NCBI GenBank assembly: GCA_027460535.1
Contig: JAPZAR010000004.1
Coordinates: 1-32,000 of the forward strand
From: Candidatus Methanoperedens sp.
Lineage (GTDB): Archaea; Halobacteriota; Methanosarcinia; Methanosarcinales; Methanoperedenaceae
Length of the DNA: 32,000 nt
Direction: 5' to 3'
Shown here: piece by piece, positions 1 to 32,000 of the stretch
Layout: the number at the start of each line of letters is the position of its first letter
How positions within the stretch are numbered: position 1 is the stretch's first letter
The notes under the pieces: generated by a model
Database searches by the model: none
What the model saw: the letters and a program-made list of their open reading frames with translations, nothing else
Told to the model about the DNA's origin: nothing
Translations under genes and position numbers: made by a program

Positions 1-680
<680 letters not shown>

Positions 681-774
681 AACGCAGCATACAAACGTAT
701 GCTAAATTCTGTCGATTGGAAATCGAAAAACTGTCACGCCGAAGAGGTTCGTGGGCCATACGAGACCACGATAA

Positions 775-847
775 GGGCTCGTAGATCAGTTGGAAGATCG
801 CCGCCTTTGCAAGGCGGAGGCCCTGGGTTCGAGTCCCAGCGAGTCCA
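775..847 (+). tRNA. tRNA-Ala (anticodon TGC) in the 16S-23S spacer
   Basis: 73-nt cloverleaf. The acceptor GGGCTCG/CGAGTCC has the G3:U70 wobble, which is the Ala identity element. The anticodon arm is CCGCC-TTTGCAA-GGCGG, giving TGC. The T-arm is CTGGG-TTCGAGT-CCCAG. No CCA is encoded. Confidence 0.93.
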
Positions 848-1007
848 TGTATGTAGTCCCGGGTTTAAAACCGGGGACTCTTACCGATGCACTCAGCAGT
901 GTAATGCTGCTGCGGAAGGGTAGAGTAGCGGATTCTTGACCAGAGTCTTGCTGAATGAAACCGTGTATAAGCACAATCTGGACGCTAACTGAATGTAGTG
1001 AAACGTG

Positions 1008-3575
<2,568 letters not shown>

Positions 3576-3724
3576 TTTGTTTTGCTACATTCGGGCGATA
3601 TTCAGATTGTGTTTAAGGAGTCCTCGGACTTAAATCCGAGGTCTTCTATGTTGTGCTCGTAAAAATCCACATATGCCCGCGGGGCTGTGTGCGCATTGCA
3701 GCGGGCGCGACGCTTACAGTCATA

Positions 3725-3857
3725 AGTGAGTATAGCGGCCAAAGCGGCGGGGCAACACCTGTTCCCATTCCGAACACAGCAGTTAAGCCCGTCAACGTTT
3801 TGCATTGTACTATGATGTGCGAACTCTAGGGAACTGCAGAAAGTTGCTATGCTCACT
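3725..3857 (+). rRNA. rrf: 5S rRNA (coordinates include an extended terminal helix; the mature ends probably lie a few nt inside)
   Basis: The core GCGGCCAAAGCGGCGGGGCAACACCTGTTCCCATTCCGAACACAGCAGTTAAGCCC matches the archaeal 5S consensus. The terminal helix AGTGAGTATAGC pairs with GCTATGCTCACT. Confidence 0.88.
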
Positions 3858-3898
3858 TATTTCATCTTATATTGTTTTCATTACTTTTTTTCGGGATT

Positions 3899-4657
3899 TT
3901 AAATAATAAGATATTTGGTCAGCTCAAAAATCAGATCGCCATATAGCGCGGCTACAAAAAAACCAAGGGTTATAGGGATCATGAAAGGTAGACCTGGAGT
4001 AACCCATATTTCATCTTTGATCAAGCCTTTTTCTAAACCGTTTTTAAGCTCCTTTATTTTCTCATCATTTATTTCCACTCCACCGCGCTTGAAATGGAAC
4101 TTGATATTACCATCGACGATTTCAAAGTCCTGGATCATCTTGATATGCTTGTTGGCAAGTTCAGAAATTCTACTTTTGTACCCGACAAAGATGTAAAAGG
4201 GCTTATCGATATGCAGCCCCATTTTCGTAAGGTTGTATATGGCCAGTGCAATGGGAACGACAATAGTCAATAGGACGGCATTTCCGAATATTCCGAAGGC
4301 AAACAGGGGGATGAGAGGTCTATTCAATGGGAATGCGTATCCGAGGGCATGAAATTCTGGATAGGCAGGAAGTATTATTGATAAAACAATGAGGGATTTG
4401 GCGTCAGCGCCGCCGAAGGTCCCAAATTGAAAAAGAATATATACGAAGGCGAATATCAATCCGGCTGAAATGATTAAGCGAGGAATATAGGCTATTCCGA
4501 ATGTTAATATGTCATTCAGGACAAAAAGACCTCCTCCGGCGAGCATTATCAACCAGAGCTTATTTGTGACGCGGCGTGTTTTAATATCAGAATAACAAGA
4601 GTATATCAAAAAAGGTGTACAGAATATTATCTTTAAAATATCTATCAACATATACAT
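3899..4657 (-). CDS. A24-family aspartic membrane peptidase (archaeal preflagellin/prepilin peptidase, FlaK/EppA-like)
   Basis: 252 aa, polytopic. The first catalytic Asp sits in YSDIKTRRV and the second in the GxGD-type motif FGGADAKS. A soluble insertion lies before the last TM, as in FlaK-type enzymes. Confidence 0.8.
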   Translation of the reverse strand: MYMLIDILKIIFCTPFLIYSCYSDIKTRRVTNKLWLIMLAGGGLFVLNDILTFGIAYIPRLIISAGLIFAFVYILFQFGTFGGADAKSLIVLSIILPAYPEFHALGYAFPLNRPLIPLFAFGIFGNAVLLTIVVPIALAIYNLTKMGLHIDKPFYIFVGYKSRISELANKHIKMIQDFEIVDGNIKFHFKRGGVEINDEKIKELKNGLEKGLIKDEIWVTPGLPFMIPITLGFFVAALYGDLIFELTKYLII

Positions 4658-4747
4658 TTAATTGGGTTGCAAGCTTAAAAAATATTGCTATTGATAAAAT
4701 GATTGAGAAAACTATTTAGTTGAAAATGCCGATATAGTGTTTTTTAC

Positions 4748-4821
4748 GCCGTCGTGGCTTAGCTCGGCAAAGCGGCTGATTCGTAATCAGCAGATCGAGG
4801 GTTCAAATCCCTCCGGCGGCT
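4748..4821 (+). tRNA. tRNA-Thr (anticodon CGT)
   Basis: 74 nt. The acceptor GCCGTCG/CGGCGGC has one G:U pair. The anticodon arm is GCTGA-TTCGTAA-TCAGC, giving CGT. The T-arm is GAGGG-TTCAAAT-CCCTC. Confidence 0.9.
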
Positions 4822-5000
4822 TTAAAATTTTTGTTGAAAGCCTTACTTAGTGTAAGTATTCTTTTAGCAGTGCACTTTCACCGGTACGTACCTCTGGACT
4901 ATATAGTGGAACAAAGAAGTTGTGATTAACTATTGATATCTATGATTTTAAGAGAAAATTGAAGTACGCGGAAGAAAGTGCGCCTAAAAAGATGACTTGA

Positions 5001-5044
5001 AAATAAAAAAGTAAAAAAAGTGTATGCGGAAGAACCGCCCACAC
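5001..5044 (-). terminator. Putative terminator downstream of the peroxidase gene
   Basis: On the minus strand, an imperfect hairpin GTGTGGGCGG-TTCTT-CCGCATACAC (8 of 10 pairs) is followed directly by the T-rich run TTTTTTTACTTTTTTATTTT. Oligo-T tracts are the usual archaeal termination signal. Confidence 0.5.
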
Positions 5045-5080
5045 TCTTTCTTGATTCAATTCTTCTCGAGATATCGTCGG

Positions 5081-6403
5081 TTATGTATCCTCCTCACTTC
5101 CGTGTTGGGTTTTGTCCGTGAGCGTCTTCATGAAGGCAATAATGGCTGCCTCATCTTTAGAGGTTAGCCCAAGATTTCCAAGCTCGTGTTTATTGACAGT
5201 ATCAGGTACTTCAGGTTCCGGCCATGGTACTCCTTTCCAGCCAGCCCCTGGTACATCTCTTGTATTATAGAAATGTACAATTTCTTCAAGAGACTTGAAG
5301 TAGCCATTGTGCGAGTAAGCTTTCACGAAATCCGGATAGGGTCTTTTGTCCACATTGCGGAGGGTGGGAACTTTCTGCCTGCCCAACTCAGGTTCAAACG
5401 CTGCCGGGTCATAAGTCTTGAGGAATCCTCCCAATCCGTAGTCTATGAAATTCTTGCCATCCGGATTATATTTATCTGGCATTTTATAGAATGGGTTCTC
5501 CGGGTTCTTTGGCACCCCCAGGTTATCGTGTGTGAAGTCTGTAAATAACGGTGGTGGATGACAGGCAACGCAGTTACCTCCTTCTCCAGGCCCTTTAATG
5601 CCATTATTATTGGTTGGAGCCATAAAAAGTTGAAGTCCATTCCATTCCTTATCTGTAAATTTATTTTTTGGGTCTAAGGTTTTTTTATCACCATTTCCAT
5701 TTAAACAAGCCTCTTTTTTACTTGTTCCCAGCTTATCAACGCATGTTTTCAGGTATTCGTCGTACTTGGAAGCAAACTGGCTCACTTCGCTTGATCTCTC
5801 GTATGCTGCGATGGATCTGACAATCCTCTCGTACGTCCCGTTCACATCGTTTACGCAATTCAGAGAACCTTTCCCCCAAACCTTTTCAAATAGTCCGGCA
5901 TATTCCGATTTGCTTACCTTGATGCAAACATCCCTAGCATTTGCATTGTTCTGTTCCAGAGGGTTCAGGAAAGGTCCCTGCGCCTGTTCAGTGAGAGGAT
6001 CCCCCAGAATCGTACCAGTTGCCCTGCTATCCCAGAACATGCCGCCAACCCACGTTTGACCATTATTGTCAAAGTATAAGATCGGGCTTTCTCCGCCATA
6101 TGCAGAAGAAGGTGGCTTACGGTTTCCGAAGAGATTATGTACAGCGCCAGGATAAACCGCTCCATGGGCATTAATCTTTTCATCTGGACCGGTCCATCCT
6201 ACCTCAGAGGAATGACAGAAGGCACACGATTGACCAGGTGGCGTTGAAAGGTCTTTATCAAAAAATAATTGTTTTCCAAGCTTTTCTTTAGGCGTTATCT
6301 TTGATTCTACACTCCTTACATTTGCAGCGCCCATAACAGGAGCGATTGAAGCCACAATTAAGGACAATAACAACAGCGAAATAATCGCTTTAATCGGTTT
6401 CAT
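5081..6403 (-). CDS. Secreted di-haem cytochrome c peroxidase (CCP/MauG family)
   Basis: 440 aa. N-terminal signal/anchor MKPIKAIISLLLLSLIVASIAPVMG. Two CxxCH haem-c motifs (CAFCH, CVACH). Family motifs GMFWD, VPTLRNV and YSHNG. ATG is preceded by GGAGG. Confidence 0.85.
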   Translation of the reverse strand: MKPIKAIISLLLLSLIVASIAPVMGAANVRSVESKITPKEKLGKQLFFDKDLSTPPGQSCAFCHSSEVGWTGPDEKINAHGAVYPGAVHNLFGNRKPPSSAYGGESPILYFDNNGQTWVGGMFWDSRATGTILGDPLTEQAQGPFLNPLEQNNANARDVCIKVSKSEYAGLFEKVWGKGSLNCVNDVNGTYERIVRSIAAYERSSEVSQFASKYDEYLKTCVDKLGTSKKEACLNGNGDKKTLDPKNKFTDKEWNGLQLFMAPTNNNGIKGPGEGGNCVACHPPPLFTDFTHDNLGVPKNPENPFYKMPDKYNPDGKNFIDYGLGGFLKTYDPAAFEPELGRQKVPTLRNVDKRPYPDFVKAYSHNGYFKSLEEIVHFYNTRDVPGAGWKGVPWPEPEVPDTVNKHELGNLGLTSKDEAAIIAFMKTLTDKTQHGSEEDT

Positions 6404-6949
6404 GTTCTATACCTCCCATTCTTATGTTCTATACCAATTATCCCCCAATGCTTGATGCAACTACCATATAACCTATTCAGGCTGAATCCCTAATGCATCT
6501 TGAATCATTTAATATACGGTTCTTCCGTAGCTATTTACCCCATTCAAAGATAGTATTGAAGTGACATTAAGTTTTCTGTTTTACTTCATTCGGCACTTCT
6601 TTCTCTTGGACTATGGCTACTTTTTTCAGGTTTCTGTTCTTCATCTCGTTTATGTATTCTGTCCAATCCAGACTGTAAGTCACCGACCGCCGTTTTGAAA
6701 AAACGGGGTATGGGTGCATGAGTGTAGCTCCATTTTGCTTGTTGTCGGGCTATTTATGAAATAAGGGGCACCGATATAGTTCGAGATATTCTGTTCAGAC
6801 ATTCCCATCACCTTGTTGAAGATCAGGTATTAGGGATTGATATAAGTTTGGATAGAAGGCAGAATCAATACCGCTGTTTGAGACGCGGTACGAACACACG
6901 GGAAATATACGAAAGTACTAATAAGCAGCAAAATGCAAAAGTGGATAAT

Positions 6950-7828
6950 ATGGTAAAAGTAGGTGTTGTCAGAAACAAGGATATAATACAATCCGTGAAA
7001 ACCGCTATCTCGCTTGCTGGAGGCATGAAAATTGAAAAGAATTCCGCTGTTCTTATCAGACCGAATGCGAACACAGCAGATTACCCTCCCGGCTCAACGA
7101 ATCCTGAAGTGTTAAAAGGGGCTATACGCGCGGTTAAAGAATATGATCCTGCAAAGATCATTGTCGCGGAGAAATCAATGACCACGCTGGATACATTGAA
7201 GGTGATGAAGTATCTGGGTCTGTACCAGGCAGCTGAATCGGAAGGAGTGGATGAGATCCTCTCTTTTGATGATGTGGAATGGAAAAAGGTGAGACCTAAA
7301 GAGGCCAGGTCATGGTCGCATGGTTTTTCAGTCCCCGCTATTCTTGATGAAATCGATTACTCGATCGCGCTCCCCATCGTGAAAACGCACTGGACTGCAT
7401 TATTCACCATTGGGTTAAAATCCCAGATAAGCATTACCTCTGACCCTGACAGGAGACAGCTTCCTCACGGACAGAACAACGATGAGCTCTTCGGCAATAT
7501 GATCGCAGAGACTAATCTTGTAAATAAACCCGATTTTTACATTTCAGATGCTACGAAATGTTTTGTAACAGATGGACCCAACATCGGGACACTGCGGGAA
7601 CCAGGTCTTGTCATTGCTTCAGATGATGTTGTAGCGAATGACGTGTTTGGTCTGGCACTTTTAAAGACACTTGGTACGATAGATAAAATACAGAACAGAT
7701 CGGTATGGGAGCAGCCCCAGATAAAAAGGGCAGTAGAACTTGGTCTTGGAGTTAAATGCAGGTCTGATATACAGATCAAAAGCGAAGGTGTGAAAGAGAT
7801 AGAGAATATTGCAGGTAATATTGCATAG
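6950..7828 (+). CDS. DUF362-family protein
   Basis: The MVKVGVV... N-terminus followed by VLIRPNANT...STNPEVLKGAIRAVKE resembles the DUF362 pattern. I place the start at ATG 6950; the 34 upstream codons from the TTG in the track look non-coding. Confidence 0.6.
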   Translation: MVKVGVVRNKDIIQSVKTAISLAGGMKIEKNSAVLIRPNANTADYPPGSTNPEVLKGAIRAVKEYDPAKIIVAEKSMTTLDTLKVMKYLGLYQAAESEGVDEILSFDDVEWKKVRPKEARSWSHGFSVPAILDEIDYSIALPIVKTHWTALFTIGLKSQISITSDPDRRQLPHGQNNDELFGNMIAETNLVNKPDFYISDATKCFVTDGPNIGTLREPGLVIASDDVVANDVFGLALLKTLGTIDKIQNRSVWEQPQIKRAVELGLGVKCRSDIQIKSEGVKEIENIAGNIA

Positions 7829-7858
7829 GTCATAGGGTACTTGATCCGGAGGAGTATC

Positions 7859-8068
7859 ATGGAAATCTTCGATGCTATCATAATTGGAGCAGGAGCATGT
7901 CAGTCAGCAGCGACACAAGTATGCCTGTATCAACGCCCCATGGAAACTTATCTTCGCGGCGCCCGTTTTTCGAACTCATATCGCATTCTCATTTCAGCAG
8001 GAATTGTTGACTGGCCCTTTAATGTAATACCGACAATTCTGTGTTTTGATTTTTCACGGAACCTGTAG
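7859..8068 (+). pseudogene. Possible remnant of an FAD/NAD(P)-binding oxidoreductase (N-terminal Rossmann motif only)
   Basis: ATG 7859 is preceded by GGAGG. MEIFDAIIIGAGA is a classic dinucleotide-binding start, but the ORF stops after ~70 aa and the remainder is unrecognisable. Confidence 0.3.
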
Positions 8069-8182
8069 CACGCAAAAGAGAATTCCCTGAATGGCTATAA
8101 ATCATCAAGGAAGTAGCCCACATAGCTTAAATTCGCGAGGAGCAATATTGATAAGGAAAAATTGATCACTCTCTCATAAAAT

Positions 8183-8695
8183 ATGGACTGGATCTCGCAT
8201 TTGCTATTTAGCCTTGCACTTGGTACAATCATATTGAAAGATATGACTCGCAAGAAAATGGCATTTGTGGCTGTTGCCGGTTTATTCCCAGATCTGGACA
8301 TACTCTGGCATCATCGCAGCGAGCTGCATTCACCACTGGTATTACTTGTATTTGCACTGTTGCTTGCGATCCAAAATCGCACTCTTTTCGCTCCATTACT
8401 CTTAGGCTTCTGGTCGCATTCTGCCCTGGACATTTTTCTATTTGATAACTCGAATCATACAATTAAGAATCTGGCAAATCAGGTTGTGGGCAATGACAGC
8501 ATATCCCAACATATCGAAGATAACATAATGAGATATACATCAGCCGATGGGATCATGCTCTTCTATCCATTCAGCGCTGAGAAGTTCTCCATAACCCTTG
8601 GCGAAGGGAGCTATGCGATTCTGGCAGGTCTTATCATAGTGATAGCTATAATTTCATTTATAGGGTTATATTTTAAAGAGTGCCGTGGGAAGTAA
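8183..8695 (+). CDS. Membrane-bound metal-dependent hydrolase-like protein (YdjM/DUF457-like)
   Basis: 170 aa with several TM segments. It has the MDWISHLLFSLALG start typical of this family, plus additional His/Asp (DLDILWHH, WSHSALD). Confidence 0.5.
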   Translation: MDWISHLLFSLALGTIILKDMTRKKMAFVAVAGLFPDLDILWHHRSELHSPLVLLVFALLLAIQNRTLFAPLLLGFWSHSALDIFLFDNSNHTIKNLANQVVGNDSISQHIEDNIMRYTSADGIMLFYPFSAEKFSITLGEGSYAILAGLIIVIAIISFIGLYFKECRGK

Positions 8696-9164
8696 GAATT
8701 CTTTTCCAAAAAGCTATAATACCCGGTGTGAAAACCCGGTTTTTAGAATCAATTTTTGGCCTTGTCAAGCCTCGTCACTTATATTTTTAGCTCTGGCACA
8801 TCAGTAACGAAAGCAAGAAGATAATATCTAATTATGAAAGGCAGTTGTTTACAAAAGAATAGCGAGAATAGAAAAGTACCTTTACACTATTAGACATCGA
8901 GAATTCGAAACAGTATCTCGATTGTGTAAGAAACACAGATATCTGATGAGCACTGAATCGGTTATAGAGATAAGTTCTTTTTTGCGAAGGTCAAAAGCGC
9001 CTTCTTGATTCTGTTATCTCCTATGCAAATTTTATGTTGATAAACTATCATAACTAATCCAACAGGATTTCAGTTATTGACAACCATTGCCAAAGACATA
9101 GTATTATTAATATCTAATTATCTATTAAACCAGTCTATGACAATTTATATATTAGAGATTTACT

Positions 9165-9854
9165 TTAAACGAACGACCTTTTTTTTTCACTCATCTCTTC
9201 ATCAGTTTCACTAATCCTGACGAACTCATAAATTGAGACTGCAATTAAAGAGCCAATAATTGGGGCTATCAAATATATCCATTGATAGTTATATATTCCA
9301 CCAATTATCGCTGGTCCTAAAGACCTGGCCGGATTCATCGATGCCCCGGAAATTGGTCCCCCGAAAAGCGCGTCCATGGCTACGACACCACCGATCGCAA
9401 TACCTGTAACTTCGGGTTTAACCCTGGTATCCGATGCGACTGATATTATTACCAGCATCAGAAAGAAAGTCATTATAACTTCTAAAATAAATGACTGTTC
9501 CCATGAACCATTGGGCAAGGTAGCGCCAAGATTCCTGGCATTACCAAACATTAAATAAAGCACTGCACTGGCAAAGATCGCACCACCTATTTGGGCAGTA
9601 ATGTAAGGGAGCACCTCATTTTTCTTAAACCTCCCGACTGAAGCAAATCCAATCGTCACAGCAGGATTAAAATGGGCTTTAGATACATGTCCTAAAGAAT
9701 ATACCATAACTGCAACTACCAATCCAAATGTAATGGCAATACCAATCACCCCCAATTTTCCTGTTAATCTATCATCAATTATAGCACCCGTTCCAGCAAA
9801 AACCAAAGCAAATGTTCCGATAAATTCTGCTAGGATTTTCTTGAATAAGCTCAT
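9165..9854 (-). CDS. MIP-family channel (aquaporin/aquaglyceroporin; NIP/AqpN-like wording of the NPA boxes)
   Basis: 229 aa with six TM segments. Two NPA boxes: SKAHFNPAVTIGFA and GASMNPARSLGPAI. The start ATG overlaps the stop of the upstream GTPase gene (ATGA, 9851-9854). Confidence 0.88.
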   Translation of the reverse strand: MSLFKKILAEFIGTFALVFAGTGAIIDDRLTGKLGVIGIAITFGLVVAVMVYSLGHVSKAHFNPAVTIGFASVGRFKKNEVLPYITAQIGGAIFASAVLYLMFGNARNLGATLPNGSWEQSFILEVIMTFFLMLVIISVASDTRVKPEVTGIAIGGVVAMDALFGGPISGASMNPARSLGPAIIGGIYNYQWIYLIAPIIGSLIAVSIYEFVRISETDEEMSEKKRSFV

Positions 9855-10954
9855 ACCAAAATCCGATGATAAGGCTTGGGCTGCGGGGGACTGAAACTTT
9901 CTATTTTCAGTGCATTAAGTTTCGTATTATACTTTGAGGATACTATTTCCAGCGAATCCATAATAGATTGTTTCAGCTCTTTGGGACCGATTGCAACACG
10001 GGCATTTATTGCCATCTCTCCGGTTGCCGCTTTATCTGGAATTAAACCTGTGAAGCACACATCCTGATCAAATGAGACAAAGCTGGCTTTTGAAAAATTG
10101 TTCTTGTTGGTGAAATAGAGCTTGACATGGGCTATATCGCCATTGTTTTGTTTTATCATTGTTGCTGCGGTCATCAGAATATCCTTTATGAATTCCTTGA
10201 CTTTGAAATCATGTTTACTATCTACTTTCCACACGCCGTTTAACCATCCCATATTCGCCTCAGCGATGCCATAAACGTTATAGTCAACATGCGGATAATA
10301 ATAGTTTTTGTATTCATCATTCAATATTTTCTCAGCCAGTATATCCATCCCGGTTCCGTTCGCAGCTGAGATCAACATTACTTCAGCCCTGCTGTTGAGT
10401 TTCTTTAATATTCCTTTTATTTGTTCTATTTGAGCAGGGGACACAAGGTCTATTTTGTTCACTGCGAGAACCTCAGCTTCCTGTATCTGATGCGAGAACA
10501 GATATCCTGTGGATGTAACCGGGAAAGCTAAATCCATCTCAGAAGACATATTAAGTATGCGCTTAGCATCCACAAGTACGATGTGCGGCGCTATTTTGAA
10601 AGTATTTTTATAAAATTTTCTTATTGGCATATGCAGGGTCGCTGGGATATCTGTACAGCTTCCAACAGGCTCAGCAAGAATTATATCCGGGTTGGTCTTT
10701 TTGAGGATTTCCTCAGATGATGTCATAAAATCAGGAAACTTACAGCAGAAACATCCACCCAGAACTTCGCCAACTTCAAAGCCGTAATCTTTGACGATTT
10801 TGGTATCCACCAGTTCCTCTCCCTGATCATTCGTGATTATTGCCACACGCTTGCCGTAATCGGTTACTAATTTTTTTCCTATTTCTATTATAGTGCTTGT
10901 TTTACCTGCGCCAAGGAAACCGCCTATTATTCCAAATTTTACCATTTTTTTCAA
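9851..10954 (-). CDS. G3E-family P-loop GTPase, CobW/COG0523-like putative metallochaperone
   Basis: P-loop GGFLGAGKTS, the CxCC motif GGCFCCK ~50 aa later, NKID (NKxD) and a C-terminal domain. TTG 10954 lies 6 nt after GGAGAGGA. ATG 10945 is an alternative start. Confidence 0.75.
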   Translation of the reverse strand: MKKMVKFGIIGGFLGAGKTSTIIEIGKKLVTDYGKRVAIITNDQGEELVDTKIVKDYGFEVGEVLGGCFCCKFPDFMTSSEEILKKTNPDIILAEPVGSCTDIPATLHMPIRKFYKNTFKIAPHIVLVDAKRILNMSSEMDLAFPVTSTGYLFSHQIQEAEVLAVNKIDLVSPAQIEQIKGILKKLNSRAEVMLISAANGTGMDILAEKILNDEYKNYYYPHVDYNVYGIAEANMGWLNGVWKVDSKHDFKVKEFIKDILMTAATMIKQNNGDIAHVKLYFTNKNNFSKASFVSFDQDVCFTGLIPDKAATGEMAINARVAIGPKELKQSIMDSLEIVSSKYNTKLNALKIESFSPPQPKPYHRILV

Positions 10955-11012
10955 ATTTATCCTCTCCTTTCTAACCTGATGTCATTTTTGTTCTTCAATG
11001 CAGTAGCGGGTA

Positions 11013-12311
11013 TCATAGCAACTTCTCCGGCACCACCATTTTTACCGTGTTTGTCAAATTTACCTTCTCCTTTTCTAAATATGATTGTAACTCAGCAATA
11101 TCTGATGAGATCCTTGGCACATTCAAATTCCAATCTGGCCGACAGTAATCTCTGTTTTTAATACCGGAAGCAGGTATCACAACAACGGTTTTTTCAGTCG
11201 GGCTTATTCTGTTATCCTGGCATAGTCTTACCAGTCCGGCAACCGCCAGCCCTCCACTAAAATCTGGAAATATTCCTTCTTTCTTTGCGATCAATTCCGC
11301 ATATTCTACTCCTTCTTTATCCTCAATTGCGATACCATACCCACCATCCTTAATTACTCTAAGGGCATAAAGACCATCGGCTGGATCACCGACTCGTAGA
11401 TTTTCGCAGAGAGTCATGGGATTCCTTAATGGGGTTGGCATTTCTTTTCTGTGAACCAGAGCATCAACAATTGGAGCACAACCACTGGATTGAACTATAA
11501 AAAATTTAGGTAAGTCTTCTATTAGTGCTGATTCGTACAGTTCCTTAAACCCTAAATACATATTATAAGTGAGAGAGCCTGAGCCTTCTGGAATCACAAT
11601 GTTATCAGGTGATTTCCATCCGAGTTGCTCTGCTATCTCGTAGCTCAAAGTCTTATAACCAGAATTAAAATAAGTACGCAAATCCAGGTCAACAATCGGC
11701 AAACCCAGTTCGGGTTTTTCAGCGATTCTTGTAACCAATGTACATGTAGCCGGATCATTCCCATGGCATTGACAGTCTATATCTCCTTCTTGTCTATAAA
11801 CTTTCAATACTTGCGCTCCATACAATAATAGAGGGGATATTATTTCGGTGGGTGTCGTGTCCGGAACAAAGATATAAGATTTTAATCCAGTTTTCGCCGC
11901 ATGCGCTGCTACAGAGTCGGCAATATAATGGGTAGAAGCGCATCCTATTGCAGTGCTGTTAAATTCAATCGCTTTATTTATGGAGATACTTACGGAACGG
12001 TCTTCGTAAGATTGCGTTGGATTAGTACCTTCAAATTTTAAATGAAGATTTTTAATGCCGATAATCTCTCCAAGTCTATTACTTCTGAGTAAAGAAGTCC
12101 ATCCATCATTTAAATCCGCCATTCTTGTATCATTTAAAGGTAGGAACTCCAAATACCTCCACATGCTTGGATAACGACTCTCTATCTTGCTTTTTATGCT
12201 CCTGTCAATGTCTTCTATGCATGTATCCACAGGACCGTAACACTCACTACAGGATGTTATCAAAGCCTCAGGAAAAAGAGTTCCACAATCCCTACATTTT
12301 AATACGCCCAT
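11013..12311 (-). CDS. Threonine-synthase-like (PLP fold-type II) protein with an N-terminal zinc ribbon; the canonical PLP lysine is replaced by Glu
   Basis: Zn ribbon CRDCG...CSECYG. The ThrC block LHLKFEGTNPTQSYEDRSV reads ...NPTGSFKDRG in active enzymes. GCASTHYIAD stands in place of GCASTGNT. Start taken as ATG 12311 (MGVLKC), 2 nt after the MoaD-like stop. The longer track ORF overlaps the upstream gene. Confidence 0.75.
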   Translation of the reverse strand: MGVLKCRDCGTLFPEALITSCSECYGPVDTCIEDIDRSIKSKIESRYPSMWRYLEFLPLNDTRMADLNDGWTSLLRSNRLGEIIGIKNLHLKFEGTNPTQSYEDRSVSISINKAIEFNSTAIGCASTHYIADSVAAHAAKTGLKSYIFVPDTTPTEIISPLLLYGAQVLKVYRQEGDIDCQCHGNDPATCTLVTRIAEKPELGLPIVDLDLRTYFNSGYKTLSYEIAEQLGWKSPDNIVIPEGSGSLTYNMYLGFKELYESALIEDLPKFFIVQSSGCAPIVDALVHRKEMPTPLRNPMTLCENLRVGDPADGLYALRVIKDGGYGIAIEDKEGVEYAELIAKKEGIFPDFSGGLAVAGLVRLCQDNRISPTEKTVVVIPASGIKNRDYCRPDWNLNVPRISSDIAELQSYLEKEKVNLTNTVKMVVPEKLL

Positions 12312-12313
12312 TT

Positions 12314-12604
12314 TTATCCTCCTGCGAATGAAACTAAAAATAATATTTTGTCTCCGTCCATTAATCTGGTCTCGTACTCTCTGATAAGTCGGATGTCCAT
12401 CCCATTTACATAGCATCTGACATGTCTATTGAGGATTGAAGCCTCAGAAGGCAATAGCCTCTTTTTTAAGTTATCGTACTTATTACAGACTTCAACAATC
12501 AATTCGCCGATATTTTTTGCATCTGTACAAATTTTAATTTCCCTATGACCTGTCTCAGAGGAAATTATTCCAAAGAATCTAACAGATACTTCCCTAATCA
12601 TCAT
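12314..12604 (-). CDS. MoaD/ThiS-family ubiquitin-like (beta-grasp) sulfur-carrier-type protein with a C-terminal Gly-Gly
   Basis: ~96 aa with the pattern VRFFG...G...NG...LMDGDKILFLVSFAGG-stop. The start is ambiguous within GTGATGATG (12607/12604/12601), directly after GGAGAGGTGA. The GG codons GGAGGA act as the SD for the next gene. Confidence 0.75.
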   Translation of the reverse strand: MMIREVSVRFFGIISSETGHREIKICTDAKNIGELIVEVCNKYDNLKKRLLPSEASILNRHVRCYVNGMDIRLIREYETRLMDGDKILFLVSFAGG

Positions 12605-13530
12605 CACCTCTCCCTTGAAAGAAGAATCATTGTATAGATAGCATAATATGTATATTCAATATCTGGGGAGCCCATATTGCCAAATCCACCCCAGGGAGTC
12701 TTGAAATTAAGAATGCCGTCGGTGACTTTTTTTGCAGAAATTGAATTTAAAGACCCCAAAAGTGTGAGAGAATTAATTGCACAAAAAATTGAATTTAGGT
12801 CAGTTACTTTAGATCTCAAGTGATTTTTGAAACCAGCGTTTGACTGGCAATTCAATACAAAATCAACAACTTGTTTTTCATCAACCAGACTTAAACGATC
12901 TAATAAATATAATGTAAACAATGCCGATGTCGTCTCAACAAGATTCGGTTGCAAAGATTTATACGATGCCTTAAATCCTGCTTCCGGTGTTTTTAGATTG
13001 ATCAAAAATTCAGTGGTTTTATTAAGAAATTCTTTATCTAATAAATCAGCCTTATCTAGCAGGTACAAAGAGAAAACCCCATAAAATGTTGAGTATGCAG
13101 CGGGTTGTCTTGATTTTCCATCTTTCAGAAAACCTCCCTCTGTTGATTGTAATGAAATAATAAATTCACTGATTTTTTCGCAATCAAGATCATCGAAGTT
13201 ATCAGTTGCTATGGATGTTCCAATTCCACAAAAAGTATGAATTATATCAGGATATGCGCCCTTTCTGTATCCAAAACCACCATTTTTATCATAGCATGAA
13301 AATAAAAAATCTTTAAGGCCAATATGATCTAATATTTTTTCTTTTTCTAACATCTTGAAAGTTTCAATCGCAAAGAATGAATAATATAAATCCGAAGTAG
13401 TTTCGCCCAACCTTCCAACGAATCCACCATCTTTTTGTTGGAGTTTGTTAAATAAATTTTCTGTATTTATCAATTCCTCTTGAAGCTCCGATGATAGTTC
13501 TTTAGCCGTAGCTACGCATAAGCTCTTCAT
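12604..13530 (-). CDS. Prenyltransferase/squalene-cyclase-repeat protein (alpha/alpha toroid resembling the protein prenyltransferase beta subunit)
   Basis: 308 aa with six spaced repeats of the PFTB type: DGGFVGR...DLYYSFFA, NGGFGYR, EGGFLKDG...AYSTFYG, EAGFKAS, NAGFKNH, WGGFGN...YTYYA. The start ATG overlaps the upstream stop (ATGA 13527-13530). Confidence 0.7.
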   Translation of the reverse strand: MKSLCVATAKELSSELQEELINTENLFNKLQQKDGGFVGRLGETTSDLYYSFFAIETFKMLEKEKILDHIGLKDFLFSCYDKNGGFGYRKGAYPDIIHTFCGIGTSIATDNFDDLDCEKISEFIISLQSTEGGFLKDGKSRQPAAYSTFYGVFSLYLLDKADLLDKEFLNKTTEFLINLKTPEAGFKASYKSLQPNLVETTSALFTLYLLDRLSLVDEKQVVDFVLNCQSNAGFKNHLRSKVTDLNSIFCAINSLTLLGSLNSISAKKVTDGILNFKTPWGGFGNMGSPDIEYTYYAIYTMILLSRER

Positions 13531-14753
13531 GAAACCACCTTATTCAATCTGATTCGCTTGATTACTGTATCGATCTCAATATCCGTATTTTTGCATCCTC
13601 CTTTTAGCAAAGGTAAACCCCCGCTTGGTATTTTCAACGAATCTACAATTGGAATGGCTTTCATCAACGAATCCAGGCAGGCAATAGCGAAAAATGCATC
13701 AGCTTTTTTTTCTTTGAGCATTTTTAGCACTACCGTTGCTCCCTCTGAGATATAGATAGTATAACCTAATTCCTTAGCAACCTTAACAATGGGATTAATC
13801 TTGCATTGCTCACTTCCGCATTCCTCGCAGATTAGTTGTAAACCAGTTTCCAGTGGCTCATAGTGGTTTCGGCATTTTTCAGCGTCACGAAGGCAATGAG
13901 GTACTATTAAAACTCTTTTATTATAGGGAATCTTACTGAAGTCTTCACTCAAAATCTGTGTCTTTAATTCTGCAATGGTGAAATCGAGGAACTTTGACGA
14001 TAAACTCAGTTGATTTAGGATTTTAGCTGCGGTTGCATCAACGCAATTAATGTTCTCTTTATTTGTGAAAATGAGTTCACGTATTTTCTGTCTATCTCCC
14101 AGATCAGGTATGTTTGATATCTTCTCTGTTCTGCCAGGATATTCAAAATCCTTTATTGTGAATACTGCTGCTTCTGAAGATCCCTCTCCCTCTCCACCAG
14201 CAACCCATTTTTCCGTAGATTTTGCAAAAATAATGGCTTCTTCAGGACAATCTCTTGCACATGCAGGACAGTTGTCTTTACAACTATATGGATTTGCTAC
14301 TTTTACTCCAACTTCATCCTCCTTGATATCAAATACATCAAAAATACAGAAGTCATAGCAGCTGCCACATCCAGTACATCTGTCATAATCAATTACAGGA
14401 AACCATTCATGAATTTCTTCAATATTTTCCCCATTTCTTGCAGGTAATATATTTTTCAGCTCAGTAATCACTTCTTTCAGACTTAAGTCCCTCATGTTAA
14501 CATGAATCAACTCTCCCTTACATGAGTTGAAAAGCCATTTTTGCGATCTCTGGTAACAAGCGAGTGTTACAATTTTGTCATTTTTCATCAAAGAATTCAA
14601 AAAAGGTAAGCCAAGTTTTGGGCTGCATAGATAAGGATGTTCACTTATGTATTTGACATCGTGGTTCTCTCTTATATATGTACTGAGCTTACTAATGTCT
14701 GCCTGGTTGAAAAACCCTCTTCCTCGACACTGACATATTACAATTCCAACCAT
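13527..14753 (-). CDS. Multi-domain Fe-S protein: Cys-containing N-terminal domain + 2x[4Fe-4S] ferredoxin domain + C-terminal DUF116-like Cys-rich domain
   Basis: 408 aa. Ferredoxin motifs CTGCGSCYDFC and CKDNCPACARDCP. The C-terminal PHCLRD...C...CEECGSEQC...ISEGAT pattern resembles DUF116. The N-terminus IVICQCRG...LC...TLAC resembles the Cys-rich domain of HdrA/Qmo-type proteins (weak). Confidence 0.6.
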   Translation of the reverse strand: MVGIVICQCRGRGFFNQADISKLSTYIRENHDVKYISEHPYLCSPKLGLPFLNSLMKNDKIVTLACYQRSQKWLFNSCKGELIHVNMRDLSLKEVITELKNILPARNGENIEEIHEWFPVIDYDRCTGCGSCYDFCIFDVFDIKEDEVGVKVANPYSCKDNCPACARDCPEEAIIFAKSTEKWVAGGEGEGSSEAAVFTIKDFEYPGRTEKISNIPDLGDRQKIRELIFTNKENINCVDATAAKILNQLSLSSKFLDFTIAELKTQILSEDFSKIPYNKRVLIVPHCLRDAEKCRNHYEPLETGLQLICEECGSEQCKINPIVKVAKELGYTIYISEGATVVLKMLKEKKADAFFAIACLDSLMKAIPIVDSLKIPSGGLPLLKGGCKNTDIEIDTVIKRIRLNKVVS

Positions 14754-14764
14754 AGTTACCCCAG

Positions 14765-15988
14765 CTATCTGGATATAATTTTCATTACGCCAAGTAAACC
14801 CAATTTGCGTATTAAGAGTCCTTTTTTCGACATAAAGGGATTGTAAATTTGGCTGTACTCAACACTGGAAAACATATTCTCCATTATTTTTTTTATCTCA
14901 CTATTTTCCTCGGTCAATTCCAATATGGCATCCATCATGCGATCGTAAAATTGTGGGTTATGCCCATACATCATTTTTGCCATTTTGGCAGAATATTTCA
15001 AATCATTATCAATCAATTCAGAGTGACAAAGTTCAGTATAACGCCCCAAGCTTTTCTCGGAGTAATCCCCTTCATTTATCACAGATGCTGCCAACTCCGC
15101 TGATTTTAATGCATAGTAAATACCTTCCCCAGTCATGAAATTAACCAGGCCTCCTGCCTCTCCGACAAGCAAAAAACGATTTCCATGAAGCCTATCCACG
15201 TAATTCTCTGCCATCGGGTGTCCATACAATGATCTCCCATCCATCATCATTTCTTTGGATCCTTTCAATTTTTGGGATATAATTGGATGGTTATGTATTA
15301 TTTCAAAGAGTTTTTCTTTCATTCCTTTTGCATTTTTAGTTTTTTCAGTGAAACCAATACTAACCCCTTCTTTTTTTGGAAAAATCCAGAAATAACCATT
15401 AGTGGTTATATCCCCGTCCCAGTAAATTTCGGGTCCGTCAATTTTCTCTTCTATCGTACTGGAAGGAAGTTCCAACTCATGAGAGATAGTTGTAAAGTAC
15501 CTTGGCGGGGTAACACCAATGAATTTGTAAAGATAAGAAGACGCTCCCCAGGCACCAACCAGAATCTCAGCTTCATATTCCTGACCTCCCTCTAACTTTA
15601 CTGTCACTCCACCATTCAGTTTAATAGAATCTACTTTGCTTTTATCTAAAACTTCAACGCCTTTTTTCTCTGCCCTATCAATTAACCATGCATCAAATTT
15701 ATTCCTGTATACCACTATTCCTTTTTTTCCATCGGATTCAGAGCACGAGACTGAAAACTTCTTGGTTTTTGTATAAAGCGTTTCTTTTGTTACTTCCCTC
15801 TCCACAACCTCGGCCGGTGGCTCTCCGACCAATTTCAGGCAGCGAGTACACATTCCTCCCCCACATGGTTTATACCTGTTCTTACTCTTTCTTTCAACAA
15901 GCAGAACATTAAGACCCTTTTCAGCTAATTTCAATGAAGTGAAACTTCCAGCTGGTCCGCCTCCCACTACAATCGCATCATACTTCAT
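14765..15988 (-). CDS. Geranylgeranyl reductase (GGR)-family FAD-dependent oxidoreductase
   Basis: Rossmann motif YDAIVVGGGPAGS. GGR-family motifs YKPCGGG, YFWIFPK and LLVGEAGG. ATG 15988 lies 5 nt after GGGAGGA. The 15 upstream track codons were discarded. Confidence 0.8.
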   Translation of the reverse strand: MKYDAIVVGGGPAGSFTSLKLAEKGLNVLLVERKSKNRYKPCGGGMCTRCLKLVGEPPAEVVEREVTKETLYTKTKKFSVSCSESDGKKGIVVYRNKFDAWLIDRAEKKGVEVLDKSKVDSIKLNGGVTVKLEGGQEYEAEILVGAWGASSYLYKFIGVTPPRYFTTISHELELPSSTIEEKIDGPEIYWDGDITTNGYFWIFPKKEGVSIGFTEKTKNAKGMKEKLFEIIHNHPIISQKLKGSKEMMMDGRSLYGHPMAENYVDRLHGNRFLLVGEAGGLVNFMTGEGIYYALKSAELAASVINEGDYSEKSLGRYTELCHSELIDNDLKYSAKMAKMMYGHNPQFYDRMMDAILELTEENSEIKKIMENMFSSVEYSQIYNPFMSKKGLLIRKLGLLGVMKIISR

Positions 15989-16136
15989 TTTTATCCTCCC
16001 GAATACTACCTGTGCTCCATATTCTCCAGGCAAACATCATCTTGATTGGGTTATATATTACTAACCACGTATAATATTCCATTAATTCTGCAATATTAAT
16101 TGAATCATATAATCTTGTATAACCTATCTAATATTA

Positions 16137-16988
16137 GTGTGCTTATCATACTCACTGGCCGTGGGATTTAAGGAAACAATCAACCTTTTGAATGCATCAT
16201 CCATAGTGTCGATTTCGGGAGGTCTAAGGTTTTATGTAGCTTTCCTGCTCGCTGGAAAAAAACCTGAGATTTCATTATGTATAGCTGCGATCTTAATGGT
16301 TTACGCAACATACACATTTGATAGAGCAGTTAAAAGGAAAGAAGATGAGATCAACCGAATAGACGAGGAGAATGCCAATAAAAATCTTGCTCTTTTCATA
16401 GTTTTTGTCTCTTCTTCAGCTGCCATTTTGATTCTTGCTGAGAATGGGATATCACCGATCCTAGTTTTTTTCCCCTTTACAATGGGTTTAATGTACAGCA
16501 AAGGAATCAATATCGGAAGTTTTTCACTTAATCTGAAGCGAAGGCTAGGAATTAAAAATTGTTTTGTAGCATTTACGTGGTCATTCACAATCATCGCCCT
16601 GGTGCGTCCTCATGGAAGTCCACAGCTTATTTTAATATTTGTTTTCTTTTTTTCAAAAAGTTTTATAAATACTATTATATTTGATTTCAAAGATGTAACT
16701 GGGGACTCATATGCCGGTCTTACAACTTTCCCACTGCATTTTGGAGAAGCGAGTACAAGGTTAATGCTTCAAATAATACATTCCTCTCTTCATTTAGCCC
16801 TTATTGCGCTTTCTTTATTAAACCTTGCCGAATTTGAATTATTCATTCTATTTTATGGCTGGATAGTGGGAATAATCTATATATTCCTGTACGCCACTTC
16901 TAAAAAAACTATTTCCAGGAGCCTGGTCATACATGGAGAGTGGGCTCACATGCTCTTGTTCAGGAGCTTTGTGGATCAACTTTTTTAG
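16137..16988 (+). CDS. UbiA-superfamily intramembrane prenyltransferase (divergent first Asp-rich motif)
   Basis: 283 aa with ~8 hydrophobic helices. The second motif FDFKDVTGDSYAG followed by LTTFPLHFG is typical of the UbiA family. The first motif is atypical (YTFDRAVKRKEDEIN). The track start is GTG, so the start is uncertain. Confidence 0.7.
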   Translation: MCLSYSLAVGFKETINLLNASSIVSISGGLRFYVAFLLAGKKPEISLCIAAILMVYATYTFDRAVKRKEDEINRIDEENANKNLALFIVFVSSSAAILILAENGISPILVFFPFTMGLMYSKGINIGSFSLNLKRRLGIKNCFVAFTWSFTIIALVRPHGSPQLILIFVFFFSKSFINTIIFDFKDVTGDSYAGLTTFPLHFGEASTRLMLQIIHSSLHLALIALSLLNLAEFELFILFYGWIVGIIYIFLYATSKKTISRSLVIHGEWAHMLLFRSFVDQLF

Positions 16989-17754
16989 AACGTTTTTCAA
17001 AGTATTTGAACAAATCATTCCCCCATTCTAAAGCACTTTTTTCATAACTTATTATATTATTATAGAAATCATAGGTGCCATTATTAAAGAAAAGCCTCAT
17101 GGATAAAAAAAGATCGGTCACAGTAAAGGTAAATTCGATTTTCTCGTTGAATACCATTACCTGTACATTATTATATTCCAGACCTTTTTCAAGTTCGGCA
17201 GAGTAATCTTCCTTCATTTTCTTAAATACATCTTCAGTCAATATGATTGAAATTGGCATGCCTCTGTCTGCCAGCATGTTAATGTATTTCGGGTAATCGG
17301 GATGCAATACTGATGAAACCCCTTCTATGCAATTCGATTGTAAAAGATTTTTAATGTACTCATTATGAGGTTTAAAAATCTCGGTCGGAGTACCTCCAAA
17401 AATACGATAATTTCCTAATTCATTAAGACGCATTTTGAATTCGTAAGGTATTCCATTAATTTTATGTCTTTTCCAGAATTCAATATCTTTTTCAAATATG
17501 TCCAGAGTCTTGATAAGGTGATTATAAGAATGAGTTACTATATACCCCATTTCAGTCAAAAAGTAGTTCTTACCTTCCAGGTGAATTAAATTATTCTTTT
17601 CCAGCTTTTTTATTTGAGGAATTATCTCGGGAGATGTTACTCCCAAACGATCTCTTATTTCCTGCAGCGTTTTTGGCTCTCTCTGCAACATAAATAGAAT
17701 ATCGCGCCTTTTTCCAGAAAAAGTCAGTAGACTTAATAATCCTTTACCTTCCAT
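16960..17754 (-). CDS. Winged-helix transcriptional regulator with a FilR1/DUF1724-type C-terminal domain
   Basis: ArsR-like wHTH (KRRDILFMLQREPKTLQEIRDRLGVTSPEIIPQIKKLEKNNLI) plus a ~170-aa C-terminal domain, as in methanogen Msr/FilR1-type regulators. ATG 17754 follows GGAGGG. The 3' end overlaps the UbiA gene convergently by 29 bp. Confidence 0.7.
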   Translation of the reverse strand: MEGKGLLSLLTFSGKRRDILFMLQREPKTLQEIRDRLGVTSPEIIPQIKKLEKNNLIHLEGKNYFLTEMGYIVTHSYNHLIKTLDIFEKDIEFWKRHKINGIPYEFKMRLNELGNYRIFGGTPTEIFKPHNEYIKNLLQSNCIEGVSSVLHPDYPKYINMLADRGMPISIILTEDVFKKMKEDYSAELEKGLEYNNVQVMVFNEKIEFTFTVTDLFLSMRLFFNNGTYDFYNNIISYEKSALEWGNDLFKYFEKRSKKVDPQSS

Positions 17755-17991
17755 TTTTTTCCCTCCGGTTTTTTTTAAACAGCCCCCTATCTGGTTGAAA
17801 AAACTCTTTTTCCACCCTATTTGATTATACTGATTAATCTTAAGCTGCAATATTTATACAATCATTGTAATTAGCATTATATAATTGTTTTTTGACTCTA
17901 CAAATCATATCATAGTTAAAATTAGTTACATATGCACTGCGCCTCCAAAGTGGACAACAAGTTAAGTTATGGTTCACTATGAGGGAAATAT

Positions 17992-18312
17992 ATGGGAAAA
18001 ATAGCAGGAAGAAGACATACACGGGAATTCAAAATCTCTATAATTCGGGAACTTGAAAGTGGAAAGAATCCGGTGCAGCTCAGTCGTGAGAACAATATCC
18101 ATCCGACCATGATATTCAGATGGAGATTGGAATATCGAAAAAATCCAGAATCCGCTTTTAGTGGCAATTGTAATACCTATAAAGAAACTGTAAACAATCA
18201 TGAACTGGAAAGGCTTGTCGACAAGCTATATTCTGAGAATGAATTTTCAAAAAAAGTCTTGATTATCTTGGAAAAGAGAATACAGAAGAAACAGATTCCA
18301 AAGGCGGAGTGA
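17992..18312 (+). mobile_element. Solitary IS3-family transposase orfA (HTH subunit); no orfB/DDE domain, so an IS remnant
   Basis: RRHTREFKISIIRELESGKNPVQLSRENNIHPTMIFRWRLEY is the IS3/IS911 OrfA-type HTH. It is followed by a heptad Leu region and an A7G slippery run at 18249-18256. The -1 frame closes after ~24 codons, and a convergent ABC gene starts its 3' end at 18347. Confidence 0.7.
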
Positions 18313-18346
18313 AGTTTTGATATTTTTCAGATTGTTTGGCACCGAT

Positions 18347-19009
18347 TCACGAGTAGTCTATTTTCCCATCTCTGAATTTGATTATTCTATCAACCTTCTC
18401 ACCTATCTCATGGTCATGTGTCACAATAATTATGGTTACCCCATGTTCTATATTCAGTTGTTTGAATAGTGCCATTATTTCATAGGAGGATTTTCTATCA
18501 AGATGACCCGTAGGCTCATCTGCTAACAATATCTTTGGGTTATTTGCCAGTGCCCTTGCAATAGCTACGCGCTGCTGCTGCCCACCTGATAACTCATATG
18601 GCTTATGACGGATGAAATTGCCCAATCCGACATCTTCAAGAAGCTTATTAGCTCTTCTTGACGGGTTTGGTTGGGCAGCTAGCATCATTGGAAAAATCAC
18701 ATTTTCAAGCGCATTTAATTGATTAAATAGGCTAAAAAATTGAAAGACAAAACCAAAATTGTCTAACCGAAATTTTATCTTTTTATCATCATTTAGTTCA
18801 GTTACATTTGTGCCATTTACCAATATCTCACCTGACGTATGCGTATCCAACAATCCTACCATGTTTAAGAATGTTGATTTACCGCTACCGGATGGACCCA
18901 TTATTGCCACAAATTCTCCCTGGTCAATAGAAATATTTATTCCATCCAGAGCCATGACTCTTACCTTTCCCATTAAATAGATTTTTGCGAGATCTTTTGT
19001 CATGATCAT
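18347..19009 (-). CDS. ABC transporter ATP-binding protein (MacB/LolD-type)
   Basis: Walker A GPSGSGKST, signature LSGGQQQRVAIARAL, Walker B LLADEPTGHLD. ATG 19009 lies just after GGTGGTGA and 1 nt after the permease stop. Confidence 0.9.
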   Translation of the reverse strand: MIMTKDLAKIYLMGKVRVMALDGINISIDQGEFVAIMGPSGSGKSTFLNMVGLLDTHTSGEILVNGTNVTELNDDKKIKFRLDNFGFVFQFFSLFNQLNALENVIFPMMLAAQPNPSRRANKLLEDVGLGNFIRHKPYELSGGQQQRVAIARALANNPKILLADEPTGHLDRKSSYEIMALFKQLNIEHGVTIIIVTHDHEIGEKVDRIIKFRDGKIDYS

Positions 19010-19010
19010 T

Positions 19011-20192
19011 CTATTCACCACCAAGGGCCTTTATTAAATTCGTTTTCCCTGCTATCATAGCAGGATAAACACCAGCAAGTAAGGAGATACTGAGGGAAAC
19101 CACAGTGGAGCGCAATAAAAGGTATAGTCCAAACCTTGCACCTAAATAATCTTTGGCAAGAGGATCATAAAAAGGATGAGCTTCGAGGTATCTTATGCCT
19201 ATATAACCAAGTACATCTCCTCCGACAACTCCTGTTATCCCGAAAAACATAGCTTCAATTAAAAAAATAGTAACCAGCAGAGAATTCTTGACCCCAATAG
19301 CTTTCAAGATTCCTATCTGTCTCCTTTTATTAATGATACTTACATAGATTATCACTGCCACTGAGACATTTGCAGCAATAAGGCTGATTAACACGATAGT
19401 GTTTCCTAGTTGCTGAATCGTTGCGGAAGAACTAAGCGTGCTTTCAACTTCATCTTCCCATGTTTTCACATTCGAAACTTCAAGTTCATTTTTAATAGTT
19501 TGTTTATATTCTTGTGCAATATTTTTATCGGTTAACTTGATAAGAATTACAGAAGCTTTATCTTGTATGCCCAGTTCTCGTTTAGCTTCTTCTTCTGGAA
19601 TATATATGGTATTTGTATCTATGTCAGGAATGCCTGTATGAATGATGCCTTTGACGTTGTAACTTTTACTTTTTCCATTCTCAAAAGTTAAGGTGATATC
19701 ATCCCCTGTATTGATACCCAGATCCTCTTGTATTCTGAATGAAATTAAGACTTCATTGCTGTCCCGTGAACTTATAGGCTTACCAATCTCAACCTTTTCT
19801 AAAATTGTAGAGACCTTCTCTTCGTTGTCTGGATTTAAAGCAATTATATTCACAGATTTAGATATCCCCTTTTTTTCAATTACTCCCCCGAATTGCAGAC
19901 GTGATGAATAAGCTACTACATTACTCATACTTTCGAGCTTCATTTCTTTAATGCCAAGTCCTTCAATGTATTGCTTGTCTACATCGGGGTAAATCGTCAT
20001 ATGACCTGTATTTGCGTTGACGCTATTATCTACTAAATCAAGTACAATGCCATCGGATATCCCATTTATAATTATAACATTCGCAGTTCCAAATGATATA
20101 GCAATGAATAGGAACAAAAAAATTTTCTTATCTTGAATTATATCTCTTTTTGCAAAAAAAAAGGCAGTTCGAAGTTCTGAACCAGTGCCCAT
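19011..20192 (-). CDS. ABC transporter permease, FtsX/MacB type
   Basis: An N-terminal TM, a ~250-aa extracytoplasmic domain and three C-terminal TMs (the FtsX-domain pattern). ATG 20192 lies 5 nt after AAGGTGA. GTG 20201 is the alternative start in the track. Confidence 0.8.
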   Translation of the reverse strand: MGTGSELRTAFFFAKRDIIQDKKIFLFLFIAISFGTANVIIINGISDGIVLDLVDNSVNANTGHMTIYPDVDKQYIEGLGIKEMKLESMSNVVAYSSRLQFGGVIEKKGISKSVNIIALNPDNEEKVSTILEKVEIGKPISSRDSNEVLISFRIQEDLGINTGDDITLTFENGKSKSYNVKGIIHTGIPDIDTNTIYIPEEEAKRELGIQDKASVILIKLTDKNIAQEYKQTIKNELEVSNVKTWEDEVESTLSSSATIQQLGNTIVLISLIAANVSVAVIIYVSIINKRRQIGILKAIGVKNSLLVTIFLIEAMFFGITGVVGGDVLGYIGIRYLEAHPFYDPLAKDYLGARFGLYLLLRSTVVSLSISLLAGVYPAMIAGKTNLIKALGGE

Positions 20193-20197
20193 GATAT

Positions 20198-21079
20198 TCA
20201 CCTTAAACGGCGTAATATATTAATTATCAAAATTGAAATAATCAATTGTATACCTGAGAAACCTGGGGTTGTTTTTACAACTTCAGTTGGTGCAGATGCC
20301 CCTGATACATTAGTTGTAGTTTCTTTGATTTCAAAAACCTTATCGTAGCGATCTATAATTTTTCCCTTTTTAGTCATAAGTTTTGTTTCAACCATATATC
20401 TGCCGCTTCCAAGATTCTTGTCCCATAGAACTTCTATTGTTTTGTCCACATCGGCGGACGTGATCATCGGAGCATCAATTTCTTTTTCCTCCAAAATCGT
20501 ATCATTTTGCTTTAATAAGAAAATTACGTTGCCATCTAAGGGAACCATAGATTTACTTTTAATCGTTACGCTCGAGCCTATTCCATCACTTTGCACATCT
20601 GTAATTTCTGCATCGATTTCAGCCATAAAGGTTGAGAACGAGGTAGAAATGTACGTTGGCTGTTTTTCATTATCATATAAGAAAACCTGTGCAAAAGCCG
20701 TATAATTAATACCCTCCTTTAGTATTATCTTCCAGTTACGGCTCAATTCAACTGGTTCGAAAAATGAAGCTTGTTCTATTGTATCAGTAGAAATGATCTC
20801 ATTATCATGCACTATTCCAAATTTAACATCAACAAGGCTTGGATAATAAAGTCCATCCCCTTCGCCTGTTTTGCGCTGATTAGATCTCAAGAGGATCTTG
20901 AATCCATCCGAATTTGCGCTCATGCCATCGATATAGATTTTTGAAAAATATATTTCAGATATCTGGGAAGAATAATTTATAGGAATCAATATATGTTCCT
21001 CCTCAGATTTTGCGTTAATTAAAAATAGATTTAGTAATAAGATAAATATTAACGAAAATTTGATTTTATCCACCCTCAA
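20198..21079 (-). CDS. Secreted beta-rich surface protein with a PGF-CTERM archaeosortase sorting signal
   Basis: Signal peptide KIKFSLIFILLLNLFLINAKS. The C-terminus TTPGFSGIQLIISILIINILRRLR contains PGF, a hydrophobic helix and a basic tail. No recognisable catalytic domain. TTG/GTG start. Confidence 0.7.
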   Translation of the reverse strand: MRVDKIKFSLIFILLLNLFLINAKSEEEHILIPINYSSQISEIYFSKIYIDGMSANSDGFKILLRSNQRKTGEGDGLYYPSLVDVKFGIVHDNEIISTDTIEQASFFEPVELSRNWKIILKEGINYTAFAQVFLYDNEKQPTYISTSFSTFMAEIDAEITDVQSDGIGSSVTIKSKSMVPLDGNVIFLLKQNDTILEEKEIDAPMITSADVDKTIEVLWDKNLGSGRYMVETKLMTKKGKIIDRYDKVFEIKETTTNVSGASAPTEVVKTTPGFSGIQLIISILIINILRRLR

Positions 21080-21409
21080 TCATCCCTTTACTGTGATGGA
21101 TATTATTTTTTCTATCTCTTTTTCATTTATCTCTCCCATTGATATGATTCTTCCATCCATAACAACGACCGGAAATGACTCAATTATCGCAGGTAATCCA
21201 AGCTTCTCCACTTTGTCCCAAACATCGGGCCTTTGTTCCCGAACCATCTTAATTAAGATATCTTGTGTCACCAGCGGGTCAACTTCCATAAAATCAGCGC
21301 CCGCATCCTTGCATAAATTTTTTAGCTTCTTGGAATAATTTCTGTTTGCAAGCCATCTCGTTGCTGCACAGCAACTGGGAATCTGAAATAGTACTATTTT
21401 GTGTTCCAT
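21080..21409 (-). CDS. Small thioredoxin-fold-like protein with a vicinal Cys pair, ArsD-like
   Basis: ~109 aa. IVLFQIPSCCAATRW resembles the ArsD N-terminal FDPAMCC box, and ...LPAIIESFPVVVMDGRII resembles the ArsD LP..L.DGE segment. Alternative starts at 21421 (ATG) and 21436 (TTG). Sits directly downstream of the ArsA-type ATPase. Confidence 0.4.
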   Translation of the reverse strand: MEHKIVLFQIPSCCAATRWLANRNYSKKLKNLCKDAGADFMEVDPLVTQDILIKMVREQRPDVWDKVEKLGLPAIIESFPVVVMDGRIISMGEINEKEIEKIISITVKG

Positions 21410-21413
21410 GATA

Positions 21414-22322
21414 TTACCCATAAAGGATTTTTCCAATTTTTCTCATGTTCTCGATCCCTGTAATATCAGTTTCAAAGAGAGGCACCTCTTTCTTAGGCAA
21501 ACCCTTAAATCTCTTATCAATAATGCTCAGGTATTTGTCCTGCGTTGATCTTCGTTTTTCTAAAAACCAATTACCTTTGAGTACTTCGTTTGGTATTATT
21601 TCATTTATTATTAAAGCCTGGACTTTGATATTTAGCTGACTTAAGTTCTCTATAGCCCTCGCAGTTTCTTCAATAGGCAAGTTCTCCGGAAGCATTACAA
21701 GTGTGAATAAAGTGTTCCTTGTATCGGCTAACGTTTTCATTGCAGTCTCATATTTTTTTTGTTCGATTTTCAGGCTTTCTATTGCATTCCCCTCTTCCTT
21801 AATACCCAAAACTTTACTCAGCTCACTTCTATTTTTAAGCTGATTTGAAATATAATTAGCCCAATCAAAAGGCATTGCCAATTCTCTAAGTGTATGACCA
21901 GTTGGAGCTGTATCAAACACAACAACATGATCCTCGTCAGTATTAAGATATTTTACAAACTGATCGAAAGCAGCCATCTCTTCAGCACAGGGCGTATTCA
22001 TGACATCCTTTCCAAACAGGCCTGTGATTTGCTCCACAACCTCATTCAGCCTTGCCTGGAAAATGCCGGATGCCTTCTTAGGATTTATGTTAAGGCCGCA
22101 GAGATTTTTGATTTGTTTTATTTTCGATACCTCTGTTTCTCCAATTTCCTGTTCAAAAATTGCGGATAAGCTCACTGTAGGATCTGTTGCCACTATTAAT
22201 GTCTCATATCCATGGTCAGCAAGCCATATTGCCGTAGAAGACGCCATTGTGGTCTTTCCAACACCGCCTTTTCCGCCAAAGAAAAGAAACTTCTTATTGT
22301 TTATAAAATCTCGCATTATCAT
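21414..22322 (-). CDS. ArsA/Get3 (TRC40)-family P-loop ATPase, single-domain archaeal type
   Basis: Deviant Walker A GGKGGVGKTT and the family signature DTAPTGHTLRE. 302 aa. Confidence 0.85.
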   Translation of the reverse strand: MIMRDFINNKKFLFFGGKGGVGKTTMASSTAIWLADHGYETLIVATDPTVSLSAIFEQEIGETEVSKIKQIKNLCGLNINPKKASGIFQARLNEVVEQITGLFGKDVMNTPCAEEMAAFDQFVKYLNTDEDHVVVFDTAPTGHTLRELAMPFDWANYISNQLKNRSELSKVLGIKEEGNAIESLKIEQKKYETAMKTLADTRNTLFTLVMLPENLPIEETARAIENLSQLNIKVQALIINEIIPNEVLKGNWFLEKRRSTQDKYLSIIDKRFKGLPKKEVPLFETDITGIENMRKIGKILYG

Positions 22323-22362
22323 GATATGACTATCATGTATCTAAGAAAGAAAGGTTTTTACA

Positions 22363-22374
22363 CCTACATGTAGG
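22363..22374. promoter_or_regulatory. Perfect 12-bp palindrome CCTACATGTAGG next to a TATA-like TTTATA in the divergent promoter region
   Basis: Read directly. It lies between the ArsA-type operon start (22322) and the HTH_10 regulator start (22412), immediately upstream of GTATTTATAGG. About 8 such 12-bp palindromes are expected by chance in 32 kb, so only the position is suggestive. Confidence 0.25.
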
Positions 22375-22411
22375 ATTGTATTTATAGGACTTGCGAACAA
22401 AGTGCGATTCT

Positions 22412-23098
22412 ATGAGGAAAATGACCGTGAGTGTTTCTGGCAGTATTTTTCAATGCTGCGTTCCTTTAGCAAACATGGTTGATCGTCTTGAGATCATTTC
22501 AATTTTTAACTTTACACCCACCACTCACACCGAAGTTTGCAAAATTACGCTCAAAGATGGGATGAGCATACAAAGTCTAAAGAGCGATTTTATCACTGAT
22601 TTAATCATTATAGGGAATGAAAATAGAGACTATACGTGTTTGACTAAAGGCAATATCTCTGATGAGATTTCTAAGTTTATAGGAGAATTTGATCTTAAAC
22701 TTGTCTATCCGATTATTTTTGATGGCACTGCATGCCAATTTGGAGTTATAGGTTCACCAGAAGAATTAAATAATATCCTTAAAACCGCCAAAGAAATTGG
22801 GTGGGGATTTGAAATATTGTCAATACAAAAATATGACCCGCTTGACATAAACGCCTTTAGCAAACTTACTAAAAAACAAAAAGAAATATTGTGGCATGCA
22901 TATGATAATGGTTATTTTGATTATCCCAGGAAAATTAATGCAGAACAACTCGCAAAAAAGATTGGAATTCATAAGACAACTCTTCTGGACCATCTTCATA
23001 AAGCGGAAAATCAGCTCATGCGGAATATACTTGGAGAAAAAAGAGAAAAAATAAAAGGCAATGTTAGCGATGCCAGTATACTTCCGAAAAATTACTGA
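22412..23098 (+). CDS. HTH_10 (bacterio-opsin-activator-type) DNA-binding regulator
   Basis: The C-terminal LTKKQKEILWHAYDNGYFDYPRKINAEQLAKKIGIHKTTLLDHLHKAENQLM is the canonical HTH_10 module. The start is uncertain (TTG 22391, ATG 22412 or ATG 22421). Confidence 0.75.
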   Translation: MRKMTVSVSGSIFQCCVPLANMVDRLEIISIFNFTPTTHTEVCKITLKDGMSIQSLKSDFITDLIIIGNENRDYTCLTKGNISDEISKFIGEFDLKLVYPIIFDGTACQFGVIGSPEELNNILKTAKEIGWGFEILSIQKYDPLDINAFSKLTKKQKEILWHAYDNGYFDYPRKINAEQLAKKIGIHKTTLLDHLHKAENQLMRNILGEKREKIKGNVSDASILPKNY

Positions 23099-23252
23099 GT
23101 AATATATGGCTGCTTGCCAGTCTTTTATTTATAAAAACAGAATATTTTTCTTAGTCGAAGTCTTAAGAGATACCTATAATTGGAGAGATGCCAATGGAAT
23201 AATTAAGATATTTGGTCAATAGTATTTAAAAAAATAAAGGAATGGAGATATT

Positions 23253-23768
23253 ATGGAAGTGCTGAATGTAATACGATCAAGACGAAGCATAAGGGCGTAT
23301 GATTCCCGTGAGGTGGAAGAAGATAAATTGGAGAGGATTCTCGAATCGGGCAGGCTTTCTCCCTCGGCAGGGAACCGCCAGGAACGCAGATTTGTCATAG
23401 TTAGAGATCCCAGGACTCGACAAATGCTTTCTGAAGCGGCAAGAGACCAGAAATTCGTGGCTGCGGCGCCCGTAGTAATTGCAGCCTGCTCAGTTGAATC
23501 AGATTATATAATGTTATGCGGCCAGCCCGCTTATACCATTGACACTGCAATCGCTGTGGATCATATGGCCCTCCAGGCAGTTGAAGAAGGACTTGGCACT
23601 TGCTGGATCGGTGCGTTCGATGAAAAAAAGGTCAAGGAAATATTGAATATCCCTGAAGATGTGCGAGTGGTTGCACTTCTACCCCTTGGCTATCCCTCAG
23701 CTATCCCGGGCCCTGCAAAACGAAAAAGCCTCGATGAGATTGTTAAGTGGGAGAAATGGAGCATTTGA
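23253..23768 (+). CDS. Nitroreductase-family flavoprotein
   Basis: 171 aa with RRSIRAY, LSPSAGNRQ and WIGAF... motifs of the NADH oxidase/nitroreductase fold. SD GGAGAT. Confidence 0.8.
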   Translation: MEVLNVIRSRRSIRAYDSREVEEDKLERILESGRLSPSAGNRQERRFVIVRDPRTRQMLSEAARDQKFVAAAPVVIAACSVESDYIMLCGQPAYTIDTAIAVDHMALQAVEEGLGTCWIGAFDEKKVKEILNIPEDVRVVALLPLGYPSAIPGPAKRKSLDEIVKWEKWSI

Positions 23769-23877
23769 AGATTACAAAAATTCTGAATAGGTAGGTTGCT
23801 TATGGTGATTGCCATTTGGCAAAGAAAATAATTAACATACGATGGAGATATTCAAATAACGCAGCGGAAAGGCAAAT

Positions 23878-24507
23878 ATGAATAGCTCATCGAAAGAACA
23901 TTGGAATGAAATTTATACATGGTTAGAAACAGAGGAGTTGGGATGGTATGAAAAAACACCTGCACCTTCCATAAAGTTGCTATCTAAATGCCGTATTAGT
24001 AAAGACGAATCCATATTGGATGTAGGAGCCGGTGCTTCAACATTTATCGATCATCTTATTAATCAAGGATTCAAAAATATCATTGCGGCTGACATAAGTG
24101 AAATTGCTTTGAACAAATTAAAAGAAAGATTAGGCAAAGAAAAAGCCTCCATGGTAAGATGGATAGTGGATGACATTACTCAGCCAATTCATATCCAAGA
24201 TTTAAGAGATATTGCTGTGTGGCATGATAGAGCAGTACTACATTTTTTATTAGAAGAGAACCAGCAACACATGTATTTATCTACGCTAAAGAAAGTGATT
24301 AAGAAAGGTGGTTATGTTATCATCGCTGCCTTTTCATTAAAAGGGGCAAAAAAATGTAGCGGCTTGGATGTTAAAAATTATGATCAAAATATGTTGGCAA
24401 AATTCTTAGGAGAGGATTTTAGCCTGATTGAATATTTTGATTATACATGTTATATGCCTTCCGGTGAACCAAGACCTTACATATATGCCTTATTTCAAAA
24501 AAATTAA
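23878..24507 (+). CDS. Class I SAM-dependent methyltransferase
   Basis: Motif I ILDVGAGASTF, with acidic residues after beta2 (AADIS) and VDDIT. The substrate cannot be read from the sequence. Confidence 0.7.
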   Translation: MNSSSKEHWNEIYTWLETEELGWYEKTPAPSIKLLSKCRISKDESILDVGAGASTFIDHLINQGFKNIIAADISEIALNKLKERLGKEKASMVRWIVDDITQPIHIQDLRDIAVWHDRAVLHFLLEENQQHMYLSTLKKVIKKGGYVIIAAFSLKGAKKCSGLDVKNYDQNMLAKFLGEDFSLIEYFDYTCYMPSGEPRPYIYALFQKN

Positions 24508-24757
24508 GTATCTTTATCATATCGTTGAAGAGCATGTGAGTATCGATTTTTTCCTTCATTAGACTGTATTTTTTTAAATTACACCTAATATTTTTCCATT
24601 TAGTTTGAATGAATTTAAGCCAGTTTTGACTTTGAATCTATCAAGATGAGGTCTCCCGATAAGCCTTATATCAATAAGGAACAATTTGTTAATTGTGAAA
24701 TCATGGCGGGTGAACTTTTAGATTTATTGAATAAAGCGATTGCAAAGGAACTTGCTG

Positions 24758-25501
24758 TCAGCTTTCAAGAATTATTGTCTCTTTTCCAATGAAAACAAGC
24801 TGCTCGAATTTAGCCGCACGATCTTTATGCATTATGTAAGGTTCAATGACCCAGAGTCCATTCATAGGGGTGTTATTGTTTGATGTAATGAAAGGCCCAC
24901 TGATTTTGAAGAGCAAATAATTAAGCCCAGCTTCTGGGAATTTCTGCCACAGTGGAGGAATCCTGCACAAACGGTGGCCCATGGAAATAAAGGGAGGATA
25001 TGCTAAAGCATAGTCAGGGTTTTTACCTATGAGTTCCTGTGCCCAGCGGAAAAGTTCTGCAACGACCATTCCCTCTTTCACATGCCTGGCAATCTTCATC
25101 GAGACCTCACGCGCATAAGCAGCTAAAGCCGCAAGGTCAGGATTGCTGCCAATAACATGGTTTATCGAATAATCTGCCGGATAGTCGTTGTACACAGGAG
25201 CTATGTCTATGAGGACAATATCATTCTCCTGCACAATACGCGTATGTGTGGTAAAGTAGCTCGATGCCAGCGCATACGCACTTTTTAATTTCGTGCTTCC
25301 TTCACCCACACCTATGATAGGCATGTGCCAGTGCTGCTTGACACCATTTTTTTTTAAAACTCCAGCGGCGACCTCCTCTGCCTCCTTTTCCGTCATGCCA
25401 GCTTTGATATTGCCCACTATTTCTTCGCCTATCTTCCTGGCAAAGTTCCTTGCTCCCAAATATCCTTTAAGGTCTTCGTCCGAAAGTTTGATCTCATTCA
25501 T
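24758..25501 (-). CDS. M24-family (pita-bread fold) metallopeptidase-like protein, catalytic domain only
   Basis: 247 aa with a spaced D...D...H...E...E pattern (LIDIAPVYNDYPADYS, MGHRL, WVIEPY, FEQLV). There is no N-terminal creatinase-type domain. Confidence 0.6.
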   Translation of the reverse strand: MNEIKLSDEDLKGYLGARNFARKIGEEIVGNIKAGMTEKEAEEVAAGVLKKNGVKQHWHMPIIGVGEGSTKLKSAYALASSYFTTHTRIVQENDIVLIDIAPVYNDYPADYSINHVIGSNPDLAALAAYAREVSMKIARHVKEGMVVAELFRWAQELIGKNPDYALAYPPFISMGHRLCRIPPLWQKFPEAGLNYLLFKISGPFITSNNNTPMNGLWVIEPYIMHKDRAAKFEQLVFIGKETIILES

Positions 25502-25774
25502 GGTTTTGCCCTCCGTTTGGCGGCAAAAATGTCTTCAAAGCTTCCCTGAAAGGCACGAGCTTAAGGTCAAAAACTTCCTGCATTTCCCTTATATCGCAGA
25601 TGTTATCTTCCTGCAGCATTGTCAACTGCTGGGTAGTTATGGGTGGATTCTCCCGTCACCAGAATCATATTTCCACTCCGTAACGCAGGCTTTTGAATAA
25701 ATCATTTGATACAAAATTATGCCTGCCATTTCAATTCTGGTTCAGGATGATAAAGTTTATTCCTTATCGATAGA

Positions 25775-26320
25775 TTACTCCTTTCCTATCATTACTTCCG
25801 TGGCTTTCACGATAGCCATCACTTTATCATTCTTTTTGATATCGAGGGATTCAACAGCTTCAGTTGTGATAACCGCAGTTATCGTTGCAGGTTCTATCTG
25901 GATCTTCACCTTTGCCACGAGGTCCCCCTTTTCGATATCCAGTACTTTTCCCTTCATCTGATTTCTTGCAGATATTTTCAACCCAATCACCTCCCAGAAA
26001 GTATTATCATAGACAGTTTGACTAAGAATATTTTGATATGTAATATATTGTTCTATTAAGTTTATTGCTTTTTCGGTCAAAAATGTGCCCTGATCTTTTC
26101 CACCCCGTCTTTTGATTATTACAGGTTCCCCCACGCTTTCTTCGATCTCTTTGAGCAGGAGCCATGCATGTTTATAGGAGATATTTACTTTCTTGCAGGC
26201 CTTGTTCAGGGAACCCTCCTCTTTAATAGCTTCAAGTAAGGATACCCGTCCCTCACCCATTATGGGTTCATCTTTGTTATTTACAAGCCACAATTTTGCT
26301 TTAACCTGTGTTCGTTCCAT
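25775..26320 (-). CDS. ModE-like regulator (N-terminal ModE/LysR-type HTH + one TOBE domain)
   Basis: GEGRVSLLEAIKEEGSLNKACKKVNISYKHAWLLLKEIEE is the ModE N-terminal HTH. The C-terminal ISARNQMKGKVLDIEKGDLVAKVKI...VKATEVMI is a TOBE domain. TTG 26341 is an alternative start, 6 nt after the tupC stop. Confidence 0.75.
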   Translation of the reverse strand: MERTQVKAKLWLVNNKDEPIMGEGRVSLLEAIKEEGSLNKACKKVNISYKHAWLLLKEIEESVGEPVIIKRRGGKDQGTFLTEKAINLIEQYITYQNILSQTVYDNTFWEVIGLKISARNQMKGKVLDIEKGDLVAKVKIQIEPATITAVITTEAVESLDIKKNDKVMAIVKATEVMIGKE

Positions 26321-26347
26321 TGCGACCTTGATTTTGAACAAGTTTTA

Positions 26348-27076
26348 TCAATATATAAATTCTCCATTTATAAATGCATAGGACCTCGCGTCATTTGGAT
26401 GTGTGAATATCTGCTCTTTACTGTTTACTTCTATCAATTCTCCATTCAGAAGAATGCCCACCCTGTCAGCTATGCGCCGCACCTGATAAATATTATGCGA
26501 TGCCATGATAATCGTAGAGCCAAGATCGCTTCTTATCTTTCTGATGATATCTTCTATCTTCGCAACATTAGCTGGATCAAGATTAGCTGTCGGCTCATCA
26601 AGAAGAAGAACATCTGGCTTAAACACGATCGCCCTCGCAAAAGCCATACGCTGGGCCTCTCCACCTGAAAGGGTCAAAGCTTTCTGTTTCTCATACCCTG
26701 AAAGCCCCACAAGAGCCAGTGCATCGATCACCTTCTTTTCTATTGTTTTCTTATCCCCTCTGCGGATTACCAGGCCATAAGCCACATTGTTGAAAACCGA
26801 AGTGTTAAATATCGCAGGTCTTTGAAAGAGCATCGACATTCTGCGCATGACGTTATTTTTTTGCAGCATAGCGATATCATTCCCGTTAAAAATAAGTTTG
26901 CCGGTTGTGGGCATCTCCAACAAATTCAATAGCCGCAGCATTGTGGTTTTCCCAACTCCGCTAGGTCCCATGAACGCAAATATTTCTCCTCTGAAAATCT
27001 TAAGGTTGATATTTTGTAATACTTCCTTATTTCCAAAAGATTTGCTCAGGTTTTCTATTCTGAATAATTCTTCCAC
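26348..27076 (-). CDS. tupC: ABC ATP-binding protein of the tungstate-type transporter
   Basis: Walker A GPSGVGKTT, signature LSGGEAQRMAFARAI, Walker B LLLDEPTANLD. Placed in an operon with the TupA/TupB-like genes. Confidence 0.8.
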   Translation of the reverse strand: MEELFRIENLSKSFGNKEVLQNINLKIFRGEIFAFMGPSGVGKTTMLRLLNLLEMPTTGKLIFNGNDIAMLQKNNVMRRMSMLFQRPAIFNTSVFNNVAYGLVIRRGDKKTIEKKVIDALALVGLSGYEKQKALTLSGGEAQRMAFARAIVFKPDVLLLDEPTANLDPANVAKIEDIIRKIRSDLGSTIIMASHNIYQVRRIADRVGILLNGELIEVNSKEQIFTHPNDARSYAFINGEFIY

Positions 27077-27077
27077 T

Positions 27078-27818
27078 TCAATCCCTCCTCTGGAAATAGT
27101 TGGCCAGAATATTTACTGAGAGTACGATGAAGATAAGAATAATCCCGAGAGCAATTGCGGTTGAGATATCCCATTTACTGGTTTCCGATGTAATCGCGGT
27201 CGTGAGTGTTCGTGTCTCAGAAAGTCCTTCGCCTATTCCCCCAACACTTCCCGTGCGGGCGATGTTGCCTCCTACGATGAGGATGGCTCCCACTTCTGCA
27301 AGCGCCCTTCCAAGTCCTGCAAGTACTGCTGTGATGATGCCGAACCTTGCCTCTTTTAAGGTCGCAACAACTGCATCTTTTTCACTCCCGCCGAGAGTAT
27401 AAACGGTTTCTATTATCGATTGAGGGACGGCCTTTATTGCAGCAAGAGAAATGCCCGTAATTATTGGTGTAATAAGAATATACTGAGCAAGGATCATCCC
27501 TTTTTGGGTGTAAACCAGATCTAGGAATCCTAAAGGCCCGACAGGCACAACCATCAGAAAAACAACGAGACCCACAAAAACCGGGGGCAGCCCCATACCC
27601 GTATTGATCAGCGTAATGAGTGCCTGCTTCCCCCGAAAATGCATGAAGGATATTGCAAAAGCCAGAGGTATCGCGGTCAGGGTCGCAAGGATAGTGGCAG
27701 TGCCTGATACTGTTATTGAGACTCCTGTTATGCTCAGGATATAGGGATTCAAACTAAATATCAGCTCGAAGGCTTTTATAATTCCCTGGGGCAGAAAGTC
27801 AATGCTGCTCATATCCAA
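27078..27818 (-). CDS. tupB: ABC permease of the tungstate-type transporter
   Basis: 246 aa with ~5-6 TM segments and a binding-protein-dependent permease pattern. There is a 1-nt gap to tupC. Confidence 0.75.
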   Translation of the reverse strand: MDMSSIDFLPQGIIKAFELIFSLNPYILSITGVSITVSGTATILATLTAIPLAFAISFMHFRGKQALITLINTGMGLPPVFVGLVVFLMVVPVGPLGFLDLVYTQKGMILAQYILITPIITGISLAAIKAVPQSIIETVYTLGGSEKDAVVATLKEARFGIITAVLAGLGRALAEVGAILIVGGNIARTGSVGGIGEGLSETRTLTTAITSETSKWDISTAIALGIILIFIVLSVNILANYFQRRD

Positions 27819-27874
27819 CGTCTTCTTTTTTTATTCAAATTATTCTCAATTGAAATACCTTAGAAGGAATATTT

Positions 27875-28753
27875 TCATGGACTTGTCACGTTGCCGGCAT
27901 CTTCCTCTGGCACGAAAAGCGCTTCTCCGTATTTGTCCTTACCGTAATTCCTTATGATATCCTGTCCCTGTGGAGATGTCGTAAAGTTGACATACTTCAT
28001 TGCAAGTTCATACTTCACGTTCGGGAACTTCGCTGGGTTCACAGCCATGACGTGATAAGGATTGAAGAGAAACTTCTGGTCAGATTCGAAAAGAAGCTTC
28101 AGTTGTATTTTATCCTTCATGGCAAGGAATGTTCCCCGGTCGGAGAGAGTATAACCTTTTTTGATGTCGGTTGTCGTGATGGTCTCACCCATTCCTTTGC
28201 CCACCGATTGATACCATGTTCCGGCTGGAGTGATATTGGCTGATTTCCAGATTGACTTTTCCATTGTATCTGTGCCTGAGTTGTCGCCTCGCGATATGAA
28301 GGGGGACTGTTTTGCAGCAATCCTGCGGAAAGCATCCGTGGCATTTGTTGCATTCCTTATTCCCGCAGGGTCGTTCTCAGGTCCGATAATGACGAAATAA
28401 TTGTACATCATGTATTTGCGGTTGATGAAACTCCCATTGGCAACAGCCTGTAATTCCAATTGGACTGCGTGCACCATCACAACATCCGCAGCTCCAAGCT
28501 CACCCGTAGCTATAGATTTGCCCGTTCCCTCACATACAGTCAGAATTTTCACATTATTTTCGTTCTCGAATTTCTTGTTAAGCACGTCGAGCAATCCTGT
28601 ATCGCAGGTAGAAGTTGTCGTTGCCAGGCGCAAATCCTGCGAGGCAGATGATGTCGGGGTTGTTGTATTCCCAATAGGTGCCTGCTGTACGCAGCCAGCA
28701 AATAGCGATATTATAACTGATATCAGTAATATTTTTGCTAATAGATTTTTCAT
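27875..28753 (-). CDS. tupA: Periplasmic-type substrate-binding protein, TupA-like (tungstate)
   Basis: Lipobox-like N-terminus (LFAGC). The LATTTSTCDTGLLD motif matches the TupA TTTS...DSGL oxyanion-binding signature as I recall it. Confidence 0.7.
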   Translation of the reverse strand: MKNLLAKILLISVIISLFAGCVQQAPIGNTTTPTSSASQDLRLATTTSTCDTGLLDVLNKKFENENNVKILTVCEGTGKSIATGELGAADVVMVHAVQLELQAVANGSFINRKYMMYNYFVIIGPENDPAGIRNATNATDAFRRIAAKQSPFISRGDNSGTDTMEKSIWKSANITPAGTWYQSVGKGMGETITTTDIKKGYTLSDRGTFLAMKDKIQLKLLFESDQKFLFNPYHVMAVNPAKFPNVKYELAMKYVNFTTSPQGQDIIRNYGKDKYGEALFVPEEDAGNVTSP

Positions 28754-28867
28754 ATACTCACCGCCTTATATCCATTCGAACATAACGCTATTGTAAATAA
28801 ATTCTTCGAAAAAATTTCTCTCAGATTAACGGTAACTCATGATACCCTTCAAGCGTGTCGAATGACG

Positions 28868-28918
28868 GACGAATCGAGATGTCAAGCTATATGTTGAAGA
28901 TGTCCATTGAGATTCGTC
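28868..28918. promoter_or_regulatory. Inverted repeat GACGAATC-N35-GATTCGTC in the tupA / membrane-protein divergent intergenic region
   Basis: Read directly: 8 bp perfect, or 10 bp allowing one bulged G. It encloses two GATGTC direct repeats and a CTATATG core. An 11-bp palindrome GTATAATATAC follows at 28924-28934. These may be an operator or simply a promoter TATA. Confidence 0.2.
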
Positions 28919-28976
28919 GTAAAGTATAATATACAATGAAAACCAACTCTTAACAGGGGGAAAATATGGAGGTTTT

Positions 28977-29420
28977 ATGCAATTAAGAAATCTTAAACAA
29001 GTTGTGCTTTCAGCTATAATTTATACGATAATGGCACAGGTAATAAACATCGTAGGCACAATTTTCACGATGAGCTATTATACTGATCCTGCAAATTTTA
29101 GACTCTGGAGCAGGTTGATGATGCCAGGGAACGGGCCTCCAGGAACTGAGTTTTTCGTTGCGTCGATTGCTATCGGCTTCCTTGTCGGAATGATTTTCGC
29201 CGGGGCTTATTCCTTCCTGAAGGGATCAATTCCGGGCAAAGGTTTCACAAAGGGAATCAACTTTGGTTTATTGCTATATTTGGTTTCGGGTGTGCCCTTC
29301 ACGCTTACAACATACCTGCTTCTTGCAGTGCCTGCCTTGCTTCTTCTGGACTGGGCGGTAAGTTCACTGGTTATTTATCTAATAATTGGGGCTGCCTTTG
29401 CTAAGATAATCGTGGATTGA
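28977..29420 (+). CDS. Small integral membrane protein, function unknown
   Basis: 147 aa with ~4 hydrophobic helices. ATG lies 4 nt after GGAGGT. No family recognised. Confidence 0.6.
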   Translation: MQLRNLKQVVLSAIIYTIMAQVINIVGTIFTMSYYTDPANFRLWSRLMMPGNGPPGTEFFVASIAIGFLVGMIFAGAYSFLKGSIPGKGFTKGINFGLLLYLVSGVPFTLTTYLLLAVPALLLLDWAVSSLVIYLIIGAAFAKIIVD

Positions 29421-29492
29421 GAAAAAATGTAAAATCCGCATTAATGGATTCAAGTTGAAATTCATTTCACCGTATGGCTCATATTAATGAAA

Positions 29493-29567
29493 GTGCTCCG
29501 ATGGGGATTTGAACCCCAGTCGTCAGAGTGAGAGTCTGACATGATTGGCCGTGCTACACTATCGGAG
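29493..29567 (-). tRNA. tRNA-Glu (anticodon CTC)
   Basis: The reverse complement is GCTCCGATAGTGTAGCACGGCCAATCATGTCAGACTCTCACTCTGACGACTGGGGTTCAAATCCCCATCGGAGCA. Acceptor GCTCCGA/TCGGAGC. Anticodon arm TCAGA-CTCTCAC-TCTGA, giving CTC. Confidence 0.88.
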
Positions 29568-29612
29568 CGCGGATACTGAAACTCCTTTTCTGGATATTAA
29601 AGTATCGTTTTA

Positions 29613-29697
29613 ACGCCGAGGAGGAGATTTGAACTCCTGCTGTGCGTAGCACAACTGGTTTTCAAGACCAGCGCCTTAGGCCGCTTGGCTACCTCGG
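29613..29697 (-). tRNA. tRNA-Ser (anticodon TGA), long variable arm
   Basis: The reverse complement is GCCGAGGTAGCCAAGCGGCCTAAGGCGCTGGTCTTGAAAACCAGTTGTGCTACGCACAGCAGGAGTTCAAATCTCCTCCTCGGCG. Anticodon arm CTGGT-CTTGAAA-ACCAG, giving TGA. 85 nt with a class II variable arm. Confidence 0.88.
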
Positions 29698-29814
29698 CAT
29701 GAGATTTTTCTGCGGAATGGTCGGCATTGCTTATTAATATTGCCTACATCAAAACATTTAAAATAGATGATACTATAATCATGCTTAACTCAATAAAAAT
29801 TATCAGAGGTAAAA

Positions 29815-30138
29815 ATGACCAGTTTGTTACTAGTCCTATCAAAAGACCCATACACAACAGAAACCCCGGATCTCGTAGTTGATATCGGGATCAATGCAAA
29901 AGAAAAAGGAAACGACGTTTCATTATATCTTATTGAAGATGGCGTTACTGCAGCAAGAAAATCGGAGTTCGGGAAGAAACTCGAGGCGGCGCATAAAAAA
30001 GGGATCAAGATTTATGCGGATGACAAAGCAGTCCTTTCAAGGTCGCTCACAAATAAGTTGATCAGCTGGGTAGAAGTGAAAGAGATAGGCACGCTTCTGG
30101 ATTTCATAATGAATACTGACAGAGTTGCTTGGTTTTAG
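29815..30138 (+). CDS. DsrH/TusB-like sulfur-relay subunit (no Cys)
   Basis: 107 aa. LYLIEDGVTAA and the C-terminal DRVAWF match the DsrH/TusB pattern (L.EDG.YAA ... W). Confidence 0.65.
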   Translation: MTSLLLVLSKDPYTTETPDLVVDIGINAKEKGNDVSLYLIEDGVTAARKSEFGKKLEAAHKKGIKIYADDKAVLSRSLTNKLISWVEVKEIGTLLDFIMNTDRVAWF

Positions 30139-30146
30139 GTGATAAC

Positions 30147-30515
30147 ATGACAGGAAAACAGCTAACCATCGTATCAATAAACGGCCCGTATCGTGACGAA
30201 GGCGTGTTCACAATGATGAGATTGGCCCATGCGGCAAAGGAAAAAGGCATCACTGTTAATTTCTTTAATTATCTGGATGCAACTGTGATTGCCCACAGGG
30301 ACCAGGCTCCCAAAGAGTTCCCCACAGTTGAGACCATCTTCGGTACCATCGTGAAGAAAGGCATAAAGAAACCAAAGGCGGATGCTATCGCATGCATAAA
30401 ATGCACAGATGCGCGCGGTGTGACGAAACAGCAGACCGAAGGCGTCATAATCGGCGGACTTTATGACCTTGGCGAATGGACTGGAGAATCGGATAAAACA
30501 ATTCTGATAGGGTGA
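30147..30515 (+). CDS. DsrE/TusD-like sulfur-relay subunit with the conserved active-site Cys
   Basis: 122 aa. IACIKCTDARGV aligns with DsrE VVCVAAAQRRGI (the Cys78 position). ATG 30147 follows AGGTGA. Confidence 0.7.
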   Translation: MTGKQLTIVSINGPYRDEGVFTMMRLAHAAKEKGITVNFFNYLDATVIAHRDQAPKEFPTVETIFGTIVKKGIKKPKADAIACIKCTDARGVTKQQTEGVIIGGLYDLGEWTGESDKTILIG

Positions 30516-30519
30516 GAAC

Positions 30520-30894
30520 ATGAGCAAGAAAGTAAACATCATCGTGACCCAGCCCCCGTATGGGAAAGAAGATGCTTTCGGGGCAGTGCCAATGGGAGCT
30601 TCCCAGGTCGCAGCTGGAAATGAGGCGTCTTTGATCTTCGTGAGCGGAGGTGTGCATTCCATTGTAAAAGGGCAGAAAACCGGATATGGGGACCTCGCTG
30701 TATGGATAAAGGATGTCCCATCTGTGGAAGCGGAGATAACCAAGAATATCGAAATCGTCAACTTTTTCGCTCTTGACAGGGATATTGCGAAACGTGGAAT
30801 AGCCGATAGTGAGATCATTGATGGAATAAAGAAGATCTCACTTGATGAGCTCACGGACAGGATACTCGAAGCGGACGTGAACCTGGTATTTTGA
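30520..30894 (+). CDS. DsrF/TusC-like sulfur-relay subunit
   Basis: 124 aa with PPYGKEDA, FVSGGVHSIVKGQ, AKRGI and a terminal LVF, matching the DsrF/TusC pattern. It has no Cys. Confidence 0.65.
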   Translation: MSKKVNIIVTQPPYGKEDAFGAVPMGASQVAAGNEASLIFVSGGVHSIVKGQKTGYGDLAVWIKDVPSVEAEITKNIEIVNFFALDRDIAKRGIADSEIIDGIKKISLDELTDRILEADVNLVF

Positions 30895-31130
30895 TGACAG
30901 AAATAATTCCGGATGAGACGATTGATGTGAGAGGAGAGTGCTGCCCATATCCTCTCATCCTGACCAAAAAAAAGGTGGAGCAGTTAAAAAGCGGAGAGAT
31001 ATTAAAGGTAATAGCCGACGATCCTGTAGCTCCTCAGAACATCGACAGCTGGGCTAAAAAATCGGGAAATAAACTCCTTGCCGTCCAGCAGGAAGGTAAC
31101 ATTTTCAATATATATGTCCAGAGAACCTAG
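30891..31130 (+). CDS. tusA: TusA/SirA-family sulfurtransferase
   Basis: 79 aa with DVRGECCPYPLILTKKKV, which is the CPxP active-site box. The start overlaps the upstream stop (ATGA). Confidence 0.85.
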   Translation: MMTEIIPDETIDVRGECCPYPLILTKKKVEQLKSGEILKVIADDPVAPQNIDSWAKKSGNKLLAVQQEGNIFNIYVQRT

Positions 31131-31696
31131 GCTTTCCCTGTAGATTCCCCCAGCACTACCCCTGTAGCTATAAGATGAGCAACGCGAAGGGGCTCAGGGA
31201 TGTTGCTGTGAGTTGAGGTTTTTTTCACGATCTCGATAGCGCTTTTTTTATCGATCCCGCAAACCTGAATAAAAACGGGATTCTCCTGTTCGATCTCGTG
31301 GATCTTTCCAGCGCTTCTTATTATCTCCCATCGTTTTTCTTTCTCAGGCAGATTTTCGAGGGCAAGCCTGATTTTTTCAAAATCGGGGCATGACCGCATA
31401 AAAACGATGACAGGAATATTTGTTTCACTGAAAAGCCTGTTTATGTCCACAGGATTGAATCCTGCGTATGTGACGCCGTCAAGCATAGTTGCCCTTATCT
31501 GGGAATAATATTTAGAGTTCTTTATCATCCCTGCAATGATCTCTGTTGCATCCATACCGTCTTTCGTTATCTCAGAACAAAGAACGCCATCGAGCTGCTC
31601 ACCTCCCCGGAAAAAAGCCCCTATTATCGTAACCCGTTCATAGATAATAGCCGAATCATCGATGGCAAGAATCCTTATCTGGGATTTTATGTGCAT
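31127..31696 (-). CDS. DUF99/UPF0215-family protein (endonuclease-V-like fold family)
   Basis: 189 aa. ILAIDDSAI...GAFFRGGEQLDGVL...TKDGMDATE resembles the DUF99 consensus. It is convergent with tusA, and the stops overlap in CTAG. Confidence 0.55.
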   Translation of the reverse strand: MHIKSQIRILAIDDSAIIYERVTIIGAFFRGGEQLDGVLCSEITKDGMDATEIIAGMIKNSKYYSQIRATMLDGVTYAGFNPVDINRLFSETNIPVIVFMRSCPDFEKIRLALENLPEKEKRWEIIRSAGKIHEIEQENPVFIQVCGIDKKSAIEIVKKTSTHSNIPEPLRVAHLIATGVVLGESTGKA

Positions 31697-31773
31697 TGTT
31701 TTCTTTTAGATATGAAATTTTATATAACTTTCTGTCGATGATTTTAATATCGTCTGTTACAATACCAGAATGC

Positions 31774-32000
31774 ATGAAATTTGCCAAGAAATGTCCCAAA
31801 TGCGGCGGTGAAATTCAGACAAAGAGCATTAAAAAGTCCATAGGGCTTGGGTTCGTTGATATCCCGGTAGCTCAGTTCTGCCTGAATCCCCAGTGCGACT
31901 GGTATCAGGATTTTTCGGAGGCAAAAAAACCTGAAGAAATAAGAGACGGAGTGCTTCAGATAAAAGTTCCAAGAATCAAATATAAGATGCCTGAAATAAA
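31774..32000 (+). CDS. Partial ORF for a zinc-ribbon protein (continues beyond the window)
   Basis: My own translation: MKFAKKCPKCGGEIQTKSIKKSIGLGFVDIPVAQFCLNPQCDWYQDF.... The CPKC...CLNPQC pairs suggest a zinc ribbon. The frame is open to the window end. This ORF is not in the track. Confidence 0.4.
   Translation, partial: MKFAKKCPKCGGEIQTKSIKKSIGLGFVDIPVAQFCLNPQCDWYQDFSEAKKPEEIRDGVLQIKVPRIKYKMPEI

Follow-up and report, generated by a model that had tools for sequence, protein, structure and literature searches.

The locus described here, in a Candidatus Methanoperedens sp., raises the question of what a cell could be making with seven tightly packed minus-strand genes that combine isoprenoid enzymes, a sulfur-carrier-like protein and a membrane channel. 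We analysed the whole 32,000-nucleotide stretch of contig JAPZAR010000004.1 that contains them ("the window"), and the literature searched yielded no characterised pathway with such a combination of parts, in agreement with the preliminary description of the locus. Our preferred reading, to which as a whole we give an even chance, is that the locus is an accessory isoprenoid-lipid tailoring operon of Ca. Methanoperedens, built on a core common to it and a bacterial "SHC-like" operon. That core would consist of a multi-cluster ferredoxin domain, a DUF116 Cys-rich redox domain and a non-zinc, prenyl-binding barrel.

The ORFs and the junctions, read directly from the sequence, agree with the layout first described, and Pfam and NCBIfam profile searches reproduced all of its domain calls. 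The first operon gene in this genome encodes a GGR-family flavoenzyme (14765-15988, minus strand, as are all seven; 407 aa); its start codon is ATG, with GGGAGGA ahead of it. An 11-nt gap separates it from the gene for the Fe-S protein Fer4-DUF116 (13527-14753; 408 aa), which shares an ATGA overlap at 13527-13530 with that for a stand-alone prenyltransferase-beta-type alpha/alpha barrel (12604-13530; 308 aa). The barrel gene overlaps the next by 4 nt, the junction reading GTGATGATGA. This next gene encodes a ThiS/MoaD/SAMP-type Ubl with a Gly-Gly end (12314-12607; 94-97 aa, depending on the start codon), whose Gly-Gly codons, GGAGGA, lie with TAA shortly ahead of the ATG of the following gene, the gap being 2 nt. 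That gene specifies a ThrC/MetM-like fold-type II protein with a Zn ribbon (11013-12311; 432 aa). It is followed, after 58 nt, by a COG0523/CobW-type GTPase gene (9851-10954; 367 aa), and an ATGA overlap at 9851-9854 leads into the last gene of the operon, which encodes an MIP channel (9165-9854; 229 aa). A UbiA-family membrane prenyltransferase gene (16137-16988, plus strand; 283 aa) is divergent from the operon and converges, with a 29-nt overlap that is identical in sister loci, on the gene for a FilR1-type winged-helix regulator (16960-17757, minus strand; PF08350 at 7.6e-36).

The preliminary description took the operon to be translationally coupled; its genes do form one such unit, and the unit is conserved. 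The gene set is conserved beyond this genome, with synteny in at least four other Methanoperedens assemblies (loci L001, L004, L010 and L035), and purifying selection acts on every operon gene (dN/dS 0.08-0.22 across nine genes). The UbiA gene is syntenic in all type-1 loci, and the FilR1 arrangement is kept in L001, L004 and L010. The operon appears restricted to Ca. Methanoperedens, where its distribution is patchy and gene content differs from strain to strain; only two GTDB species-representative genomes have the type-1 barrel. The divergent promoter region of the operon and the UbiA gene (15989-16136) is 148 bp long with 30% G+C. Two copies of ATTAATT, reported there earlier, are indeed present at 16081 and 16095, but as a repeat they are no more than chance would give: a direct 7-mer repeat occurred in 72% of shuffles of the region, and the copies are not both kept in orthologous regions. 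Some 100 bp surrounding them form a block that L001, L010 and L004 have kept as well, and within it TAATATATA is invariant.

Beyond the regulator, a transposase-like ORF (17992-18312, plus strand), read by eye as an IS3-type OrfA, marks a rearrangement junction, with gene order differing from that of L001 and L035 on both sides of it. It is followed by a conserved minus-strand neighbour block (18347-22322), assigned from Pfam, NCBIfam and PDB matches, which encodes an ABC ATPase (18347-19024), a LolCE-like FtsX permease (19011-20201), a surface protein of 293 aa with a PGF-like C-terminal tail (20198-21079), a CC-motif protein of 118 aa (21080-21436) and a Get3/ArsA-family ATPase (21414-22322). 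The block likewise follows the cluster in L001, L035 and L030, with translational coupling to the cyclase-like gene in L030; the Get3/ArsA and LolCE-like ABC genes are part of the conserved neighbourhood. An HTH_10 regulator that goes with the block (22391-23098, plus strand; PF04967 at 2.8e-21) is 80% identical to the L001 gene at the same relative position.

The isoprenoid theme is real. The GGR protein scores 205.7 bits on TIGR02032 (cut-off 158.8), has 3oz2 as its best PDB match (E 5e-21), carries the GxGxxG, KPCGGG and YFWIFP motifs and has a dN/dS of 0.11-0.13. The UbiA protein reaches 47 bits on PF01040 (cut-off 34.2) and 222.8 on NF010117, below the cut-off of 238, and retains the second Asp-rich motif, DFKDVTGD; the barrel adds a third member with a prenyltransferase-beta fold. 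Intact GGR motifs and an adjoining Fe-S protein, the arrangement known from Methanosarcina (MA1484/MA1485), would also be expected if GGR and a ferredoxin carried out ordinary archaeol or GDGT saturation and the genes that follow were unrelated and merely co-transcribed. We consider this decidedly improbable. The GGR lies far below all DGGGPL-reductase equivalogs (98 of 580 bits), the operon is patchy among Methanoperedens, the DUF116-fusion type of Fe-S protein accompanies the barrel, with no GGR present, in two domains of life, and all seven genes are tightly coupled and under equal selective constraint. Housekeeping archaeol saturation is most probably not the role of this operon.

The Fer4-DUF116 protein comprises a 4-Cys N-terminal alpha/beta domain, a 2x[4Fe-4S] ferredoxin domain and the Cys-rich DUF116 domain (PF01976 at 3.5e-31, plus Fer4 models), and 19 Cys are invariant in its alignment. 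Its AF2 model, of moderate quality (pLDDT 69.5), matched no fold significantly; its only hits were weak and REC/flavodoxin-like. The barrel (PF00432 at 6e-37) was modelled with a pLDDT of 93.6, and a Foldseek search matched it to RabGGTase/GGTase-III beta with a TM of 0.79. Its earlier designation as prenyltransferase-beta-like stands, with one correction: the barrel lacks the zinc site of protein prenyltransferases. An invariant Tyr, Tyr49, aligns with the zinc-ligand Cys, and family members do not conserve His98. Beta subunits of those enzymes are nevertheless its closest structures, the Ubl ends in Gly-Gly, and the neighbouring permease and PGF-like-tailed surface protein suggest the handling of lipid-anchored proteins, all of which would suit a system in which the barrel prenylates a protein or the Ubl C-terminus is joined to a lipid in Atg8-like fashion. 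This idea is weakened because the zinc site and an alpha subunit are missing; the window encodes no E1, E2 or JAMM protease either, and in bacteria the partner of the barrel is a terpene cyclase, with no Ubl present. We regard protein lipidation as highly improbable.

In bacteria, the barrel family consists of stand-alone barrels adjoining "SHC-like" cyclases. About 60 bacterial loci, found from two independent anchors, carry a five-gene operon in one order: Fer4, radical SAM, DUF116::polyprenyl synthase, barrel and "SHC-like" cyclase. The triterpene-cyclase literature had already remarked on this operon without solving it. Sister Methanoperedens loci also have genes for a polyprenyl synthase, a class II cyclase (DxDD) and a radical SAM protein, all absent from the window, which therefore holds a reduced version. 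A second Methanoperedens cluster type has MIP, Fer4-DUF116, carrier and cyclase-like genes and is devoid of GGR, UbiA and synthase; the MIP-DUF116-carrier unit may therefore serve a role other than saturation.

The Ubl (PF02597 at 1.1e-8; TIGR01687 at 46 bits; dN/dS 0.08-0.10) aligns lengthwise with ThiS proteins of MetM-type clusters. Its ThrC-like neighbour (PALP at 1.3e-49; dN/dS 0.10-0.17) reads NPTQSYEDR where relatives read NPTxSFKDR, and 39 of the 118 columns conserved in the family carry fixed changes. All seven orthologues have Glu in place of K103 and STHY in place of the STGN loop; the loss of the PLP lysine bears out the earlier call. The nearest Lys-bearing relatives are found in PALP-ThiS-ThiF clusters, and no ThiF/E1 gene occurs among the window ORFs of at least 100 aa, as had also been noted. 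The Ubl and ThrC-like genes represent a MetO/MetM pair (thiocarboxylate homocysteine synthase) that has degenerated. The second cluster type has GcvH, which keeps its lipoyl-Lys, and DGC in their place. Ancestry in a thiocarboxylate sulfur-transfer pair, together with that lipoyl-Lys, is consistent with a pathway to a prenylated molecule that contains sulfur, be it a thio-lipid or a cofactor resembling a quinone. Sulfur would pass from the thiocarboxylate of the Ubl, or in the sister cluster from lipoyl-GcvH, to a prenyl substrate in the barrel or in the remodelled ThrC-like protein, with help from Fe-S or radical SAM chemistry. A radical SAM gene is always present in the bacterial relatives, L022 adds GcvH-like and CobW-like genes and an adjacent NifS-type desulfurase, and the radical SAM proteins of L004 and L006 show weak MiaB/RimO similarity. 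However, the L022 desulfurase is a single occurrence on the opposite strand, the window holds no E1, desulfurase or rhodanese gene, the ThrC-like protein is without its catalytic Lys, and the literature searched reports no sulfur-bearing isoprenoid for Methanoperedens. Taken jointly, we find this scheme rather unlikely.

The COG0523 protein (PF02492 at 2.5e-28) has a P-loop, a CFCC motif and a C-terminal half without assignment. L022, L040 and L093 again have CobW-like and MIP genes ahead of the bacterial operon, and the CobW-like ones encode full-length relatives (32% identity to the window protein in L022). The MIP (PF00230 at 3.9e-56) matches plant NIP2;1 best in the PDB (E 2e-49, versus 2.5e-33 for AqpM), and with two NPA motifs and an aligned ar/R filter of F/A/A/R it is NIP-like. 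A NIP/AqpN-type channel could, with the ArsA-family ATPase, the CC-motif thioredoxin-like protein, DGC and the Cys-rich DUF116 and COG0523 proteins, serve the handling of metalloids (As/Sb) or reactive small solutes, the isoprenoid genes being secondary. For the ATPase, the match to E. coli ArsA (3e-58) is equalled by that to archaeal Get3 (3ug6, 3e-54; also TIGR00345). In L030 the MIP, DUF116, GcvH, cyclase-like and ArsA-like genes follow one another without a break and overlap, and Makarova et al. linked DUF116 to ArsA-like genes in Methanococci (PMC5898192). On the other hand, ArsR, ArsB/Acr3, ArsC and ArsM genes are absent, the 118-aa protein has no significant ArsD similarity, bacterial DUF116 is fused to polyprenyl synthase (PMC5898192, and the bacterial loci here), and a terpene cyclase always lies beside the barrel. 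We judge the metalloid interpretation improbable. The channel, the ATPase and the abundance of Cys-rich proteins would suit a metalloid or sulfur role too and to that extent count against lipid tailoring, as does the lack of a polyprenyl synthase and a cyclase in the window itself.

Under the tailoring reading, a polyprenyl diphosphate would be made by a synthase encoded in the cluster in sister genomes and elsewhere in this one. The divergent UbiA transferase would attach the chain, the barrel would hold it, or both, and the GGR-type flavoenzyme would saturate its double bonds with low-potential electrons delivered by Fer4-DUF116, by analogy with MA1485 and MA1484. The Ubl and its Lys-less MetM-like partner, presumably no longer makers of homocysteine, would most likely act as carrier and docking protein, supplying a new acceptor with the sulfur of a thiocarboxylate or with an activated C-terminus; the GcvH-like and DGC proteins would take their place in the sister cluster type. 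The COG0523 GTPase may insert metal into one of the Cys-rich partners, an uncharged small solute may pass through the NIP-like channel, and the membrane product may be handled by the adjacent Get3/ArsA and LolCE-like ABC block.

The GGR gene and its adjoining Fe-S gene recall Methanosarcina, where GGR MA1484 with its neighbouring ferredoxin MA1485 provides a precedent (PMC8941075, PMC12042123), although the Fe-S protein here is a DUF116 fusion. The MetM-type relatives in PALP-ThiS-ThiF clusters bear the Schiff-base lysine that the ThrC-like protein lacks. The Fer4/DUF116 and non-zinc barrel core is common to the window operon and the bacterial one, and the former is an archaeal version of this terpenoid operon, widespread in PVC and other bacteria. 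Bacterial DUF116 is fused to polyprenyl synthase and the bacterial barrel has a terpene cyclase for a partner; in the window DUF116 is fused to Fer4, and the operon has a Ubl and no cyclase.

The seven minus-strand genes running from position 15988 to 9165, in the order GGR, Fer4-DUF116, barrel, Ubl, ThrC-like, COG0523 and MIP, form a conserved, selected, co-oriented and translationally coupled unit. Their tight packing, first read by eye in the preliminary description, was borne out by the ORF list and by direct reading of the junctions, which measure +11, -4, -4, +2, +58 and -4 nt in gene order. The Ubl gene ends in ...GCA GGA GGA TAA, and the ATG of the ThrC-like gene lies 2 bases further on. 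As start codon of the GGR gene the ATG at 15988, with GGGAGGA in front of it, is the most likely, in preference to an upstream TTG. All of the domain calls made previously were reproduced with Pfam and NCBIfam. The flanking arrangement was also as described: a UbiA gene (16137-16988, plus strand) diverges from the operon, and a FilR1-type regulator (16960-17757, minus strand) converges on its 3' end with a 29-nt overlap. The region between GGR and UbiA spans 148 bp and has a G+C content of 30%. The two ATTAATT copies reported there were rejected as an operator, as the repeat is neither above chance nor conserved: direct 7-mer repeats occurred in 72% of shuffles of the region, and the pair of copies is not kept in orthologous regions. 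A block of about 100 bp around the copies is conserved in those regions and contains the invariant TAATATATA.

The synteny check that had been proposed was run, and it places the gene set in other genomes as well. The window order recurs in BLZ2 (locus L010), in GCA_012026795.1 (L001), in GCA_033854095.1 (L004, the same as L011) and in a metagenome contig (L035). Proteins of the operon are 73-90% identical to their counterparts in these Methanoperedens loci, and UbiA and FilR1 are 55-63% identical. The ThrC-like protein also has a match at 100% identity, to a protein named from Candidatus Methanoperedens sp. Ratios of dN to dS ranged from 0.08 to 0.22 across all nine genes (Nei-Gojobori, against L010 and L004).

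The distribution is nonetheless narrow. Among 5.8 billion proteins searched, barrel relatives were lacking in the range from 27% to 73% identity; an exhaustive search of 1.84 billion cluster representatives yielded one further relative at 37% identity, and a protein search for relatives of the ThrC-like protein left an identity gap from 41% to 82%. These gaps indicate that only a narrow clade of Methanoperedens has the operon in its window form. It was found in only two species-representative GTDB genomes, which argues for an accessory role. A search of the literature on terpenoid genes of Methanoperedens returned nothing relevant. Ca. Methanoperedens oxidises methane anaerobically in a nitrate- and metal-dependent manner, and lipids from it serve as biomarkers; a strain-variable accessory isoprenoid pathway would affect how those biomarkers are read.

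The first gene encodes a member of the geranylgeranyl reductase family, which passes TIGR02032 (205.7 bits; cut-off 158.8). Its FAD motif (VVGGGPAGS, the GxGxxG element), catalytic-cysteine motif (KPCGGG) and lipid-binding YxWxFP motif (YFWIFPKKEG) all align with 3oz2. Against the DGGGPL-reductase equivalogs NF041080, NF041160 and NF041385 it falls far short, at 98/580, 86/780 and 72/700 bits, and by these family scores the GGR of the operon is not of the housekeeping type. The preliminary description had named ordinary archaeol saturation as the finding that would overturn it, and the first of these scores speaks against that. Housekeeping archaeol saturation with unrelated passenger genes would fit the family membership of the reductase; set beside the equivalog scores and a gene order that recurs as a unit, it is a very improbable account of the locus.

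An Fe-S protein gene follows GGR after 11 nt. Its two CxxCxxCxxxC-type motifs are invariant, and the protein has 19 invariant cysteines, distributed among three domains: an alpha/beta domain at the N-terminus, a ferredoxin domain with two clusters, and DUF116. The predicted model of Fer4-DUF116, of moderate quality, gave no significant fold match in the PDB, only weak matches to REC- and flavodoxin-like folds, an outcome that agrees with the sole published analysis of DUF116 that we found (PMC5898192). That study (Makarova 2015) and one figure legend were the only mentions of DUF116 in the literature searched. DUF116 (COG1852) is widespread and has no assigned function, and the operon context offers a testable starting point.

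The third gene had been described as prenyltransferase-beta-like, which holds for its fold and not for its zinc site. The protein is an alpha/alpha toroid with Prenyltrans repeats (PF00432, 6e-37), and its predicted model (pLDDT 93.6) comes closest to the beta subunits of RabGGTase and GGTase-III, with a Foldseek TM of 0.79 to 6o60_B and 1dce_B. In the ligand alignment the zinc-binding Asp is kept (D47), the Cys is replaced by an invariant tyrosine (Tyr49) and His98 is not conserved in the family. The barrel thus fails a defining feature of protein prenyltransferases, and we rejected an assignment as a zinc protein prenyltransferase. A gene for a prenyltransferase alpha subunit was found neither among the window ORFs scanned nor in the related loci. 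Lipidation of a protein or of the Ubl would account for a prenyltransferase-type fold encoded next to a carrier with a Gly-Gly terminus, and the altered zinc site and missing alpha subunit make it the most improbable of the readings that we weighed. An assignment as a class II terpene cyclase was also rejected, as the family has no conserved DxDD. Residues 110-116 read DNFDDLD and form part of a loop, and neither the nearest relative, P0160, nor the family at large has this sequence. Members of the family are barrels that stand alone, measure some 290-340 aa and share the motifs DGGFxGRxGxSDLYYT and DxEYTYYG.

The Ubl and the ThrC-like protein are best considered as a pair. The Ubl matches PF02597 (35.9 bits; cut-off 22.5), scores 46.3 against TIGR01687, just under the cut-off of 49.5, and ends in FAGG. 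The ThrC-like protein belongs to the PALP family (1.3e-49), matches PDB 2zsj at 9e-42 and keeps the Zn-ribbon residues C6, C9 and C21. Its description as inactive is supported: the Schiff-base lysine, K103, is replaced by glutamate in all seven Methanoperedens orthologues, and the STGN loop reads STHY in the same seven (G128 and N129 are His and Tyr). Lysine occupies the K103 column in the 104 aligned relatives; these share 118 columns with a conservation of 90% or more, 39 of which are replaced and fixed in the orthologues. Judged by these residues, the protein can no longer perform lysine-dependent PLP chemistry. We rejected the idea that the gene is a pseudogene, given dN/dS values of 0.10-0.17 and the fixed substitutions. 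The locus offers a clear example of a MetM/ThrC-type PLP enzyme without its catalytic lysine that is still held under strong purifying selection next to its Ubl partner, and the protein is a candidate pseudoenzyme or neo-functionalised protein.

The ancestry of the pair can be traced. The nearest lysine-bearing relatives are 38-41% identical. For three of them (38-40%) the genomic context was looked up, and in each case it is a PALP-ThiS-(x)-ThiF cluster close to a gene for homoserine kinase, TusA or a class V aminotransferase; the window Ubl aligns over its full length with the ThiS proteins of those clusters. In the MetM/MetO/MoeZ route, as relayed in a bioRxiv preprint, a thiocarboxylate serves to convert O-phosphohomoserine to homocysteine (Hasebe et al. 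2024, via bioRxiv 10.1101/2024.10.14.618325). The MetM-type clusters of the relatives, taken with the Ubl alignment, indicate that the Ubl/ThrC-like pair descends from a sulfur-transfer pair. In loci L032-L034, from Bathyarchaeia-like archaea, Gemmataceae and others, proteins of this family in PALP-ThiS-ThiF clusters are annotated as threonine synthase; these are probably mis-annotated MetM-type homocysteine synthases. As had been observed for the window, no E1 gene (ThiF/MoeB/UbaA) is present among its ORFs of 100 aa or more, and none was found in the syntenic loci; a cognate E1 may be encoded elsewhere in the genome. A sulfur-bearing prenyl product, a reading that overlaps the one we favour below, would draw on this ancestry, and considered together with the lost lysine and the lack of an E1 gene in the window we hold it to be unlikely while keeping it in view.

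The COG0523 protein matches PF02492 (99 bits) and has the P-loop GGFLGAGKT and a GCFCC motif; its C-terminal half is unassigned and gave no CobW_C match, and the ZigA-, CobW- and YjiA-type equivalogs all scored far under their cut-offs. The MIP channel scores 190.7 bits against PF00230 and 175.8 against TIGR00861 (cut-off 171.25), and carries NPAV and NPAR. Among PDB entries it matches plant NIP2;1 (E = 2e-49) much better than it does AqpM (2.5e-33), and its ar/R filter reads F/A/A/R in the alignment; we predict it to be NIP-like. Metalloid or small-solute handling would explain the presence of such a channel and of a Get3/ArsA ATPase close by, and would make the isoprenoid genes secondary; we judge it improbable. 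UbiA itself matches PF01040 (47; cut-off 34.2) and scores 222.8 against NF010117, just under the cut-off of 238; its second Asp-rich motif, DFKDVTGD, is present and the first is atypical (DRAVKRKEDEIN). Methanophenazine or quinone biosynthesis was set aside as a candidate, as the literature searched gave no link to the operon genes.

Comparison with the sister Methanoperedens loci shows that the window carries a reduced version of their cluster. In those loci a polyprenyl diphosphate synthase of the IdsA/GFPP-synthase type lies between the promoter and GGR, and the same loci encode a class II cyclase-like protein (about 380-410 aa) that starts with a signal or anchor sequence and whose catalytic motif is DLDDT, DMDDT or DTDVT; L004 has in addition a radical SAM gene with a B12-domain-like region. 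Searches of the window with tblastn found neither these three genes nor remnants of them, and the window GGR stands directly behind the conserved promoter block. The first Asp-rich motif (FARM) of the synthase has its canonical form in L004, whereas L001 and L002 have a degenerate one. The synthase seems to be dispensable or decaying in part of the clade, and the window has lost it entirely. In the synthases at L001:6689-7537 and L002:6593-7537 this motif reads HNDIIN as against HDDIMD.

A second block accompanies the cluster. It lies downstream in the other Methanoperedens genomes, and in the window it occupies 18347-22322 (minus strand), encoding a Get3/ArsA ATPase, a 118-aa CC-motif protein, a 293-aa surface protein, a LolCE-like FtsX permease and an ABC ATPase. 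An HTH_10 regulator (22391-23098, plus strand) diverges from it. Between FilR1 and this block lies a transposase-like ORF (17992-18312, plus strand), read by eye as an IS3-type OrfA, and it is at this ORF that the gene order departs from that of L001 and L035. This suggests that the ArsA-to-ABC block changed sides relative to the cluster through an IS-mediated rearrangement. The 118-aa protein has an FQIPSCC motif and a weak thioredoxin-fold match, and it matched no Pfam or NCBIfam model; it was rejected as ArsD on an insignificant pairwise BLAST result against an E. coli ArsD sequence. The 293-aa protein has an N-terminal signal and, by eye, a C-terminal PGF, hydrophobic stretch and Arg tail, and a PGF-CTERM signal was not accepted for it, as the reading is by eye with no model match. 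We treat the ArsD-like and PGF-CTERM-like features, and any chain length read from the residues before the first Asp-rich motif, as weak resemblances and leads only.

An archaeal rRNA operon occupies positions 1-3852 of the window (the 3' part of the 16S gene, 23S at 1005-3579 and 5S at 3731-3852), with a tRNA in its spacer at 775-847 and another tRNA at 4748-4821. Between it and the cluster are a di-haem cytochrome c peroxidase/MauG-family gene (5081-6403, minus strand), a DUF362 gene (6848-7828, plus strand) and a YdjM-family membrane protein gene (8183-8695). At 25775-28753 (minus strand) a TOBE/HTH regulator, ABC ATPase, permease and PBP_like_2 binding protein make up an oxyanion (molybdate/tungstate/phosphate-type) ABC uptake system.

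A second type of cluster occurs in other Methanoperedens loci (L030, L031, L005 and L036), which include a protein named from Ca. M. nitroreducens. It comprises, in this order, genes for a DGC-domain protein, a NIP-like MIP, Fer4-DUF116, a GcvH-like protein that retains the lipoyl-lysine, and a cyclase-like protein; in L030 (8693-16948) neighbouring genes overlap or have almost no space between them. In L030 and L031 the Get3/ArsA-to-ABC block comes next, with close spacing, and L005 and L036 stop short of it. Identity to the window proteins is 51-52% for MIP (measured in L005 and L036) and 41-46% for Fer4-DUF116. In a variant of this type (L007-L009) a barrel of 340 aa, 35-37% identical to that of the window, is encoded between DUF116 and GcvH. 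The second type and its variant define a recurring unit of MIP, Fer4-DUF116, an alpha/alpha toroid and a small carrier protein, and the Ubl/ThrC-like/COG0523 trio of the window occupies the place taken there by GcvH and DGC.

Two independent anchors, the barrel searched against genomes and Fer4-DUF116 searched against metagenomes, converged on one bacterial five-gene operon. Its order is Fer4, radical SAM (mostly a 466-aa SPASM-like form), a fusion of DUF116 with polyprenyl synthase, barrel, and a two-domain "SHC-like" cyclase (DADDT), and it was found in about 60 bacterial loci (among L012-L029 and L040-L114; for example L042:10001-16105). The genome scan, which used a 4-sequence barrel alignment because a 16-sequence one was too diverse, gave 19 loci; 15 of these have the barrel next to the SHC-like cyclase, and 12 have it next to the DUF116-synthase fusion. 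In the metagenome scan a match to the barrel HMM filled the slot between synthase and cyclase in 33 of the 42 loci of at least 5 kb, and most of the others end short of that slot. Hosts, where labelled, are Planctomycetota, Verrucomicrobiota, Brocadiaceae, Armatimonadota and Bacillota, most metagenome loci carrying no taxonomic label. A short way upstream of the operon, L022, L040 and L093 have a full-length CobW-like gene, whose product in L022 is 32% identical to the COG0523 protein of the window; L040 also has a MIP gene and L022 a GcvH-like gene. In L022, a Planctomycetota MAG in which the GcvH-like and CobW-like genes lie upstream of the operon, a NifS/IscS-family cysteine desulfurase gene (12760-14064, minus strand) is directly downstream on the opposite strand.

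The Fer4 domain, DUF116 domain and barrel are encoded side by side in the window, as in the bacterial operon. The bacterial neighbourhood, known from Planctomycetes and other PVC bacteria (Santana-Molina et al. 2020, PMC7306690; PMC12414744), has a homologous ferredoxin domain (31-50% identity), a DUF116 domain 26-38% identical and a stand-alone barrel 24-27% identical over its full length. By these alignments the core of the archaeal operon is homologous to the core of a terpenoid operon. The function of the cyclase clade named "SHC-like" is undemonstrated and its context suggests a precursor other than squalene; the product of the bacterial operon is an acknowledged gap in the triterpenoid-cyclase literature, to which the archaeal operon is now tied (PMC7306690, PMC12414744).

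We favour a reading of the locus as an accessory isoprenoid-lipid tailoring pathway with an Fe-S-driven GGR step, and give it about an even chance of being correct. We are a good deal less confident in each single step. A polyprenyl chain would be saturated by GGR with electrons supplied through Fer4-DUF116, by analogy with MA1484/MA1485; UbiA would attach the chain to an acceptor and the barrel would bind it. The Ubl/ThrC-like pair might act as carrier and docking protein for sulfur or an activated carboxylate, COG0523 might insert metal into a Cys-rich partner, MIP might pass a small uncharged solute, and the LolCE-like ABC block might handle the membrane product.

A broader and speculative proposal, which we think unlikely to hold, is that Fer4-DUF116 and the non-zinc barrel constitute an unrecognised enzyme system acting on regular (non-squalene) polyprenyl chains, fed by a carrier and COG0523, in PVC-type bacteria and ANME-2d archaea. 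The carriers would be Ubl thiocarboxylate or lipoyl-GcvH and the chemistry reductive or sulfur-adding; in PVC-type bacteria the SHC-like cyclase would go on to form polycyclic polyprenoids, and in ANME-2d archaea GGR would saturate the product. If true, this enzyme system would define a new class of membrane lipids, and it would presumably be a candidate biological source for the orphan polyprenoid biomarkers of the geochemical literature.

Isoprenoid biosynthetic gene clusters are an already known type of locus, and it is the composition of this one that is new. In the literature searched, which left out most subscription journals, we found no description of the archaeal operon, consistent with the preliminary statement that no characterised pathway has this composition, and none of its link to the bacterial SHC-like operon. 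The GGR/Fe-S pair resembles MA1484 and ferredoxin MA1485 of Methanosarcina acetivorans in that a GGR-family flavoenzyme gene is followed directly by one for an Fe-S protein; the Fe-S protein of that system is reported to be needed for full saturation of archaeal lipid (Isobe et al. 2014, via PMC8941075 and PMC12042123). The window pair differs in three ways: its Fe-S protein is a DUF116 fusion of several domains and 408 aa, NCBIfam scores place its GGR outside the DGGGPL-reductase type, and both genes lie inside a longer conserved operon. The Ubl/ThrC-like pair recalls MetO/MetM, a system whose logic is akin to that of CysO/CysM; the shared features are a ThiS-type Ubl with a Gly-Gly terminus and, next to it, a ThrC-like protein of fold type II that carries a Zn ribbon at its N-terminus. 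In the window pair the Schiff-base lysine is Glu, STGN is STHY and 39 of 118 conserved columns are replaced. The two genes stand in the opposite order, neither ThiF/MoeZ nor Mec is encoded close by, and the context is isoprenoid rather than amino-acid biosynthesis. The barrel has in common with the beta subunits of RabGGTase, GGTase-III and FTase the toroid (RMSD 1.5 Å across 262 columns), Prenyltrans repeats and a central cavity lined by aromatic residues. It differs from them in standing alone, at about 300 aa, in having signature motifs of its own and in lacking the zinc-binding Cys and an alpha subunit.

The sister loci also resemble MstE-type meroterpenoid clusters, as these are outlined in a later source (Moosmann et al. 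2020, via PMC12414744), in having a polyprenyl synthase, UbiA and a single-domain class II cyclase with DxD(D). They differ in the signal or anchor on the Methanoperedens cyclase and in that no aromatic-acceptor biosynthesis genes were seen, and the window has no cyclase. With the bacterial SHC-like loci the archaeal clusters share, beyond the core, an in-cluster polyprenyl synthase and a class II cyclase with a catalytic Asp motif, and some loci have radical SAM, CobW-like and MIP genes. The window itself lacks the synthase, the radical SAM gene and the two-domain SHC-like cyclase, whereas the sister loci have a separate synthase and single-domain cyclase and, in L004, the radical SAM gene. 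Fer4 is fused to DUF116 in the archaea and DUF116 to the synthase in the bacteria; the archaeal cyclase, where present, is a single domain of about 380-410 aa with a signal or anchor, and the bacterial one has two domains and about 600 aa. To the bacterial gene set the archaeal operon adds GGR, UbiA, Ubl and the lysine-less ThrC-like protein. The reductase, UbiA and the pair derived from a sulfur carrier, along with the COG0523 GTPase and the NIP-like channel, are the extra clues that the archaeal operon offers to the role of the shared Fer4/DUF116/barrel core.

What the first reader, a model, noticed from the sequence alone, without database searches (positions are those of the whole stretch)
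11013..12607. ThrC-like protein with Glu at the PLP-lysine position, coupled to a MoaD/ThiS-like Gly-Gly protein
In threonine synthases and their relatives, the Schiff-base lysine sits in ...NPTGSFKDRG.... Here the reverse-strand codons read CCA ACG CAA TCT TAC GAA GAC CGT, giving NPTQSYEDR, so the Lys is replaced by Glu. A single A-to-G change (AAA to GAA) could be a sequencing error. However, the neighbouring substrate loop GCASTGNT is also altered (GCASTHYI), and the phosphate-loop region reads PEGSGSLTYN rather than the usual PVGNAGN. This argues for real divergence into a non-PLP or non-catalytic protein.

The Zn ribbon (CRDCG...CSECYG) is retained.

Sulfur-carrier proteins are known to pair with PLP beta-replacement enzymes: CysO-CysM in Mycobacterium, and HcyS with an O-acetylhomoserine sulfhydrylase in Wolinella. 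An inactivated ThrC fold next to a Ubl is therefore unexpected. It may act as a Ubl receptor or scaffold, or carry out new chemistry.
Basis: partly seen in the sequence, partly recalled or inferred. Interest (0 to 1): 0.65.

Follow-up and report, generated by a model that had tools for sequence, protein, structure and literature searches.

The report
Cofactor-lysine-less ThrC-like protein with Ubl partner
A methane-oxidising archaeon (Candidatus Methanoperedens) keeps, under purifying selection, a threonine-synthase-fold protein that has lost the lysine and other residues that hold its vitamin-B6 cofactor, has gained a cysteine/histidine loop, and is still encoded back-to-back with the small sulfur-carrier protein its enzyme ancestors used, so an old enzyme pair seems to have been re-purposed for an unknown job.

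Summary
Window 12311..11013 (-) encodes a 432-aa ThrC-fold protein with Glu103 (GAA, 12005..12003) where threonine synthases have the PLP Schiff-base lysine. Two bases upstream lies a 97-aa ThiS/CysO-like protein ending in Gly-Gly.

It is not a sequencing error or a pseudogene. Six Candidatus Methanoperedens loci carry Glu (GAA in five, GAG in one), and dN/dS is 0.09-0.20 with dS up to 1.3. A second lineage at 47% identity (P0271) also has Glu.

Of 72 positions near-invariant in 113 Lys-bearing relatives, 26 are replaced. These include the residues expected to contact PLP O3' and N1. A conserved loop, C-x-C-H-x6-C, has been inserted.

The nearest Lys-bearing relatives (36-41% identity) sit in ThrC-ThiS-ThiF operons. 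That is the MetM/MetO type of thiocarboxylate-dependent homocysteine synthase, so the Ubl pairing is inherited. The loss of the PLP residues is the new feature.

The pair lies in a seven-gene operon (geranylgeranyl-reductase-like, DUF116-ferredoxin, RabGGTase-beta-like toroid, ThiS, ThrC-Glu, CobW GTPase, NIP-like channel).

Loss of the lysine recurs in this family: 17 of 149 nearest cluster representatives lack it, mostly PadR fusions. Function is inferred, not shown. I rate it a new variant of a known kind, of moderate to high interest.

The parts
11013..12311 (-). ThrC-fold protein lacking the PLP lysine ("ThrC-Glu", 432 aa)
   Evidence: PF00291, 1.3e-49. Best solved matches are threonine synthases. 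AF2 pLDDT 89.7, and the Foldseek top hits are ThrC. It scores below every ThrC equivalog cutoff. Orthologues all start MG/MS-VLKCRDCG.
12003..12005 (-). Glu103 codon (GAA) at the Schiff-base lysine position
   Evidence: Glu in 7/7 clade proteins and in P0271; Lys in 113/113 relatives. The codon is GAA in five loci and GAG in L005.
12240..12296 (-). N-terminal Cys4 Zn ribbon (C6, C9, C21, C24)
   Evidence: Retained, and shared with the Lys-bearing relatives.
11925..11930 (-). His128-Tyr129, replacing the invariant Gly-Asn of the S-T-G-N loop
   Evidence: G and N in 113/113 relatives.
11733..11774 (-). Clade-specific loop CQCHGNDPATCTLV (C180, C182, H183, C190). Residues 183-193 are an insertion.
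   Evidence: Invariant in the clade and conserved as ECHCHANDPASC in P0271.
11394..11396 (-). Arg306, replacing an invariant Ala
   Evidence: codons CGA, CGG, AGG; also Arg in P0271.
11169..11174 (-). Pro380-Ala381, replacing the invariant Thr-Gly of the T-G-x-G motif
12314..12607 (-). ThiS/MoaD/CysO-like ubiquitin-fold protein, 97 aa, C-terminal Gly-Gly (GG codons 12322..12317)
   Evidence: PF02597. Best solved match is CysO, 3dwg_C, 1.1e-6. GG is conserved in all six loci and the stop lies 2-6 nt before the ThrC-Glu start. dN/dS 0.08-0.16.
12604..13530 (-). Alpha-alpha toroid protein resembling the beta subunit of Rab geranylgeranyltransferase
   Evidence: PF00432, 6e-37. PDB 6o60_B, 3.8e-21. 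Absent from L003.
13527..14753 (-). HdrA-like N-domain, 2x[4Fe-4S] ferredoxin and DUF116 protein
   Evidence: Present in all six loci. Elsewhere DUF116 is fused to a polyprenyl synthase (P0252).
14765..16033 (-). Geranylgeranyl-reductase-family flavoprotein. The likely start is ATG at 15988.
   Evidence: TIGR02032, 205.5 bits, above cutoff 158.8. It is not the housekeeping lipid reductase (NF041080, 97.7 against 580). Absent from L003.
16137..16988 (+). UbiA-family prenyltransferase (PRK13591 type), transcribed divergently
   Evidence: Conserved next to the cluster in all loci.
9851..10954 (-). COG0523/CobW-type GTPase with a GCFCC motif
   Evidence: PF02492, 2.5e-28. Motif at residue 68. 87-91% identical among loci. 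58-nt gap after ThrC-Glu in the window, overlapping it in L002.
9165..9854 (-). NIP/AqpN-like major intrinsic protein channel. Its start overlaps the CobW stop by 4 nt.
   Evidence: PF00230. Best solved match is plant NIP2;1, 1.8e-49. A MIP::CobW fusion exists elsewhere (P0136).

Best explanation
**What it is**
The gene pair is a re-purposed descendant of a MetM/MetO-type (or CysM/CysO-type) system. In that system a fold-type-II PLP enzyme takes sulfur from the thiocarboxylated Gly-Gly tail of a ThiS-like carrier.

**What has changed**
- Kept: the ThrC fold, the Zn ribbon, the glycine-rich phosphate loop and the carrier partner.
- Replaced: the residues that anchor PLP (Lys103 to Glu, Asn129 to Tyr, Thr380-Gly381 to Pro-Ala, Ala306 to Arg).
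- Gained: a Cys-x-Cys-His-x6-Cys loop.

**Most likely mechanism (inferred, not shown)**
1. The Ubl is activated and thiocarboxylated by an E1 encoded elsewhere in the genome.
2. Its tail docks in the remodelled former active site.
3. The sulfur is passed to a non-amino-acid acceptor, most plausibly a phosphate or diphosphate ester made by the neighbouring isoprenoid genes.
4. The new acidic, His and Cys residues do the chemistry in place of PLP, possibly with a metal supplied by the co-transcribed CobW GTPase.

**Shown versus inferred**
- Shown: descent from the ThiS-linked clade, loss of the cofactor residues, purifying selection and operon membership.
- Inferred: docking, catalysis, the metal and the acceptor.
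For: - **Real and selected.** Six loci carry the gene. dN/dS is 0.09-0.20 with dS up to 1.3, the same as the neighbouring genes. Synonymous codons are seen at Glu103, Arg306 and Cys180.
- **Active site rebuilt, not decayed.** 26 of 72 positions near-invariant in relatives are replaced. 32 of the 37 replaced or inserted positions are invariant in the clade, against a 62.5% background (binomial P = 0.0012).
- **Core changes are old.** Glu103, the CxCH..C loop, Arg306, Pro380-Ala381, Tyr219 and Glu242 are shared with a 47%-identical second lineage.
- **Ancestry.** The nearest Lys-bearing relatives sit in ThrC-ThiS(-ThiF) operons, one of them with a GHMP kinase.
- **The Ubl is a sulfur carrier by similarity.** It is closest to those ThiS proteins and to CysO. 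Its GG tail is conserved, and it is translationally coupled to ThrC-Glu.
- **Isoprenoid context in every Methanoperedens copy.** UbiA, polyprenyl synthase, a GGR-like gene, RabGGTase-beta-like and SHC-like toroids. DUF116 is fused to a polyprenyl synthase in another genome.
- **CobW.** It has the CxCC motif and directly follows ThrC-Glu.
Against: - There is no biochemical evidence of any kind.
- No E1/ThiF lies in the window or in any related locus.
- The isoprenoid/DUF116 module exists without the pair (L017, L018).
- CobW plus MIP is a module of its own. It occurs as a fusion inside an arsenic-resistance cluster. The neighbours may therefore be co-expressed but mechanistically unrelated.
- The second lineage, P0271, stands alone without ThiS or CobW and lacks the Zn ribbon.
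- The related lysine-less ThrC::PadR fusions point to sensing rather than catalysis.
- AF2 coordinates could not be read. I could not test whether C180, C182, H183 and C190 form one site, or whether it faces the pocket.
- All full-cluster copies come from one genus, so synteny is partly inherited.
Confidence: 0.4

Rival explanations
1. Non-catalytic receptor or sensor (a pseudoenzyme). The former active site now only binds a ligand: the Ubl tail or a small phospho-compound. The protein would act as an adaptor, a protector of the thiocarboxylate, or a signal input to a regulator (FilR1 or PadR genes lie nearby).
For: - All PLP anchors are gone.
- Bulky residues (His128, Tyr129, Arg306, Tyr219) replace small ones at conserved pocket positions.
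- A coherent family of lysine-less ThrC-like proteins fused to PadR DNA-binding domains shows that this fold is re-used as a sensor.
- PadR genes lie next to P0271 and near the L002 cluster.
- A FilR1-type regulator flanks every copy of the cluster.
Against: - The replaced positions and the new Cys/His loop are more conserved than the rest of the protein. New acidic, His and Cys residues look like a built site rather than a filled hole.
- The PadR fusions keep S-T-G-N and T-G-x-G, whereas this clade does not, so the two cases are not equivalent.
- The protein has no DNA-binding domain.
Confidence: 0.3
2. Handling of a thiophilic metal or metalloid. The three-Cys-plus-His loop of ThrC-Glu, the CxCC GTPase and the NIP-like channel would form a unit that binds and moves As(III), Sb(III) or a soft metal. 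The Ubl would supply sulfide or act as a partner. The isoprenoid genes would be neighbours only.
For: - The channel's best solved match is the plant metalloid channel NIP2;1 (1.8e-49), well ahead of AqpM and AqpZ.
- The AqpN/NIP clade carries glycerol and hydroxylated metalloids (bioRxiv 10.1101/351064).
- A MIP::CobW fusion, 45-48% identical to the window's two proteins, lies between ArsD and rSAM-ArsP-ArsM. The ArsM scores 305 bits against a 263-bit cutoff.
- In L017 the MIP neighbours a Cys-rich DGC-domain protein and a DUF116 protein.
- Three-cysteine sites are the usual As(III) ligand set (general knowledge, not tested here).
Against: - The arsenic link rests on one locus, and no ars gene is in the operon itself.
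- The ArsA-like ATPase at 21414..22322 is 5 kb away in a different operon.
- CobW relatives also occur in iron- or methanogenesis-related contexts.
- This reading does not explain why a sulfur carrier and a ThrC fold are needed.
Confidence: 0.15
3. Still a PLP (or PMP) enzyme that works without an internal aldimine, with the substrate amine binding free cofactor directly.
For: - The glycine-rich phosphate loop (G243-S-G-S-L) is retained, along with Ser101, Asp104, Arg105, Ser126, Thr127, Arg212 and Lys220.
- The PadR-fused lysine-less relatives keep the other PLP contacts.
Against: - In this clade the expected O3' partner (Asn129) and the N1 partner (Thr380) are also replaced. An Arg and a His are introduced at invariant small-residue positions.
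- The protein scores below all ThrC and cysteate-synthase equivalog cutoffs, while its Lys-bearing relatives pass TIGR00260.
Confidence: 0.05
4. Artefact: a sequencing error (AAA read as GAA) or a decaying pseudogene.
For: A single A-to-G change would turn Lys into Glu.
Against: - Glu is present in seven cluster representatives from independent assemblies and in six loci, with both GAA and GAG codons.
- There are 25 further replacements at near-invariant positions and an 11-residue insertion.
- The ORFs are intact and dN/dS is 0.09-0.20.
Confidence: 0.01

Closest known systems
MetM/MetO thiocarboxylate pathway to homocysteine (Streptomyces albulus; Hasebe et al. 2024, as cited in bioRxiv 10.1101/2024.10.14.618325 and PMC12172450)
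   Same: A ThrC-homologous protein is encoded next to a ThiS-type Gly-Gly sulfur carrier. The window protein's nearest Lys-bearing relatives have exactly this ThrC-ThiS-ThiF layout. The fold and Zn ribbon are shared.
   Different: - No PLP lysine, and the other cofactor contacts are replaced.
- Extra Cys/His loop.
- Gene order is reversed (ThiS first).
- No E1, Mec or homoserine kinase nearby.
- Embedded in an isoprenoid/CobW/MIP operon rather than a methionine context.
- The S. albulus MetM sequence itself could not be compared here.
CysM/CysO of Mycobacterium tuberculosis (PDB 3DWG)
   Same: The Ubl's best solved match is CysO. The principle is the same: the carrier's tail delivers sulfur into a fold-type-II active site.
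   Different: The partner is ThrC-like, not CysM-like (CysM model only 33.7 bits). It cannot form the aminoacrylate intermediate without PLP.
Threonine synthase ThrC (TIGR00260, NF006050)
   Same: Fold (Foldseek E 2e-28, TM 0.85 to 2zsj) and about 30% sequence identity.
   Different: Fails the lysine, the S-T-G-N loop, the T-G-x-G motif and all HMM cutoffs.
Lysine-less ThrC-like::PadR fusion proteins (uncharacterised; e.g. P0297, P0314, P0352)
   Same: Same Zn-ribbon ThrC-like family with the Schiff-base lysine lost.
   Different: They carry Leu, Ile, Ala, Met, Asn or Arg rather than Glu. They keep S-T-G-N and T-G-x-G, have a C-terminal PadR domain, and lack the Cys/His loop. They form a separate clade.
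Cysteate synthase of methanogens (TIGR03844)
   Same: An archaeal ThrC-like protein with an N-terminal Zn ribbon.
   Different: Only 43.5 bits against a 324.9-bit cutoff, and only over the N-terminal 150 residues. Not a member.

Membership tests
Threonine synthase (ThrC) | Schiff-base lysine in the S-[FY]-K-D-R motif | tested here: not met
   Glu103 aligns to the lysine of 2zsj, 6cgq and 1uim. Lys is present in 113/113 relatives.
Threonine synthase (ThrC) | Score at or above the curated equivalog cutoff | tested here: not met
   TIGR00260: 158.8 against 167.1. NF006050: 200.2 against 303. Lys-bearing relatives score 264-302 on TIGR00260.
Threonine synthase (ThrC) | Fold-type-II two-domain PLP fold | tested here: met
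   AF2 pLDDT 89.7. The Foldseek top 21 hits are threonine synthases.
Threonine synthase (ThrC) | S-T-G-N substrate/O3' loop and T-G-x-G N1 contact | tested here: not met
   S-T-H-Y and P-A-S-G are found instead. The assignment of their roles rests on general knowledge of the fold.
MetM/MetO-type thiocarboxylate-dependent synthase pair | ThrC homologue encoded next to a ThiS-type carrier with C-terminal Gly-Gly | tested here: met
   Relatives show the same adjacency.
MetM/MetO-type thiocarboxylate-dependent synthase pair | PLP-dependent gamma-replacement chemistry (catalytic lysine) | tested here: not met
   Glu103 and loss of the other cofactor contacts.
MetM/MetO-type thiocarboxylate-dependent synthase pair | Carrier-activating E1 (MoeZ/ThiF) available | tested here: inconclusive
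   None in the 32-kb window or in six related loci. The rest of the genome could not be searched.
MetM/MetO-type thiocarboxylate-dependent synthase pair | Homocysteine formation from O-phosphohomoserine | not testable with these tools
   Needs an enzyme assay.
ThiS/MoaD/CysO sulfur-carrier Ubl | Beta-grasp family membership and a C-terminal Gly-Gly | tested here: met
   PF02597: 35.9 bits against 22.5. GG is conserved in six loci. Best PDB hit is CysO. TIGR01687 is just under its cutoff (46.3 against 49.5).
ThiS/MoaD/CysO sulfur-carrier Ubl | C-terminal thiocarboxylate formed in vivo | not testable with these tools
   Needs mass spectrometry of the native protein.
Cysteate synthase | TIGR03844 score at or above cutoff | tested here: not met
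   43.5 against 324.9, N-terminal region only.
COG0523/CobW metallochaperone GTPase (neighbour) | G3E GTPase domain with a CxCC motif | tested here: met
   PF02492, 99.3 bits. GCFCC at residues 67-71.
Pseudoenzyme (conserved catalytically dead homologue) | Catalytic residue lost while the gene stays under purifying selection | tested here: met
   Whether it is truly inactive is not testable here.

The most novel reading that the evidence does not exclude
ThrC-Glu is a new kind of enzyme on a fold-type-II PLP scaffold. It would be a cofactor-free, probably metal-assisted C-S (or metalloid-S) bond-forming catalyst. It would use the thiocarboxylate of its Ubl partner as the nucleophile on a prenyl or alkyl phosphate ester, giving Methanoperedens a sulfur-containing isoprenoid or lipid that has not been described.
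Probability: 0.2. Interest if true: 0.85.

Novelty: new variant of a known kind. Interest (0 to 1): 0.6.

Why it matters
**Enzyme evolution.** Sulfur-carrier Ubls are known to feed PLP enzymes (CysM, MetM and the O-acetylhomoserine sulfhydrylase type). Here the same pair has survived loss of the cofactor site. This tests how far a protein-protein partnership can outlive the chemistry it evolved for. It is also a natural example of an active site being rebuilt rather than decaying.

**Biology of the organism.** Methanoperedens archaea perform nitrate- and metal-dependent methane oxidation. A genus-specific operon that links a sulfur carrier, isoprenoid enzymes, a metallochaperone GTPase and a metalloid-type channel could encode an unknown lipid, cofactor or detoxification route.

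**Annotation.** These proteins are labelled "threonine synthase" in public records, and that label is wrong. About a tenth of the nearest family representatives lack the lysine, so the mislabelling is systematic.

Tried and rejected
- **Sequencing error or pseudogene:** rejected.
- **Cysteate synthase or CysM membership:** rejected on scores.
- **Phosphate-loop decay:** rejected, because the loop matches the Lys-bearing sisters.
- **DUF116 fold.** I predicted the DUF116-ferredoxin protein to see whether it could be the missing E1 or a sulfurtransferase. The model was mediocre (pLDDT 70). Foldseek gave nothing below E 1e-3 except an HdrA-like ferredoxin part. Dead end.
- **Radical SAM link.** The radical SAM gene beside the L002 cluster is not homologous to the one in the arsenic cluster L015. 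It is homologous to the one in L018 (30% identity).
- **More family members.** The metagenome-contig scan found one further locus and the viral-contig scan found none.
- **P0366,** an independent Lys-to-Glu case, has an uninformative context.
- **Rab GGTase Zn ligands in the toroid protein.** Asp and His align but Cys aligns to Tyr. The repeat register is ambiguous, so this is inconclusive.
- **Bacterial promoter/terminator scan:** at background level and not applicable to an archaeon.
- **Literature searches** for this protein, for DUF116 and for lysine-less ThrC-like proteins found nothing relevant. The Hasebe 2024 paper itself is not held.
- **Not possible with these tools:** reading AF2 coordinates to measure Cys-Cys distances, and submitting a Ubl-ThrC fusion for complex prediction.


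Full report
**1. What is in the sequence**

On the minus strand, window 12311..11013 encodes a 432-aa protein. Window 12607..12314 encodes a 97-aa protein that ends FAGG before its stop codon. The mechanical ORF list extends the larger gene to an ATG at 12416, inside the small gene. All orthologues begin MG/MS-VLKCRDCG, so the real start is 12311. That is two bases after the small gene's stop, and the codons GCA GGA GGA for the Ala-Gly-Gly tail form a GGAGG just upstream.

- The larger protein is a PALP-family member (PF00291, 1.3e-49). Its best solved relatives are threonine synthases (2zsj, 8.9e-42).
- In those alignments NPTQSYEDRS lies opposite NPTGSFKDRG. Glu103 (GAA, 12005..12003) therefore occupies the Schiff-base lysine position. 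CASTHYIADS lies opposite CASTGNTSAS.
- The Cys4 ribbon is intact.
- The small protein is ThiS family (PF02597). It falls just below the archaeal MoaD and SAMP1 model cutoffs. Its best solved match is CysO, the sulfur carrier of M. tuberculosis CysM (3dwg_C, 1.1e-6).

**2. It is not an error or a pseudogene**

A search of 5.8 billion proteins returned a tight group of seven cluster representatives (82-100% identity). After them there is a sharp drop to 41% identity or less. All seven have Glu103, and all 113 lower hits have Lys.

The orthologues come from Candidatus Methanoperedens sp. BLZ2, a Methanoperedens MAG, an "uncultured archaeon" assembly and metagenomes.

- Glu103 is encoded by GAA in five loci and GAG in one.
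- Arg306 is encoded by CGA, CGG or AGG, and Cys180 by TGT or TGC.
- Pairwise dN/dS is 0.09-0.20 with dS up to 1.3. This matches the Ubl, CobW, DUF116 and MIP genes of the same operon.

**3. How far the active site has changed**

Among the 113 Lys-bearing relatives, 72 positions are at least 97% conserved. The clade keeps 46 of them and has replaced 26. The replacements include:

- K103E, G128H, N129Y, L130I
- Y175E, D176G, N179D, R180C
- N208D, N210D, Y215F, E217S
- S304N, A306R, I307V
- T380P, G381A

An 11-residue insertion (183-193) creates the loop C180-Q-C182-H183-G-N-D-P-A-T-C190.

Of the 37 replaced or inserted positions, 32 are invariant within the clade, against 62.5% for the protein as a whole (binomial P = 0.0012).

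The clade is 36.5% identical on average to relatives that are 57% identical to each other. A burst of change was therefore followed by constraint.

From general knowledge of fold-type-II enzymes, the Asn of S-T-G-N contacts PLP O3'. The Thr of T-G-x-G contacts the pyridine N1. Both are gone.

The protein falls below every ThrC equivalog cutoff and far below the cysteate synthase cutoff. Its Lys-bearing relatives pass TIGR00260. The AF2 model is confident (pLDDT 89.7) and is a ThrC fold. I could not read coordinates, so the position of the new loop relative to the pocket is untested.

**4. Where it came from**

Four independent loci of the closest Lys-bearing relatives (37-41% identity) all have a ThiS gene immediately downstream. 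Three also have a ThiF-type E1, and one also has a GHMP kinase.

This is the layout of the MetM/MetO thiocarboxylate route from O-phosphohomoserine to homocysteine. That route was described in Streptomyces albulus by Hasebe et al. 2024. [quoted passage not shown]

The window's Ubl is 27-32% identical to those ThiS proteins. The Ubl pairing is therefore inherited from a working enzyme-carrier pair. What is new is that the pair persists after the cofactor site was lost.

**5. A wider family, and recurrent loss of the lysine**

A search of 1.84 billion cluster representatives found a second lineage, P0271, at 47% identity. It is the mutual best match of the window protein.

- P0271 shares Glu103 (PTHSLEDR), the loop (ECHCHANDPASC), Arg306, Pro380-Ala381, Tyr219 and Glu242.
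- It keeps Gly128-Asn129 and Glu217.
- The Lys-to-Glu change and the Cys/His loop are therefore old. The His-Tyr replacement came later.
- P0271 lacks the Zn-ribbon region. It stands next to a PadR gene and an ABC exporter, with no ThiS or CobW, and abuts about 9 kb of 60%-GC DNA in a 33%-GC background. It may be a relic.

Among the 149 nearest representatives, 17 lack the lysine.

- Thirteen are 466-502-aa ThrC-like proteins fused to a PadR winged helix. They have Leu, Ile, Ala, Met, Asn or Arg at the site but keep S-T-G-N and T-G-x-G.
- P0366 (Glu), P0400 (Ala) and P0415 (Met) are independent losses, because their nearest neighbours have Lys.

I found no literature on any of these.

**6. Genomic context**

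The window's genes run with overlaps or short gaps:

- GGR-like flavoprotein (16033..14765)
- DUF116 protein with a ferredoxin domain (14753..13527)
- RabGGTase-beta-like toroid (13530..12604)
- Ubl
- ThrC-Glu
- CobW-type GTPase (10954..9851)
- MIP channel (9854..9165)

A divergent UbiA-family prenyltransferase and a FilR1-type regulator lie upstream.

All six Methanoperedens loci keep UbiA, FilR1, DUF116-ferredoxin, Ubl, ThrC-Glu, CobW and MIP. A polyprenyl diphosphate synthase is present in all loci except the window. The GGR-like and toroid genes are missing in L003. An SHC-like toroid gene changes position between loci.

Outside the genus the pieces occur separately.

- L018 has ferredoxin domain, radical SAM, DUF116::polyprenyl synthase fusion, toroid and squalene-hopene-cyclase-like genes.
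- L017 has DGC, MIP (52% identity), DUF116-ferredoxin (42%), GcvH-like and SHC-like genes.
- L015 has a MIP::CobW fusion between ArsD and rSAM-ArsP-ArsM.
- The MIP's best solved match is the plant metalloid channel NIP2;1. This fits the AqpN/NIP clade.

The Ubl-ThrC-Glu pair thus looks like a genus-specific addition to an older DUF116/terpenoid/MIP neighbourhood. CobW plus MIP is a module in its own right. No E1 is present in any of these loci.

**7. Most likely mechanism and its rivals**

I favour (0.4) continued partnership. The Ubl is thiocarboxylated by an E1 encoded elsewhere. Its tail docks in the remodelled pocket. The sulfur passes to a non-amino-acid acceptor, most plausibly a phosphate or diphosphate ester from the isoprenoid genes. 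The new acidic, His and Cys residues would do the chemistry, perhaps with a metal. Every step beyond ancestry, residue loss, selection and operon membership is inference.

The rivals are:

- A non-catalytic receptor or sensor (0.3). The PadR fusions and the bulky replacements support it.
- A thiophilic metal or metalloid handling unit with CobW and the NIP-like channel (0.15). The ars-cluster fusion supports it, but that is a single locus.
- Residual PLP or PMP chemistry without an internal aldimine (0.05).
- An artefact (0.01).

**8. Verdict**

The finding is a new variant of a known kind: a MetM/MetO- or CysM/CysO-type pair that has lost its cofactor site and been rebuilt. It is confined to Methanoperedens plus one divergent lineage. 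Interest is 0.6. The case is clean and testable for enzyme and pseudoenzyme evolution, and it points to a possible unknown sulfur-isoprenoid or metalloid pathway. No function has been shown, however, and lysine loss in this family turns out to be recurrent.

Noticed in passing
window 1-3852: A ribosomal RNA operon: the 3' part of 16S (1-680, cut by the window edge), tRNA-Ala (775-847), 23S (1005-3579) and 5S (3731-3852). The 23S match spans the whole 2987-position archaeal model in only 2575 nt, about 400 nt short.
   Followed up: no
window 9165-9854; L015 7001-8791: The MIP channel is most similar to the plant NIP2;1/Lsi1 metalloid channel, not to AqpM or AqpZ. In another archaeal contig a MIP::CobW fusion protein (P0136, 596 aa) lies between ArsD and a rSAM/SPASM-ArsP-ArsM set. 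This suggests a COG0523 GTPase working with an AqpN-type channel in arsenic handling.
   Followed up: partly
L018 5601-12338: A conserved module in a 4.1-Mb genome: ferredoxin-domain protein, radical SAM (30% identical to the one beside the L002 cluster), DUF116::polyprenyl synthase fusion (P0252), RabGGTase-beta-like toroid, and a squalene-hopene-cyclase-like protein. This ties DUF116 to isoprenoid metabolism.
   Followed up: partly
P0297, P0314, P0352 and ten similar proteins: A family of roughly 470-500-aa ThrC-like proteins fused to a C-terminal PadR winged helix. They have Leu, Ile, Ala, Met, Asn or Arg in place of the PLP lysine but keep the other cofactor motifs. They are likely ligand-sensing regulators. 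I found them undescribed in the held literature.
   Followed up: partly
L019 1-10284 (also L020, L021): The second lineage of the Glu plus CxCH..C family (P0271) is a 338-aa form without the Zn ribbon. Its 5' side abuts about 9 kb of 60%-GC DNA full of Pfam-less ORFs inside a 33%-GC genome, which looks like an inserted foreign element.
   Followed up: partly
window 16033-16137 and 17992-18312: This copy of the cluster lacks the polyprenyl diphosphate synthase and the SHC-like toroid gene that other Methanoperedens copies carry between or around UbiA and the GGR-like gene. A small HTH_Tnp_1 transposase ORF lies just beyond the FilR1 regulator.
   Followed up: no
window 18347-22322: A minus-strand operon: an ArsA/Get3-like ATPase (302 aa), two proteins with no Pfam match (118 and 293 aa), and a MacB/FtsX-type ABC exporter. 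Homologues of the exporter lie next to P0271 in L019.
   Followed up: no
window 12604-13530: A stand-alone homologue of the beta subunit of eukaryotic Rab geranylgeranyltransferase (E 4e-21), with no alpha subunit nearby. In the best repeat register the Zn-ligand Asp and His align, but the Cys aligns to Tyr.
   Followed up: partly
window 5081-6403, 6848-7828, 25775-28753: Other genes in the window: a di-haem cytochrome c peroxidase/MauG-family protein, a DUF362 protein, and a ModE/TOBE regulator with a molybdate/tungstate-type ABC importer.
   Followed up: no
L008 3835-7535: In one Lys-bearing relative's locus, the ThrC-ThiS pair lies directly after a UbiA prenyltransferase and a divergent polyprenyl synthase. 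This may hint that the isoprenoid association predates loss of the lysine, or it may be coincidence.
   Followed up: no
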